Source of the DNA: an uncultured Alphaproteobacteria bacterium
Lineage (GTDB): Bacteria; Pseudomonadota; Alphaproteobacteria; UBA7879; UBA5542
Assembly (NCBI GenBank): GCA_903912365.1
Contig: CAIWGV010000035.1
Location: 1-58,373 of the forward strand
Length of the DNA: 58,373 nucleotides
Reading direction: 5' to 3'
Below the pieces are notes generated by a model, which was not told the DNA's origin, did not search any database, and saw only the letters and a program-made list of their open reading frames with translations. Of the stretch, positions 1-58,373 are shown piece by piece. Made by a program: the position numbers and the translations under genes. Position 1 is the stretch's first letter; each line of letters begins with the position of its first letter.

Positions 1-334
1 CTGTTTTATTTATTTTACTTTAGGAATTCAATACTTCCAATCTGATTCTTAGGTCGTCATTGACTACTATGATTCAGTCACTTACTCAACTATTTAAAAT
101 CACATTAATGATGTTCAGTTAGGGGGTTTGAAAACTTATTTAGAAAAATTACTTGATGCTAATTATACAAGGGTTTCCTTTAATAAACGTCTAAGCTCTC
201 TAATCCCCGATGGAGAGATTTGGGGTTCTTGGATTCAGTCCTTTAATGAAGAACTAAAGAGTTCCGATTTTCCTATAATTTTGGGAGATTTAATATTAGA
301 GTTCTAAAAATTCAGGTACATGTGTGCGAGCGAG

Positions 335-862
335 CTAAATTTCTCTAAACTCCATCTTTAAAGGAGTCTCTTCTAAAAGGAGCCTCTTTGATGTATTCAG
401 GTCTATCTCTTTTGTATAGAGGGGAGAAAGAACCACGTGCAGGCAGAGAGGGCTATTTTTGCTGCATTTGAATAAACTTTCAAAGGGATTAAGAATAGGA
501 CCTTTTGCATCTTGCTCAGAATAAATCGAGCGTAACACATAAGTTGCTTCTTTGTTTTTCTCCAAGAAACCATCTTCAGGGCGCCCCTTATAAACAGAAA
601 AATTCTCCGGCGTCCCCACAATTGTCAAAAAAGGCTCACTATAGTTGTTTTTGTGGGAAAAAGTAGAAAGGGGAAATCGTGTTATGAACGCTAGAGTTCC
701 CGAATGGAAAAAAGAGGGAAGAGGATCTGTCTCAATTCTCATAACTCTATAGACTGGAGGCGCCACTGTCGAGCCTTCTTGAAAATCACCCGATAAAATA
801 CTACAGGCATTTAAAACAAATAAAACTGAAAAAACGCACGCGTCATACCTAATTTTTATCAT
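335..862 (-). CDS. hypothetical lipoprotein/secreted protein
   Basis: 175-aa ORF. The N-terminus MIKIRYDACVFSVLFVLNAC is a hydrophobic signal ending in an L-N-A-C lipobox-like motif. No family recognised. Confidence 0.45.
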   Translation of the reverse strand: MIKIRYDACVFSVLFVLNACSILSGDFQEGSTVAPPVYRVMRIETDPLPSFFHSGTLAFITRFPLSTFSHKNNYSEPFLTIVGTPENFSVYKGRPEDGFLEKNKEATYVLRSIYSEQDAKGPILNPFESLFKCSKNSPLCLHVVLSPLYTKEIDLNTSKRLLLEETPLKMEFREI

Positions 863-1090
863 TTTTTTATTCTTTCATGTTATTTAATTATTTCGGAGTA
901 TTATTATTTTTTTTTAAAAAATCAATGTATTATTTTACATATTAGATTGTAAATTTATTTAAACTCCTTCCAACTCTCTTACGTCGAGCTGAGGCTAGAT
1001 ATGCCCCCCCACACTCCCTTCTGCAATTTTTAATTACTACCAATAGAAGAGGATTTCTTCTTTTTTGCGAAAAAAGTCAACAAAAACTAT

Positions 1091-1795
1091 TTAATGAGAC
1101 CCTGACCGCATGACGCAGGCAATGTAGCCTCGAGGAATAACTCGACTTTTCTCAAATGTTTGAGGCATCATATACTTGTTGGCGGCCGCCAAAGTTACTT
1201 TTTCTCCTGACAGGCTATACCGCTTCAGGTGCCCTTCATTTCCATCTATCACAGCGAAAACCAAAGACTGCTCAGAGACAAAATCCGTCATGCGAAGGCA
1301 CAAAAGGTCTCCATCCAAAATGGACGCATCCTTCAAGAAGTCTCCCGTTACCACAAAGGCCACATACTCTGCATCTGTCTCATGGTTTTTAAGCAAAAAA
1401 GTAGGAATTTTAAGATTTTGAAGCGGAGGATTTCTGAAGCACTCCAAAGAAAGACTAATAGAAATGTTGCCATAGAAGGGAACCATTGTTAGACCTTCTG
1501 ATACTTCCTCTGCTTTTACTTCCTCAACGCAAACAGGCGCTCTTTCTTCTGCCACCATAAGGGCCGCCGTCTCAAACAAATTCGGGCTTTTTAAAATTTC
1601 AATGGCCCGCGCCTTAAAGGGCAGCTGTCTGATGACACCCCGCTCTTGCAATTTCTTAATTAAAGAATGGATTTCTGCCTTGGATTTTTTTTGCACGCCT
1701 TCCCGCATTTCCTCATAGGAAGGGGCGATCCCTTTGGCACGGATATATTTCTCAATAAACAACAAAAGTTCATACTGTTTTTTTGTAAGCATCAT
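1091..1795 (-). CDS. lexA: LexA-like repressor (S24 family) with degenerate autocleavage motifs
   Basis: 234 aa. N-terminal LexA-type winged helix (MLTKKQYELLLFIEKYI..GIAPSYEEM). The C-terminal block VVTGDFLKDASILDGDLL aligns with E. coli VSGMSMKDIGIMDGDLL, and HLKRY aligns with the Lys156 region. The nucleophile Ser position is Phe153. Confidence 0.8.
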   Translation of the reverse strand: MMLTKKQYELLLFIEKYIRAKGIAPSYEEMREGVQKKSKAEIHSLIKKLQERGVIRQLPFKARAIEILKSPNLFETAALMVAEERAPVCVEEVKAEEVSEGLTMVPFYGNISISLSLECFRNPPLQNLKIPTFLLKNHETDAEYVAFVVTGDFLKDASILDGDLLCLRMTDFVSEQSLVFAVIDGNEGHLKRYSLSGEKVTLAAANKYMMPQTFEKSRVIPRGYIACVMRSGSH

Positions 1796-1829
1796 AATAT
1801 TTTAGTCTTACCCTTTCCTCTGGACACTC

Positions 1830-3260
1830 TTATTTTGCCAAATCTGAAAATTTTGTAAACCGCGCATCAAAAAATAATTTAATCGTCCCAATGGGCCCGT
1901 GCCGCTGTTTTGCAATGATGACTTCTGCTTGATTTTGGATAGCTTCCATCTTTTCTTGCCAAGCTCCATATTTTTCGGTGCCTGGTTCCGGCTCATGACG
2001 GGCTTCATAATACTCTTCCCGGTAAATAAACATAACCACGTCCGCGTCTTGCTCAATGGATCCTGACTCTCTAAGATCAGAGAGCTGAGGCCGCTTATCA
2101 TCCCGTTGCTCTACGGCCCGAGAAAGCTGGGACAGGGCTATCACTGGGATTTGAAGTTCTTTGGCCAATGCCTTAAGTCCCCTGGTGATCTGAGAGATTT
2201 CCTGGACCCGATTCTCAGACTTACCTCCGGGACTCAAGAGTTGCAGGTAATCGATGATCACCAGGTCAAGTCCCTGTTGCCGCTTAAGACGCCGGGCCCT
2301 GGTCCTCAAAGAGGCCACCGTTAGAGAGGCCGTATCATCAATAAACAAAGGCAGCTGGCTGATGCGGCGATTCACCTCTGTTAGCTTTGGAAAATCTTCC
2401 TTACGAAGCTCTCCTCGGCGAATTTTGTCGGAGGGCACCCCCGCTTCTTGAGCTAAAATACGCGTAGCAATCTGGTCTGCTGACATTTCTAAAGAAAAGA
2501 AAGCCACCGTCCCCCCCTCTTTTCCCTTCTGGAGTTTTGAAAGGGCCGCATTAAAAGCAATGTTAACTCCCAAACCAGTCTTTCCCATGGACGGCCGTCC
2601 CGCGATAATAAGAAGATCTGAGGGATGCAACCCTCCTAGCCATTTATCCAAATCATGAAGGCCTGTGGTTACACCTACAATCTTACTGTCACGTTTATAG
2701 GCAACCTCTGCCATCTTGACCGCTTGAATCAAAGACTCTTCGAAACTTTGGACCCGAGACCCGTTGGAGGACCCACTCAATGCAAGATCAAAAAGCTTCT
2801 TCTCCGCCTCTTCAATTTGCTGTGTCGCCTCATTATCAAAGTCGTGTGCCCGAGCATCATCAACAATATTTTCACCGATATTGATCAGCTCTCGTCGCAG
2901 AAAAAGGTCATAGATAATCTGCCCATAATGCTGAATATTTCCCACAGAGACCATGGCATCGGCCAATTGCACCAGGTAGGAAACTCCCCCTATGGCACTT
3001 AAGGTGGCCTCTTTTTCAAAGAAGTCTTTTAAAGTAATGGGATCCGCTACAGTACCACGCTCAATAAGGGTAAAAATGGCTTGATAAATCTTTCCATGAT
3101 TTCCATCGGAAAAATGGTTGGGCCGGAGAAAGTCACTGACCTTTTCTAAGGCATAGTTGTTGTGAAGGAGGCCCCCCAAAAGCGCTTGCTCCGCTTCTAC
3201 ATTCACAGGAGCGGCCCTGTCCTGCAGGAGAGTCGCTTGCGAAGACGGGGTTTCTAACAT
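1830..3260 (-). CDS. dnaB: replicative DNA helicase DnaB
   Basis: 476 aa. N-terminal PVNVEAEQALLGGLL motif, Walker A GRPSMGKTGLGVNIA, Walker B LVIIDYLQLL, and C-terminal RHGPIGTIKLFFD. Full-length DnaB architecture. Confidence 0.95.
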   Translation of the reverse strand: MLETPSSQATLLQDRAAPVNVEAEQALLGGLLHNNYALEKVSDFLRPNHFSDGNHGKIYQAIFTLIERGTVADPITLKDFFEKEATLSAIGGVSYLVQLADAMVSVGNIQHYGQIIYDLFLRRELINIGENIVDDARAHDFDNEATQQIEEAEKKLFDLALSGSSNGSRVQSFEESLIQAVKMAEVAYKRDSKIVGVTTGLHDLDKWLGGLHPSDLLIIAGRPSMGKTGLGVNIAFNAALSKLQKGKEGGTVAFFSLEMSADQIATRILAQEAGVPSDKIRRGELRKEDFPKLTEVNRRISQLPLFIDDTASLTVASLRTRARRLKRQQGLDLVIIDYLQLLSPGGKSENRVQEISQITRGLKALAKELQIPVIALSQLSRAVEQRDDKRPQLSDLRESGSIEQDADVVMFIYREEYYEARHEPEPGTEKYGAWQEKMEAIQNQAEVIIAKQRHGPIGTIKLFFDARFTKFSDLAK

Positions 3261-3506
3261 TTTATTTTATTTTTCCACACACATTTCAAGGACGAAGACG
3301 TCCCACGTTTTTCAGAATCACGTTTATACCTGACCTCCCTTAACTATAAGTAAACTCTGAAATTTTTTCAATTACAAAAGACCAAAAAAAACAATCTCTC
3401 ATCCCCTTTGCTTTTAAGACGTGCACTCTTTATAATTTTGAATAGAGAGACGGAGTGCTGTATAAGCAATCTTAGAATAATTTAATTTTGGAGGAATGAA
3501 GAAGAT

Positions 3507-3893
3507 ATGGGCTCGCCCGCTGTTGTTTCTGGCGCTCTCGCGGCTTGCTCCATGGGAGCAGCCCCTGCTTCTCTTATGTTTCTTCCTGCCCCCATAGTAA
3601 TGGCCGGCACCCAGGCAGGAACCATTGTGAATATGATCCCTTTTTTGAATATTATGCCCTTTGGAATGTGTATTGCTCCCGCGAATCCAGCAGTCATCGC
3701 GGCAACAACTGCGGCCATGGGGACGCCGACTCCGGGGGCTTGTATCCCTACACCAGCGGGTCCCTGGTCTCCTGGATCTACCAAAGCTGTTATGGGAGGC
3801 ATACCTATGCTGACGGCTTCAAGCACTCTTAGTTGTAGTTTTGGAGGCTCTATTACCGTCTCTTTCTCCGGCCAAACTATCTGCATGGTATGA
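3507..3893 (+). CDS. DUF4280 (PAAR-like) domain protein
   Basis: 128 aa, Gly/Ala/Pro/Cys-rich. It shows the DUF4280 pattern C-S-x-G..NI-x-PFGMC..ANPA..C-IP..PW-PGS..GG-P-L..S-L-C..GG-I-..-GQ. GGAGG lies 9 nt before the ATG. Confidence 0.75.
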   Translation: MGSPAVVSGALAACSMGAAPASLMFLPAPIVMAGTQAGTIVNMIPFLNIMPFGMCIAPANPAVIAATTAAMGTPTPGACIPTPAGPWSPGSTKAVMGGIPMLTASSTLSCSFGGSITVSFSGQTICMV

Positions 3894-3894
3894 A

Positions 3895-4653
3895 ATGAAA
3901 GAATTTCTCAAAATAATTGGTATTTCAACCCTTTGCATTTTGGTCGGATATCTTTTTGCACATTATGTTAGCAAAGGATCTCTCGAGAGAGTTGAAGATG
4001 TTTTTGTTAAAAAGACTGAGTCTGCTCTCCATAAGGGAGAAAAACTTGCAGAAGAGTTAAAAGGACCCTTTGAAAAAGAGGAGAAAAAAGCAGACTCTCT
4101 GCTAAAAGATGCGGAAAAGGATATTGACCCTCACAAAGCTCCTCCCAAAAAAGAGGACAAGGAGGAAGAACTCTCTCTAAAACTTTTGGGATCCTTGTGG
4201 CCTATCCAGAAACGACAAGCTACGCCTCAGGCAACCACAACAGGCTCCGTCTACATGGATGGAACATCTCCTTATGGAATTTCTTCTTCTCAAGAAGATG
4301 AATTGTTAGCACCTCAAAACCTTTTACACTTGGAAAAAAATATCCCCCCTAAAAAGCCCTCCAACACTACTCCCTTCAAGGTATACATTCCTTTTGAAAA
4401 AACTCCTTTCGACAAGCTGTTCTGGGTTCAGTTGGGAGCATTCGATTCTTTGAAAGCCTCTCAGAAGGCCACTCGATATTTCATCTCCAGAGGATATGAT
4501 GTAGAAGCCGTCCATAAACCTGACCCTTCCAATCCTAGCCCCCTTTATTTTGTAAGGCTTCGGGTTCCTCAAACAGAAAAAGAAGGAGCTCAGAAGATAT
4601 GGCTGCTGCGGATGAGGGAAAAAGTTTTTGCTACTTTAGTTCCTTGCGCTTGA
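3895..4653 (+). CDS. SPOR-domain membrane protein
   Basis: The ATG at 3895 follows the DUF4280 stop (3891-3893) by 1 nt. N-terminal TM helix (ISTLCILVGYLFAHYV), a Lys/Glu-rich linker, and a C-terminal SPOR-like fold (FWVQLGAFDSLKASQKATRYFISRGYDVEAV...YFVRLRV). The ORF track starts at 3841; I prefer the coupled ATG. Confidence 0.7.
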   Translation: MKEFLKIIGISTLCILVGYLFAHYVSKGSLERVEDVFVKKTESALHKGEKLAEELKGPFEKEEKKADSLLKDAEKDIDPHKAPPKKEDKEEELSLKLLGSLWPIQKRQATPQATTTGSVYMDGTSPYGISSSQEDELLAPQNLLHLEKNIPPKKPSNTTPFKVYIPFEKTPFDKLFWVQLGAFDSLKASQKATRYFISRGYDVEAVHKPDPSNPSPLYFVRLRVPQTEKEGAQKIWLLRMREKVFATLVPCA

Positions 4654-4659
4654 TTTTTT

Positions 4660-5352
4660 TCAGACCTTAGGCTTTGGACGTTGTCCTTTATCAGAATGAG
4701 CCTTTGTCTTTTTCTTACAAAACTCTGGATTATCTGATCGAACTGTTACCGGACTCTGACCCGGTTTTTTAGTAGCATGACTTTCCAAAAGGCACATCAT
4801 AATGTGTTGGGGCGCGTAATAATAGCCCTTCTTCACATTAATAGAGGCAAGGCAGTGATCTGGACTTTGCCCCACCCCTATCTGGAATTGCACCTGAACA
4901 TACCCCCCTAGGTCCTGCTGAACATCAATCCTAGAGTGTTCGTCATTCACATCCAGTTTAAAACTCCTAGCTCTTTGAAGGGTGTTTTCAGGAAAGAATA
5001 GGTATTGTTCTGATATGGGAATTTTCTTAATACCTCTTAGACCGCGAGGAGTGTTTGATCTATAATATCTTGTTCCTCTTTCACGGGGAAGCCCGGAATA
5101 GTATTCCGTCATCTTAATGAGGGCATCCCAAACAGGTTTTTTATCTTTCTTACTTTTATAAGGTCTCCTCTCTATATTTCCCTCCTTAACTACAAAAAAT
5201 TCTCCTGCATCCCAATTAAGGGGTTTGTTAGAACGCTGTTTAACAGAAGTTTTAGGAAGATTACTCATCCTCTGCTCTTCAACAACTGACCACAAAGGGG
5301 TTCCCAAAAGAAGGGGGATCAATACCAAAACTCTCTTTAAAATTATATTCAT
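4660..5352 (-). CDS. hypothetical secreted protein
   Basis: 230-aa ORF with an N-terminal signal-like segment (MNIILKRVLVLIPLLLGTPLWS) and a basic C-terminus. No family recognised. Confidence 0.5.
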   Translation of the reverse strand: MNIILKRVLVLIPLLLGTPLWSVVEEQRMSNLPKTSVKQRSNKPLNWDAGEFFVVKEGNIERRPYKSKKDKKPVWDALIKMTEYYSGLPRERGTRYYRSNTPRGLRGIKKIPISEQYLFFPENTLQRARSFKLDVNDEHSRIDVQQDLGGYVQVQFQIGVGQSPDHCLASINVKKGYYYAPQHIMMCLLESHATKKPGQSPVTVRSDNPEFCKKKTKAHSDKGQRPKPKV

Positions 5353-5463
5353 GTTCTTCCTCTGTTAATAAACGCCTGCCTATATATCACATCCCTAGAC
5401 TTTGTAAAACCCCCTAAAAACTTGACGCAGAGCCCATAACCAGGTAGAAAGTCTAACACAGAT

Positions 5464-5541
5464 GGCGGGTGTAGCTCAGTTGGTTAGAGCGCCAGTTTGT
5501 GGTATTGGATGCCGTGGGTTCGAATCCCATCACTCGCCCCA
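5464..5541 (+). tRNA. tRNA-His (GTG) with genome-encoded G-1, C73 and CCA
   Basis: Manual cloverleaf. Acceptor GCGGGTG/CACTCGC preceded by an extra G; D-arm GCTC/GAGC; anticodon arm CCAGT-TTGTGGT-ATTGG (anticodon GTG); T-arm GTGGG-TTCGAAT-CCCAT; then C-CCA. Confidence 0.9.
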
Positions 5542-5568
5542 TTTTTTCTAGGAACTATTATTGTATTT

Positions 5569-6828
5569 ATGCCTAACAAAGACACCAACAAAGTCCTTAC
5601 GTTTGGATGCCGCCTTAATATCTACGAATCCCAAGTCATTAGCGACTTACTGAAAAAATCCGACACAAAAAACACCATTGTCGTAAATACTTGCGCTGTT
5701 ACGGCAGAAGCAGAGCGTCAAGCCTTTCAAAGCATCCGGCGCACACGACGGGAAAATCCAAACCATAGAATCATCGTAACGGGTTGCGCGGCTCAAATTA
5801 ATCCAGAAAAATTTAGCAACCTCCCAGAAGTGGACCAGGTCTTGGGCAATCAAGAAAAAATGCAGTTGGAAAGTTTTATACCGTCCAATGGGTCACGAAT
5901 TCTTGTAGACGATATCATGACTTTGACCAATGCAAGCGCCCCCCCTGTCAGTGTCTTTGATGGAAAAACACGGGCCTTCATTGAAATTCAAAATGGCTGC
6001 AATCATCGCTGTACATTTTGTCGCATTCCTTACGGACGGGGAAATAGTCGAAGCGTCCCCTTAAGAGCCATTCTCTCCCAAATCCAACAGCTTGTGAACT
6101 CTGGTATTCCGGAAGTTATTCTGACCGGAGTTGATATCACCTCCTATGGAGAAGATTTCCCAGAAAAACTCACCTTAGGTTTTTGTGTTCAACAGATCCT
6201 AGAAAACTTCCCTGACCTCAAAAGATTACGTCTTTCCTCCATTGATCCCGTTGAGTTTGACGAAACCCTCTGGGAAATCTTTGCCACAAACAATCGTCTC
6301 ATGCCCCACATACATATTAGCCTTCAGGCAGGAGATGATCTTATCCTTAAACGAATGAAACGCCGCCACTTACGAAAAGATGTTATTAATTTCTGTGCCC
6401 GCATGCGCTCCCTCAGGCCGGACGTGGTATTTGGCGCTGACATCATCGCAGGATTTCCTACGGAAACGGAGGAGATGTTTCAAAACTCTCTGGATCTCAT
6501 CGAAGAGTGTAACATCTCCTATCTCCATGTATTTCCCTTTTCACCTCACGCAGAAACACCTGCTTCTCGCATGCCTCAAGTAAATCGTGGTATGATAAAA
6601 GAGAGGTCTGCCCGCTTGAGGCTCCTGGGAGATAAAATGAAGGAAAAACTTTTTACATTAATGCAGGGCCAAGAAGCTGAAATCGTTGTAGAGCAGAATT
6701 ATTCAGGATTGACAGAGCATTTTGCCCCTGTCATGCCTGATCAGAACCTTGAACCCGGAACCATTTCCCGTGTAAAGATTGTTGGAAAAACATCAAGCCA
6801 CTTGGTAGGGCAGGTCCTCCCATGCTGA
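5569..6828 (+). CDS. mtaB: tRNA (t6A37) methylthiotransferase MtaB (MiaB-like radical SAM)
   Basis: N-terminal TFGCRLNIYESQ motif, radical-SAM CNHRCTFCRIP, and a C-terminal TRAM-like end. The start is set at ATG 5569 (MPNKD...) because the longer ORF (5497) runs through the tRNA-His gene. Confidence 0.85.
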   Translation: MPNKDTNKVLTFGCRLNIYESQVISDLLKKSDTKNTIVVNTCAVTAEAERQAFQSIRRTRRENPNHRIIVTGCAAQINPEKFSNLPEVDQVLGNQEKMQLESFIPSNGSRILVDDIMTLTNASAPPVSVFDGKTRAFIEIQNGCNHRCTFCRIPYGRGNSRSVPLRAILSQIQQLVNSGIPEVILTGVDITSYGEDFPEKLTLGFCVQQILENFPDLKRLRLSSIDPVEFDETLWEIFATNNRLMPHIHISLQAGDDLILKRMKRRHLRKDVINFCARMRSLRPDVVFGADIIAGFPTETEEMFQNSLDLIEECNISYLHVFPFSPHAETPASRMPQVNRGMIKERSARLRLLGDKMKEKLFTLMQGQEAEIVVEQNYSGLTEHFAPVMPDQNLEPGTISRVKIVGKTSSHLVGQVLPC

Positions 6829-7754
6829 AAAAAGGATGGCTCTCTCGACTAAAAGACGGCTTGCAGAAAACTTCTGAAAAGCTAACACAGAACATCGCAC
6901 AGGTTTTTACTCATACTAAAATAGATGAATCCACCCTAGAGGAGCTAGAAGATATTCTCATTCAGGCTGACATGGGAACGGCAGCGGCTGCTCAAATTAT
7001 AGTAAAAATAAAAAAGAAAGCCTTTGAAAAAGAATTCTCCCGAGAAAATGTTTTAGAAACAATCTCTGAAGAAATTGAGGGAATCCTTCGACCCTATGCT
7101 TATCCCTTAGAAATACTGCCAAAGAAACCCCACGTTATTCTCATGATTGGAGTTAACGGAACAGGAAAAACAACCACCACAGCAAAACTTGCCTACTTTT
7201 TTCAGAAACAAGGAAAGACTGTTGCTGTAGTTGCAGGAGATACGTTCCGAGCAGCGGCCATTGAGCAGCTACAGGTCTGGGCAAATCGACTCAATATTCC
7301 CCTCATAAGCCGTCATATGGGGGCAGATCCTGCAGGACTTGCCTATGATGCTTATCAAGAGGCTGTAAAAATGGGATACGATGTGCTTCTTATCGATACG
7401 GCCGGTCGCTTACACACCAATGAAACTCTCATGTTTCAGCTGCAAAAAATTGATCGGGTGTTAAAAAAGATATCCCCAGAGATTCCCCAGAGCTGCCTTT
7501 TAGTGTTAGATGCCATGATTGGACAAAATACTTATGCTCAGGTGGAGTTCTTCCAGAAATGCCTTCCCATTACTGGGCTTATTATGACGAAACTAGATGG
7601 GACTGCTCGCGGGGGCGTTGTAGTAGGAATTGCTGAGCGCTTTAAACTGCCCATACATGCCATTGGCGTGGGAGAAGACGCAGAAGACCTACATCCCTTT
7701 CATCCTCAAGATTTCGCACGTGCCTTAGTGGGTCTAAAAGATCTTAATTCTTAG
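6822..7754 (+). CDS. ftsY: signal recognition particle receptor FtsY
   Basis: 310 aa. SRP-GTPase motifs GVNGTGKTTT, DTAGR, TKLDG and GVGE. Overlaps the mtaB stop by 7 nt. Confidence 0.95.
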   Translation: MLKKGWLSRLKDGLQKTSEKLTQNIAQVFTHTKIDESTLEELEDILIQADMGTAAAAQIIVKIKKKAFEKEFSRENVLETISEEIEGILRPYAYPLEILPKKPHVILMIGVNGTGKTTTTAKLAYFFQKQGKTVAVVAGDTFRAAAIEQLQVWANRLNIPLISRHMGADPAGLAYDAYQEAVKMGYDVLLIDTAGRLHTNETLMFQLQKIDRVLKKISPEIPQSCLLVLDAMIGQNTYAQVEFFQKCLPITGLIMTKLDGTARGGVVVGIAERFKLPIHAIGVGEDAEDLHPFHPQDFARALVGLKDLNS

Positions 7755-8341
7755 GTTATGGAATTCAGCCTGTTAAGAGCCGCCTGAACATTATTTGACA
7801 AAATATGTACCTCGTCTGGCGTTAATCTTTGAATATTTGCAGATAAATATTGGACAATGGCTGCAGCATAAGAGGCCTGCAACCGAATGAACGCCATCAA
7901 AAGATTCGGATAAATCAATCCCTCCCAAACGCTCGGCGCATTTCCCTGTTGTATAAAGAGTCCTGACAAATACACATTATTTGAAATAGATCCCTTAACA
8001 GCTTCCGCCGCATTCACGGAGGAGGATACCGAGGCTCCAGTTAAAGAATTCAGAACCGAGTCTATGGTAGCGGCTAAGTTCTGAGCCTGGGCTTTGGTTG
8101 GGAATTGGGAGGGAGAATATCCCCCAAAACTTATAAGCTTCGCGGAAAGGGACGTTAGATTCGTTCGGAGCTGAATGTCTTGTTTTGTTGACCCATCCAC
8201 AAGCCGCGTGAGGTCTTTAGCTTCGCCATAAAGCCCTGCCGCCGTAGAGCCGCCGCTCCCATCGGGAACTCCTGACATACTTAAAACAGAAGCAGAAGAT
8301 AGAAAGACTACCCCACCGAGTATTAATGATACAACTCTCAT
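7751..8341 (-). CDS. hypothetical secreted protein
   Basis: 196-aa ORF with a signal peptide (MRVVSLILGGVVFLSSASVLS) and Ser/Ala/Asn-rich composition. No family recognised. Confidence 0.45.
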   Translation of the reverse strand: MRVVSLILGGVVFLSSASVLSMSGVPDGSGGSTAAGLYGEAKDLTRLVDGSTKQDIQLRTNLTSLSAKLISFGGYSPSQFPTKAQAQNLAATIDSVLNSLTGASVSSSVNAAEAVKGSISNNVYLSGLFIQQGNAPSVWEGLIYPNLLMAFIRLQASYAAAIVQYLSANIQRLTPDEVHILSNNVQAALNRLNSIT

Positions 8342-8378
8342 ACCTGCCTCCCTACTTTCTTCTGTTATACGTCTTATC

Positions 8379-9023
8379 CTATGATTCTAGAGTTCTCATG
8401 GCCAGTTTACAAGCAAAATAAAACATGAGGACACCCATAGTGCGATTAACCCACTTACCTCCCTTATAAACAAGCTTTCTAAAAAAAGGATGGGAGAAGA
8501 GAAACGCGGATCCACTGTACCAAATCAACGAAGTACACATGAGTAAGGTCACGTAAACTATGAGGACACTCAGGGGCGTCTCTCGGCTCACGGTAGCGGT
8601 CAAAATTGTAATGAACCCAATGGAAGAGGATGGGTGGACTATATCAATCAAGAATCCCATTTTGAAGGCTTTCTTTGGAGTTAGTCCCTTGAGATGGGTA
8701 ATATATTTACTATCTTGTTTGCTGGGCTCGGCAACTGGAGAAAAAAACATCCGGACTGCCAAATAGGCCAGATAGGTACTGGCCACATATTTGAGAATAT
8801 TGAGCCAGAACAAAGAACTCTGAGTCAGAACCACATGGAAAATGAGGATGCTATAAATACGGTGGATAATAGTGCTACACAAAATACCAAAACCCGTGTA
8901 GAGCCCAACCTTGCGCGAATAGTAACTGCTATTGTGCATCATAAGAGCTGTCTCGGGTCCTGGACTCGCCAAGTTGCCGAGGTTCACCGCAAACAAATCT
9001 AAAAACTGAGGTATATAATACAT
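8379..9023 (-). CDS. LysE/RhtB family amino-acid exporter
   Basis: 214 aa, about six hydrophobic helices, N-terminal SPGP motif (LASPGPETAL) typical of the LysE family. Confidence 0.75.
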   Translation of the reverse strand: MYYIPQFLDLFAVNLGNLASPGPETALMMHNSSYYSRKVGLYTGFGILCSTIIHRIYSILIFHVVLTQSSLFWLNILKYVASTYLAYLAVRMFFSPVAEPSKQDSKYITHLKGLTPKKAFKMGFLIDIVHPSSSIGFITILTATVSRETPLSVLIVYVTLLMCTSLIWYSGSAFLFSHPFFRKLVYKGGKWVNRTMGVLMFYFACKLAMRTLES

Positions 9024-9102
9024 GATGGATTCTCTTTTAAAGGATTTTCTTCTTTAATTCAACCCCCTTTTCAAGATCTCTTTATTCAGGTATTTTAAGC
9101 TT

Positions 9103-10219
9103 ATGAAGATTGAAACCACACAGTTGATTCAGGAAATTCAGGAAACCCTTACCCTCTTGCGGAGGTTTCTTTGACATCGATGCCATCCAAAAACGTCTAG
9201 ATGAAATTGAGATTTTATCTCAAGCCCCCACCTTCTGGGATGACTCTAAAAAAGCCCAGGAACTCATGGAGGAACGCACAGGTCTCACGGCTCAAAAAGA
9301 GAAAATTTCTATTTTGGAACAGAACCTGGAAGATGCCCTCCTCCTTCTTGATTTGGGAGAAAGCGAGCAAGACGAACCCACGATTCTAGAGGCCGAACAG
9401 CTTTTAGAAAAGTTAAAGAAAAAAGCTAATACCCTCCGAGTGGAGAGCCTTCTTTCGGGAGAAGCCGATAAATGTGATGCCTTCTTTGAAATTCATGCGG
9501 GCGCAGGGGGCACGGAAGCCCAGGACTGGGCAGAAATTCTACTCCGCATGTACAGTCGTTGGGCGGAAGATCATGGCTACAAAATGGCCATTCTTGAAGA
9601 AACACCTGGAGAAGAAGCCGGAATTAAATCCGTTACTCTCCAGATTTCTGGAAAAAATGCTTATGGATGGCTAAAAACAGAAAGCGGCGTTCACCGCTTG
9701 GTTCGGATTTCTCCTTTTGATGCTAACTCCAAACGTCATACAAGCTTTGCATCTGTCTGGGTGTATCCGGTTTTGGATGATGACATCAAGATTGATATCC
9801 AGGATAAAGATCTTCGCATCGACACTTATCGGGCGTCCGGCGCCGGCGGCCAGCATGTAAATAAAACAGACAGCGCCGTACGCATTACCCATTTACCTAC
9901 AAACATCGTCGTACAGTGCCAAAATGACCGCTCCCAGCACCGAAATCGGGCTCAGGCTTTTGACATGCTCCGCTCCCGCCTTTATGAGCTGGAGATGCGC
10001 AAACGTGAGGAAGAAGCTCAGGCGGCTTCCAGCAGCAAAACGGAGATCGGCTGGGGAAACCAGATTCGATCATACGTGCTGCAACCCTACCAAATGGTAA
10101 AAGACACACGTACAGGAGTGGAAAAAGGAAATGCTCAGGGCGTTCTGGACGGAAAGATCGATGAGTTTATCGAAGCGGCCCTAATGCAACGCATTGGCAG
10201 TGGAAAGAAAAAGGCTTAG
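9103..10219 (+). CDS. prfB: peptide chain release factor 2, requires +1 programmed frameshift (9103..9171 joined to 9173..10219)
   Basis: Frame 0 runs ATG 9103 ... CGG AGG TTT CTT TGA (stop at 9172-9174). The +1 frame continues as DIDAIQKRLDEIE... into the 317-aa ORF, which carries the SPF and GGQ motifs. Confidence 0.92.
9161..9175 (+). promoter_or_regulatory. prfB +1 frameshift site (internal SD-like GGAGG, 3-nt spacer, CTT TGA C)
   Basis: GGAGG-TTT-CTT-TGA-C has the same architecture as the E. coli site AGGGGG-TAT-CTT-TGA-C. Confidence 0.88.
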
Positions 10220-10223
10220 AACC

Positions 10224-12008
10224 TTACTCTTCATACCACCAAGACTCTATGCGAGACTCCAGATTACCTGTTAGTTTGGGATGATGATACCCTTTCCAAT
10301 AGGCAATCATATCTTTCTTAAGGTGGTACAAAGGGATTACATAATTTCCTGCCATGAGAATCCGGTCTAGAGCTCTTGTATTGGCAACTAGAGTGCCGCG
10401 CCCTTTCGACGTCACAATATTTTGAATAATACTGTCAATCACTGGATCACTGATACCTGGGTAGTTCCGACTTCCTTGTACCCTAGCCGCTTTTGTAGAC
10501 ACATAGTTCCACAGCTCATTCCCGGGGGATCTTGTTCCTATCCAGTAGACACAGATCATATCATAGTCAAAATCCACTTTCCGACGTTCGTATTGGGGCC
10601 CATCCACAAATCGGGTCGTGACCATAATTCCCAGGGTGCTGCAATTTCGAGCAAAAGATAGGGCTGCTTTTTCATGCTCTGTGGAATCCAGCAAGATCTC
10701 AAAGGTAAAGATTTTCTTTGTATCCTTATGAACTAAGGATCCCTCTCGAAAAACCCATCCCGCCTTTTTCAAAAGATTCTGAGCTTTGTCTATGTTGTGA
10801 CGGGCGCTTTCTGGTGTTCCATTAAAGGGCGGCACGTAAGCGCGTCCAAAAACAGCGGCGCTCACCTTATTTCGGTACCGATTAAGAATTTTGAGCTCTT
10901 CTCCTGAAGGGAATCCTCTCGGCTCTAGTTCCGTATTATCAAAGAAGCCTCGCGTACGACTATAGGCCCCATGATAAAGGCTTTCATTTAACTTTTCAAA
11001 ATTAAAAATCAGATTAAGAGCTTCCCGCACCCGTTTGTCTTTAAAAATTTCCTGGCGTGTATTAAAGACAAAAGAATCCATGCCTACAGGGCGATTATGA
11101 ATCACTTCTTCCTTAATAATATCCTTGGATTTCGGAAAGTTATAATCCGAAAACCAGGCCTGGGGATTTTCTTCTTCCATCAAGTCAATTTTTCCAGCCT
11201 TAAAGGCCTCAAACATGACAGAATTGGTACGATAGTATTCTACCTTTACTTCATCAAAGTTGAATCGTCCCGCATAGGTAGGGAATCCCTCTCCCCAAAA
11301 ATCTTTTACTCTTTCATAGGTAATGGAGCGGCCAAAATCCACTTTTTTAATACGGTAAGGACCATTACCCATTAAAGGTTCCGTTGTGATTTTACTTAAA
11401 TCTTTCCCCTCATAAATATCTTTTGGAATAAGGGGCATAATGCCCATGATCAGGGGAAGCTCTCGATCTACCATATCCGTTTTTTTAAAGGTAAATTTAA
11501 CACGACGGTCCTTTAATTTTTCTACCTTTTCTACTTTCTTATAAAAGGTTTTCATAAAGGGCTGACCATCTTTAAGCCATGTATAGAAGCTAAAAACTAC
11601 GTCATCTGCTGTAATGGGCTTTCCGTTATGCCAGCACGCCTGAGATCTTAGGTTAAAAATAATCCAGCTTCGGTCTTCTGGCATTTCAAGGCTCTCGGCC
11701 ACCGCACAGTATTCGGACCAAGGCTCTTCGGCAGAACGTGCCATGAGCGTCGCCCGCGTTAGATTAAGTTTGGTTACGGTCACCCCCTTTAAAACATAGG
11801 GGTTTAGGCTGTCAAAGGTTCCCACTTTTCCCAAGACAATTTTTCCGCCTTTGGGTGCTTTCGGGTTTACAAAACTATAATGTTTAAAATTCTTAGGGTA
11901 TTTAAGCCCTCCATGCATAGCCATTCCATGCACAGGACGGGAGGTTGCCCCGCTCATAAAGGAAAAGATAATAAGAAAGAGAGAGAAAAAAACAGGTCTT
12001 TTCTGCAT
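10224..12008 (-). CDS. ABC transporter substrate-binding protein, family 5 (YejA/oligopeptide-like)
   Basis: 594 aa with a signal peptide. Length and motif spacing are typical of family-5 SBPs such as YejA. No permease or ATPase genes lie adjacent. Confidence 0.8.
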   Translation of the reverse strand: MQKRPVFFSLFLIIFSFMSGATSRPVHGMAMHGGLKYPKNFKHYSFVNPKAPKGGKIVLGKVGTFDSLNPYVLKGVTVTKLNLTRATLMARSAEEPWSEYCAVAESLEMPEDRSWIIFNLRSQACWHNGKPITADDVVFSFYTWLKDGQPFMKTFYKKVEKVEKLKDRRVKFTFKKTDMVDRELPLIMGIMPLIPKDIYEGKDLSKITTEPLMGNGPYRIKKVDFGRSITYERVKDFWGEGFPTYAGRFNFDEVKVEYYRTNSVMFEAFKAGKIDLMEEENPQAWFSDYNFPKSKDIIKEEVIHNRPVGMDSFVFNTRQEIFKDKRVREALNLIFNFEKLNESLYHGAYSRTRGFFDNTELEPRGFPSGEELKILNRYRNKVSAAVFGRAYVPPFNGTPESARHNIDKAQNLLKKAGWVFREGSLVHKDTKKIFTFEILLDSTEHEKAALSFARNCSTLGIMVTTRFVDGPQYERRKVDFDYDMICVYWIGTRSPGNELWNYVSTKAARVQGSRNYPGISDPVIDSIIQNIVTSKGRGTLVANTRALDRILMAGNYVIPLYHLKKDMIAYWKGYHHPKLTGNLESRIESWWYEE

Positions 12009-12011
12009 TAT

Positions 12012-12908
12012 TTACCTTGTTTCGTTTCGGAAAACCATGGATAGGAATTCACAAAATCTCTTAACGGGGATAGCGTCCGAATGAATTGTGGGATACACAT
12101 AAAACAAATCCATAACACTCTGCTCTTTGGAAAGAACTTGCACCAACTCTGGAGCCCCTTCCACAAGCTCCTCTGGTAAAAGTGCCACACCCATACCCGC
12201 TTTGGCAAGCTCCATCTGTGTTTTAAAACAATTTGTTTCCACATAAGGATCTCGAGGTTTTCCGTCCCGCCTGCTTGATTTGAGTGTTAAGTGCCAACTC
12301 ATGGAAGAGTAGGTACTCGTGTCTGGCCCACAGGAAATGAGCTGATGATGATCCAGGTCTGCAGGAACTTTCAAGGGTGGAAATTTCTTGAGATAATCCA
12401 GAGATGCATAAAGTTTCATCTGAAATTTCTTAAGAAAAAATTGAGTTAGGTTATCTTCGTTAGAAAAAAGATAGGGCCCTACCATAACTGACATTTTTGT
12501 GGGATCTATATTCAGAACGCGTTCATCTCCTTTATTGATGGAGACCTGGATGCCAGGATACTGACTCAAAAATTGGTCAAGATAGGGAAATATATATCTT
12601 TCATAAACCCCGCTCATTACCTGGATATTTAAAAGACCTTTCTCTTCTTTGTTCACGTTCTTAATGAGATTCTTCATCCCGTCAATACGGGCCAGAATAT
12701 CTTCTGCCTCATTCAAAAGGATCCGGCCTTCAGGCGTTAAGGTTAAACCTCGAGACTGCCGAGTAAAAAGCTTTGCTCGAAATCTTATTTCCATAGAAAT
12801 AATTTTCCGACTTACATTTGATTGGTCCATGTTGAGCTGTACGGCCGCATTCGTAAAACTCCCTGCCCGGGCCACAACGTAAAATGTTTTTAATTGGTCT
12901 AAAGTCAT
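12012..12908 (-). CDS. LysR-family transcriptional regulator
   Basis: 298 aa. N-terminal LysR HTH (MTLDQLKTFYVVARAGSFTNAAVQLNMDQSNVSRKI) followed by a substrate-binding domain. Confidence 0.9.
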   Translation of the reverse strand: MTLDQLKTFYVVARAGSFTNAAVQLNMDQSNVSRKIISMEIRFRAKLFTRQSRGLTLTPEGRILLNEAEDILARIDGMKNLIKNVNKEEKGLLNIQVMSGVYERYIFPYLDQFLSQYPGIQVSINKGDERVLNIDPTKMSVMVGPYLFSNEDNLTQFFLKKFQMKLYASLDYLKKFPPLKVPADLDHHQLISCGPDTSTYSSMSWHLTLKSSRRDGKPRDPYVETNCFKTQMELAKAGMGVALLPEELVEGAPELVQVLSKEQSVMDLFYVYPTIHSDAIPVKRFCEFLSMVFRNETR

Positions 12909-13070
12909 CTCTATTCCTTTTAGCGTCTATAGCCCTAACATTATCATATATATACAAGGGCCTTGGGAGGGATTGCAAGGACTTTTAAGTCCTATTTTTA
13001 AAAAAGAAATAATCTCGCATTTTTCTCATAATTTGTCTTGGGATGAAAACTAGGATACACTTAAAGAGAG

Positions 13071-14858
13071 ATGAGTGAACCACCCTTAAAAGTTTTGAAA
13101 AATCATTTAAAACAGCTCGGATATGATGGGCTGGTCTTACCTATGGCCGATGCTTTTCAAACGGAATCTCTCTCTCCAGCCCATCGACGCATTGAGTACT
13201 TAACAGGCTTTAAAGGATCTTATGGATACCTTTTAGTTCTTCCTGAAACAACGGGCCTTTTTGTGGATGGCCGCTATACACTTCAGGCACAGAACCAAGT
13301 CAATACGAGTGATATTCAAATACACCCCCATGGATTTCCTTCCATCAAAACATGGCTCGGCCAGCAAAAAGTAGAAGGCCTAAAAATTGCCTATGATCCT
13401 TGGATTCAAACCGTTGCTGAAATTTCTCATCTTGAAACCATGGGAAAAAGTCTTGGGGTTTCTTTTGTTCCCCACCTCTCTGAAAACATTGTGGATCAAG
13501 TTTGGAAAACACGCCCCTCCTCCACGGAGGCCTTGGCAGAGATTTATCCCTCTGAGTATGCGGGCGAGGAATCCTCGGTAAAAATACAAAGAATCACAGA
13601 CGTATTTCCTGACCATAAAATAGACACCATGTTTTTGGGGCATCCCGAATCCATTTGTTGGCTTTTAAATTTTCGAGGAAAGGATACGGCCTGCACCCCC
13701 ATCGCCTATTGTTATGCTCTCCTCCATAAGAATGCCTCCCTTGACCTATTTATAGAGCCTGGAAAAATATCTTCTGACCTTCAAACCCATCTGGGACCAA
13801 GGGTTACTGTTCGTCCCCTGAACCAAATTCAAGGAATTTTTTCACAGCTTAAAGAAAAAGGAGTGAAGGTGGGATTAGACCCAAAAACAACCCCTTCTGC
13901 CATTTACAAATTTTTAGAACAAATCGATTTACCTTTTTTGGCTCTTGAGGACCCTTGTGTTCTGCCAAAGTCCCTCAAAACAGAAAAAGAAATTAGTCAT
14001 GTACACCAGGCTCATATATGGGATGGGGTCGCTTTGGTTAAGTTCATGGCATGGTTGGAAGAAGAAGTTCCCAAGGGAACTGTTACCGAATTTTCATCTG
14101 CTGAAAAGCTCAATGGGTTTCGCCAGGAAAACCCCCATCTTAAAAGTTTAAGCTTTGAAACAATTTCTGCCGTGGGGCCCAATAGTGCCATGACCCACTA
14201 TCATGCCTCTGAAGGGACATCCAGCCCCCTAAAGACAGGGGAGATGTACCTCTTTGATTCAGGGGGCCAATATTTTGAGGGTACCACGGATGTGACCCGC
14301 ACCGTTTCTTTGGGGAAAAAACCTTCTAAAAAACAAAAAGAAATTTTTACGCGGGTTTTAAAGGGAATGATTTCCCTTATGAATGCCAAATTCCCTGTGG
14401 GCACAATTGGAACTCAGCTGGATATCTTAGCCCGCCAATATCTGTGGCAGATAGGACAAGATTATTCCCATTCCACAGGTCATGGGGTGGGATTCTATTT
14501 GAATGTGCATGAAGGCCCTCAGAATATATCAGCTCGCCCTTTGAATGTTCCTCTCCGGCCCGGTATGATTTTATCCGATGAACCTGGGTGCTATTTGGAA
14601 AACGAATTTGGTGTGCGAATTGAAAATCTAATGGTCGTTAAGAATTCAGAACTCCCCAAAACCTTGGAGTTTGAAAACCTAACCGTTGCTCCTCTGGATG
14701 CATCTTTGATGGACAGGGCCCTTCTTTCTTCGGAGGAGATTGATTGGATTAATGCCTATCACAGAGATGTTTATAAGAAACTAAGTCCCCTTCTTGAAAA
14801 AGACCTAAAGCTTTGGCTGAAAAAAGCCACACAGAAACTTACAAAAAGGCTGGAATAG
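13071..14858 (+). CDS. pepP: Xaa-Pro aminopeptidase (M24B, aminopeptidase P family)
   Basis: 595 aa. The pita-bread metal ligands are in order: LFDSGGQY, TDVTRT, HGVGFYLNVHEGP, LSDEPG, VRIENL. Confidence 0.9.
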   Translation: MSEPPLKVLKNHLKQLGYDGLVLPMADAFQTESLSPAHRRIEYLTGFKGSYGYLLVLPETTGLFVDGRYTLQAQNQVNTSDIQIHPHGFPSIKTWLGQQKVEGLKIAYDPWIQTVAEISHLETMGKSLGVSFVPHLSENIVDQVWKTRPSSTEALAEIYPSEYAGEESSVKIQRITDVFPDHKIDTMFLGHPESICWLLNFRGKDTACTPIAYCYALLHKNASLDLFIEPGKISSDLQTHLGPRVTVRPLNQIQGIFSQLKEKGVKVGLDPKTTPSAIYKFLEQIDLPFLALEDPCVLPKSLKTEKEISHVHQAHIWDGVALVKFMAWLEEEVPKGTVTEFSSAEKLNGFRQENPHLKSLSFETISAVGPNSAMTHYHASEGTSSPLKTGEMYLFDSGGQYFEGTTDVTRTVSLGKKPSKKQKEIFTRVLKGMISLMNAKFPVGTIGTQLDILARQYLWQIGQDYSHSTGHGVGFYLNVHEGPQNISARPLNVPLRPGMILSDEPGCYLENEFGVRIENLMVVKNSELPKTLEFENLTVAPLDASLMDRALLSSEEIDWINAYHRDVYKKLSPLLEKDLKLWLKKATQKLTKRLE

Positions 14859-14885
14859 GGCTTTTAAAATTTTCCTTCACAGACC

Positions 14886-17800
14886 CTAGGCAGCGGAAGA
14901 GGCTGCAAATGCTTTTGAAAGACCACTTTTCGCGACAGCCCCCAAACTATCTATCAGGACTTTTGTTCCCCCCCTTAAAGTTTCTTGATAGGTGCGTTTT
15001 AAAAAGTTCTCATCGGCCACGATAAAATTTTCAACATGCTCTGAAATTTTAGGAGGCGCCTTGAAAACACCCCCTGCATCTATATCCATTTGAGGGTTGT
15101 TTATATCCACTCCATATCCATTCCACCACCCATCTGCTTCAGTTTCAGGAACACCGATGGGGCTTGCATTGTTTTGGGCTTCATAGTAAACATCTCGGGC
15201 GATTTGCCTCTTTAAATCAGCAGCTAAGATAGCCCTTACATTTTCTGTTCGATTTGCCGCTTTGAAAGCTGCTTCTGACCGAACAAGGGCTGCCCTTGCC
15301 TGTCGTAGAGCCTCCCTCTTTTCATCTGTTACGGCAGGCGGGGAGAGTTCCGCCACATGATCTGTTATTCCTACCTTTGTTAAGGTTGGAGAGGCAAGGC
15401 TTGGTACCTCCACAGGTCCCGTTGGCAACGTCACCATGCCGCCCCCCTGGGAGAGAGCCTCTTTTGGAGCAAAGGGATTAGGGGCAGCTCCCCCCTGTCC
15501 AAAAGAAACTGGCTGACTAGTGCCCCCCACATTAAAGACCCCCTGGGAATTTCCAAAGGAAGGAAGTCTGCGAGATTTTGCATCCCAAGGAAGCAATTTT
15601 TTATTTGCTGGGGAAGCAAAATTAACGGAGGAGCCATTGTTTTGAGCAAAAGTAGGTACGGCACTTCCTGCCGGTACTGCAAAGTTGGGGATAGTTGACG
15701 ACCCGGGAGAAGCTCCAAAATCAACCCCCTCTCCCCCATTGTCAGAAAAATGATCTCTCCTGTAAGGCCTCCGCCCCCTATCTTTCCCCACATCTTCTGA
15801 ATCAAAAATATAGGGCTCATCTCTTCTTTCCTGCCCCTCAGTTACATTCGCAACTGTTGCATCTGCCCCCGTTAGAGTATCCTCCACGCTTCGTCCCGCA
15901 GCCCCTCCTTGAGCCTCCACGTCTGCTAGCTGCTTCTCCAGATCACTTTGTTCTTTGTCTTTCGTCGCTCCAGCCGGTCCCCCCAAGCTGGCCGCAGTTA
16001 GGGCTTCCGTTTCTTTTTCAATGGTCGCCTCTAGCTTACTGATCTCAACATTTAGGCCTCCCAATTCAATGATATGTGTGGAAATAGGGCCTACAAATTC
16101 CTTTTTCTTTTCCTCACTTTCTGCCTCTTTTTGATTTTTTATTACTATTCCTAATTTTACCTTTACTTCTTGCCGATGAATCAGCAGACTCTCTAATTTC
16201 TTTTGATTTTGCTCTAGTCGCGTCCTCTTTTTCTCAATGAGGGTTTGGGTTTTGCTCAAACTCTCATGAACCTTTTTTTTTGCTATAGCCAGATTGAGAA
16301 GAGCCTGTGCATTTTCGGATTTTGCCTTTATAAGGGCTTCTTCTGCCTCGCTAACCATTCTCTGGTTAGTCCCCTTTTTTGCCTCATTAAGGGCCAGCTG
16401 TGCCTCGTTTACTTGCTCTTTAGTTTTTTTCTGGGCTTCTTTTGCCGCCTTTACTGCCATCTGCGCTTTCTTATAAGCCCCCTCATTTTCTTGAGCAACA
16501 ACCTGATCAGCCATAACTTGAGCAAGTACACTTTTTCTTTCGGATATTTTAGAACTTAACTGTTGAATTTTTCTTCTAGCTGTTCTTGCCTGTCTCTCTT
16601 CTTTAATATATTCAGGAGAACCTTTTATTACTAAAGCCATCCGTTTCTTAGCATCCCACAAAGCTGACTCTGCACTTACTCTTTGTTTTTGAAGACTATC
16701 CAATTGGCTAGACACACTCGTTATCTTTGTTTCAATAATTTTAGACTGGGTCCATGCTTTCCCTTGAGCAGACTGAGCCATTTCTGTAGCGGAAGATAAT
16801 CTGCTATTTGCAGAGCCTAGTCTTTGATTAGTAAGGTCCAACCTACTTTGAGCCACATTTAAATTAGCTTGGGCTATTGTTGTTTCCTCTGGACTTTTTG
16901 CATTTTTCACCTGCTGTTGGGCATCTTCAAAATTGCTTTGCGCATTTTGTTGATCTTCTTGAGCTTTTTCCTGAGCCGTTTGAGCCGCCGCTTGGTTATT
17001 CGTGGCCTCATTCGCCAAACGCTCGTTTGTTTGGGCTTCCGTTTCTGTTGCTCTTAGAGCTTTATCCGCTTTAGCCTGGGCATTTAGGGAGGTGGTTTGA
17101 GCCTTTTCCAAATCAGCAGCCGTGGATTTTTCTCGGGCTTGATCTTGCCTAAGCTTAGCTTGCAGCTGTGCTCTCTTTGCTGGATCTGTTTCATTGGCTA
17201 AAGCTTGCTGATCATCCAACACATCATCTTGCGCGCTGTTGTGAGCTGCACTGGCCGTACTTAGGGCATCATCCGCATCACTAGCCGCCTGCTGATCTTT
17301 TGCCGCAAGGCTGGACGCTGTTTCCGTCTTGGCAGAAAACTTCTCTGCATCGGCATGCAGTTTTTTTGAGTTAGCCTCCTCCTTGACAAGAGCTTCTCGA
17401 ACCTTTTTATCCTTTTTTTCTGCCTCTGCAATACTTGCTGTATCGGGGGGAGTCGCTTTCCTTAAGGAATCTAACTCAGCATCTGCAGCTGCAACTTCAG
17501 ACTTTTTCGTGGCAATAGCTTTATCCGCCTCGTTTGCCGCATCTCGAGCCTCACGAAATTTAGTTCCAGCTTGTGTGGCAGACACAGCAGCTTTATCCGC
17601 TTTTGCAAACACTTCGTTGGCCTTCTTTGCATCAGCCATGGCCTTTTTCTCCGCTTTTAGGTCTTCTGACCTCTTGGCCTCCAATTCTTTTAATTTTTGT
17701 TCTTCTTCCTCGCTTAAAGGGTGGTGTGATTTAATATCCTTTATTGCCTTATCGTCTGCCTCCCGAGTTTCCTTCGCAGTCTTTTCCGCGGTTTGTGCCT

Positions 17801-18311
17801 TTGTTAATTCGTCCCCAGCTTTCTTCTTATCAGCATTCGCTGCAGCTTCCTTGGGAGTAAGATCTTCTTTTTCCACCGCAGTCAATTCGCTGCCCGCAGC
17901 AGGTGCTGTGGCTGCAGAGGCATCTGCTGCAGATGTTGACGCTGCTCCTGCAGCTTCCTTGGGAGTAACATCTTCTTTTTTCACCGCAGCCAATTCGCTG
18001 CCTGCAGCAGGTGGTGTGGCTGCTGCAGGGGCTGGAGAGGCATCTGTCGAGGTTTCATCTCCAACAGGAGAAATGGCATCTAGCTCATCTTTTGTTTTTT
18101 CTGGGTCAGAACCTGCAGATGTAGTTGCTGCTGAACCATTTGATGCTGGTGTAGTTGCTGCTGGAGCTGAGGCTGCAGAGTTACCCTGAGCGTCTGTAGC
18201 AACGCTAGGGGCGGGATTAACGTCTGCTTCTAGAGTGCTTGTGCTTGCACCTGCGCTTCCCATACAAAAAATCACCCCCAGAAGAAAAAGCGCTAAGAAG
18301 GGTTTCCTCAT
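14886..18311 (-). CDS. giant secreted coiled-coil protein (Ala/Lys/Glu/Gln-rich) with FG-like repeat region
   Basis: The start is set at ATG 18309-18311 (MRKPFLALFLLGVIFCMGSAGAS signal) with GAGAGGG upstream. About 1141 aa: low-complexity A/T/S/P region, a 36-aa tandem repeat, ~650 aa of heptad-like K/E/A/Q sequence, a G/S/P/N segment with spaced xF[GA] motifs, and a globular C-terminus. Confidence 0.7.
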   Translation of the reverse strand: MRKPFLALFLLGVIFCMGSAGASTSTLEADVNPAPSVATDAQGNSAASAPAATTPASNGSAATTSAGSDPEKTKDELDAISPVGDETSTDASPAPAAATPPAAGSELAAVKKEDVTPKEAAGAASTSAADASAATAPAAGSELTAVEKEDLTPKEAAANADKKKAGDELTKAQTAEKTAKETREADDKAIKDIKSHHPLSEEEEQKLKELEAKRSEDLKAEKKAMADAKKANEVFAKADKAAVSATQAGTKFREARDAANEADKAIATKKSEVAAADAELDSLRKATPPDTASIAEAEKKDKKVREALVKEEANSKKLHADAEKFSAKTETASSLAAKDQQAASDADDALSTASAAHNSAQDDVLDDQQALANETDPAKRAQLQAKLRQDQAREKSTAADLEKAQTTSLNAQAKADKALRATETEAQTNERLANEATNNQAAAQTAQEKAQEDQQNAQSNFEDAQQQVKNAKSPEETTIAQANLNVAQSRLDLTNQRLGSANSRLSSATEMAQSAQGKAWTQSKIIETKITSVSSQLDSLQKQRVSAESALWDAKKRMALVIKGSPEYIKEERQARTARRKIQQLSSKISERKSVLAQVMADQVVAQENEGAYKKAQMAVKAAKEAQKKTKEQVNEAQLALNEAKKGTNQRMVSEAEEALIKAKSENAQALLNLAIAKKKVHESLSKTQTLIEKKRTRLEQNQKKLESLLIHRQEVKVKLGIVIKNQKEAESEEKKKEFVGPISTHIIELGGLNVEISKLEATIEKETEALTAASLGGPAGATKDKEQSDLEKQLADVEAQGGAAGRSVEDTLTGADATVANVTEGQERRDEPYIFDSEDVGKDRGRRPYRRDHFSDNGGEGVDFGASPGSSTIPNFAVPAGSAVPTFAQNNGSSVNFASPANKKLLPWDAKSRRLPSFGNSQGVFNVGGTSQPVSFGQGGAAPNPFAPKEALSQGGGMVTLPTGPVEVPSLASPTLTKVGITDHVAELSPPAVTDEKREALRQARAALVRSEAAFKAANRTENVRAILAADLKRQIARDVYYEAQNNASPIGVPETEADGWWNGYGVDINNPQMDIDAGGVFKAPPKISEHVENFIVADENFLKRTYQETLRGGTKVLIDSLGAVAKSGLSKAFAASSAA
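17841..18050. repeat. tandem 108-bp (36-aa) repeat inside the coiled-coil gene
   Basis: TGCAGCTTCCTTGGGAGTAA[G/C]ATCTTCTTTTT..CACCGCAG[T/C]CAATTCGCTGCC[C/T]GCAGCAGGTG.. starts at 17841 and again at 17949. It encodes PAAGSEL[A/T]AV[K/E]KED[V/L]TPKEAA. Confidence 0.8.
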
Positions 18312-18524
18312 GAAGGGGGCCCTCTCATAAGATCCGGAAGGGCAGCAGCACCCCAAAGGAGAAACTGAATGCTTGAGTAATTTTTGAAGAAACCCTTGTT
18401 AAACCTTCCATAAATCCCTGCTTTTTCTTTTATTATCAAGGGTTTACCCTAAAAAAGCAATAAAATTTCAAGGAGAGACTGGACCCCCCTTGAAAAGTAT
18501 GGTATCACTACCTATCTTAATTGT

Positions 18525-18607
<83 letters not shown>

Positions 18608-18649
18608 AAGCCACTTTCAAAGATCTTTCCTTAAAATCCAAAAATCCCA

Positions 18650-18668
18650 TTGCCGCACTGTTGCCGCA
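18650..18668 (+). promoter_or_regulatory. two TTGCCGCA repeats 11 bp apart (candidate integrase/Xis arm-type sites, left end)
   Basis: TTGCCGCAcTGTTGCCGCA lies 43 bp inside the left att core. The same octamer occurs three times at the right end. Confidence 0.4.
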
Positions 18669-18707
18669 GAATGAGATGAACTTGTTTTTAATCAGCATCA
18701 TCCCCAT

Positions 18708-19517
18708 ATGATAACTGGACAATATCAGTCATTATGTATAGGGATATGTAAATTGAAAAAGTTGGCGCTTATTTTTGGAATTCTTTTAGGAAGCAATCTA
18801 TTTGCTGCAGCCGATTCTGATTCTATCAAGGACATTAGAACTGCCGTTAAGTCTTTAGAAACAGGAGCATCTTTCTCGTTTTACGATCTCCATCTGTCCG
18901 ATCAGGAGTTAAAAGACCTACAGTCCCTCCAGATAAAAACTGCGGATCAGTATGATAATTTTGGAAAGATTGATGCTTTTCCTCAAGAATTAAGAGCTTT
19001 TCTTAAGAAAGTCGGACCCAATGAAGAAGGTGCCATAGAAAAAGCCTCTAAGATTATCGAAAGAATGGTATCTCAGTTAGTCGTCGCTTCAGGACAAGAA
19101 GCAGCGCACATATGCATGAGGGCAACGGTCCCAAGCCCCGCTTTCGATACGCTCCGTTGGCATGTGGATGGGTATTACTATGAACCTCGCACACATCAGT
19201 ACAAGTTTGTTGTTTCTCTTAAGGGACCTCCAACTCTGTTTTATAAGCCCTCCCTTTCTACCAGAGAAAAATTTCTAACCCTTCTCAATGAAGATATTTC
19301 TTACCAAATGGATGCAAAGAAGCGACAAATTCTGGCAGATCTTCTGAATGATCCTTCCCAACGTTTCCAGGCAGAATCCACTCAAGGAAGCGCTTTCGTT
19401 GTGGGAGATGAAGCCGTTGCGGCCGTGCATTCAGAACCTCCTATGCCTGTTGAGAGGCTTTTTATTTCTGTTATCCCTGGAACCAAAGAGCAAATTGCTG
19501 AGTGGCAGAGGCGTTAA
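18708..19517 (+). CDS. hypothetical secreted protein with HxD...H motif
   Basis: 269 aa. Hydrophobic N-terminus (LALIFGILLGSNLFAAA). RWHVDG and AAVHSEPP resemble a 2-His-1-carboxylate facial triad. Family not recognised. Confidence 0.5.
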   Translation: MITGQYQSLCIGICKLKKLALIFGILLGSNLFAAADSDSIKDIRTAVKSLETGASFSFYDLHLSDQELKDLQSLQIKTADQYDNFGKIDAFPQELRAFLKKVGPNEEGAIEKASKIIERMVSQLVVASGQEAAHICMRATVPSPAFDTLRWHVDGYYYEPRTHQYKFVVSLKGPPTLFYKPSLSTREKFLTLLNEDISYQMDAKKRQILADLLNDPSQRFQAESTQGSAFVVGDEAVAAVHSEPPMPVERLFISVIPGTKEQIAEWQRR

Positions 19518-19518
19518 A

Positions 19519-19536
19519 TAGAATTTACAAATTCTA
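19519..19536 (+). terminator. AT-rich hairpin after the 18708-19517 gene
   Basis: TAGAATTT-AC-AAATTCTA is a perfect 8-bp stem starting 2 nt after the stop. It has only a weak T-tract (acctctttt). Confidence 0.3.
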
Positions 19537-19642
19537 ACCTCTTTTAATCAATATTAATTGACATTAATGGAGAATCTCTTTTATCTTCTCTCTTAAATTA
19601 ATCGAAATAGATTCGAGTATAAGAAAGAGGGGCAATTTCATC

Positions 19643-20650
19643 ATGTATCACGGCATTCCAGAAGGGTATTATTCTTTAACTGAAGCTTTCCATTTCATGG
19701 GTGAAGATACGTTTAATTTTATGAATTGGGATAACTTTCGCTGGCGCGATATAGCCGATGCATGCACGAAATACCAAATCCTTCATGAAATGACCCCTCA
19801 CTGCTATAAAGATATAGGCGAACAGCTATCTATTTTTCTAGACCCCGTTGAGTGCTATGCAGACTATAGAGCGTACATCACTTTTACTGCTGTAGAAGCT
19901 ACTTTGTGTGATTTAAGAGCAGAAAATTATGCTCGCGGCCAGCGTAATTGGCAGATAGGAGAGCTTATAGGCTCTGCCAAGCCCCCGCAAGATTTAGAAA
20001 AATTTATGAAATATGTTTTCAGATTTCTGTTGGTGGCCAAAAAACTCTCTCATATGTTAAAAAGAAATGCATCCTTTTCTGTTTCTATCCAAGATAAAAG
20101 AACAGAGCACATACGAGAAATTCCTAAAGAATGGTGGGAATCTTCCGATGGATCGGAAGGCAACCAATTTACCTATGATTTTTTTACAGGGTTTGGATCT
20201 TGTCTTTTTTATAAGAATACAATAGCGGAACCTTACAAGGGTTTCCTACTTATCGAGAAAAAAGCCTTTGAAAATTATCGTAGAGGAGACCTTTCACAAT
20301 CTTCTCCTTTGCAAAAGCGTGAACTAGCACGTAATTTACTCAATGAAGTAGGTGTCCTGAGAAAGAAATTGAGCGGACAAGATAATGAACCTGAGTCTTG
20401 GCCTTCTGCCTACACTACTCCTGAAATTGAAGCCTTAAAGCGTGTTCTGAATAACTATGGGATTAGTGAGGAGAATCAGCCTATTGTTAAAACGGCTATG
20501 GGATATTTTCAGAAAGAATGTCCTGGAATGTCTGATAATTTAGCCCATGCTTTGGCAACTGTTATCAGAACATCTAAAGTCAAGAAAGGAGGATTTCCTG
20601 GATCTCCTTTGTTTCAGGATCATAAACCCATAAAAGTTTCAGAAAAATGA
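19643..20650 (+). CDS. hypothetical protein
   Basis: 335-aa ORF preceded by AAGAGGGG. No motif recognised. Confidence 0.5.
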   Translation: MYHGIPEGYYSLTEAFHFMGEDTFNFMNWDNFRWRDIADACTKYQILHEMTPHCYKDIGEQLSIFLDPVECYADYRAYITFTAVEATLCDLRAENYARGQRNWQIGELIGSAKPPQDLEKFMKYVFRFLLVAKKLSHMLKRNASFSVSIQDKRTEHIREIPKEWWESSDGSEGNQFTYDFFTGFGSCLFYKNTIAEPYKGFLLIEKKAFENYRRGDLSQSSPLQKRELARNLLNEVGVLRKKLSGQDNEPESWPSAYTTPEIEALKRVLNNYGISEENQPIVKTAMGYFQKECPGMSDNLAHALATVIRTSKVKKGGFPGSPLFQDHKPIKVSEK

Positions 20651-20877
20651 GAAGATTTATACCACTTTAACCCCTTGAAGGGCTTTCCTTAAAAAAATAA
20701 ATTTCTAGAGAGCCGTCGAACCTCTTAAACCATTGCCTGTATTGTGTTAGATATGATTGTTGAGAGGGGTTGAACCCCTTCTCAAAAAGAGCCATCGACC
20801 CAATATCGGGGTTTTCTCTTATTTATTTTTATCCTACGCTTTCCTTCATTGATTAACATTTATGAAATGAGGAAAAA

Positions 20878-21084
20878 ATGAAAGAATTACGATTTAACGA
20901 CAAACTACTGAATCGCCGAGAAGCGGCAGAGCTTTTGGGCACAACGGAGGGGACTCTTGCGGTTTGGACCTGCAACAAGCGGTACAACCTGCCCGTGGTG
21001 AAGGTGGGACGGCTGGTGAAGTACAAGCTCTCGGATCTGATCACCTTTATCGATAATCGCACGGTTTATGGACGGGAGGCGTAA
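20878..21084 (+). CDS. AlpA/excisionase-family HTH DNA-binding protein
   Basis: 68 aa. LLNRREAAELLGTTEGTLAVWTCNKRYNLPVVKVGRLVKYKLSDLITFI matches the MerR-like excisionase/AlpA fold pattern. GAGGAAAAA upstream. The stop abuts the next ATG. Confidence 0.75.
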   Translation: MKELRFNDKLLNRREAAELLGTTEGTLAVWTCNKRYNLPVVKVGRLVKYKLSDLITFIDNRTVYGREA

Positions 21085-22095
21085 ATGGAGCAGAAAAGAG
21101 AAAAGCCCGCTGCTGTCACAGACGGGCCCTATAATCTAAATCGCCCTCAGAATATCGTATCCTTCCCTGAAAATCAATCGAAGATTGTGACGTTGAAGGC
21201 GTTTCTGGCGCATCCCTGGCCCCCACGACAATTGATCTTGGCTCCGTGGCTTGCCACACAAAGCCTCAACATGATCTATTCCTGGCGAGGTGTGGGGAAA
21301 ACCCATGTGGCCTTGGGCATTGCCTATGCGGTGGCCTCGGGGAGTGAATTCCTAGGCTGGAAGGCGGATAAGCCAAGAGGTGTTTTGTATCTCGATGGGG
21401 AGATGCCGGGGAACGCCCTGTACGAAAGGTTAAGCGCCTTGACGAGCGGGGCACCAGACTTCCCTGAGGAAAACTTCCGGTTGCTCACCCCTGACCTTCA
21501 GAAAGGCTTTATGCCGGACTTGGCAACCTTCAAAGGACAACAGGAGATTGATCGGTTTATTCTGCCATCGACGGAGCTTATCATCGTGGATAATCTCTCG
21601 TGTCTACTGCGAGGCGATGGACGAGAGAACGAAGCAGAAAGCTGGATCAGCTGTGGCCAATGGGCTCTCGCCAAGCGGGCCCAAGGGAAAAGCATCATCT
21701 TCATCCACCATGCGGGCAAGAACGGGAACCAGAGAGGCACCTCCAAGCGGGAGGATATCCTTGATACGGTGATGGTGCTCAAACGTCCCAGCGATTATGA
21801 AGCCAGCGACGGTGCCCGGTTTGAGGTGCATTTTGAAAAGGCCCGGCATCTTTATGGAGAAAACGTGGAGCCTTTTGTGGCGAGCCTCACGCAGGAAGGG
21901 CCAACACAGTCCTGGGAGATGCTGCCCTTGGTGGAATCCAACAGGATTAAGGTGATTGATCTGTACAAAGAAGGATTGTCCATCAAGGACATTGTGGAAG
22001 AACTTGAGATCGATCGCAGTACTGTCTATAGGACCCTCAATAAAGCAGAATCGGAGGGTGAGATTAGAGCGCTGAAAGGGAGGAGAAAGGGGTGA
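21085..22095 (+). CDS. RepA-like AAA_25 (RecA-fold) ATPase with C-terminal HTH
   Basis: 336 aa. Walker A WRGVGKTH, Walker B LIIVDNLSCLL, IFIHHAGKNGNQRGTSKRED, and a C-terminal resolvase-type HTH (GLSIKDIVEELEIDRSTVYRTLNKA). TAA-ATG is coupled to the alpA-like gene. Confidence 0.75.
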   Translation: MEQKREKPAAVTDGPYNLNRPQNIVSFPENQSKIVTLKAFLAHPWPPRQLILAPWLATQSLNMIYSWRGVGKTHVALGIAYAVASGSEFLGWKADKPRGVLYLDGEMPGNALYERLSALTSGAPDFPEENFRLLTPDLQKGFMPDLATFKGQQEIDRFILPSTELIIVDNLSCLLRGDGRENEAESWISCGQWALAKRAQGKSIIFIHHAGKNGNQRGTSKREDILDTVMVLKRPSDYEASDGARFEVHFEKARHLYGENVEPFVASLTQEGPTQSWEMLPLVESNRIKVIDLYKEGLSIKDIVEELEIDRSTVYRTLNKAESEGEIRALKGRRKG

Positions 22096-22107
22096 AAACA
22101 CCCACTT

Positions 22108-22314
22108 TGTCGCATGTCGCATTCCCTAGGGCGTGCGACACGCGACAAACACCCCTCTTTTGTGCGACAGGGGATGCAACAAATTTGCGGCGTTTGTAGC
22201 TAGAACTCTTATAAGACATAAGTTTTACGCGCGACATCTCCTGCGACGCCTATGCGACAGACCTCTCCAAAACCGTGCGACAAATGGGGGTATTTTTTTG
22301 CATGTTTTGTCGCA
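22108..22314. repeat. iteron-like array of GCGACA/TGTCGC hexamers
   Basis: Nine perfect copies plus one GCGACG variant in ~210 bp. Two TGTCGC copies at 22108 and 22115; GCGACA at 22135, 22142, 22164, 22231, 22254 and 22277; one TGTCGC at 22308. The array sits immediately downstream of the RepA-like gene. Confidence 0.65.
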
Positions 22315-22389
22315 TGAAAAATGGCGTGTTTACGAAAGAGGATTTCAGGAGTTTTCTGACCTAAAATGTAGTTGATGTCTACACATATT

Positions 22390-24327
22390 CTAATCAGGCA
22401 AACTTTCTAAAAACTCTTTTATGCGAGGATGATAAAAGGAGAGATCATAGGCCTTAAGATAACTCTTGGTTTGAGGAGGAGAAGAAAAGCCTTTATTAAC
22501 CAGAAGTTTAAATATTTCTAACTTATCCCTATATAGGGCAATTTTAAGGAGAGTAGCTCCAATATTAACTTTATGTTCAGGAGAAGACGAGATAGCCTTT
22601 CCAAGATTTGTCTCATTACCAATCAAAAACTCAACCATTTTTAGGTATCCAAGCTCTACAGCGCATGTAAGAGCTTCGAGTTCAGAATTGTTCTGATCGA
22701 CTATGCTTGGGCTATGCTTTGCCAAAAGTTTCACCACATCTAAACGATCATACATAGCCGCCACCTCTAGAGGTGTTCTTCCTTTACTTTTTTTATTAAC
22801 ATGTGCTCCGTTGTCGACTAATATTTTAACGACCTCAGGGTTTCCAAAGCGCACGGCCACCATAAGGGGAAGAGGTGCAGAATTCATAATCTTAGGATTT
22901 TTTTTGATTAAAGACCTGATTTTTCCTACGTCTTGATTTTGAATTGCTTTTAGAAGAGGGTCTTTGAATGAGATTTCTTTTAACAAAAAGTCCACCACTG
23001 CAGGGTAAGCCACCCCTTCTTTAAAAGTTTCATCTATGGTAGGCAAGTCAATGTGGGCATTCTTTTCAACTAGAAATTTTATTATGTCCAAAGATCCGCG
23101 ATAAGCAGCTGCCATCAACGGCTTCTCTCCCCACTCAACATTAACCTTAGCCCCATTACCAACCAGGAATTTAACCACATCCAAATGATTGTATTTAATC
23201 GCTCCATCAAGAACGGTGGTACCAACAGAAGTAGCTTGATTCACATTAGCTCCATGTTGTACGAGGAACTTCACAACATCAAGATGCCCAAGATTGGATG
23301 CAAACATAAGGGCTGTATAATTGGTGCAACTGCTTATAGCCTTTGCTTCAGTATTTACCTTTGCTCCTTGCTCCACCAAAAATTTTACCATGTCTAGGCG
23401 ATTATAAATGGCAGCATACATTAACAAGGTCAGATCTTTTCTTTTTTTGGTTAAATCTGCTCCTTTTTTGACTAAGAATTCGACAGTTTCCCTATTTCCA
23501 AATCGAACGGCAATCATCAGAGGTGTAAAGCCAGAAAGGGGTTCAGAATTGACACAACTTGGATTTTTATTAACTAAGTCTTTAACTTTATCTACATTCC
23601 CTTCTTTTATAGCAGAAAAAAGAGGATCCTCAAAAACCATCTCTTTTTTTAGAAGAGTAGCCATTTCAGTGTATCCTTTTTCAACTGCGCTATCCACCTC
23701 AGTAAGCTGAGGATGTGCCCCATTTTCGATTAGGAGTGTAACCATAGAGAAACTATTTTTCTGTATGGCGGCGTCTAGTGCAGAAGAAACATAAAAAGCT
23801 TTGTATTGCTTATTAACGTCTGCTCCTTCTTTTATGAGAAATTTAACCATCTGTGTATCTTCAATTTCAATGGCTATTATTAATCCATCATTAGGATCAG
23901 CTCCATTTTTCACAAGAAATTCAACAACATTTTGGTGATGATTCCCTATAGTTCTAGGCAAAATCCTGCTATCTTTACAAGAAGCTCCCCGCTCTAGGAG
24001 AAATTTTACTACCTCCAAATGTCCATTGGAGGCCGCATCCACTATAGGAGCAATACCATATAGGTTCTCTTTTTTAACATCAGCTCCCTTTGCAACTAAA
24101 AATTTTAGTAAGGATAAATCTCCGGCTTCTGCCGCATAATGCAAAGGAGCCAACCCATTCTTTCTCCTAATATTCACGAGCTTGGGATCTTCTTTTATAA
24201 AAGCCTCTACCTGCTCAAGATTTCCCTTTTCAACAGCCTCCCAAAAACCTTTGGGCACTTTTGCGGAAACAAATAAAGGAACGAAACCTATTAGACATAG
24301 GACAGATAAAAATTTCTTGTATCTCAT
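22390..24327 (-). CDS. secreted ankyrin-repeat protein (~17 ANK repeats)
   Basis: 645 aa. Signal peptide MRYKKFLSVLCLIGFVPLFVSA. Reiterated 33-aa units with the G-TPL--A---G-L-VVKFLV--GA-VN consensus. Visibly A+T-rich relative to neighbours. Confidence 0.9.
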   Translation of the reverse strand: MRYKKFLSVLCLIGFVPLFVSAKVPKGFWEAVEKGNLEQVEAFIKEDPKLVNIRRKNGLAPLHYAAEAGDLSLLKFLVAKGADVKKENLYGIAPIVDAASNGHLEVVKFLLERGASCKDSRILPRTIGNHHQNVVEFLVKNGADPNDGLIIAIEIEDTQMVKFLIKEGADVNKQYKAFYVSSALDAAIQKNSFSMVTLLIENGAHPQLTEVDSAVEKGYTEMATLLKKEMVFEDPLFSAIKEGNVDKVKDLVNKNPSCVNSEPLSGFTPLMIAVRFGNRETVEFLVKKGADLTKKRKDLTLLMYAAIYNRLDMVKFLVEQGAKVNTEAKAISSCTNYTALMFASNLGHLDVVKFLVQHGANVNQATSVGTTVLDGAIKYNHLDVVKFLVGNGAKVNVEWGEKPLMAAAYRGSLDIIKFLVEKNAHIDLPTIDETFKEGVAYPAVVDFLLKEISFKDPLLKAIQNQDVGKIRSLIKKNPKIMNSAPLPLMVAVRFGNPEVVKILVDNGAHVNKKSKGRTPLEVAAMYDRLDVVKLLAKHSPSIVDQNNSELEALTCAVELGYLKMVEFLIGNETNLGKAISSSPEHKVNIGATLLKIALYRDKLEIFKLLVNKGFSSPPQTKSYLKAYDLSFYHPRIKEFLESLPD

Positions 24328-24375
24328 AGGTTCAGTCTAGCACAATTTCATCTACCAGGTAAAATTGGGAGTCCC

Positions 24376-24457
24376 GTTCCCCACACGTTCCGAGAAGTCC
24401 CTGCCCAGCTTAGCTATTTAAAATGCTGCTGGGAGGGCTGTGGAAATGTGGATAACT
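24376..24457 (+). repeat. ~82-bp palindromic repeat element, copy A
   Basis: GTTCCCCACACGTTCC...GGGCTGTGGAAATGTGGATAACT. The termini are imperfect inverted repeats of each other. Related copies at 25846-25927 (inverted) and 31289-31369. Confidence 0.8.
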
Positions 24458-24868
24458 GCACGCTCATTTTCGAGTTTGCATATTGCGTATGTTTTATAAA
24501 CGCCTCAATCTTAATTTTTCACCTCTCTCAATTTTCATTTTTTATCCCCTCCTCCCCGAGGGCTTTCCGCTCATTTGTAGGAAATTTTTCATCTCATTTT
24601 TCCCTCAAAATCCGCTCTTCACATTTCCCACTGAAACCCGCGTATTTCTGCAAAAACTGCAAACTCGGTTAGAGTTTGCGTATTGCGTATAAGAACTTCC
24701 CCCTCTTCCAAACTTTTTCCAACTTACAAATTCTATCTCCCAATAAGCTCTTCGCACCGATCTAAAAGGCCTCTCTGACCAACTGGAAGAGGAATACAAA
24801 AACTCAAGCAACATTCTCAGATTCAAAATGAAATAAGCGTGAAAAATTTATCGCAGGAGATATCTAAA

Positions 24869-25075
24869 ATGAAAAAGATACCGATTCCTTCACAACGCCA
24901 CCGATCCCCTCTCCTGCCTCTTGAAAATCAGCAAAACGATTTGGGATGGTTTTTAAGGAGATTCCAGAGTCTAAATTTTGAGACAAAAATATCCCCTAAA
25001 AACCTTGTATTTATTGAGTTTTTTGATGTTTTTTCCTTGATTTTTGGACTCAAAAAAGATACCATGAGAGAGTAG
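24869..25075 (+). CDS. small hypothetical protein (weak call)
   Basis: 68-aa ORF with AGGAGA 8 nt upstream of ATG 24869. It lies in an otherwise pyrimidine-rich, apparently degraded 0.85-kb spacer. No family recognised. Confidence 0.25.
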   Translation: MKKIPIPSQRHRSPLLPLENQQNDLGWFLRRFQSLNFETKISPKNLVFIEFFDVFSLIFGLKKDTMRE

Positions 25076-25172
25076 GGTTTGGAGGAATCCAGATTCATTT
25101 AATAGGCGTGAGACCCAGGTGTTTGTACCACCTAAGTCCCACTAATCACAACAAACCATTGGAGGGTTTATT

Positions 25173-25847
25173 ATGACTAAGTCGACTCTATCAGAAAATT
25201 CACACTTTGTGACCACCCATCGTTACAGAACGTCTCACAAACTGGGCATCCTGCTGGTAACCCTGGGCTGGAATAATACTAACCGAGGATTCTTCCTGAC
25301 TATCCATAAGGATGAGGAGGAAGAGGGAGGACTGCTATGGTCCCACCAGAATCAACAGAAGCCCTATCCCAAATCTCTGGGGTCATTTCTGGAGGTCTTG
25401 GAAGGGTTTGAGATCATGGTCCCCCAAGACATGATCACGCAAGTGAAAAAAGACAGAAAAGGAATCCGCAGCAAAATCACTTGGCATCTGGATGCCCCCT
25501 ACTCCCCTCAACACACAATGACCCATCATTATTTCCATACAGCTCACGAGGGTGTGCTCACGCATGTCCATATGGGGTGGAATAATTCCTTGGAGGGGTT
25601 CTATCTGATTATCGAGAAGGATGGATATGCGAAGGGACCCTTTTGGTCCAATCTTGATCGGCAGGATAAGCAGTTTCATTATCCTCAAACGTTGGACCTC
25701 TTTGTGATCGTATTGGAGAAGTTGAGAATCACTCTGCCTCCAGAGATGATCGAAGAGGTTCTCTCAGACAAAGGACGGAACAAAAACAAACTTGTTTTCC
25801 ACCACGTAGGGTCAGGAGAGTACACCCGTTGCTTGGTGTGGGAGTAG
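25173..25847 (+). CDS. hypothetical protein built from two tandem copies of a ~100-aa domain
   Basis: 224 aa. The two halves align: TTHRYRTSHKLGILLVTLGWNNTNRGFFLTIHKDEE...SLGSFLEVLEGFEIMVPQDMITQVKKDRKG versus MTHHYFHTAHEGVLTHVHMGWNNSLEGFYLIIEKDGY...TLDLFVIVLEKLRITLPPEMIEEVLSDKGR. GGAGGG upstream. Confidence 0.6.
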   Translation: MTKSTLSENSHFVTTHRYRTSHKLGILLVTLGWNNTNRGFFLTIHKDEEEEGGLLWSHQNQQKPYPKSLGSFLEVLEGFEIMVPQDMITQVKKDRKGIRSKITWHLDAPYSPQHTMTHHYFHTAHEGVLTHVHMGWNNSLEGFYLIIEKDGYAKGPFWSNLDRQDKQFHYPQTLDLFVIVLEKLRITLPPEMIEEVLSDKGRNKNKLVFHHVGSGEYTRCLVWE

Positions 25848-25927
25848 TTATCCACATTTCCACAGCCCTGGTGGCGGCTCCTTCATAGAGCATACGCCAC
25901 ACTGGGCTTGTGGAATTCGTGGGGAAC
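25846..25927 (-). repeat. ~82-bp palindromic repeat element, copy B (inverted relative to A and C)
   Basis: The reverse complement reads GTTCCCCACGAATTCCACAAGCCCAG...GGGCTGTGGAAATGTGGATAACT. It starts at the stop codon of the 25173-25847 gene. Confidence 0.8.
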
Positions 25928-26080
25928 TATAGAGAAATCAACCCGATCGGTATTATTTAGGTTCTTATTTACCCTAAATTACAACAATACACCCGATCGG
26001 GAGTTTTTCCTTCCATTTTCGAAGATATTTTATTTGACCCCAATTTAGGAAAAAACCCTCTAAAAAAGAGCCTGACAGTT

Positions 26081-27541
26081 TTATCCTCTCCAATTTCTTG
26101 CATCCATTAAATCATCAAAGGTAATCACATGATCAAAATATCCTTTGTTTAAAAGAGCTTGATCTGCCCCTTCGGGGCAAATAAGGACTTTATGAATAGT
26201 TTTGTTTTTTTCATTTGGGAAAAGAGATAACTTGCGTTCAAATTCCTCAATCACACTGGATGTTACTTTGCTTTGAAGATATTTGATTTCACAAATGGTT
26301 AACACATGGTCAGCCCTTTCAAAGACTAAGTCCACCTGAAATCCTTTTTGTTGTTGGTTTGTGGCTTTATTAAAAAAGCTACCAGACTGATAATGAACTC
26401 CTGAAAAACCTAAAATTTTGGCAATAACGTAATGATATTTACGACACCACCGTTCAAACGAAAGCCCCAACCACTTGTAATAACTATCTGTTTTTATAGC
26501 CCCTTTAGGATTGTGGTTATAAACTCCCTCCTTGATAGAGCGCTCTATCGGTTTAATGAATTTAAAGTAGTAATACAAATAATTATCCAGAATCGTATAG
26601 CGAGATAAGCGTGTACCAGAGTCCCGATTAAAAGGGTGATATTTCTCTATAAACCCACAGCCCTCTAAGTCATTCAGTAAAGAACTAAGAGTTCCGCCAG
26701 ATTCAATCCCTACGCTCTTGGCAATTTCAGAACGACTGAGAAAATTCTTTTTGCTCAGTTGCTCTATAATTTCTTTGTAATATTTATTTTCTGCCAGATG
26801 ACTGGTAAAAATGCGTTTATACTCATTAGAAAAAAAGCTATCTGCAGCAAAAGAGTTATTGCACAATCCTAAAAACAAAGAGGACTCCTTATTAACCCAC
26901 TTTAAATATTCTGGAATACCCCCTACTGTTAAATAGGCATCAAATACCTCTTTGTTGCTTTTTCCTTTTAAAAATTCCTTTGCTTCCAAAATAGTGAATT
27001 CCTTTAAAGAAATCTCATATTGGCTCCTATTATAGAGAGCCTTAGAATGCACCACTTTATCAATCATAAATGAGGGCGCAGATCCACATAGAAGCAATAG
27101 TAGCTCAGGGTTCTTTTTAAAGAAATTATCCCAGGCATATTTAAGGTCAGAAATCATATCTGTTTTATAATTAGCAAGCCATTGTAACTCTTCAAAGTAA
27201 ATGGTCCATTTCCCTGTAGCTGTATAAGTAGCTAACAGTTGAAAAAAATCTCCCCAGTTTTTGATCTGATCTTGAGGAGGCAAAGGCTCATTAACATAAA
27301 GACTCAGCTGGCTCATAACCCTTTCAAGCTGTTGTTTTTCATCAAGACCTTCAATGCCCTCAAACTTAACAATGTTTCGATCTCTAAAGGCTTGCTCAAG
27401 AAGTTCTGTTTTTCCAATTCTTCGTCTCCCATACATCACAACAATGCTGGCCTTTTTAGTTTTATCAATATCTGCTAATTTCTTTAATTCATAAGAACGC
27501 CCTATAAATTCTTTGTTTTTCTCTATAAATAACGATTTCAT
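26081..27541 (-). CDS. ATPase (PF01637-type P-loop) with wHTH and C-terminal DUF234-like PD-(D/E)xK segment
   Basis: 486 aa. FIGRSYELKKL...VVMYGRRRIGKTELL (Walker A), TIYFEELQWL (Walker B-like), a mid-protein wHTH-like LSRSEIAKSVGIESGGTLSSLLNDLEGCGFIEK, and C-terminal QVDLVFERADHVLTICEIKY (D..E.K nuclease-like core). Confidence 0.75.
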   Translation of the reverse strand: MKSLFIEKNKEFIGRSYELKKLADIDKTKKASIVVMYGRRRIGKTELLEQAFRDRNIVKFEGIEGLDEKQQLERVMSQLSLYVNEPLPPQDQIKNWGDFFQLLATYTATGKWTIYFEELQWLANYKTDMISDLKYAWDNFFKKNPELLLLLCGSAPSFMIDKVVHSKALYNRSQYEISLKEFTILEAKEFLKGKSNKEVFDAYLTVGGIPEYLKWVNKESSLFLGLCNNSFAADSFFSNEYKRIFTSHLAENKYYKEIIEQLSKKNFLSRSEIAKSVGIESGGTLSSLLNDLEGCGFIEKYHPFNRDSGTRLSRYTILDNYLYYYFKFIKPIERSIKEGVYNHNPKGAIKTDSYYKWLGLSFERWCRKYHYVIAKILGFSGVHYQSGSFFNKATNQQQKGFQVDLVFERADHVLTICEIKYLQSKVTSSVIEEFERKLSLFPNEKNKTIHKVLICPEGADQALLNKGYFDHVITFDDLMDARNWRG

Positions 27542-27555
27542 TTTTAAATACCTTC

Positions 27556-27670
27556 TTAGCCAATTAGCCTAGGTATAACACATAATTGGCTAAAAATAAA
27601 CCAATATTTCAGCCAATCACTATATAAATTCAACATGATTGGCTAAAATTATAATATGAATTTAGCCAAA
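27556..27670. promoter_or_regulatory. phased array of five AGCCAAT/ATTGGCT half-sites upstream of the ATPase gene
   Basis: TTAGCCAAT (27556), ATTGGCTAA (27585), TCAGCCAAT (27609), ATTGGCTAA (27638) and TTAGCCAAA (27662). These make two inverted pairs with 20-bp spacers at a 53-bp period plus one half-site. The first site is 15 bp from the start codon. Confidence 0.5.
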
Positions 27671-28098
27671 TAAGGGGAGATGTACAAAAAGAAAAGAAAG
27701 AAGCCTGATGGAAAGAATAGGGCCACAGCACCACAGTTTCGTTGGGTTTTCAGACTCTGAAGAAATATCTCTAAAGAGCCTGGAGCTCACAAAAATGTCT
27801 TTTTCCACTTTTGTGATCTATGAAGCATACATTTCAGAGGTCACAAATTTGTGATTTTCTGTCTAAATGTTTACCCACAGTCTACATTTTCGCATTTTTT
27901 TACAAAAAAATGACATTTGATACTCTTTATAAATTCTTAAGCAATCATACCAAGGGTATCATGGTGCATAAAAAATTAAAGAAGCTGATGTCTATATGAT
28001 ATCTCCCCACATAGTGACTACCTCTATCTGACCTTCTTTTTGAGGAATTTTCTGAGAGGGCCTACCTTGTAGATGAATTATGATTAGCAGCCAAGTTT

Positions 28099-28944
28099 TT
28101 ATATCTCTATAATTTCCTGAATTTCTGGATACCTATATTCAGCTTTCCCTACCTTTACGGTAAGATTCTCAAGAGGCTGAAAAATTGCCGCGTCGTGTGT
28201 ATGTCCACAAAGGACTAAAAAGTCCACATTCTTATTCTTTTTAGCGCTTTTTAAAAGAATCTGTCCGGTTACTTTGGAAGAAAAAAACGGCAAGTGAGAG
28301 TCATCTGTTTTCTGACCTCTAAATAAACAGGCTTCTTCAAAGGGAGGAACATGAACTAAAATAATCATTTTTTTTGGATTATAAAGAGTAATAGCTTCTT
28401 CAATGTTTTGATGAAGATCTTTGGCATCTCTATCCGCTAATTCCTGCATCTTTTTTAATCTGTGAGAGTAGAATTCAGCTTCATAAGTACGGGGGAATTC
28501 AGAAAATTCTGATAAAAACTCTTTAATATACCTATGATCGTTGAGCATAACTGTACTTTTTTTATAATTTCCATATCGTCCATCGGCAAAACAATCTTTT
28601 CCGATAACAACCACCCCTTCCTTTAAGACGGGATTATAATTCTTTAAATCTGTTGTTCCTATCCAGGATAAGAGGGGATTATTTTTTGTTAGAGAGACCA
28701 TTGCAGCACGGGTCTCCTCAACACTTCCGCGATAAAAATCATGATTTCCCAAAACAAAATAAATAGGAATTTTAAGGGCCTCCCCCATTTCGGTAAGATA
28801 TTTTTCAACATTCGGAGATTCGGCAATATCCCCACTTATGATAACCGCATCAGGAGACTCCTTTGAAATAGAGGAATAGAAAAATAATCTGTCCTCTAAC
28901 ATGAGGAAATTTAAATGAATATCTGTAATCCAACACAATTTCAT
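28099..28944 (-). CDS. metallophosphoesterase (calcineurin-like superfamily)
   Basis: 281 aa with all five MPE motifs in order: ITDIHLN, SGDIAE, GNHD, LVHVPP, GHTHD. Confidence 0.8.
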   Translation of the reverse strand: MKLCWITDIHLNFLMLEDRLFFYSSISKESPDAVIISGDIAESPNVEKYLTEMGEALKIPIYFVLGNHDFYRGSVEETRAAMVSLTKNNPLLSWIGTTDLKNYNPVLKEGVVVIGKDCFADGRYGNYKKSTVMLNDHRYIKEFLSEFSEFPRTYEAEFYSHRLKKMQELADRDAKDLHQNIEEAITLYNPKKMIILVHVPPFEEACLFRGQKTDDSHLPFFSSKVTGQILLKSAKKNKNVDFLVLCGHTHDAAIFQPLENLTVKVGKAEYRYPEIQEIIEI

Positions 28945-29111
28945 GTTCGGCTCCTTTATAATCTTGTATTCCTGGGCCGTCTAAAATAAAGAACAACATC
29001 GTAAAGTGTTTTGTGAGAAACAAGACAGAGAACAGAGTTGCACTTCATACTTGAATTCGGCATATAAATATATAAAATAATTTTGCTAAATACGAGGATA
29101 TTTTTACAAAA

Positions 29112-29618
29112 ATGCAAAAAACCTTCTTTATTGGGGATACCCATTTCGGACATAAAAATATAATGTCTTTTGAACCAGTGGCACGCCCCTTTTCTTCATT
29201 AGAGGAAATGCATGAAGTCATGATTGATAGATGGAATTCAGTTGTAGACCCCGATGATATTGTCTATCATCTGGGAGATTTTTGTTTTGGAAAAGGATGG
29301 ATTTGGAAGGCTTCCCTTTTGAATGGAGACAAAAGACTTATCCTAGGAAATCATGATTCTTACCCTATGGAAGAGTATCTAAAATATTTTAAATGGGTAC
29401 GAGGTGTTTACCATTGGAAGGATTGTATTTTAACTCATATCCCTATTCATCCTAATGGGTTGGGAAAGAGGTTTAAATTCAATATACACGGCCATCTTCA
29501 TAGCAAAACTGTAGGAGATGACCGCTATATTAATGTGAGCTGTGAAAGGAATAATTTGTATCCAATTGATGCTACGGAATTGTTTAAGCAGAATCAGCCT
29601 TCAGATAGCTATGATTGA
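29112..29618 (+). CDS. small metallophosphoesterase (phage-type)
   Basis: 168 aa. Motifs FIGDTHFGH, HLGDFCFG, GNHD, LTHIP and HGHLH. Divergent from the 281-aa MPE across a 167-bp spacer. Confidence 0.8.
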   Translation: MQKTFFIGDTHFGHKNIMSFEPVARPFSSLEEMHEVMIDRWNSVVDPDDIVYHLGDFCFGKGWIWKASLLNGDKRLILGNHDSYPMEEYLKYFKWVRGVYHWKDCILTHIPIHPNGLGKRFKFNIHGHLHSKTVGDDRYINVSCERNNLYPIDATELFKQNQPSDSYD

Positions 29619-29646
29619 GTTGGTGCAAAAAATGCACAAACTCCAA

Positions 29647-29667
29647 CTACCGAGAGATTCTCGGTAG
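29647..29667 (+). terminator. perfect 9-bp stem-loop downstream of the small MPE gene
   Basis: CTACCGAGA-GAT-TCTCGGTAG. There is no clear T-tract afterwards, so it could be a terminator or a protein-binding palindrome. Confidence 0.35.
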
Positions 29668-29909
29668 TTCAACACCTTATCAAGGCCCTTATTTCCCAAA
29701 AAGTCGCGCATACTGCAGAAAAGGACCGAGATATGACCAAAATATCGCTTACAGATTTACCTGAAGGGTTCCTCTCAAATACACCCGGCCGGGAGCTTTT
29801 CCTTCCATTTAAATCAAATATAATTAACTTTTCTTATATTTTTCCCTTGAAAATCAAATATAATTTATTATAATTAGGAATAAGGATGAAAAGTAAAATA
29901 TAGCTTACC

Positions 29910-31112
29910 ATGGCAAAGTTATTGTGGGGAAAAGTTTATTATCAAGATCGGTTCGCTGGGATACTCAGTGAAGAACCAGGGCATTCTATTGCCTTCACTT
30001 ATGACCCGAGTTACTTGAATGGAAAAAATCCCGCCATTGCCCATACACTTCCCCTAAAGGAAGAACCTTTTATCAGCCAGATGGGATTACCGCCTTTTTT
30101 TGACAATCTTGTATCAGAGGGATGGCTTGAGGTGGCCCAGAAAAGATTACTGAATCGGCAGGCCTCTCGATTCGAACTTTTGCTTGCTTTTGGGTATGAT
30201 TGCATCGGCGCAGTTTCTGTCCTTGACCCAGACCCTATTAAGCTTCAGAAAACATCTATTGATATGACGGATATGAAGGAAGTAGCTGTTTTGGCTAGTC
30301 GCGCGTCCCTTTCAGGGGTTCAGCCTAAGCTTGCGCTCATCGAAAGAGAAGGAAAATTTTATTCAACCCAAGCGGGAGAGCTGAGCACCCATATTGCCAA
30401 GTTTCCGTCTGCGGCTCACAAGCATGATGACATCATTTACAATGAATATCTCATAAGCCTTGCTTTTCAGGCTTTGTTACCGGGAGATTCTGTAGCCCAG
30501 CTTCAGATAGGATCTGTGGAAGGGGTAAAAGAAGAGTCTCTGATTATCAAAAGATTTGACCGGGCCCCCGGCGGGAAGAGAATACATTTTGAAGAATTTA
30601 ACCAACTTTTAGGACGCATGTCTCAAGACAAATATGAAGGCGCTTATGAAGATATGGCTCGGTTTATCAACACAACACCTGGATGTTTGGAAATTGAAAC
30701 CTATCGCCTCTTTCTAAGAATTTTGGCAGGCCTTCTGTTGGGAAATACAGATATGCATCTGAAAAACTTTGCCATGTTTCACACAGAAGCAGGATTGAGA
30801 CTGACGCCTTCCTATGATCAGCTTTCTTCCGTGCTGTATAAATATAAAAACATAGCTCTTTCCATGAACGGATCTAAGGATCTCCTCTTAGGAAATCTGA
30901 AGGCTAACGCCATTGTTCGATTAGGCGAAGGCTTTGGATTGAAAAAAGAAACCATCCGAATGGCGTTTGATCACCTGGCAGCCCATAAGGAGAGCGCTAA
31001 GGAAAAGATTTTGGAAGCTAAATATGGACATTTCTATTTCAGAAATAAACTTATTAACATTATGGATGCACGATGGAACGGAACATTCGCCTCGATTGGA
31101 GCTCTCTTGTAG
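29910..31112 (+). CDS. hipA: HipA-family serine/threonine kinase toxin
   Basis: 400 aa. HipA N-terminal coupling domain, P-loop-like SLSGVQPKLAL, catalytic GNTDMHLKNFAM, and LTPSYDQLSS. Confidence 0.85.
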   Translation: MAKLLWGKVYYQDRFAGILSEEPGHSIAFTYDPSYLNGKNPAIAHTLPLKEEPFISQMGLPPFFDNLVSEGWLEVAQKRLLNRQASRFELLLAFGYDCIGAVSVLDPDPIKLQKTSIDMTDMKEVAVLASRASLSGVQPKLALIEREGKFYSTQAGELSTHIAKFPSAAHKHDDIIYNEYLISLAFQALLPGDSVAQLQIGSVEGVKEESLIIKRFDRAPGGKRIHFEEFNQLLGRMSQDKYEGAYEDMARFINTTPGCLEIETYRLFLRILAGLLLGNTDMHLKNFAMFHTEAGLRLTPSYDQLSSVLYKYKNIALSMNGSKDLLLGNLKANAIVRLGEGFGLKKETIRMAFDHLAAHKESAKEKILEAKYGHFYFRNKLINIMDARWNGTFASIGALL

Positions 31113-31273
31113 CGGAAGCTATTAGACGCCGGAAAGAACAAGGGCTGACTCAAAAACAATTGGCTGTTTTTGTGGGTCTCAGTAGCCCCACTGTCAACGC
31201 CTTTGAGCAAGGAAAGCAGACCATAACTCTGGAATCTGCAGTTAAGATTCTAGCTAGCCTGGGATTGGCGTAA
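31073..31273 (+). CDS. XRE-family HTH protein (candidate HipB-like antitoxin encoded downstream)
   Basis: 66 aa. IRRRKEQGLTQKQLAVFVGLSSPTVNAFEQGKQTITLESAVKILASLGL is a complete Cro/C1-type HTH. The only in-frame ATG overlaps the hipA 3' end by 40 nt. Confidence 0.7.
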   Translation: MERNIRLDWSSLVAEAIRRRKEQGLTQKQLAVFVGLSSPTVNAFEQGKQTITLESAVKILASLGLA

Positions 31274-31288
31274 AGAGATCGTTTTAGT

Positions 31289-31369
31289 GTTCTCCACGAA
31301 TTCCACAAGCCCAGTCCGGCTTAGCTATATGAGAGAGCAGCCGTTAGGGCTGTGGAAATGTGGATAACT
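31289..31369 (+). repeat. ~82-bp palindromic repeat element, copy C
   Basis: GTTCTCCACGAATTCCACAAGCCCAG...GGGCTGTGGAAATGTGGATAACT, located between the convergent HTH and TraD-like genes. Confidence 0.8.
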
Positions 31370-31472
31370 TTGCTCGCCTCTTTCATTAATTTTTTGCAAA
31401 CAACCCCCTAAAATATCCAAAGACAGGACAAAACAACCCCTTGTTTTGTCCTATTTCATGAATAGCATGACA

Positions 31473-31940
31473 TCAAACTCCTGGAATCTTCAGCCTGTAA
31501 ACACTTCCATGGTTTCCAATCAAAGATAGAATTTCTTTCCTCACAGCTTTGCCTTCCCAGATCTGCTGGCTATTTTCAGATGTGAATCCACGCTCCCAGA
31601 GAGATTTCCGAACCTCTTCTGGAGGCAGCTTTTTAAATACCACCTGCAAGGCCGGAGGTTCTTTTTCGGGCTTCTCTGGTTTTGCGAGATACGGCAACCC
31701 ATGCTCTGCCCATTCATTGGCTACTCTTTTATCCCTCAATGATTCTTGGATGTGCAAAAACCCACCTGCCAAAACTTTGTGGTCAAAAGTTGAGATCCTG
31801 CATCGCTCCATAATCTCTCCCAGGCGGATGAAATTACTGATGCGCGCTTTGCGCTCCTTGATCTTTAATAATATTTCATGGCTCTGAAGCCTCGCCTGTT
31901 CCTGAGCGAGCTTTTTTCTGTCCTCTTGCAAAATATACAT
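31473..31940 (-). CDS. TraD-like conjugal-transfer accessory protein (tentative)
   Basis: 155 aa. KERKARISNFIRLGEIMERCRI..DHKVLAGGFL resembles the small alphaproteobacterial TraD motif (R-K-x-R-x-x-I-x-LGG..L-G-LL). The C-terminal LQVVFKKLPPEEVRKSLWERGF...WEGK segment is also seen in that family. Recalled from memory, not searched. Confidence 0.4.
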   Translation of the reverse strand: MYILQEDRKKLAQEQARLQSHEILLKIKERKARISNFIRLGEIMERCRISTFDHKVLAGGFLHIQESLRDKRVANEWAEHGLPYLAKPEKPEKEPPALQVVFKKLPPEEVRKSLWERGFTSENSQQIWEGKAVRKEILSLIGNHGSVYRLKIPGV

Positions 31941-32166
31941 CCCATACCCTCCAAACGGCCCTTTGGCCTTCCATATTACAAGCTGATATTACCAAAAATA
32001 AAGGAGATTTTGTAGTAAGTTTGAAAAGGGATTCGTCTTATATGCAATATGCAAACTCAAAGTGAGTTGGCGATTTTTGAGGAAATAAGGAGTTATAAAA
32101 AAATCTCGCCTCTTTAAAAAGGTCAACATTTCTATAAGAGGGTATGATAGATTTCTTGACTGAGGA

Positions 32167-33906
32167 ATGATTATGACAGAAAGAAAACTGGATCAAGAAT
32201 TGAAGGAAAAGACAGAGATTGAGGACTCTTCTGAGCATGATCTTCCGCCCATTACGGTCTCATCTTTAAAGCTCTTTGCTCAAAAACAAACCATTAAACC
32301 AGGAGTGATAACTGTATTTGTGGGGCCTAATAACTCTGGGAAGAGTCAAGCCCTTAGGGATATTAAAGCTTTGTGCACGGCTAAAGAGAAAGAAGGATAT
32401 TACTCGAAGGTAGTAAAAGAAATAGAACTGGATGGACTTCCAAACACTAAAGAAGAGACACAAATAGCCTTTCCCGGTCAGTGTGCTCTTTCTCTTAATG
32501 AGGCCAATCCACCTGAATGGGTTTGCTCTGTAGAAACATACTCCACAGAATCTGGATTTTTGCGTTTTTCGCAAGAAGACTATGCAAAAATATATGATAA
32601 AGATGAAAAAGACAGGATAAGTACAAAAAAGTATCTTATGCCGAACCGTCTTGTTCATTTGACTGGGAAAGATAGATTCTATCTAGTATCTCCACGAAAG
32701 AGTGCCGCCAGTTTTTTTGGTACCCATTTAAGGCTTTTAAGTGGAGTACGTTTGAATAAATTAAATGAAATCATTTATGAGTTTTTCTCCAAGTACATAA
32801 TTCCTGTGAGAAATGGCTCTAATAGCTGCATCTTAAAGGTGTCAGATTCCTTGCCCGATTTTGAGTTAATGCCTTCTTGGGTGTCTACTGAAGAGTTGGA
32901 GAAGCAAAATAAATTTTATAATAATTGTCCTTTGCTCGAAGATGAAGGAGATGGAATTCAAGCGGCAGTAGGAATCCTAAGTGCTCTCTTGGTGATGCCC
33001 CAAACAATCCTTTTAATCGATGAACCAGAAGCGTTCTTGTCTCCATCTCTTGCTAGGAAACTGGCAGACAAACTGACACGTTTGGCCAAAGAGAGGAGAG
33101 CTTCTTTGTTTATTTCTACGCATAGTTCAGATTTTTTGATGGGCTGCGTGGAGACTTCCAAAAAAGAAGAAGAAAATGACTTGAAGATCGTGCGTCTAAC
33201 GCATAAAAACGGATTTTCTACAGCTCATGAAGTTCCTTGGAAGACGGTTAAAGAATTTGATACCAATCCTGCTCTTAGAAGCTCAGCAGCTATTGATGGA
33301 CTGTTTCATAAAGGTACGATTGTAACGGAGGGACATAGGGATAGAGTTTTTTATGATGAGGCAGCTCGGATCTTTGGTTTAAAAGATAGAAAGGTTATTG
33401 ATTCAGGTGGAGGATTTAAACAGATTCACAAAACTATAGGACCTTTGAGAGAGATGGGGGTGGTCGCTGCAGCAATTGTAGATTTTGATTTCCTTCTAGA
33501 CACAGACGAAGATGCAAGGACCAGTTTATATAAATCACTCAATATAACTTCTCCTGTATTTAGTGACTCTTTGGACAGGAAATTGAAAGATTTTTTGGAG
33601 AAAAAACCGAAATGTTCTGAATGTGGTGGATCAAAAGAAGGTGAGAAGCATCCTGCAAAAAAAGGAGGAGTTAAGTGGATAGGCTTTTCAAGTAAAGACA
33701 AAAAGGAGCTAACTGAAATCCTGGTTAATCTGCATGCAAAAGGTCTATTTATAGTTCCGTATGGTGAGTTAGAAAATTGGCTTGAATTAAAAAAAGGTAG
33801 AGACTGGGATGCAAACTGGCTCTCTCGTCTTCACAACCAAACGCCTGATGAGTTGAAAGAAATAGAATCTTTTTATAAAGATATAAAGCGTTTCTTTGAG
33901 GAGTAA
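32167..33906 (+). CDS. OLD/PARIS-like ABC-type ATPase fused to a Toprim/DUF4435-like nuclease domain
   Basis: 579 aa. Walker A GPNNSGKS, Walker B/D-loop LLIDEPEAFLSP, H-loop STHSSDF, then TIVTEGHRDRVFYDE (VEGxxDxxFY-type Toprim Glu motif) and AAIVDFDFLLDTDED (acidic DxD-like cluster). Confidence 0.7.
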   Translation: MIMTERKLDQELKEKTEIEDSSEHDLPPITVSSLKLFAQKQTIKPGVITVFVGPNNSGKSQALRDIKALCTAKEKEGYYSKVVKEIELDGLPNTKEETQIAFPGQCALSLNEANPPEWVCSVETYSTESGFLRFSQEDYAKIYDKDEKDRISTKKYLMPNRLVHLTGKDRFYLVSPRKSAASFFGTHLRLLSGVRLNKLNEIIYEFFSKYIIPVRNGSNSCILKVSDSLPDFELMPSWVSTEELEKQNKFYNNCPLLEDEGDGIQAAVGILSALLVMPQTILLIDEPEAFLSPSLARKLADKLTRLAKERRASLFISTHSSDFLMGCVETSKKEEENDLKIVRLTHKNGFSTAHEVPWKTVKEFDTNPALRSSAAIDGLFHKGTIVTEGHRDRVFYDEAARIFGLKDRKVIDSGGGFKQIHKTIGPLREMGVVAAAIVDFDFLLDTDEDARTSLYKSLNITSPVFSDSLDRKLKDFLEKKPKCSECGGSKEGEKHPAKKGGVKWIGFSSKDKKELTEILVNLHAKGLFIVPYGELENWLELKKGRDWDANWLSRLHNQTPDELKEIESFYKDIKRFFEE

Positions 33907-34016
33907 TATCTTAAACTCTTGGAATTGAAGAGGAAGTTCCTCTCCCAAAAGTAGCACCAGGGTAGCACCGAAGAAAATCTCGAGATCCCTGAGGCCCCTA
34001 AAATCCTTAGTGAGAG

Positions 34017-34048
34017 TGGTGGGCGCGACAGGATTCGAACCTGTGACC
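34017..34048 (-). pseudogene. orphan tRNA 3' fragment (T-arm, acceptor 3' strand, CCA)
   Basis: The reverse complement reads GGTCACAGGTTCGAATCCTGTCGCGCCCACCA. No matching 5' acceptor GGGCGCG or D-arm lies upstream. It is different from the tRNA-fMet repeat and sits 18 bp beyond the integrase stop. Confidence 0.6.
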
Positions 34049-34065
34049 ATTTAATTGATGCAAGG

Positions 34066-35235
34066 TCACCCCTTCTCTCCTCCATCTCCGTGCAAGAATA
34101 TATTCTCAATGGCCTTTTCCATGGAGTTTCTGACGGCCTCCCGATTAAAACGAGCATAGATGGCCGTCGCTTGCTGGGACCTGTGCCCTAAGGATGCTCC
34201 AATGGTGGGCAAGCTCGAACCCATGATGGCTTGATAACTTCCCAAAGTACGTCGGATATCATGGATACGCAAATTTGTGATGTTGGCTCTCTTCAGAACT
34301 CGCATCCACGTTTTTTTGGGATCTGCGAGATGACCTCGTTTACTCTTCTCACTGGGGAACACCCAAGGGCTTGTAGCTTCCGCTTTCCGCGCCTCAAGCA
34401 CTTCTAAGGCATGGTCCTCAAGCGGCACATGGAGAGGCTCTCCATTCTTCGTTTCAGGAATACGCCATTCCTTATGGTACCAATCAATCTCATCCCAACG
34501 CATGGCTAGAACATTCGACTTGCGGGCTCCCGTTAACAGCGAAAGCCAGATATAATCTCGTGCCGCGGTATTCTCCTCTTCTTTCAAAGCTTGGAACAAG
34601 CCTGGCAGTTCAATGGGCTGAATAAACCGATCCCTCGATTTCTCTTTGAACTTCTTGATGCCCTCTGCAGGGTTCCTTCCCTCCCATCCCCATTCTCTGG
34701 CCTTATTGTAAATTGCCCGAATGCGTTCCAGAAGGCGATTGGCCTGGTAGAGTCCATTCTCTTCTTTTACTTTTTCGTGCAGGCTCTGAACTTCCTGCTT
34801 CGTAATGGTGGATATTTTACGCTGAAACCAGTGAGACAGAAATTTATTGACCTCCCGCTCATCGTAGATCCAGGATCGTTTGTACTTCTTACTGTAGCGC
34901 TCCATGTATTCCTGGAATAGATCTCGAAAGAGGGTCTCGTTCCGAAGTCTCTGACGCTTAGAGTTGGGATTAATGCCCTGAGCCACATCCCCCTTCGCTT
35001 TAAGGGCCAGTTTCCGCGCATTTTCCACGGATAATGTGGGAAAAGCTCCCAACACAATGCGCTCATCTCTTCCATTGATACGCTTTCGAAGGAAGAACGT
35101 TGCCGCACCCTTGGAGGTTAAATAGAGACTTAGACCTTTTTCCTTGTCGTCATGATACGTCACCAAACCCTTTTCAGGAAAGGAAAGTTTCTGGATACTA
35201 AGCTTCGTAAATGTAAATTTTTTGTCCTTTTCCAT
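34066..35235 (-). CDS. int: tyrosine recombinase/integrase, P4 (CP4-57)-like with N-terminal arm-binding domain
   Basis: 389 aa. N-terminal DUF4102-type segment (KLSFPEKGLVTYHDDKEKGLSLYLTSKGAATFFLRKRINGR). Catalytic residues are in order: LTGARKSN, HDIRRT, GHRSQQATAIYAR. Confidence 0.9.
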   Translation of the reverse strand: MEKDKKFTFTKLSIQKLSFPEKGLVTYHDDKEKGLSLYLTSKGAATFFLRKRINGRDERIVLGAFPTLSVENARKLALKAKGDVAQGINPNSKRQRLRNETLFRDLFQEYMERYSKKYKRSWIYDEREVNKFLSHWFQRKISTITKQEVQSLHEKVKEENGLYQANRLLERIRAIYNKAREWGWEGRNPAEGIKKFKEKSRDRFIQPIELPGLFQALKEEENTAARDYIWLSLLTGARKSNVLAMRWDEIDWYHKEWRIPETKNGEPLHVPLEDHALEVLEARKAEATSPWVFPSEKSKRGHLADPKKTWMRVLKRANITNLRIHDIRRTLGSYQAIMGSSLPTIGASLGHRSQQATAIYARFNREAVRNSMEKAIENIFLHGDGGEKG

Positions 35236-35264
35236 TGCCGCACCGTTGCCGCATTATTGCCGCA
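35235..35264 (+). promoter_or_regulatory. three TTGCCGCA repeats at exact 11-bp spacing (candidate arm-type sites, right end)
   Basis: TTGCCGCAccgTTGCCGCAttaTTGCCGCA starts at 35235, 35246 and 35257. The first overlaps the integrase start codon. Confidence 0.45.
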
Positions 35265-35381
35265 ATCCATGTTAAAAACCCTCTAAATTGGGGTACTTGC
35301 ATTAAAGAGAAAATACGCTAGAATCCTTTGTGTGTAAAGGTTTATTAAGATTTATTAAAAGTCGGAAAACACTAGATTCTT

Positions 35382-35435
35382 AGGCTCATAACCTGAAGGT
35401 CGTCAGTTCAAATCTGGCCCCCGCAACCAATTACT
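35382..35435 (+). repeat. right att core (displaced 3' part of tRNA-fMet)
   Basis: 54/54 identity to 18554-18607. There is no tRNA 5' half upstream. Confidence 0.9.
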
Positions 35436-35504
35436 TTCTTTTCTTTCTCCAACAGCATTGCCAACTCCCTTGGATCTCTCTATTTTAGAAGATGAGGGGT
35501 TTTC

Positions 35505-36209
35505 ATGATTTATTTAATTTTGGGCAGTGTTTTTTTTGTTTTGATTGCTCTTTTGGCAAGCATTCCTTTTATCCGCTCCTTTCTAAAAAATCACCGTCCT
35601 AAAGGGTTTGTGAATCTTGCCCTCCTTGATCCCTCTATCTTCATTGACCTGAAATATTACGGGGAAGATAACTTTGTGGGCCGTCGGATTCGCGGGTATG
35701 AAGCCCCTATCTGTTATATTACCCTCCCGGCTGCCCTTGCCTTGAAAGAAGTTCAGGCAGAGCTCACTAAAAAGGGCCTGGGTCTTTTGGTGTGGGACGC
35801 CTATCGCCCCCAACGGGCCGTGGAAGATTTTTGGCGGTGGGCACAGAGTTTGGATAACCACACAAAATCCAAATACTATCCCCAATACTGGAAGAGAGAA
35901 CTTTTCCGCTTGGGATATCTCTCCAGAAAATCTGCCCACTCTAGAGGAGCCGCTGTGGATTTAACCCTCATAGATCTCGCCACAAAGAAGGCCTTGGATA
36001 TGGGAACCATTTTTGATTTCCTAGATCCCACGGCTCACACCAATGCGTACGCCAAAAACCTTATTACAAAAGAGCAGCAGAATAATCGGGAACTTTTAGA
36101 GAAAACAATGCGCTCCTACGGATTCAAAGTCTATGAAAATGAATGGTGGCACTTCACGTTTCAAGATGAAATGTATCCGAATCGCTACTTTGACTTTCCC
36201 ATTCGATAG
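35505..36209 (+). CDS. ddpX: D-alanyl-D-alanine dipeptidase (VanX/DdpX, M15D)
   Basis: 234 aa. SAHSRGAAVDLTL (His/Asp zinc ligands) and ENEWWHF motifs. N-terminal TM/signal segment. Confidence 0.85.
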   Translation: MIYLILGSVFFVLIALLASIPFIRSFLKNHRPKGFVNLALLDPSIFIDLKYYGEDNFVGRRIRGYEAPICYITLPAALALKEVQAELTKKGLGLLVWDAYRPQRAVEDFWRWAQSLDNHTKSKYYPQYWKRELFRLGYLSRKSAHSRGAAVDLTLIDLATKKALDMGTIFDFLDPTAHTNAYAKNLITKEQQNNRELLEKTMRSYGFKVYENEWWHFTFQDEMYPNRYFDFPIR

Positions 36210-36266
36210 GGAATCTCCATATAATCCTTGATGTGGGCGCCTGATAATGGTACATATCTTCATGTT

Positions 36267-36343
<77 letters not shown>

Positions 36344-36360
36344 TATAATTTTCTCTACGG

Positions 36361-36437
36361 GCGTCCTTAGCTCAGCTGGATAGAGCATCGGCCTTCTAAG
36401 CCGAGGGTCGGAGGTTCGAATCCTCCAGGACGCACCA
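36361..36437 (+). tRNA. tRNA-Arg (TCT)
   Basis: GCGTCCT-TA-GCTC..GAGC-A-TCGGC-CTTCTAA-GCCGA-GGGTC-GGAGG-TTCGAAT-CCTCC-AGGACGC-A-CCA. Confidence 0.92.
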
Positions 36438-36495
36438 CTTTTATTTTTCTTGAGATCCCCTTGAAATCTGCGATCTCCTCTCCTACATATAGTTC

Positions 36496-38076
36496 ATGAT
36501 AAAAAATATTTTTACTCTCTTAATTTTAGGAACTCTTGCTTTGCAAGAAACCTATGCTGCTGCCAGTGATGAGAAGGACGCTTCCTCTTTAGCAGCTGTT
36601 TCTCGGCCCTCTCAATTTTCACTGGAAAATCTCTTGGAGCTATGTACCTCCTATGGGACCTGTCCAGGAAATCGTGATGATAAAGAGCTTTACTATAGAA
36701 ATCAGTTTGCCAGCTTTAAATCTAACCTAAAGTCTCTAGATTGGGGGAAAGTTTCCTCTCGACTCTATTTTCTGTCCCTTGCAAACAGTTTTTTGGTTTC
36801 TCTTAACAATTTCTCAGCTGTGGCCTATAGCGGCACTCAAGCGGGAGGCTCTATCTCCAGAGATGTTGTTCGAACTCTTTACCCTCTTAAAGTTCATCCT
36901 GTTGTAACCTTTGTCCAGGAGAAGTTTTTTAATCCGCTCATGGAAAAACTCCAGAAAAATAACAGTGTATCAGCTGGGAGTAAATTTGGCGTTCTTCCTC
37001 ATGACCCAACGGTTTCTCTGGGATACATGGAAGATACCCCTGGTTCTTATTTATTTATGTCCTTGTCTCACCTCACGCCTTCTCTTAGAAAATGTGATGT
37101 GCCTTTTGGAATAACTAATATTGAAAGTCAAAGTGCCTTCCTGTTGCGAGGAGAAACCCTCATCACAGATCCGGGCTTCATCATCGACTATAGACGGGAC
37201 GGATCTGGGTTTGTTCGCATAGTCCAATATTATGGGGGCAATCCCGATCACCCTTTGAAAACTTTTCCTTTATCCGTTTGCGGGGGAAAAGAAGTTCATT
37301 CCATATTCAGAGCCCTCGACGACCTCTTACAAAAAGAGATTGATGGGAGAACCCCTTCTCACTCCCCCATAATTTTTATGGCAACCCCCCAAACACCTCA
37401 GGAGAATGAGCTTCTGGAAATTCTCCTCTTAAAAGAGCTCTCCCAAGAGAAAGATCCAGAAATTCAAAAGGCCAATCTCCTCTTGTTAGAAGCTTATGGG
37501 TATTTTGAGGAAAAAGAAGTCCCCAAAGCCCTCGCTCTTGAAGACGCCTCTCAAGGGGCCTCTGCAGAAGCAGCCCCTCCTCTCCCCGTCCCTTATTCCG
37601 AAGTTATCGCAAATCTGAAAAAACAAGCAGAAGAAAGGCTTGCAGAAAAATTCCGCGCAGAAATTCGAGCAGAGCAAGAATCTATTAAACAACGGGTTAT
37701 TGCAGAAGCAGAAGCGACTGCCGTTCACACCCCTTCTAAATCTAAAAGAGGGGGCCATGGGAAGGGTCAGCCTCAGCCCAAGACAGCGGCTGCAGAAGCT
37801 CCAAAATCAGAAGAAAACATAGACCGGGAAGTAAAAGCCCTTATGAAACAATACCGATTAAAAAATGTGGAAAAATTTCGGAACGTACAAGGCATTCTCA
37901 ACCTATTTTTAAAGGAAAAAGCATCTCATATGGTAGAACGCCAAAGGGGGTCCCACCATACTATTCATATTCCAGACACGGGTTCCATAACCATCGCTCA
38001 TCATGGCCTGAATGATAGAGTTCCCACGGCCCGAATTTTAAGAGACTTTGTAGCAGCATTGGGGTCACCTCAATAG
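36496..38076 (+). CDS. secreted protein with C-terminal HicA-like domain
   Basis: 526 aa. Signal peptide MIKNIFTLLILGTLALQETYAAA. Unrecognised ~400-aa body and a charged linker. The C-terminus VERQRGSHHTIHIPDTGSITIAHHGLNDRVPTARILRDFVAALG matches the HicA/YcfA pattern (GSHH...vtvP.H....l..gtl..Il...G). Confidence 0.55.
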   Translation: MIKNIFTLLILGTLALQETYAAASDEKDASSLAAVSRPSQFSLENLLELCTSYGTCPGNRDDKELYYRNQFASFKSNLKSLDWGKVSSRLYFLSLANSFLVSLNNFSAVAYSGTQAGGSISRDVVRTLYPLKVHPVVTFVQEKFFNPLMEKLQKNNSVSAGSKFGVLPHDPTVSLGYMEDTPGSYLFMSLSHLTPSLRKCDVPFGITNIESQSAFLLRGETLITDPGFIIDYRRDGSGFVRIVQYYGGNPDHPLKTFPLSVCGGKEVHSIFRALDDLLQKEIDGRTPSHSPIIFMATPQTPQENELLEILLLKELSQEKDPEIQKANLLLLEAYGYFEEKEVPKALALEDASQGASAEAAPPLPVPYSEVIANLKKQAEERLAEKFRAEIRAEQESIKQRVIAEAEATAVHTPSKSKRGGHGKGQPQPKTAAAEAPKSEENIDREVKALMKQYRLKNVEKFRNVQGILNLFLKEKASHMVERQRGSHHTIHIPDTGSITIAHHGLNDRVPTARILRDFVAALGSPQ

Positions 38077-38078
38077 AT

Positions 38079-39071
38079 TCATCCAATTCCCACTGCCTTC
38101 TTGGCTTCTTCTAACGTAGAATTAGCTAAATTATTTGCCCTTTCAGCTCCTTCTGCTAAGATCTTTTCCACGTGATCTGGGGACTTCATCAGATTTAAAA
38201 ATCTTTCCCGAATAGGGGACAGAACTTCCACACAAACGGCTGCCAACTCTTGTTTGAATTCAGAAAAGTTTTTGCCTCCAAATCTATGGCATATTTCTTG
38301 AGGACTGGCCCCCTGGAGAGAACTATAAATATTGATAAGGTTTCTCACCTCGGGACGATTTTCTGTTTCTTCTATTGTCCCGGGAAAGGGGGCCGTATCC
38401 GTCGTGGCTTTCCGAATCTTTTTCATAATTGTGTCCGCGTCATCTAATAGATTCAGTCTGGATCCCTCAGCCGCATCGGACTTACTCATCTTTTTGGTGC
38501 CATCTTTAAGGCCCATAACCCGGGTTCCTGAACCAAAAATCAAAGGTTCTGGAACAACAAAAAGGTCTTTTTTATAGCGATGATTAAAAGACTGAGCTAT
38601 TTCTCGGGTCAGCTCTAAATGTTGCTTTTGATCCTCCCCCACGGGCACGTGGGTGGCCTTATACAGCAAAATATCCGCCGCCATAAGTACTGGATAGGCA
38701 TAAAGACCCAGGTTTGCTCCCTCCTGTTTTGTCCCTGCCTTTTCCTTGAATTGGGTCATGCGATTAAGCCATCCCAGGGGGGTTGAGCAAGAAAGGATCC
38801 ACATGAGTTCCGTATGGGCCGGCACCGCACTCTGAATAAACAAAGTACTCTTGGAGGGGTCAACACCCGCAGCCAAATACCACGCTGTTCCCTCAATAAC
38901 ATTACGCCTTAATTCGGCTGGATTTGGATGGGCCGTTAAAGCATGAAGATCCACCATGCAGAAAAAGGATTCATATTGATGCTGAAGACTTACCCAGTTC
39001 TTCAGAGCGCCTAAATAATTTCCCAAATGCAGATTTCCCGTGGGCTGCATACCCGATAAAATACGTTTCAT
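38079..39071 (-). CDS. trpS: tryptophan--tRNA ligase
   Basis: 330 aa. SGMQPTGNLHLGNYLGA (HIGH-type) and KMSKSD motifs. Confidence 0.95.
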   Translation of the reverse strand: MKRILSGMQPTGNLHLGNYLGALKNWVSLQHQYESFFCMVDLHALTAHPNPAELRRNVIEGTAWYLAAGVDPSKSTLFIQSAVPAHTELMWILSCSTPLGWLNRMTQFKEKAGTKQEGANLGLYAYPVLMAADILLYKATHVPVGEDQKQHLELTREIAQSFNHRYKKDLFVVPEPLIFGSGTRVMGLKDGTKKMSKSDAAEGSRLNLLDDADTIMKKIRKATTDTAPFPGTIEETENRPEVRNLINIYSSLQGASPQEICHRFGGKNFSEFKQELAAVCVEVLSPIRERFLNLMKSPDHVEKILAEGAERANNLANSTLEEAKKAVGIG

Positions 39072-40642
39072 AGGTCTCTTTCTTTCATACTAATGTCTTC
39101 GGAAGTCCGCTTCATAACCTCCCTAAATTCTTCAACAGAGGCCCCTTTGAAGAGCAGGAGAAGTCCCAGATATGACAAAACCCCTGCCCCAATAAACAGG
39201 GCCAGAAAGGATACATCTTTCAAAATACTCTCCGCCCACAAGGGGTTTAGCCAAGAAAGGCCGTAATAAAGTCCACCCCCCATTAATGCTGCTGCCCCTA
39301 AGATTCTTGGAAATTTCATCTTCAGTCCCTTATCGGGGGTAAAATATCTTTTCTTTTTTAAGAGATACCCTAAAGTTCCTGCATTGACAAAGGAAGAAAG
39401 AACAGCGGCAGTGGCGATACCATAATAACTAAAGAAGGGAAACAGAATTAAGGTAAAGACTAAATTTGATATGATGGAGATAGATGCCACGATCATAGGA
39501 GTTCTTGTGTTTCCTCGGGCAAAAAAGTTTGCATTAAAGATCTTGACCATTACGTTTGCTGGCAAGCAAATGGCATAAATAGAGAGAACTTTCCCCACCT
39601 CTATGGACATTATGCTGGTAAACCGGCCGTGTTGAAAAAGTACTGTTACGATGGGTAATGAAAGAACAATCAAGGCAATGGTAGCGGGAAGGGTTAAAAC
39701 AAAACTAAATTGCAAAACTCTATTTTGAACATAGACGGCCTCTTCATGTTTATTAGACGCCATATGCCGGGTTAAAAGGGGCAGCAGTACAGTTCCAATG
39801 GCAATTCCCGTAATGCTTAGGGGAAACTGGTTGATACGATCTGCAAAGGCCAGATAGGATACAGCCATGGGCACATAGGAGGCAACGCCCGTAGAGACCA
39901 GCAAATTTATCTGATAGACTCCTGCCCCTGCAATTCCAGGACCAATCCGTCGCAGGAGTGTTTTTAACTCTTCTGTTATTTTGATAGGAACAAGCTTAAT
40001 CACCATTCCTTTTCGAGCACATGCCCACAAGACCCAAAGAAGTTGTGCGGCTCCTGCCAAAGTCACGGCCCAACTTAAGGCTTTTCCTGCCTCTAGTCCA
40101 TTACAAGAAAAAAGGACAAGGGAGGCGATGCAAAATAGATTTAGGAGGATGGGAGCAGAAGCCGCTGCGGAAAAATGATTCAAAGAATTCAAGACACCCG
40201 CACAGAGAGCCGAGAGAGCAATAAATAGGATGTAGGGAAAAACGATATGCCCGAAGTGAATTGCCATTTGGAACTTTTCTGGGTTTTCTTTAAATCCTGG
40301 AGCCAGAATGGACATAACCCCTCCCATGTTCATCTCAAAAACAAATACCAACACCAGGAGGATAAGCATGAGCACGGTAAAAACAAGCCGAGCAAAAGCT
40401 AATGCTTTGGCTTTTCCTTGCTTATGATGAAGGTGTCCAAAGATAGGAACAAAGGCAGAGTTTAGAGCTCCCTCTGCAAAAAGGCTTCGAAATAAATTTG
40501 GGAGCCTAAAGGCTTGAAAAAAAACGTCAGAGATACCGCTATCGCCGAAGGTAGAGCCGATCAAAACATCTCGCACGTAGCCCAGGACACGGCTTACAAA
40601 GGTAAGACCGCTAACAGCTGCCATGGAGCGGAAAAATGCCAT
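39068..40642 (-). CDS. murJ: lipid II flippase MurJ (MviN)
   Basis: 524 aa polytopic protein. N-terminal LTFVSRVLGYVRDVLIGSTFG...FFQAFRLPNLFRSLFAEGALNSAFVPIF is the MurJ signature. Confidence 0.9.
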   Translation of the reverse strand: MAFFRSMAAVSGLTFVSRVLGYVRDVLIGSTFGDSGISDVFFQAFRLPNLFRSLFAEGALNSAFVPIFGHLHHKQGKAKALAFARLVFTVLMLILLVLVFVFEMNMGGVMSILAPGFKENPEKFQMAIHFGHIVFPYILFIALSALCAGVLNSLNHFSAAASAPILLNLFCIASLVLFSCNGLEAGKALSWAVTLAGAAQLLWVLWACARKGMVIKLVPIKITEELKTLLRRIGPGIAGAGVYQINLLVSTGVASYVPMAVSYLAFADRINQFPLSITGIAIGTVLLPLLTRHMASNKHEEAVYVQNRVLQFSFVLTLPATIALIVLSLPIVTVLFQHGRFTSIMSIEVGKVLSIYAICLPANVMVKIFNANFFARGNTRTPMIVASISIISNLVFTLILFPFFSYYGIATAAVLSSFVNAGTLGYLLKKKRYFTPDKGLKMKFPRILGAAALMGGGLYYGLSWLNPLWAESILKDVSFLALFIGAGVLSYLGLLLLFKGASVEEFREVMKRTSEDISMKERDL

Positions 40643-40648
40643 AAACCC

Positions 40649-41314
40649 CTAAGATTTAGCAGAGTTAGAATTGTTCTGCCTCTTCTCTAACTCTTCAATC
40701 AAGCCCTTGATGCCACTCTTTGATTGCAAAATACCAGTAAACTCAGATCTCTGCGTCAAAGCCATACTGACACCCTCTACGACCACATCATATATTTTTA
40801 ATAAACCTTGTTTGTTTTCATAGAGGTGCCATTCGATCATAATCTTTGAATCATTGGGTCGGATAATTTGGCTGGACACAGTGAGTGAATTTCCTTTAGC
40901 ATCGCCAACCTTTCCAGATGTGGTCTTAAATTTTTCATTGTTATATTCTCCAAACCGAGCGGCATAGGTGGTCACAATGGTGGATTTAAACAACCTTAAA
41001 TAACGCTCTATATCATCGGCGGCACTCCCATGACGGAAGCGCCCCAAAACGAACTTACCAATCCGCTCATAGTCAAAGTCTTCTACAAATAATTTTTCAA
41101 ATCTATGGCGACGCTCCTGAATGGTGAGCTCTTTGCCTGTCAGGGACTTAATAGCCCGATCTCCCAAATCCTGAATGAATTTTTGAGCCTTCTCCCCCTT
41201 ATCGCTTGGAACATCGGCACTCTCTGCAAAAAAAGGAACAAAGAAAACCATCCACAGAACCGCCCCCCATGCCTTTAGGGCTCTACTTTTTTGGTGCTTT
41301 ATCAGTCTTTTCAT
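40649..41314 (-). CDS. mlaC: MlaC/Ttg2D-family phospholipid-binding periplasmic protein
   Basis: 221 aa with a signal peptide. FDYERIGKFVLGRFRH and YDVVVEGVSMALTQRSEF motifs are typical of MlaC. Adjacent to mlaA. Confidence 0.75.
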   Translation of the reverse strand: MKRLIKHQKSRALKAWGAVLWMVFFVPFFAESADVPSDKGEKAQKFIQDLGDRAIKSLTGKELTIQERRHRFEKLFVEDFDYERIGKFVLGRFRHGSAADDIERYLRLFKSTIVTTYAARFGEYNNEKFKTTSGKVGDAKGNSLTVSSQIIRPNDSKIMIEWHLYENKQGLLKIYDVVVEGVSMALTQRSEFTGILQSKSGIKGLIEELEKRQNNSNSAKS

Positions 41315-42138
41315 TACAATCCTATATCATCAACCATAAATTCATCGAGGGACGGGCTCCTATGTACAAGCTCTCCGTTATCTCTGCGCTCAGCACTCAT
41401 GTACTGTTTATAGAAACTACGCATTGCTGCGTAAAAGTCAATAGAGTTTTCTCTAAAGTTTCTAATATCATCCGTAATATCTGCTCGAGTCACCATAAAT
41501 GTCACTCCCACCCTAGCCCAAATCAAGCTCTCTTCATCCATTTCCCTCATGTAGTAGCAAACCGGATCCATTATATAGTCACCCCCTAAGCCTGCAAGGA
41601 ATCTTGGGTTTGAAGGTCCTAGGATAGGAACAATGAGGTAAGGACCAGTAGGAACTCCCCAATATTTTAGCGTTGTATTGAAGCTTTCTTTGTGTTTTGG
41701 CAGGCCCAAACTTTCCGCCACATCAAAGATTCCCCCAAACCCAAAAATCGTATTGATTAAAAATCTGCTGAAACTTTCAAGGGCTTTTGTCCCCCGTGCC
41801 TGTAGAAAATCATTTGTAAAAGTTAGAGGTTCACCCAGATTAAATAATCCATGAGAAACTGCTTTTTGAATACAAAAGGGCATTGCCATTTTGTACATAT
41901 TTGCCACAGGATCTATGAGAACCCCATCCACAATTTCATTGAAGTAAAAAATCTTTCGATTAATGGGTTCAAAGGGATCCGCATCCAAATCGTCAACCTC
42001 TGTTTCTTTATCAGAAGAAGTCTCACTCTCTGTGGTTGGCGCAGAATCTTCCCCTCCATCTCCCACAAAGATGGTGGCCCCCCAGGAAAAAGGGACGAAG
42101 AACATAAGAAAGATCCATGTCCCAAAAATTTTATTCAT
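41314..42138 (-). CDS. mlaA: MlaA/VacJ-family outer-membrane lipoprotein
   Basis: 274 aa. DPFEPINRKIFYFNEIVD and GPYLIVPILGPSNPR motifs. Confidence 0.8.
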   Translation of the reverse strand: MNKIFGTWIFLMFFVPFSWGATIFVGDGGEDSAPTTESETSSDKETEVDDLDADPFEPINRKIFYFNEIVDGVLIDPVANMYKMAMPFCIQKAVSHGLFNLGEPLTFTNDFLQARGTKALESFSRFLINTIFGFGGIFDVAESLGLPKHKESFNTTLKYWGVPTGPYLIVPILGPSNPRFLAGLGGDYIMDPVCYYMREMDEESLIWARVGVTFMVTRADITDDIRNFRENSIDFYAAMRSFYKQYMSAERRDNGELVHRSPSLDEFMVDDIGL

Positions 42139-42219
42139 GCATTATCTCCACCCCTTAATCTTAGTGAATATTTGAGCATGACGCAAACTAATCCTTATGT
42201 TTTTGGGTAAGCTAACTTT

Positions 42220-42441
42220 TCAATTTTTCCGAAAAAAATTTAAAACATAGATGCGCAAAATGCTGGCTAGATTTCCCTGATTTTCTTCATCAATCTGAGT
42301 TATGAGTTTAGAGAGACTAATCTCCCTATCCTGGGCAATTTTTTGCAGCTCTTCCCAAAACAGAGACTCCAATGCGACAGATGTTCGGTGCCCAGACAAA
42401 GTAAAAGATTTTTTTTGAAGAGACTCTGTCTTATTTTTCAT
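42220..42441 (-). CDS. ribbon-helix-helix domain protein
   Basis: 73 aa. SFTLSGHRTSVALESLFWEELQKIAQDREISLSKLITQID fits the RHH_4-type pattern common next to alphaproteobacterial housekeeping genes. Confidence 0.55.
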   Translation of the reverse strand: MKNKTESLQKKSFTLSGHRTSVALESLFWEELQKIAQDREISLSKLITQIDEENQGNLASILRIYVLNFFRKN

Positions 42442-43606
42442 TCACTACCTCTCGAACAATCTCTGCTATTCTTGTGCTCGGAGATATTTTTCCTGCCCTT
42501 AGGTAAGGATCTACTTCTTTAAAAGCTCTGATCTGCTCTTTTCTTTTGGAAGAACTCTCCAAAATCTTAAGAAGAGCAGAAGAAAGAATTTGAGGGGTAC
42601 ATTTATCCTGCAAAAGTTCCGGAACGGCCTCTCGCTTTAAAAGAATATTCACCATGCAAAAATATTTAGTTTTTACAAATAGCCGGACAATCCACGCCGA
42701 AATTTTGGATATTTTATACGTAATGATCATGGGAAGTCGCGCCAAAGCCAGTTCCAAAGCCACTGTTCCAGAGGCAGCCAGGGCCACAGAACTTGCCGCG
42801 TAAGCATCCCTCTTCTCTTCCAAGGATGTCACAAAGATCGTTGGCACGGAAGATAGCCAGTTGCTTTTTAAGTAATCCTCACAAGAGGTTAACGTAGGAA
42901 TCACTAGACATAGATTGGGGATTTTAACTTTCAGAAGCTCTGCCGTATCTCTAAAAATGCCCAGGTGGCGCTTTAACTCTCCCATACGACTTCCCGGCAA
43001 AAAGCATAGAATGGGAACATCTTTTGGAATGTGATGCTTCTTTCTAAATCTAGACTTTAGACCGGAAGCCAGGTCCAGCTCTATCAACGGATGCCCCACA
43101 AAGGTTGTTGGCAATCCCTGTTTTGTAAAGTAAGGCGGCTCAAAGGCGAATAAAGTAAATAAATGATTCAGAAATTTAGAAATCTTTTTTGCCCTGCTTT
43201 TCTTCCAAGCCCATACAGTAGGGGCCACATAATGCATATGAACCACTTTAAGCTTTTTCAGTTTTTTTCCTAATTGAAAGTTAAACCCTGGAAAATCAAT
43301 GGTGATTACCACACAGGGGCGCTTCTTTTCTACGTAATCCACGGTCTTGTAAAGATGATGAATAATCTTCAGGTATTTACGCCAATCTTCGAAAAAGCCC
43401 ATGACACCGAAATCGGAAAGAGGAAAGAGAGATTCAAGGCCTTCCTGCTGCATAAAGGATCCCCCTATACCAGAAAAGCGGACTTTTCCTTTGAATTGCT
43501 CTTTCAAAGCCTTAATGAGCTGAGCACCAAACAAATCCCCAGAGGCCTCTCCTGCCACAATAAAAATCAGAGGCCAAGAATCCTTAGTCTTTTTGGGTAA
43601 AGCCAT
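42431..43606 (-). CDS. lpxB: lipid-A-disaccharide synthase
   Basis: IFIVAGEASGDLFGAQLIKAL N-terminus and position in the lpx cluster. The start is taken at ATG 43604-43606 (MALPKK...); the ORF extends to 43639. Confidence 0.88.
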   Translation of the reverse strand: MALPKKTKDSWPLIFIVAGEASGDLFGAQLIKALKEQFKGKVRFSGIGGSFMQQEGLESLFPLSDFGVMGFFEDWRKYLKIIHHLYKTVDYVEKKRPCVVITIDFPGFNFQLGKKLKKLKVVHMHYVAPTVWAWKKSRAKKISKFLNHLFTLFAFEPPYFTKQGLPTTFVGHPLIELDLASGLKSRFRKKHHIPKDVPILCFLPGSRMGELKRHLGIFRDTAELLKVKIPNLCLVIPTLTSCEDYLKSNWLSSVPTIFVTSLEEKRDAYAASSVALAASGTVALELALARLPMIITYKISKISAWIVRLFVKTKYFCMVNILLKREAVPELLQDKCTPQILSSALLKILESSSKRKEQIRAFKEVDPYLRAGKISPSTRIAEIVREVVNEK

Positions 43607-44405
43607 AAATAAAAAGCCCCTCTTTGTCTGCAAGTGCAATAGTTTCTTGCTGATTTAAAATTAGACCAGCCCCTGCCTCCAAAGCAATTCCCTTCAGGCC
43701 AATCTTGGCAGCAAGTCGAACCGTCTCCATTCCAATGGTTGGCAAGTCTACCCGTTTCTCTTGTTGGGGTTTGGATCTTTTAACCAAAACCCCTCCCCTT
43801 TGCCCAAATTTTAGTTCTGCAGATCGTCGAAGGAGCCCATCGGTTCCCTCAAAAGCCTCAACAGCTAAAACAACTCCTTGTTCTACCACCACGGCCTGAC
43901 CGATATCTTCTTCTCCCAGGGCATAAGCCACTCCAATCCCTCGCTTCATATCCTGAAGGTCCTCTGCATCGGGATCATGTTTTCCAAGGGCCCCTGGCTT
44001 CATCAAAAGGGTATTCATGATCTCGTGAGCGCCTAGGACTTTAAACCCCTCTTTCTCTAGAAGAGAGATAACGCCTCCCAGCAATCCATCATCCCCAAAA
44101 GCTTTTTTACCAATTTTTGCGACCCATTCCATGGTTTTTAGATCCATTTTAAGGGTTTTTAAGGAAGGTCTTTGGAGGGCGCCGACCATAACAATCTCCC
44201 CTACATTTTCCTCTTTAAGAATTTTTAGCCCTTTTCCCACCTCTCCGAATTTAATCCAGGCATGGGGGTGTTTCTTCACAAAGTCCTCTTCCGCTTGCCC
44301 CTCAAAGGCCAAAAGAAAATAGGGACGGTTACTCTGTTGACAGAACTCCACAAGGAGTCGGGGAAGATTTCCTCGACCTAAAAGAATTCCAAGCTTATTT
44401 GACAT
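43584..44405 (-). CDS. lpxI: UDP-2,3-diacylglucosamine pyrophosphatase LpxI (DUF1009)
   Basis: MSNKLGILLGRGNLP... and GIALEAGAGLIL motifs, located between lpxA and lpxB as in alphaproteobacteria. The start is at ATG 44405, just after the lpxA stop. Confidence 0.85.
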   Translation of the reverse strand: MSNKLGILLGRGNLPRLLVEFCQQSNRPYFLLAFEGQAEEDFVKKHPHAWIKFGEVGKGLKILKEENVGEIVMVGALQRPSLKTLKMDLKTMEWVAKIGKKAFGDDGLLGGVISLLEKEGFKVLGAHEIMNTLLMKPGALGKHDPDAEDLQDMKRGIGVAYALGEEDIGQAVVVEQGVVLAVEAFEGTDGLLRRSAELKFGQRGGVLVKRSKPQQEKRVDLPTIGMETVRLAAKIGLKGIALEAGAGLILNQQETIALADKEGLFIYGFTQKD

Positions 44406-44412
44406 GATACCT

Positions 44413-45225
44413 CTACTCGGGCAAACACAAGGGACGAAGATTATGAGTCCCATTTTCCTTCAGGAACTTAACTATTTGCATGACATAGGGGTCTTTTTTG
44501 AAAAGACCCACCACATCTTCCATGCGTTCCGCCAATGTCCCCTCATTTGCAAATAATAGACGGTAGGCTGTTCTTATGCCATGGATATCTTGTCGAGAAA
44601 CACCCTGCCTCTTCAGCCCCACAAGATTCAGCCCACAAAGACGGGCTCTGTTTCCCAAAACAGACCCATAGGGAATGACGTCCCCCTCTACACCGGAAAG
44701 GCCTCCAATAATGCATCCCTGACCAAGCCTTACATTTTGATGAATGCCGCTTAGCCCTCCAATAATGGCAAAGTCCCCAACGGTCACATGTCCCCCAAGC
44801 GTGGCATTATTGGCCATAATAACGCCATTCCCCACACGACAATCGTGGGCTATATGGCAAGCCACCATAATCATACAGCTGTCCCCAATACGGGTAAGCA
44901 TTCCCCCTTTTTTTGTGCCGGGATGAATGGTCACATGCTCTCTAATTAAATTATTTTTTCCAATGATAATTTTTGAGGGCTCATTGTCATATCCTATAAA
45001 TTGGGGGCTGCCTCCCAAGGAAGCGAAAGGATATATTTTTGTATTTTCACCAACTTCTGTAAAACCAGTAATAACTGCATGAGAAATTACCTGGACTCCC
45101 TCTTTTAAAACAACGTGAGGACCTATATGGCAATAGGGACCAACCTGAACGCCTGCTCCAAGCTTAGCTCCCTCTTCAACAACTGCTGTTGGATGGATAA
45201 ATGGTTTAGCTTTATTCTTTGTCAT
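44413..45225 (-). CDS. lpxA: acyl-ACP--UDP-GlcNAc O-acyltransferase
   Basis: Left-handed beta-helix hexapeptide repeats, IHPTAVVEEGAKLG N-terminus, cluster context. An alternative upstream ATG lies at 45240. Confidence 0.9.
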   Translation of the reverse strand: MTKNKAKPFIHPTAVVEEGAKLGAGVQVGPYCHIGPHVVLKEGVQVISHAVITGFTEVGENTKIYPFASLGGSPQFIGYDNEPSKIIIGKNNLIREHVTIHPGTKKGGMLTRIGDSCMIMVACHIAHDCRVGNGVIMANNATLGGHVTVGDFAIIGGLSGIHQNVRLGQGCIIGGLSGVEGDVIPYGSVLGNRARLCGLNLVGLKRQGVSRQDIHGIRTAYRLLFANEGTLAERMEDVVGLFKKDPYVMQIVKFLKENGTHNLRPLCLPE

Positions 45226-45667
45226 TAATCTTATCAACAATCATGGCAGAAAAAACAGCCTCAGAAACAACGGTCCCATTGACTAATGCCTGGCTAGAAA
45301 ATTTCCAAATAGGATCCCGTTCCTTCAGCTTTTTCACATGAATATGAAGCGTATCTCCTGGGACAACAGGCTTTCTAAAGCGGGCCTCTTCAATGGACAT
45401 AAAATAAACAGTCTTATTTGCGGCCGCCCTTGCTGTAGATTTCATAACCAAAATCCCTGCGGTTTGAGCCATGGCCTCTACAATCAGAACGCCTGGCATT
45501 ACAGGGTGACCTGGGAAATGGCCCTGAAAAAACCACTCATTGGCCGTCACATTCTTGATGCCTACGGCACTTTCAGACAAAACCACATCCTCAACCCGAT
45601 CTACCAAGAGAAATGGGTATCTATGAGGAATTAATTTTTCAATTTCTTGAATATTTATCGTCGTCAC
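45212..45667 (-). CDS. fabZ: 3-hydroxyacyl-ACP dehydratase FabZ
   Basis: 151 aa. LPHRYPFLLVDRV and FFQGHFPGHPVMPGVL motifs. Confidence 0.95.
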   Translation of the reverse strand: MTTINIQEIEKLIPHRYPFLLVDRVEDVVLSESAVGIKNVTANEWFFQGHFPGHPVMPGVLIVEAMAQTAGILVMKSTARAAANKTVYFMSIEEARFRKPVVPGDTLHIHVKKLKERDPIWKFSSQALVNGTVVSEAVFSAMIVDKINDKE

Positions 45668-45671
45668 TTTT

Positions 45672-46679
45672 CTAATCCTTCTTCTTTATCAATCGAGATA
45701 CAGCCACAATCTGGCGGTGCCAATCTTTAATGGGAATCGCAGGAGACCCTCCCATGACGGCCCCGTCTTCCACATCTTTTGCAAGGCCGCTTTGGGCAGC
45801 AACTTTTACGCCTTTTCCAATTTTCAGATGGTCCTTAACGCCCACCTGGCCCGCCAAAATCGTATGATCGCCAATGACCGTACTCCCCGCAATTCCAACT
45901 TGGGAAACGATGATGCACCCCACACCCAAAGTCACATTATGGGCGATCTGCACTAAATTATCAATCCTACACCAGGACCCGATAACTGTATCCTCTAAGG
46001 CACCTCGATCAATCGTTGTGTTTGCGCCTATGCGGACATGATCATGGATTATTACGCGTCCAAGTTGAGGGATATCCACCATTTTCCCCTCATGGACAGC
46101 AAAACCAAACCCTGGAAGCCCAAGGCGAGCTCCCGAATGAATCTGAGCATAATCCCCCAAAATGGTATGGGTCAAAGTCACATGGTCATAGATTTGGCAA
46201 TAAGACCCTATTTTAACTCCTGGACCAATGAAGACGCTAGCGCCGATGATCGTATGCTCTCCAATCTCAACTCCATCTCCAATAGAAACATCGGGTCCTA
46301 TTTCTACTGTCTTGTGAATTTTTGTGTTTTTCGCGGTTTTATTTATCAAAGGAACGCGATGAACCTCTGGGTAGAAGGCCTGGGCAATTTTGGCAAAACT
46401 TGCATGGGGATCCGAAGAAACCAAAGGAATCGTGGAGGCAGGCAATTGATTTGCAAACTCTGGATGAATAATGCATACCCCTGCCTTCGTCTTTTTCAAA
46501 AGGTTTTCAAATTCCTTTCGATGAAAAAATGTAATATGTTTAGAGTCTGCGTTGCCCAAGGGCCCAATATCTTCCACCATAAAGTTTTCCTGGGCTGGGG
46601 ATACCTCTGCCCCAATCAAAGCCGCCAGTTCTTTTAAAGAATGGGGTTTGGATTTACGATGAAACAGGGAGTCTGGCAT
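45672..46679 (-). CDS. lpxD: UDP-3-O-acylglucosamine N-acyltransferase
   Basis: 335 aa, hexapeptide-repeat body, cluster context. Confidence 0.9.
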
Positions 46680-46682
46680 TTA

Positions 46683-47267
46683 TTAGGACTCCTTTTCTGT
46701 TTTTAGTAGGGAAAGAACTTCATTCGTAATATCCAATTTTGGATCATAATAAGATGTCTGATTTTGAGAAATCACCAGATCTGCCTCATGTTTATGCGCC
46801 ACCTTCTTGATAGCTTCATTAATTTTTTCCCTTAATATCCTCATTGACTCTTCATGGTGTTCCTGAAGTTCTTTTTGGCGTCTTTCAGCTTCTTGCTGGG
46901 TTTTCATAACCTTTTCCGAAAACTTTTTCTGGCGATCTGCAAAGATTTTTGTCTGGGAAGAGTCTTTAAAATTGACAGATTTTTGGCTCTCGGCAAGTCC
47001 TTGATTTTCATTTCTCAGTTGAATTTCTAGATCAGAGAACTCTCGATGATAGCTTTCCAGTTTTTTATTCAACTTCCTTTTTAGAGCCTCCATTTCCGGA
47101 AGATTTTCCCATAGTTCTTCCCATCGAATAACGAGAACCTGCAAAGGCAGGGAGGGGACCTGTCTATGCCAGAAGAGATGACCCAGATAGGCGCCCCCTC
47201 CCATGAGGGAAATAAAGAGTACCCATAAAATCGGTGCTTTTCTTTTTGGCTTTCTGAACATAATCAA
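46683..47267 (-). CDS. skp: OmpH/Skp-family periplasmic chaperone
   Basis: 194 aa, N-terminal TM/signal, Lys/Glu/Gln-rich coiled segment. Conserved position between bamA and lpxD. Confidence 0.75.
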   Translation of the reverse strand: MIMFRKPKRKAPILWVLFISLMGGGAYLGHLFWHRQVPSLPLQVLVIRWEELWENLPEMEALKRKLNKKLESYHREFSDLEIQLRNENQGLAESQKSVNFKDSSQTKIFADRQKKFSEKVMKTQQEAERRQKELQEHHEESMRILREKINEAIKKVAHKHEADLVISQNQTSYYDPKLDITNEVLSLLKTEKES

Positions 47268-49549
47268 AAACGGCTGGTTCCAAAGTTTACAAGCACAATG
47301 CTGGTCTTATCTCCCGGTTTTTTCCAAATGGGAAATCCAAAGTTTATTTTAATAAGACCCATGGGGGATGCCCACCCCAGTCCAAATCCTGTTGATAGAC
47401 GCAATCCCTTGTCGTTATAAACATTCGGAGATTTTTCCTTAGAATCCCAGGTGGTTCCCGTATCAATGAACACGGTGCCCCGAATACCAAGCTCTCTGGA
47501 TATACCAAGAGGGAAAGTTGCTTCCGTTGAAAGCGTAAACATACGATCTCCTCCCAAATCGTCTCGGTTTCCTGTCTTGGAGTGGGGCCCGACACCTCCG
47601 TAATCAAATCCACGCAAAGTGTCTCCGCCCAAGTGGAACTTATCATTTACACGCATTTTCTGTCCAAGACCCTGGGCCGAACCTGCTTCCGTTAGAACCC
47701 CCAAGGTCAACTCATCCACCGGCGTGTAATAAATTTCCCCTCCAATTGTGTTACGCAAGAACCGGATATTTCCTCCTAGTCCCGCCCATTCGTTGTTCAT
47801 GCTGGCAACATATCCACTGGTTGGAGCAAACTTAAAATCCCTGGCATCATAGCTCAAGGTATGCCCCACCAAGGAAACGGTTTTTGTTCCTGCCTGTTGC
47901 CGGATCTGAGGCGCTGCATTTTGGCTGATGGATCCAATCTTATCCAATGAAAGGCTATAATTCCATTTCTGGATCAAAAGCTCAGACAAATGATACCCCA
48001 TCCATGTTCGAGCGGATGAGGAGTGCTGCGTATAGGAACTTTGAGATTCCTGGTTTGCCTTTGTCTTTCCAGCCCCAATTCCAACTGTAAGATCTCTATT
48101 AAGGAAATAGGGGTCTTGTAAGTTGACATCTAAACTCTGCCAAGTCTTTGCATAATACAACCTAGACCCAAATTCGTAGGCCCGACCAAAAAGGTTTCTT
48201 TCGGTAAAGTTAATCATTCCAAAGGGACCTTCTGCCGTGTTATATCCCGCAGAAAAGTTGATCTCTCCTGTTGATTGCTCTTCAACCAAAATATCTTCGT
48301 CGGTTTTTTCAGGGTCTCCCACAACAGGAACTGACTTTATCTCTACGCGTTTAAAGAAACCTAAGTTTTGGAGATTTCGATCTGATGCCCGAAGTTTGGT
48401 GCTATTAAAGGGGTCCCCTTCTGCTAAAAGCATCTGGCGTCGGATCACCGAGTCCACAGTTCGCGTATTGCCAATAATATTAATTCTATTGATAAAGACT
48501 TTAGGTCCTTCCAAAAGTTTATAAACCAACTTAATTGTTTTTTTCTCTTCATCTCGGACAGGAATGGGTTGAATATCCACAAATGCGTATCCATGGTCTC
48601 CTGCAATATTTGTGATAATTTCCGTGTCTTTTTCTACGACGGCTGTGGAGTACCAATCCCCTTCCTTTGCTCCTATTTTCTTGCTAATCTCATCCACTTT
48701 TAGATAGGGAATGGTGTTTTGAACGGTTACCTCCCCGAATCGATAGCGATCTCCTTCTTCAATAGTAAAGGTAATAATAAAGCCATCTCGGGCAGGCACC
48801 AGCTCAGCCACTGCTGACGCAACTCGGAAATCTGCATATCCCTTAGCAAGATAGAATTTACGGAGATTTTCGCGATCTCCCTCCAACCGCGCCGGAACAT
48901 ATACGTCATCATTGGCCAAAAACCGCCACCAATGGGCCTCTTTGGTAAGAATAATCTGTCTGAGCTGATCATCACTAAATTTTTTATTCCCGATAAATTT
49001 TATACTTCTTACACTTGCAGAGGCCCCTTCGGTGATTTCAAAAACAATATCCACACGATTTTGTTCTCTTTTGATGATCTGAGGAGATACTTTGGCTCCA
49101 AAGTATCCTTTTGCCTGGTAAATAGCCAAAATCTTTTGAACCTCTTCGTAAACTTTATTTTTATTCAAGAGTTGACGGGGCTGGATTTTTACTTCGGTGT
49201 TTAAAATTTTATCACTGACGTTTTTATTTCCTTCAAACACAATCCGATTAATGCTGGGGTTTTCCACCACTTTTACGATGAGCACGGACCCCACTTGGTT
49301 CAAGGATACATCGGAAAAATAATTGGAATTGTAGATGGTCTTTAAATTATCATCTATTTCTTTTTGGGTTGGCTGCTGCCCCTCTTGAATGGTCAAATAC
49401 CTCAGAACGGTACTTGTCTCAATACGCTCATTTCCTTTTACTTCAACCTTAGAAATGGGGACAGCTTCTGCTGCCACACAAAGACCAAAGGCAATCCCAA
49501 AAAAAATCCCACTTATCCTTTTCACGGTATTCCTCATTTCTTTTACCAT
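47264..49549 (-). CDS. bamA: outer-membrane protein assembly factor BamA
   Basis: 761 aa. POTRA repeats (KVEVKGNERIETSTV..., IKFIGNKKFSD...) and a C-terminal beta-barrel ending in F. Confidence 0.95.
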   Translation of the reverse strand: MVKEMRNTVKRISGIFFGIAFGLCVAAEAVPISKVEVKGNERIETSTVLRYLTIQEGQQPTQKEIDDNLKTIYNSNYFSDVSLNQVGSVLIVKVVENPSINRIVFEGNKNVSDKILNTEVKIQPRQLLNKNKVYEEVQKILAIYQAKGYFGAKVSPQIIKREQNRVDIVFEITEGASASVRSIKFIGNKKFSDDQLRQIILTKEAHWWRFLANDDVYVPARLEGDRENLRKFYLAKGYADFRVASAVAELVPARDGFIITFTIEEGDRYRFGEVTVQNTIPYLKVDEISKKIGAKEGDWYSTAVVEKDTEIITNIAGDHGYAFVDIQPIPVRDEEKKTIKLVYKLLEGPKVFINRINIIGNTRTVDSVIRRQMLLAEGDPFNSTKLRASDRNLQNLGFFKRVEIKSVPVVGDPEKTDEDILVEEQSTGEINFSAGYNTAEGPFGMINFTERNLFGRAYEFGSRLYYAKTWQSLDVNLQDPYFLNRDLTVGIGAGKTKANQESQSSYTQHSSSARTWMGYHLSELLIQKWNYSLSLDKIGSISQNAAPQIRQQAGTKTVSLVGHTLSYDARDFKFAPTSGYVASMNNEWAGLGGNIRFLRNTIGGEIYYTPVDELTLGVLTEAGSAQGLGQKMRVNDKFHLGGDTLRGFDYGGVGPHSKTGNRDDLGGDRMFTLSTEATFPLGISRELGIRGTVFIDTGTTWDSKEKSPNVYNDKGLRLSTGFGLGWASPMGLIKINFGFPIWKKPGDKTSIVLVNFGTSRF

Positions 49550-50673
49550 TTATGAAAGAAGTCCAAAATACTTCCTATTACATTAAATCTCATCAAATCG
49601 TTCCAAAGGGTCCCCAACATGAACACCCCCAAAATTCCCAATCCTATTTTGAAAGAAATCTCATGGATTTTATGGCTCAAAGGTTTTCCTCGGATAGCCT
49701 CCACAATATAGAAGAACAAATGTCCCCCATCTAAACCAGGAACTGGAATTAAATTAATCACACCCAGATTTAGAGAGAGCAAAGCCATGAACTCCAACAA
49801 AGGGATAATGCCTTTCTGAAAGCTATCCTTGGACATTTTAGCAATGCTCATAACGCTTCCCAATTTGGAGGCATCTTCCTTTGAGCAAAAAGCCGCCCCT
49901 AAAAACTGCAAAAGCTCGCCACTCATGCGGACAACACTTTTTAGGGCCGCAAGAGGCGCATCGAAGAATCCATGGGGCATCAGCTGCGGCATAATCCCAA
50001 TAACACCTCGAGCAACCTTAGGAGTTATTTGCTCTTTCTGGGGAACAACTTTCAGCGTTTGAAGGGTTCCCTCCCGGGTCACTTGGAAGACTAAAGGGTT
50101 TTCTGGATTTTTAGCGATGATGGTTTGAACTTGACGGAAAGTTTCCACAGGCTCTCCATCTATGGATGAGACTCTATCTCCAGGCATAAACCCTGATTTT
50201 TGCGCAACACTTCCGGAAAGAACCTCCCCAAGAACAGGCTGTCGACTTTGCTCTCCTTTAAAATAAAAAACGATAGAGAGAAAAAGAACCGCCAGAATAA
50301 TATTTGCCAAAGGCCCCATACCAGAAACAGCGATTCGCTGCCATACGGTCTTTGAATCGAGAGTTTGAGATTTTTCCTGCGCTGTTAGTTTCGAATTTTT
50401 TTCATAGTCTGGAAGACTTGCGGCATTTGCATCTCCGAACATCTGCACATATCCCCCAAATGGGATTAAACTGAACTTCCATCTGGTTCCATGGGAATCT
50501 TTCCATCCAAAAATTTCAGGGCCGAATCCTATGGAGAACGCCTCTACCCTCACCCCGTTGCGACGGGCTGCCCAATAGTGCCCTAGCTCATGAAAGAAAA
50601 CCAGAACCGTTAATACCAAAAGAAAGGGAAGAACCCAAGAAAGAACTGACTGTGCTGATAGTAAAAATTCCAT
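49543..50673 (-). CDS. rseP: RIP site-2 zinc metalloprotease RseP
   Basis: 376 aa. HELGHY motif, a PDZ-like middle, NLIPVPGLDGGH motif. Confidence 0.9.
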   Translation of the reverse strand: MEFLLSAQSVLSWVLPFLLVLTVLVFFHELGHYWAARRNGVRVEAFSIGFGPEIFGWKDSHGTRWKFSLIPFGGYVQMFGDANAASLPDYEKNSKLTAQEKSQTLDSKTVWQRIAVSGMGPLANIILAVLFLSIVFYFKGEQSRQPVLGEVLSGSVAQKSGFMPGDRVSSIDGEPVETFRQVQTIIAKNPENPLVFQVTREGTLQTLKVVPQKEQITPKVARGVIGIMPQLMPHGFFDAPLAALKSVVRMSGELLQFLGAAFCSKEDASKLGSVMSIAKMSKDSFQKGIIPLLEFMALLSLNLGVINLIPVPGLDGGHLFFYIVEAIRGKPLSHKIHEISFKIGLGILGVFMLGTLWNDLMRFNVIGSILDFFHKW

Positions 50674-50743
50674 TAATCACCTCACCCGCGATACTAAGGA
50701 TTTTTTGTCTTCTTTACAAGGAAAAAGCCAACGGCCCGGCAAT

Positions 50744-51592
50744 TTATTTAAGATTAAACAACATAATCTGAGGATACAAAAGAATAGCCAGCGCGACACA
50801 GGGGAAGACGAACAAAAATCCATCCAAGCGATCAAGCAACCCTCCATGTCCTGGGATGATTTGGCCGCTATCTTTGACCTTGTGAACCCTTTTAACTTTT
50901 GATTCTAATAAATCACCCACGGCCGCCCCAAAAGCAATACACAAGCAAATGCCCATGAATTTTTTCAAAGAGACGCTGCTTTCGATAAAGAAGTAAAAGA
51001 TTCCTCCGCTGAGGGTTGCACAGACCAATCCCCCAAAGAAACCTGACCAGGTTTTAGAGGGACTAATGGTCGCCATTAATTTGGGGCCCCTAAGCCAGGT
51101 CCCCACCCCGTAGGCCGCCATATCATTCACCGCCACAATCATCATGACCCATCCAACCAGAGCCACGCCTCCAAAGACGCTATCCACCATCCAAATAACC
51201 GCTTGGCAAGGCAACCCCACATACAGAATCCCCAGAGAAATCCATAGAAATCTCCTATACCAAGCAATCCAGCTGAGAAGAATTGAGATACTCGCCGCAC
51301 TCAATAAAATGCCTACCCCAAAAAAAGAATGGCCAGAAAGCGTTGCGTACATACTGCCGTAAATCAGCACAGTCATAATAAAAGTTGTTTTATTGAAAGG
51401 AAGCTGACAAATTTTAACCCACTCAACCACCAAAGCCCCTGCCAGGAAGAAAAAAAGGAATTTAAGAGCAAAGCTCCCTCCCCATAAAATTGCCCCAAAA
51501 GCGAGGCCCATTCCTATACCTGAAATCACCCGTTTCTGCAGGGGTGTTAGCTTATTAAAATCAATCATTATATTCATAAATTTTTTCTTCAT
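50744..51592 (-). CDS. cdsA: phosphatidate cytidylyltransferase
   Basis: 282 aa polytopic protein. C-terminal SKVKRVHKVKDSGQIIPGHGGLLDRLD signature. Confidence 0.88.
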   Translation of the reverse strand: MKKKFMNIMIDFNKLTPLQKRVISGIGMGLAFGAILWGGSFALKFLFFFLAGALVVEWVKICQLPFNKTTFIMTVLIYGSMYATLSGHSFFGVGILLSAASISILLSWIAWYRRFLWISLGILYVGLPCQAVIWMVDSVFGGVALVGWVMMIVAVNDMAAYGVGTWLRGPKLMATISPSKTWSGFFGGLVCATLSGGIFYFFIESSVSLKKFMGICLCIAFGAAVGDLLESKVKRVHKVKDSGQIIPGHGGLLDRLDGFLFVFPCVALAILLYPQIMLFNLK

Positions 51593-52302
51593 TGTACCTG
51601 ATCCGATGTTTTTCCATGACGCCGTTCCCTCCCATCATAAACTGACAGGGCTTTCTGAAACTCTTGTTTTGAAAAGGCTGGCCAAAAAGTTTCCGTAAAA
51701 TAAAACTCCGCATAGGCACTTTGCCATAACAAAAAATTACTGAGGCGCTGTTCTCCTCCAGTTCGAATAAGCAAATCTGGGTCAGGCGCTCCTGCCGTAT
51801 ATAAAAACTCTCCAATTTTTTCTTCCGTTATTTGGGATACCTCTATACCAGAGCTCACCATTTTACGAAGAGCTTCTGTAATTTCACCCCGAGATCCATA
51901 ATTCAAAGCTACCTGCAATGTAAGCACTGAATTATCTTGAGTTTCCTTTTCCGCATGGGCAATAAGCTCTTGAATATCCTTATCCAAACGACTTCTTTCC
52001 CCAACCATCCTCAACCGAACGCCTTGTTTTTTAAAAGTCTTAATCTCATTTTTAAGATAGAATCTAAGGAGATTCATAAGGCCAGACACTTCTTCTTGGG
52101 GCCTGTGCCAATTTTCTGTGGAAAAAGCATAAATCGTCAAATAGGAAATTTTTTGAGCGATGCTTTCTTCAACAATTGACTTAATATTTTCTGCTCCTCG
52201 ACGATGCCCAAAAAGACGAGGCTTTCCTTGGGATTTGGCCCAACGGCCATTTCCGTCCATAATTATGGCCACGTGAGTCAAAGATTTTACGTCAGGTTTC
52301 AA
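51589..52302 (-). CDS. uppS: di-trans,poly-cis-undecaprenyl-diphosphate synthase
   Basis: 237 aa. HVAIIMDGNGRWA and IRTGGEQRLSNFLLWQ motifs. Confidence 0.95.
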   Translation of the reverse strand: MKPDVKSLTHVAIIMDGNGRWAKSQGKPRLFGHRRGAENIKSIVEESIAQKISYLTIYAFSTENWHRPQEEVSGLMNLLRFYLKNEIKTFKKQGVRLRMVGERSRLDKDIQELIAHAEKETQDNSVLTLQVALNYGSRGEITEALRKMVSSGIEVSQITEEKIGEFLYTAGAPDPDLLIRTGGEQRLSNFLLWQSAYAEFYFTETFWPAFSKQEFQKALSVYDGRERRHGKTSDQVQ

Positions 52303-52316
52303 TAAAGACTCCGCAC

Positions 52317-52874
52317 CTAGATATGCATAATATCTTTTTCTTTTTGAACATAAAGCTCATCAACTGATTTGATATATTTATCTGTCAATTCCTGAACCTC
52401 TTCAGAAAATTTATGGTGCTCATCTTCTGTAATCTCGCTCTTTTTTTCCATTTCTTTCAAAGTGTCCATCCCATCCCGACGAACATTTCGAACGCTGATT
52501 TTTGTGGCTTCAGCATATTTAGCCGCAACTTTCGTAAGTTCTCGACGACGCTCTTCGCTAAGATCCGGAAGCGGCAGGCGAATAAGCTGACCTTCTACCA
52601 CAGGATTAAGTCCAAGATTTGCGTCCATTAAGGCTTTTTCCACACTCTTAATCATGCTGTGATCCCAAACCTGAATGGATAACATTCTGGCCTCAGGGGC
52701 ATTAACCGTACCCAACTGGGAAAGAGGCATTTGTGTGCCATAGGCATCAACGGTCACGTGGTCCAGCAACGCTGTTGAGGCACGTCCTGTCCTGAGGGCT
52801 TGGAAATCCTTCTTCAAGACATCCAGGGCCCCTTCCATTCTTCTCTTAAGTTGATCTATAAGTTCCAGCGCCAT
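52317..52874 (-). CDS. frr: ribosome recycling factor
   Basis: The start is at ATG 52872-52874 (MALELIDQLKRRMEG...), giving ~185 aa. The longer ORF to 52997 would overlap pyrH. Confidence 0.93.
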   Translation of the reverse strand: MALELIDQLKRRMEGALDVLKKDFQALRTGRASTALLDHVTVDAYGTQMPLSQLGTVNAPEARMLSIQVWDHSMIKSVEKALMDANLGLNPVVEGQLIRLPLPDLSEERRRELTKVAAKYAEATKISVRNVRRDGMDTLKEMEKKSEITEDEHHKFSEEVQELTDKYIKSVDELYVQKEKDIMHI

Positions 52875-52887
52875 AATGTCTCCTTCC

Positions 52888-53613
52888 TTATTGGATGAGT
52901 GTGAATCGTTCTTCGCCCAGCAATACCTGTCTAAAGCAATCTCTTCCTTTGAGAGCAAACACAAGAATTGGAAGTTGATACTCTTTTGCCAAAGCAACAG
53001 CTGGCATATCCATAATCTTCAGGTTACGAGCCAAAATGTCTTTGTACCCTAACTCATCATACCGTTCTGCGTCAGGGTTTTTCTTGGGATCTTCCGCATA
53101 AACACCATCCACTTGGGTAGCTTTCATTAAAACTTCACATCCCATTTCTATGGAGCGCAACACGGCCGCTGTGTCTGTAGTGAAGAAGGGCGCCGATGTA
53201 CCCCCCACAAAAATGACCACGTTATTTTCTTCTAAGGACTTGAGCGCCTCTCTCTGGGTAAATTCTTCACACACCAAAGGGACTCGAATGCTTGAAAAAA
53301 CTTGCGTGGGAATCTTTCTTTCTTCCAGCTTACTCTTGAGCCCCAGCCCATTAATGACCGTTGCGAGCATGCCCATGTGGTCTCCCGTGATGCGATCGAA
53401 AGCCCGGCTCCTAAAAGAGCCGCCTCGGTGAATGTTTCCCCCACCCACAACGAGAGCCACCTGAATGCCTTCTTCTACAAGGCCATTGAGTGCTTCAACG
53501 ATGTTGCCGAGGGTTTCATGACAAAAAATATCTTCCGAATCCCCTCCCAGAGCTTCTCCGGAAAGTTTAACAAGAACCCTTTTATATCTAGGTTGTGGTT
53601 TTGAACTACTCAT
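52888..53613 (-). CDS. pyrH: UMP kinase
   Basis: 241 aa. RVLVKLSGEAL and VVGGGNI motifs. Confidence 0.95.
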   Translation of the reverse strand: MSSSKPQPRYKRVLVKLSGEALGGDSEDIFCHETLGNIVEALNGLVEEGIQVALVVGGGNIHRGGSFRSRAFDRITGDHMGMLATVINGLGLKSKLEERKIPTQVFSSIRVPLVCEEFTQREALKSLEENNVVIFVGGTSAPFFTTDTAAVLRSIEMGCEVLMKATQVDGVYAEDPKKNPDAERYDELGYKDILARNLKIMDMPAVALAKEYQLPILVFALKGRDCFRQVLLGEERFTLIQ

Positions 53614-53637
53614 AGGTATACCTCCTTGAGGTCAAAT

Positions 53638-54570
53638 TTATTTCTGTAAATTTGCCACCTCAGCTGCAAAATCTTCTTCTCCCTTATCGATGCCTTCTCC
53701 CAAAGCAAAGCGTACAAACCCTGCAAGCTCAATGGGAGCTCCCAGTTTTTTTCCGTGATCTTCGATGATCTGCTTCACTTTACTATCCGGCGCCATGATA
53801 AAGGACTGCTCCATCAGAACAACTTCTTCATAAAGCTTCCGAAGCCCTCCTTCAATCATCTTTTCGATAACCGCTTCAGGCTTTCCAGAGGCTCGCGCTT
53901 TTTCCGAAAGGACTTTCTTTTCACGCTCTACAAAAGATGTCTCAAGCTCGGAAACATGAACGGCCTGGGGATTTGTCGCAGCCACATGCATGGCTATCTG
54001 ACGGCCCAAAGCCTCTAATTCTTGTTTATCTGCCTTGGATTCTAAAGCAACAATAACACCGATGCGGCCTAGACCTGGCATCAATGCTCCGTGCATATAT
54101 CCAACAACAACTCCGGAAGAAACCTCAAGGCGTGCCGCCCGACGGAAATTCATATTTTCACCCACAAGAGAGATCAAATGCTTAAGCTCTTCCCCTATTG
54201 TGCGCCCTGTGTCTTGACCATAAGCACTTTCTGAAAACCCAGCAAAGTCTCCCTTATAGGCAGTGGCTAGATTCACCACTTCTCCGACAAAATTTTGGAA
54301 TTTATCATTACGTGCGACGAAATCTGTTTCTGCATTAACTTCCACAACAGCCCCAACGGTCCCCTGCACATTAATGCCCACGAGACCTTCTGCAGTCACA
54401 CGCCCTGCTTTTTTAGCAGCGGCCGCAAGACCTTTTTGGCGAAGCCAATCAACCGCCTGCTCTAGATCTCCCTGGACTTCGCCCAGAGCTCTTTTGCAGT
54501 CCATCATGCCAGCGCCCGTACGATCACGCAGTTCTTTTACGAGAGAAGCTGTAATTTCCACCATCGACAT
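53638..54570 (-). CDS. tsf: translation elongation factor Ts
   Basis: 310 aa. ITASLVKELRDRTGAGMMDCKRAL N-terminal UBA-like motif. Confidence 0.95.
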   Translation of the reverse strand: MSMVEITASLVKELRDRTGAGMMDCKRALGEVQGDLEQAVDWLRQKGLAAAAKKAGRVTAEGLVGINVQGTVGAVVEVNAETDFVARNDKFQNFVGEVVNLATAYKGDFAGFSESAYGQDTGRTIGEELKHLISLVGENMNFRRAARLEVSSGVVVGYMHGALMPGLGRIGVIVALESKADKQELEALGRQIAMHVAATNPQAVHVSELETSFVEREKKVLSEKARASGKPEAVIEKMIEGGLRKLYEEVVLMEQSFIMAPDSKVKQIIEDHGKKLGAPIELAGFVRFALGEGIDKGEEDFAAEVANLQK

Positions 54571-54573
54571 CTC

Positions 54574-55398
54574 CTATATTTCTGCAGATTGCTCGGGAGC
54601 CAAGGAGGCCTCTTCTACGATCGCCATTTCTGCCGCAAGAACTTCCAACTCAGGAACTACATCCACAAGAGCCTCTTCAGAGGCCCCCAGATCCGCTCCT
54701 GATGCCACAACCTCTGCCTGCAGTCCTTTCAGAACCGCCGAAACAACCAGCTGACAATACAAATCAATAGCACGACTAGAGTCATCGTTTCCAGGAATTG
54801 GGTAAGCGATCTTATCGGGACATGAGTTACTGTCCAGAATAGCGACAACGGGGATCCCCAATTTGTACGCTTCTTCCACTGCTAAATCTTCTTTGTTTGT
54901 ATCAATGATAAATACCATGTTTGGTCGGCCGCCCATGGAGCGAATCCCTCCCAAAACCCGATCCAACTTATCCTTCTCGCGCATCAATCGCAGATATTCC
55001 TTCTTTGTAATCCCTGCGCCTTCCTTTGCAATCTGGTCTTCGATCTCTGTCAAACGCTTAATTGACTTAGAAATTGTCTGCCAGTTTGTCAGCATTCCCC
55101 CCAGCCAACGGTGATTAACATAATACTGTCCGCATGCCTGGGCTGCCTCTGCAATCTTCTGAGACGCTTGTCTTTTGCTTCCCACAAACAAAATACGCCC
55201 TCCCTTAGAGACCGTCTCTGTGATGGCGGCTAATGCCTGGTGAAGCAAGGGCATTGTCTGTTGTAAGTCAATGATGTGAACTTTGTTTCTGATCCCAAAC
55301 AAATAAGGATCCATTTTTGGGTTCCAACGACGAGGGTCGTGACCAAAGTGAACTCCAGCTTCAAGCAACTGGCGCATTGTAAAATCTACTTGTGACAT
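54574..55398 (-). CDS. rpsB: 30S ribosomal protein S2
   Basis: 274 aa. [14 protein letters not shown]-terminus and an acidic C-terminal tail. Confidence 0.95.
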
Positions 55399-55615
55399 CT
55401 TCTTTCTTCCTTTTCCGGTTACTCCGCCGTAGAATCATGTGCAATCCCTTTTCAGGAACACCGGACAGGTCCAAAAACCCTCAATCCTACGTGCGTAATT
55501 AAAAATTGGCCTTTCAGCCCTCCAAAGGATATACTCTCCTTAAGAGGAAATTTCAAGTGAATTCCTTGACTTTGGATTGTTTTTCGGTAGAATTTTCTAA
55601 AATTGGATAAAAAAC

Positions 55616-56494
55616 ATGGCTATAAAGAAAAAAAGTCTCTCCCTTACAATTCTCTCCCTTATTTTTCTAGGAGGGCTGGTGGGCGTCTATCAGTATTATG
55701 CAAAGAAGGGCTTTTTTGCCACTGAAATGCTCAGTGAAAATGAAATTTTGACTCCCACTTCCTATGATTTTTCCATCATTACCCTTAAAAACACCCCCGC
55801 AAATGTAACCATCACAAGGACCGGGGACTGGCGTCCTGGAATCACAAAAACCTTGATGAAATTTGTCACCACGGGCTCTAAAGTTCTGCATCTCGGCGCC
55901 AACATAGGTTTTGAAGATGTGATTATCGGAAGGCTGGTAAGCCCTGATGGGGCTGTATATACCTTTGAGCCTAACCCGGAAGTATTGGGAACACTGAAAA
56001 AAAATATTCTTCTAAACAAATTGGATAGTGTCGTCCAGGTTTTCCCCATGGCAACCGCTGCTGAAAAAGGGATCTCCACGCTTTGTTTCGGGGAAGTGGA
56101 CCCTCAGCAGGAACCTCCGCAAAAATGTCATCAAATCGGCCTGGTGAAATTAGATGACCTGGAACTTCCAAATATGGATTTTATTTTAATGGATATTGAA
56201 GGCTCAGAGATTGACTCCCTTCAAGGAGCTCAAGATCTCCTCAAAAGATCCGGCTACCCCCCCATTCTTATGACCTGGGACCCCCAGATGATGGAAACAA
56301 AGGGAACCTCTCCCAAGGATTTCTTATATTCTGCTCAGGACCAGGGATATATGCCCCATAAGGTGAAGATGAATAAAGATGATGGGATATGGATGCTTGT
56401 TCCTATTAAGTACGAGGAATTGGAGGAAACAAGATCCTCTGAGATTGTTCTCTTCTCGAAGGTTGCCGCTGATACCAGCATTTCTCTGTCCTGA
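55616..56494 (+). CDS. FkbM-family methyltransferase with N-terminal membrane anchor
   Basis: 292 aa. SAM motif KVLHLGANIGF and the FkbM-type MDIEGSE motif. Confidence 0.7.
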   Translation: MAIKKKSLSLTILSLIFLGGLVGVYQYYAKKGFFATEMLSENEILTPTSYDFSIITLKNTPANVTITRTGDWRPGITKTLMKFVTTGSKVLHLGANIGFEDVIIGRLVSPDGAVYTFEPNPEVLGTLKKNILLNKLDSVVQVFPMATAAEKGISTLCFGEVDPQQEPPQKCHQIGLVKLDDLELPNMDFILMDIEGSEIDSLQGAQDLLKRSGYPPILMTWDPQMMETKGTSPKDFLYSAQDQGYMPHKVKMNKDDGIWMLVPIKYEELEETRSSEIVLFSKVAADTSISLS

Positions 56495-56496
56495 GG

Positions 56497-56571
56497 TGGT
56501 GGGCGTAACCGGGATTGAACCGATGACCCCTACGATGTCAACGTAGTGCTCTACCGCTGAGCTATACGCCC
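56497..56571 (-). tRNA. tRNA-Val (GAC)
   Basis: The reverse complement is GGGCGTA-TA-GCTC..GAGC-A-CTACG-TTGACAT-CGTAG-GGGTC-ATCGG-TTCAATC-CCGGT-TACGCCC-A-CCA. Confidence 0.92.
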
Positions 56572-56612
56572 CTAAACCAACTCAACTATAGCCGACATTT
56601 AAATCTGTCTAG

Positions 56613-57368
56613 CTATGCTCCTCGAGTATTCTTTAGCCGCTCTTTGGCTATTTCCTGCCGGAAGCCCTCAAAATCAAGAGCTCCTGGCACAATATTAGAC
56701 CCCACAATAAAGGTGGGTGTCGCCGCAATATCCAGAGAATGGGCAAGTGCCATAGTTTCTTGGACTTGCCGCTCAATCTCAAGACTCCCCATATCCCGTG
56801 AGAATTGATCCACATTTAACCTAAGCTTTCGAGCAATCTCAATGAGGCTCTCCGGAGATAATGTTTCCTCAGAATTCATAAGGACCGTATAAAAATCTTT
56901 ATACTTCCCTTGCCTGTGTGCTGCCAGTGCGGCTTTGGAAAGGGTTAAATCACCGAAGATGGGGAACTCTTTGTAAACAATTTTAATATTGGGGTCTGTG
57001 GCCACAAGCTTATCAAGAACGGGATTAACCCGACGACAATGACCACAATGATAATCAAAGAATGAGAAAATGGTCACATCGCCCCTAGGATTTCCCGAAA
57101 ATGGGGACTTAGAATCTCCCAAGAGCTCTTGGCGCTTGGATTTAATCTTATCTAATTTGGATCTAAGATCTGCATCTTCCTGATGTTTTTGGATGGTCTT
57201 CATGCCCTCAACCGCAATGGAAGCAACCACTTCTGGTTGTTTACTGAGTTCAGAATAGACCGTTTCCATGAGTCGTTCAGGAGACGGCCCTACGGTTGCT
57301 CGCCACAATGCCACACAGGAGAGAATGAAACTAGCCCCTAAAACAATAACAAACAATCTATTCCACAT
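56613..57368 (-). CDS. DsbA-family thiol:disulfide oxidoreductase
   Basis: 251 aa, N-terminal anchor. Thioredoxin-fold active site FDYHCGHCRR. Confidence 0.8.
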   Translation of the reverse strand: MWNRLFVIVLGASFILSCVALWRATVGPSPERLMETVYSELSKQPEVVASIAVEGMKTIQKHQEDADLRSKLDKIKSKRQELLGDSKSPFSGNPRGDVTIFSFFDYHCGHCRRVNPVLDKLVATDPNIKIVYKEFPIFGDLTLSKAALAAHRQGKYKDFYTVLMNSEETLSPESLIEIARKLRLNVDQFSRDMGSLEIERQVQETMALAHSLDIAATPTFIVGSNIVPGALDFEGFRQEIAKERLKNTRGA

Positions 57369-57450
57369 AAAACTTCCCTATGTTAAAAACTTGAAGAGCC
57401 CCATCCTAGCAAAAAAAAATATTTTTGCTAGCAGTTTATCAAACTCCCTT

Positions 57451-57879
57451 TTATTTAAAGATCGCCTGCTCGATGGAGTCTATGCTCTCGTTCACCAGGT
57501 CCTTATGGATTTCCTTGCTAATTTTCTGTTGCAAAGATTTACTTGCATGCTCTCTCAGGCACCCGAGCATTCTTGGCTCAGCCGTTATGATTAATTCATG
57601 GTAGTCAGATTTGTTCATAAGTAGTTTATCCAAATACTCACAAATCAGCTTGGCGGCGCTCTGATGATCAAGGTCCACAGGCATCGTGTGAGGAGCCGCG
57701 GCGGAAACATTGTATCCATCTGCTCCATAGGACCCATGTCCTTTTTCGGGCCTTTTATGATGAGTGAATGGAAGATCTACTGGAGTTGGACCAGCGGTGA
57801 TCTTTAGTCCATCTGCCTCGTAAAGCATAAGATGGCGGGAATCCGTAACGGCAATTAGTTTCTTGAACTGACTTTTCAT
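57451..57879 (-). CDS. host-attachment-protein family protein
   Basis: The start is at ATG 57877-57879 (MKSQFKKLIAVTDSRHLMLYE...). ELIITAEPRMLGCLRE...KEIHKDL matches the Host_attach family pattern. The ORF-track extension to 58059 runs into rpmJ. Confidence 0.6.
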   Translation of the reverse strand: MKSQFKKLIAVTDSRHLMLYEADGLKITAGPTPVDLPFTHHKRPEKGHGSYGADGYNVSAAAPHTMPVDLDHQSAAKLICEYLDKLLMNKSDYHELIITAEPRMLGCLREHASKSLQQKISKEIHKDLVNESIDSIEQAIFK

Positions 57880-57988
57880 TTGAACCCTCTCATAAATGAT
57901 CTTAGGAAGGATTGTATTAGCTAGGGGGTTAGAAAGCAAGACATTAGGCAAGCAGAAAGACACTGACCCCGAATAAAGTAGCTGGAAA

Positions 57989-58114
57989 TTAACCCTGACG
58001 TGCCTTAAAACGAGGTTTAAGCTTGTTGATAACGTAGAGGCGTCCCTTGCGGCGCACAATGCGGCAATTTTTGTCGCGAGCTTTCGCGGATTTTAAAGAA
58101 CTCAAAACTTTCAT
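57989..58114 (-). CDS. rpmJ: 50S ribosomal protein L36
   Basis: A 41-aa ORF not in the track (<60 aa): [41 protein letters not shown], the classic L36 sequence. Confidence 0.9.
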
Positions 58115-58210
58115 TTTCTTTACCTAAAATTAATGACCCATATATACCAAGCCCTGACGCGTGTGTCAACATCCCTGTTTAATACTGTATAGGTTCACAA
58201 CATATGAGAC

Positions 58211-58373
58211 TCAAGCAGCGACCTTGAGGACAGAGTTAATGTACTCCAAAGGGGTGAGGCCTTTCAAGGAATTATGAGGTCTGTAGGCGTTATATTTTTG
58301 GAGAGCCTTTTTAAGGTCAAGGCGTAACGCCCCAATAGAATCAGCAAGAATGTCCTTTCTGGCATAGAACTCC
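58211..58373 (-). mobile_element. 3' end of an IS transposase gene (rve/DDE integrase-core C-terminus), truncated by the window edge
   Basis: The reverse strand reads ...EFYARKDILADSIGALRLDLKKALQKYNAYRPHNSLKGLTPLEYINSVLKVAA*. The YNxxRPHxSLxGxTPxEY motif is typical of IS481/IS3-type transposases. Confidence 0.7.

Follow-up and report, generated by a model that had tools for sequence, protein, structure and literature searches.

A tRNA-Met-integrated genomic island with a variable cargo slot of defense- and toxin-type genes, including a member of an uncharacterized metallophosphoesterase clade

The window analyzed here, a 58,373-nt contig of an uncultured alphaproteobacterium, contains a 16.8-kb genomic island bordered by a tRNA-Met and by a perfect 54-nt repeat of the 3' part of this tRNA (Table 1). 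The tRNA-Met (CAT) carries a C1/A72 mismatch, as in initiator tRNA, and core genes (M24 peptidase, VanX-type dipeptidase, TrpRS and MurJ) flank the island. The best named relatives of the TrpRS, at about 60% identity, are found in Holosporaceae and Alphaproteobacteria MAGs, and the host is probably Holosporales-like. The perfect att repeat suggests recent or still active mobility. These borders, together with the integrase, bear out the original prediction that the cargo genes described below lie inside a mobile island. The G+C content is 34-36% across 26-30 kb of the window, compared to about 44% in the flanks.

Table 1. Features of the island, in window coordinates (L004, locus of a related strain).
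Feature	Position	Strand	Evidence
tRNA-Met (CAT), attL-side integration site	18525..18601	+	ARAGORN, Rfam; alignment with distal repeat
Integrative genomic island, ~16.8 kb	18602..35435	.	tRNA and repeat of tRNA 3' end as bounds
AAA_25 (RepA/DnaB-like) ATPase with C-terminal HTH	21085..22095	+	Pfam AAA_25 3e-24; PHROG primase/helicase families
Ankyrin-repeat protein, 645 aa, eukaryote-interaction type cargo	22390..24327	-	Pfam Ank_2 1e-105
82-nt hairpin repeat, copy 1	24376..24457	+	blastn and alignment
224-aa protein, internal duplication; conserved backbone gene adjoining cargo slot	25173..25847	+	91% identity in L004
82-nt repeat, copy 2, inverted; left edge of variable slot	25846..25927	-	L004 sequence common up to here
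33-nt direct repeat, left copy	25986..26018	+	91% identical to 29778-29810
PDC-S27, 486 aa: P-loop ATPase, weak wHTH, DUF234/PD-(D/E)xK nuclease-like domain	26081..27541	-	PADLOC, Pfam
MPE-281, 281 aa, metallophosphoesterase, uncharacterized clade	28099..28944	-	Pfam Metallophos 5e-14
MPE-168, 168 aa, small phage-type phosphoesterase	29112..29618	+	phrog_547 'phosphoesterase' 1e-52; PDB 1xm7 4e-10
33-nt direct repeat, right copy	29778..29810	+	pairs with 25986-26018
HipA-family Ser/Thr kinase toxin, 400 aa	29910..31112	+	Pfam Couple_hipA 9e-21, HipA_C 2e-39
HipB-like HTH antitoxin, 66 aa, downstream of kinase	31073..31273	+	HTH_3 1.8e-11; TIGR03070 couple_hipB 1.4e-13
82-nt repeat, copy 3; right edge of variable slot	31289..31369	+	L004 homology back at 31356
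Small TraD-like (Ti-type relaxosome accessory) protein	31473..31940	-	Pfam PF06412 1e-6, 28.9 bits vs cutoff 22.3
Stand-alone class 1 OLD-family ABC-ATPase/Toprim nuclease (putative), 579 aa	32167..33906	+	AAA_21/AAA_15; PADLOC Old 6e-23
tRNA 3'-half-like fragment, possible older att scar	34017..34048	-	repeat/tRNA-fragment matches
P4-type tyrosine integrase	34066..35235	-	Arm-DNA-bind_3, Phage_int_M, Phage_integrase
attR side: perfect 54-nt direct repeat of tRNA-Met 3' part	35382..35435	+	blastn 100% over 54 nt; alignment

The P4-type integrase, the RepA-like ATPase with its HTH, the TraD-like protein and the conserved 224-aa protein would form the backbone of the island. The ATPase gene probably serves replication or mobilization; the 224-aa protein had no family match in Pfam, PHROG, PADLOC or NCBIfam. 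Phage satellites and islands reportedly carry defense hotspots, and P4-like satellites and PICIs share with this island a small size, integration at a tRNA, a P4-type integrase, a replication-type ATPase and a variable slot for defense cargo. The uncultured alphaproteobacterial host and the ankyrin-repeat protein set the island apart from them, and it yielded no homologues for capsid redirection or packaging, nor any of P4 alpha/psu/sid.

All five modules of the original prediction, namely an ATPase-DUF234 gene, two metallophosphoesterases (MPEs), a HipA kinase, a downstream HTH and an ATPase-Toprim gene, are present as intact ORFs at the coordinates originally given, with significant family matches (for MPE-168 in PHROG and PDB, not Pfam). 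They belong to a horizontally acquired cargo block rich in defense- and toxin-type genes, as had been proposed, and are separated by repeat elements. One of these, an 82-nt repeat, occurs in three copies, all within the island, of which copy 3 folds into a hairpin of -36 kcal/mol (z = -4.8). Copies 2 and 3 are inverted with respect to each other and enclose a slot (25846-31369) whose content differs in L004. The two strains have 24463-25928 in common at 87% identity, a stretch that holds the repeat and the 224-aa gene (91% at the amino acid level); beyond it, L004 harbors RhuM and an inverted MPE-281 homologue (63%), after which homology to the window returns at 31356-31439. L004 also has a weakly terminase-like gene. 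The second element, a pair of 33-nt direct repeats, encloses PDC-S27 and both MPE genes, and these three may have been co-transferred as a single unit. We infer that the repeats have a role in cargo exchange.

Could the block simply be inert debris left behind as phages and mobile elements came and went, its MPEs being morons of phage origin that have no current role in defense? Members of both MPE families are frequent on viral contigs (119 IMG/VR loci for MPE-281 and more than 588 for MPE-168), relatives of MPE-168 lie in phage early regions, the low-GC patch points to a foreign origin, and the tRNA-like scar and the terminase-like gene of L004 suggest a phage or satellite history. However, none of the six ORFs is truncated, their catalytic motifs are intact, the two copies of the att repeat agree at all 54 nt, and contigs from several samples encode these proteins again. 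We thus consider this reading quite unlikely.

The ATPase-DUF234 protein had been thought to match no named system, which proved incorrect: PADLOC recognizes it as the candidate system PDC-S27 (PDLC04984, E = 3.4e-104 over residues 11-479). Pfam identifies ATPase_2 (2.9e-14), with the wHTH and DUF234 at marginal values (E ~0.01), and the sequence has a Walker A motif (GRRRIGKT) and a D...ExK motif. Like PDC-S27, it combines ATPase_2, a weak wHTH and DUF234 in a single gene in a mobile, defense-type context, without any difference in architecture. PDC-S27 is an unvalidated candidate that abounds in both bacteria and archaea (PMC12988326). One member conferred no protection against T4, T5 and T7 in E. 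coli B, in a test in which four systems, PDC-S27 not among them, were protective (bioRxiv 10.1101/2024.09.26.614923). As a single-gene ATPase and PD-(D/E)xK nuclease candidate, it would presumably couple ATP-dependent sensing to DNA cleavage.

The ATPase-Toprim protein, to which the public gene call assigns 577 aa, had been described as OLD/PARIS-like, and only the first half of this description stands. Its best PADLOC match is Old, with residues 279-577 aligned to profile positions 285-575 of 578, and a family profile matches TsOLD (6P74) at 7.5e-13, in an alignment that spans the E and DxD motifs of the Toprim domain. The match of the same profile to AriA (2.6e-5) is confined to the ATPase domain, and a PARIS identity was therefore rejected. 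No helicase, retron RT or AriB gene is adjacent to the OLD gene. By its sequence, the protein fits a stand-alone class 1 OLD nuclease, following the class definitions of PMC10568477, rather than PARIS. Like the class 1 members P2 Old, Thermus scotoductus OLD (6P74) and that of V. cholerae, it joins an ABC ATPase at the N-terminus to a Toprim domain with conserved E and DxD at the C-terminus, and its gene stands alone on a mobile element. Nevertheless, its identity to the characterized members is only about 20-30%, the Pfam OLD-Toprim model does not detect it, and it lies in a defense-rich island, whereas class 1 genes are typically isolated (PMC10568477).

The HipA kinase has an intact Gly-rich loop (SLSGVQPK) and catalytic motif (DMHLKN), and the best promoter-like site of the region (29847-29874) precedes its gene, which the HTH gene overlaps by 40 nt. 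This arrangement corresponds to the reversed hipAB order known from the literature, where hipAB/hipEB modules of this kind likewise encode a full-length HipA kinase with an N-terminal coupling domain and a downstream, overlapping HipB-like HTH (Gerdes et al. 2021, PMC8262856). In the island, the kinase would act as a toxin by arresting translation, with the HTH as its antitoxin and as repressor, and the module would most likely serve island stabilization or abortive action. The cargo genes are thus mostly of defense or toxin types that have already been catalogued.

MPE-168 is a widespread phage early gene (phrog_547), with 2412 GenBank phage records. It matches PHROG 547, which is annotated as a Ser/Thr phosphatase in T5-like, SPbeta-like and other phages, over its full length and is alike in size and motifs, as is Aquifex Aq_1665 (PDB 1xm7). 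Unlike the PHROG 547 members, which lie in phage early regions, it is located in a bacterial island, where this predicted phosphoesterase probably arrived from a phage. The mycobacteriophage MPE Gp48 has been reported as an anti-defense nuclease (PMC12287305) and may serve as a lead.

The original prediction had further treated the two phosphoesterases as a pair and hence as a possible two-gene immunity module. Their genes are indeed adjacent, divergently transcribed with a 167-nt spacer and both intact, and one phage-like contig (L008) has homologues of both (60% and 42% identity). However, a 5.4-kb stretch with unrelated genes separates the homologues in L008, L004 has MPE-281 without MPE-168, and PADLOC models match neither protein. 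The two are unrelated to each other beyond the GNHD motif. Apart from L008, MPE-168 was within 10 kb of MPE-281 in only two viral loci out of 80 (L074 and L075, at a distance of about 4.2 kb), the reverse was the case in none of 80, and the two co-occurred in none of 92 cellular and metagenomic loci. These neighborhood data largely refute a joint module, which we regard as most improbable.

The relatives of MPE-281 are linked to toxin-antitoxin (TA) modules elsewhere. All of its metal-binding residues (D8, H10, D39, N67, H68, H198, H248 and H250) are invariant, the AF2 model has a pLDDT of 90, and the motifs predict a catalytically intact metallophosphoesterase. Its closest clade has 26 members (at least 50% mean identity), and neighborhoods were counted in 25 loci. 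Homologues without enrichment near defense genes would have counted against the original prediction, but unexpectedly PADLOC-recognized TA or defense-candidate modules adjoin the clade gene in about 20 of these 25 loci, a small sample from metagenomes with short contigs and no formal genome-wide background. Nucleotidyltransferase (NTase)-type TA neighbors (PDC-M21, AbiE or PDC-M05) account for 17 loci. PDC-M21A/B is present in 13, usually on the same strand with a gap of 10-113 nt, AbiEi/Eii or AbiEi-like genes in L175, L011 and L185, and PDC-M05 in L006. Other neighbors are PDC-S27 (L178), PDC-S01 with a split HipA (L183) and a HipA-like gene (L179). Compared to the lower-identity clade, the association was significant for PDC-M21 (Fisher's test, p = 3e-8) and for NTase modules (p = 1e-11). 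The matches of PDC-M21B to NTases are weak (PADLOC AbiEii 3e-5 in one member, Pfam 0.002, PDB 5uvd 0.035) and were not significant by hhalign. The window itself contains neither an NTase toxin nor an AbiEi-like gene.

We considered whether MPE-281, and possibly MPE-168, works with a neighbor in the window, either as an accessory enzyme of PDC-S27 or as a phosphatase that would re-arm the HipA kinase toxin by removing its inhibitory autophosphate. HipA is switched off by autophosphorylation, and both the window and three other loci (L177, L179 and L183) have HipA-like kinases within about 1-2 kb of the clade gene. The AbiEii and MenT toxins, which autophosphorylation likewise neutralizes and which a phosphatase can reactivate in vitro (PMC11375011; bioRxiv 10.64898/2026.01.19.700257), would offer a parallel. 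For PDC-S27, L178 provides an independent second adjacency, with the genes about 10 nt apart and a PDC-S27 (1e-61) just 26% identical to that of the window. However, this is only 1 of the 25 other loci and has a different gene order, the gap in the window is 557 nt, hipA has its own well-placed promoter-like site, no HipA gene was found near MPE-168 in 80 viral loci, and co-location in a defense island is expected even without functional coupling. Such a partnership is therefore unlikely.

A role outside defense, as an effector aimed at the host or a metabolic enzyme in intracellular bacteria, would agree with the named homologues of MPE-281 in Berkiella, Legionellales, Coxiellaceae and Megaira, with the ankyrin-repeat protein on the same island and with the housekeeping-like contexts (e.g., MsrA) of the lower-identity clade. 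Its best viral matches by structure are metallophosphatases of amoeba giant viruses (TM-scores 0.6-0.7). Yet homologues also occur in non-intracellular lineages and phages, and the TA and defense-candidate neighbors of the clade are often arranged like operons, which makes this role very unlikely.

The explanation that we favor, and hold to be probable, is a tRNA-Met-integrated island of about 16.8 kb with a swappable slot, in and beside which unrelated modules, independent of one another, would have been gathered through recombination. Their biochemical activities, and any phage-defense phenotype, are predictions. In this island, MPE-281 would be an orphan beside PDC-S27, lacking the PDC-M21AB, AbiEi/Eii or MNT-HEPN modules that usually accompany its closest relatives. 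The AbiE/MenAT/PDC-M21 modules (Type IV/VII TA) have been described without a dedicated phosphoesterase; our literature search found no paper linking them to one, and the profile libraries and literature searched held no description of MPE-281. Since NTase toxins are under reversible phosphorylation, a phosphoesterase beside them would have an obvious role. Judged from sequence and gene neighborhoods, MPE-281 thus appears to be the real lead of the block, as a member of an uncharacterized clade associated with TA and defense-candidate modules.

All six ORFs that the original prediction had named between positions 26081 and 33906 were found intact, and each of them was confirmed by HMM searches. 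Its reading of this region as a defence-island-like block stood in part. The block does carry mobile cargo of the defence and toxin-antitoxin (TA) type, but of the two candidates proposed as new immunity modules, the ATPase-DUF234 gene is already catalogued as the PADLOC candidate defence system PDC-S27, and the two metallophosphoesterases (MPEs) do not form a unit. The block is thus a mosaic of independent modules, most of them already catalogued, in the variable slot of a mobile island. As a defence island it is ordinary, with three modules of already catalogued kinds.

That the block lies inside a mobile island was borne out. A tRNA-Met gene, a perfect 54-nt copy of its 3' part at the far border and a P4-type tyrosine integrase correspond to a tRNA-integrated genomic island, and their positions place the cargo block in the right half of an integrative island of 16.8 kb. 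The G+C content is 34-36% across 26-30 kb and about 44% outside. The island is flanked by core genes encoding an M24 peptidase, a VanX-type dipeptidase, TrpRS and MurJ. The closest named relatives of the TrpRS are from Holosporaceae and other alphaproteobacterial MAGs (about 60% identity), and the bearer of the island is an uncultured alphaproteobacterium that is probably host associated. A chlamydial host had been considered and was discarded in view of the TrpRS relatives. The MAG contig to which the window belongs measures 86.7 kb. The remaining island genes encode a RepA-like AAA_25 ATPase with an HTH, an ankyrin-repeat protein and a small TraD-like protein; three further ORFs had no match in HMM family searches. 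The ankyrin-repeat protein is of a eukaryote-interaction type and shares the island with the defence/TA cargo. The TraD-like protein has a weak, above-threshold match to PF06412 (Ti-plasmid TraD conjugal-transfer family), by which the island may be mobilisable.

Several short sequences were observed near the island ends. The 22-nt repeat CCATTGCCGCAC(T/C)GTTGCCGCA is found just inside both ends (18647-18668 and 35232-35264), in tandem at the integrase start, and its copies may serve as arm-type sites for binding of the integrase or an excisionase. Directly downstream of the integrase, a 32-nt fragment resembles the 3' half of a tRNA (T arm, acceptor and CCA), with an 84% complementary match to the tRNA-Pro at 36312-36343, and the adjoining 38 nt at 33944-33981 match the island/core border of L004, a contig of a related strain. 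Possibly an earlier integration left this fragment behind, which would make the island composite. In L004, a gene beside the shared backbone (5097-6602, minus strand) has a weak terminase RNaseH-like match (E = 0.002), a hint that the island family derives from, or is located beside, a phage or satellite. Outside the island, the 1156-aa ORF next to the tRNA-Met gene has no Pfam match; its strand composition is strongly skewed, with AT skew values as low as -0.38, and positions 17840-18023 contain a tandem repeat of 108 nt.

Coordinates of the genes, borders and repeats in the window, and loci of the viral comparison
Feature	Position	Strand	Match or remark
ORF, 1156 aa	14886-18356	-	
tRNA-Met (CAT)	18525-18601		Left border of the island
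Ankyrin-repeat protein, 645 aa	22390-24327	-	
82-nt element, copy 1	24376-24457	+	blastn/alignment
224-aa protein	25173-25847	+	Internal duplication, …GWNNTNRGFFLTIHKDEE… and …GWNNSLEGFYLIIEKDG…
82-nt element, copy 2	25846-25927	-	
33-nt direct repeat	25986-26018, 29778-29810		
PDC-S27	26081-27541	-	Pfam ATPase_2, 2.9e-14
MPE-281, 281 aa	28099-28944	-	Pfam Metallophos, 5e-14
MPE-168, 168 aa	29112-29618	+	phrog_547 'phosphoesterase', 1e-52; PDB 1xm7, 4e-10
HipA kinase, complete	29910-31112	+	Couple_hipA, 9e-21; HipA_C, 2e-39
HTH_3/couple_hipB protein, 66 aa	31073-31273	+	Downstream of hipA, 40-nt overlap
82-nt element, copy 3	31289-31369	+	
TraD-like protein, 155 aa	31473-31940	-	
ABC-ATPase/Toprim protein	32167-33906	+	Top PADLOC model Old, 6e-23
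tRNA-like fragment, 32 nt	34017-34048	-	
P4-type tyrosine integrase	34066-35235		Just inside the 54-nt repeat
54-nt perfect copy of tRNA-Met 3' part	35382-35435		Far border of the island
RNA-ligase-linked viral loci	L034, L035, L039, L042-L045, L050, L053, L054, L056, L057, L062, L065, L070; also L008 8783-9724		

The ATPase-DUF234 gene had been thought to correspond to no named system. This is incorrect, since its product matches PADLOC model PDLC04984 (PDC-S27) over its full length (E = 3.4e-104, residues 11-479 onto profile positions 3-473 of 474) and PDC-S27 is a catalogue entry. PDC-S27 is a single-gene candidate system, an ATPase fused to a PD-(D/E)xK domain, with 3503 archaeal and 4562 bacterial occurrences and validation pending (PMC12988326); in the one report found on phage resistance, a member assayed in E. 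coli B against T4, T5 and T7 was outside the four protective candidates (bioRxiv 10.1101/2024.09.26.614923). The window protein has the same fusion of an ATPase with a PD-(D/E)xK-superfamily domain, the DUF234 part being weak (E = 0.01). In Pfam, the wHTH and DUF234 are marginal (E of about 0.01, DUF234 below the cutoff), and a D...E-I-K motif is readable at VDLVFER...CEIKY.

The HipA kinase carries the four kinase motifs and the N-terminal domain, with the glycine-rich loop (SLSGVQPK), the catalytic DMHLKN and SYDQ intact, and lies next to an HTH antitoxin gene. HipA kinase genes with a downstream HTH gene are known as the hipAB and hipEB organisations (PMC8262856). Judged from its sequence, the pair is a putative toxin-antitoxin module, a type II hipAB in reversed order. 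The top promoter-like site of the region (11/12 positions) lies 36 nt upstream of hipA. We also considered that MPE-168, which lies upstream of hipA, would form a kinase/phosphatase operon with it. This was rejected because none of 80 viral loci had a HipA gene in the vicinity of MPE-168, and because of the separate promoter-like site of hipA.

The ATPase-Toprim fusion had been described as OLD/PARIS-like, of which the OLD part held and the PARIS part did not. Its N terminus is an ABC-type ATPase with Walker A, signature and Walker B motifs (AAA_21, 1e-15; AAA_15, 1e-14). Pfam matched no Toprim model, OLD-Toprim included, in the C-terminal 199 aa, and this was resolved by a family profile, built from 40 of 2636 relatives and searched against the PDB. 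The profile matched the class 1 protein TsOLD (6P74) at 7.5e-13, aligned through the Toprim Glu and DxD ('ivtEadsDR' and 'aaivDlDv'). The family alignment shows conservation of GPNNSGKS and LIDEPE, no variation at E388 and D439, and almost none at D441. The same profile reached GajA at about 1e-5 and AriA at 2.6e-5, the latter in the ATPase domain only. PARIS (AriA/AriB) was thus rejected: AriA models match the shared ATPase region only, and the fused AriAB model matched at 1.3e-9 over residues 280-331. OLD classes are defined by gene context (PMC10568477). Beside the OLD gene there is no UvrD-like helicase (class 2/Gabija), retron RT (class 3) or separate AriB; its neighbours are the TraD-like gene on the opposite strand and the island end with the integrase. 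By the context-based classification of PMC10568477, the protein is a stand-alone class 1 OLD.

These modules lie among repeats. An 82-nt element occurs in three copies in the window, all inside the island. It has imperfect terminal inverted arms holding DnaA-box-like 9-mers in two convergent pairs, one of them perfect (TTATCCACA), and folds into a hairpin of -36 kcal/mol (z = -4.8). A MITE, a terminator and a protein-binding site are all possible identities of this repeat. Copies 2 and 3 are mutually inverted, with PDC-S27, both MPEs and hipAB in between, and the 33-nt direct repeat brackets PDC-S27 and both MPEs. L004 is 87% identical to window positions 24463-25928, a stretch spanning the gene of the 224-aa protein (91% amino acid identity) and the adjacent 82-nt repeat, which in L004 lies at 8690-8774. 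The 224-aa protein had no match in Pfam, PHROGs, PADLOC or NCBIfam. After the shared stretch, L004 carries a RhuM gene and an MPE-281 homologue (63% identity) in the orientation opposite to that in the window, and homology resumes at window positions 31356-31439. This swap of content between shared flanks indicates that the segment between the inverted repeats is a variable cargo slot, and we infer that the 82-nt repeats drive cargo exchange or inversion. Cargo exchange is thereby illustrated in a natural setting, by a small integrative island with a repeat-delimited slot whose content is unlike that of a related strain.

Both MPEs carry the five metal-binding motifs of metallophosphoesterases (DxH, GD, GNH[D/E], H and GHxH), and neither matches any PADLOC model. 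Beyond the GNHD motif, they have nothing in common. In the family alignment of MPE-168, D9, H11, D56, N80, H81, H109, H126 and H128 are invariant; Pfam gave no match for this protein. It has more than 4900 homologues and more than 588 IMG/VR loci, and matches 2412 of 50,697 GenBank phage records, including T5-like, SPbeta-like and Kayvirus-like phages. Three close relatives are found in phage early regions, amid small ORFs and YopX, Lar, ERF and capsid genes. The idea that the paired MPEs are a two-gene module was not supported by co-occurrence. MPE-168 was found within 10 kb of MPE-281 in 2/80 viral loci and in 0/92 cellular or metagenomic loci, and in the reverse direction MPE-281 was near MPE-168 in 0/80. 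The sole other co-occurrence is on the phage-like contig L008, where the homologues of the two genes (3939-4451, 60% identity; 9849-10670, 42% identity) are 5.4 kb apart and the larger adjoins a T4 Rnl2-like RNA ligase. The proposed pair is not a system.

MPE-281, on the other hand, falls in an undescribed clade whose members are associated with genes of TA modules and defence candidates. Its family comprises about 4200 homologues and 119 IMG/VR loci, with D8, H10, D39, N67, H68, H198, H248 and H250 invariant in the alignment. When used alone against genome contigs, the MPE-281 sequence recovered only 5 loci, fewer than would be expected with an alignment as the query. Average-linkage clustering of 174 relatives by p-distance placed the window protein in a group of 26 with at least 50% mean identity. 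In 13 of the other 25 loci, the MPE directly adjoins a pair of PDC-M21A (wHTH; 1e-41 to 3e-47) and PDC-M21B (putative nucleotidyltransferase [NTase]; about 1e-70), a candidate system of two genes only as PADLOC defines it. In most cases the genes follow one another as M21A-M21B-MPE on a single strand, 10-113 nt apart; L005 and L190 have a convergent arrangement and L180 a divergent one. The three-gene cluster is found at L174 4758-6816, L177 4767-6807 and L005 10001-12078, and also in L009, L010, L180-L182, L186-L188, L190, L192 and L240. Additionally, bona fide AbiEi/AbiEii genes lie immediately upstream of the MPE in L175 and L011, L185 has an AbiEi-like gene and L006 has PDC-M05A/B (MNT-HEPN). 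Overall, the MPE is directly beside a wHTH and NTase-type pair in 17/25 related loci. Other neighbours are a divergent PDC-S27 about 10 nt upstream (L178), a convergent PDC-S01 with a split HipA (L183) and a HipA-N/HTH gene (L179); only L176, L248 and L189 lack any TA or defence-candidate neighbour of these kinds.

The linkage is far more frequent than in the lower-identity cellular clade (1/67), which has housekeeping-like contexts; Fisher's test gave p = 3e-8 when PDC-M21 was counted and p = 1e-11 when NTase-type modules were. The 14 PDC-M21-linked MPEs (the 13 and that of L240, 40% identical to the window protein) share 46-69% identity among themselves, and the linkage is therefore old. tblastn found no PDC-M21 or AbiE homologue in the window, and the window MPE-281 is thus an orphan of its clade. 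Our literature searches found no paper on PDC-M21, nor on AbiEii together with a phosphoesterase.

In the viral clade, MPE-281 family genes lie 20-1400 nt from an RNA-ligase-like gene (KxDG motif) in 15/80 IMG/VR loci, many of these contigs being of jumbo-phage size. DNA methyltransferase (27/80) and HNH (22/80) genes are also found near viral MPE-281 genes. The RNA-ligase linkage hints at a role of the viral clade in RNA-end repair.

The AF2 model of MPE-281 (pLDDT 90) gave only generic metallophosphoesterases in Foldseek searches of the PDB and BFVD (TM-scores 0.5-0.7), among them purple acid phosphatase, SbcD/Mre11, PptH, LpxH and giant-virus enzymes, and these matches do not point to any substrate class. 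PDC-M21B has a GG...DVD motif, and its NTase/AbiEii matches are weak (PADLOC, 3e-5; Pfam, 0.002; PDB 5uvd, 0.035; hhalign not significant). Toxins of the AbiEii and MenT kinds attach nucleotides to the 3' ends of tRNAs and are neutralised by antitoxin-induced autophosphorylation (PMC11375011). Phosphorylated AbiEii was reactivated in vitro by a generic Ser/Thr phosphatase (PMC11375011; bioRxiv 10.64898/2026.01.19.700257), and the phosphatase that reactivates these toxins in cells is stated to be unknown (bioRxiv 10.64898/2026.01.19.700257).

We thus raise, as a speculative proposal that we consider rather unlikely as it stands, that the MPE-281 clade is a dedicated third component of NTase-type TA/Abi modules (PDC-M21, AbiE/MenAT-like and MNT-HEPN), and perhaps of HipA modules. 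In a first version, the phosphatase would strip the inhibitory autophosphate from the toxin, which would be armed on demand; toxin autophosphorylation, reactivation by a phosphatase and the gene linkage together make a dimetal phosphoesterase a plausible arming enzyme. In a second version, suggested by the link between the viral clade and RNA-ligase genes, the enzyme would act as an RNA 3'-end phosphoesterase on the tRNA ends modified by these toxins, in healing or trimming. The MPE-281 of the window island would then be an orphan that may have been taken into use together with hipAB or PDC-S27. Modules of both kinds recur near the clade, so that such a local partnership may exist. The gene-linked MPE-281 enzymes are a directly testable candidate for the phosphatase that reactivates AbiE-like and PDC-M21 toxins.
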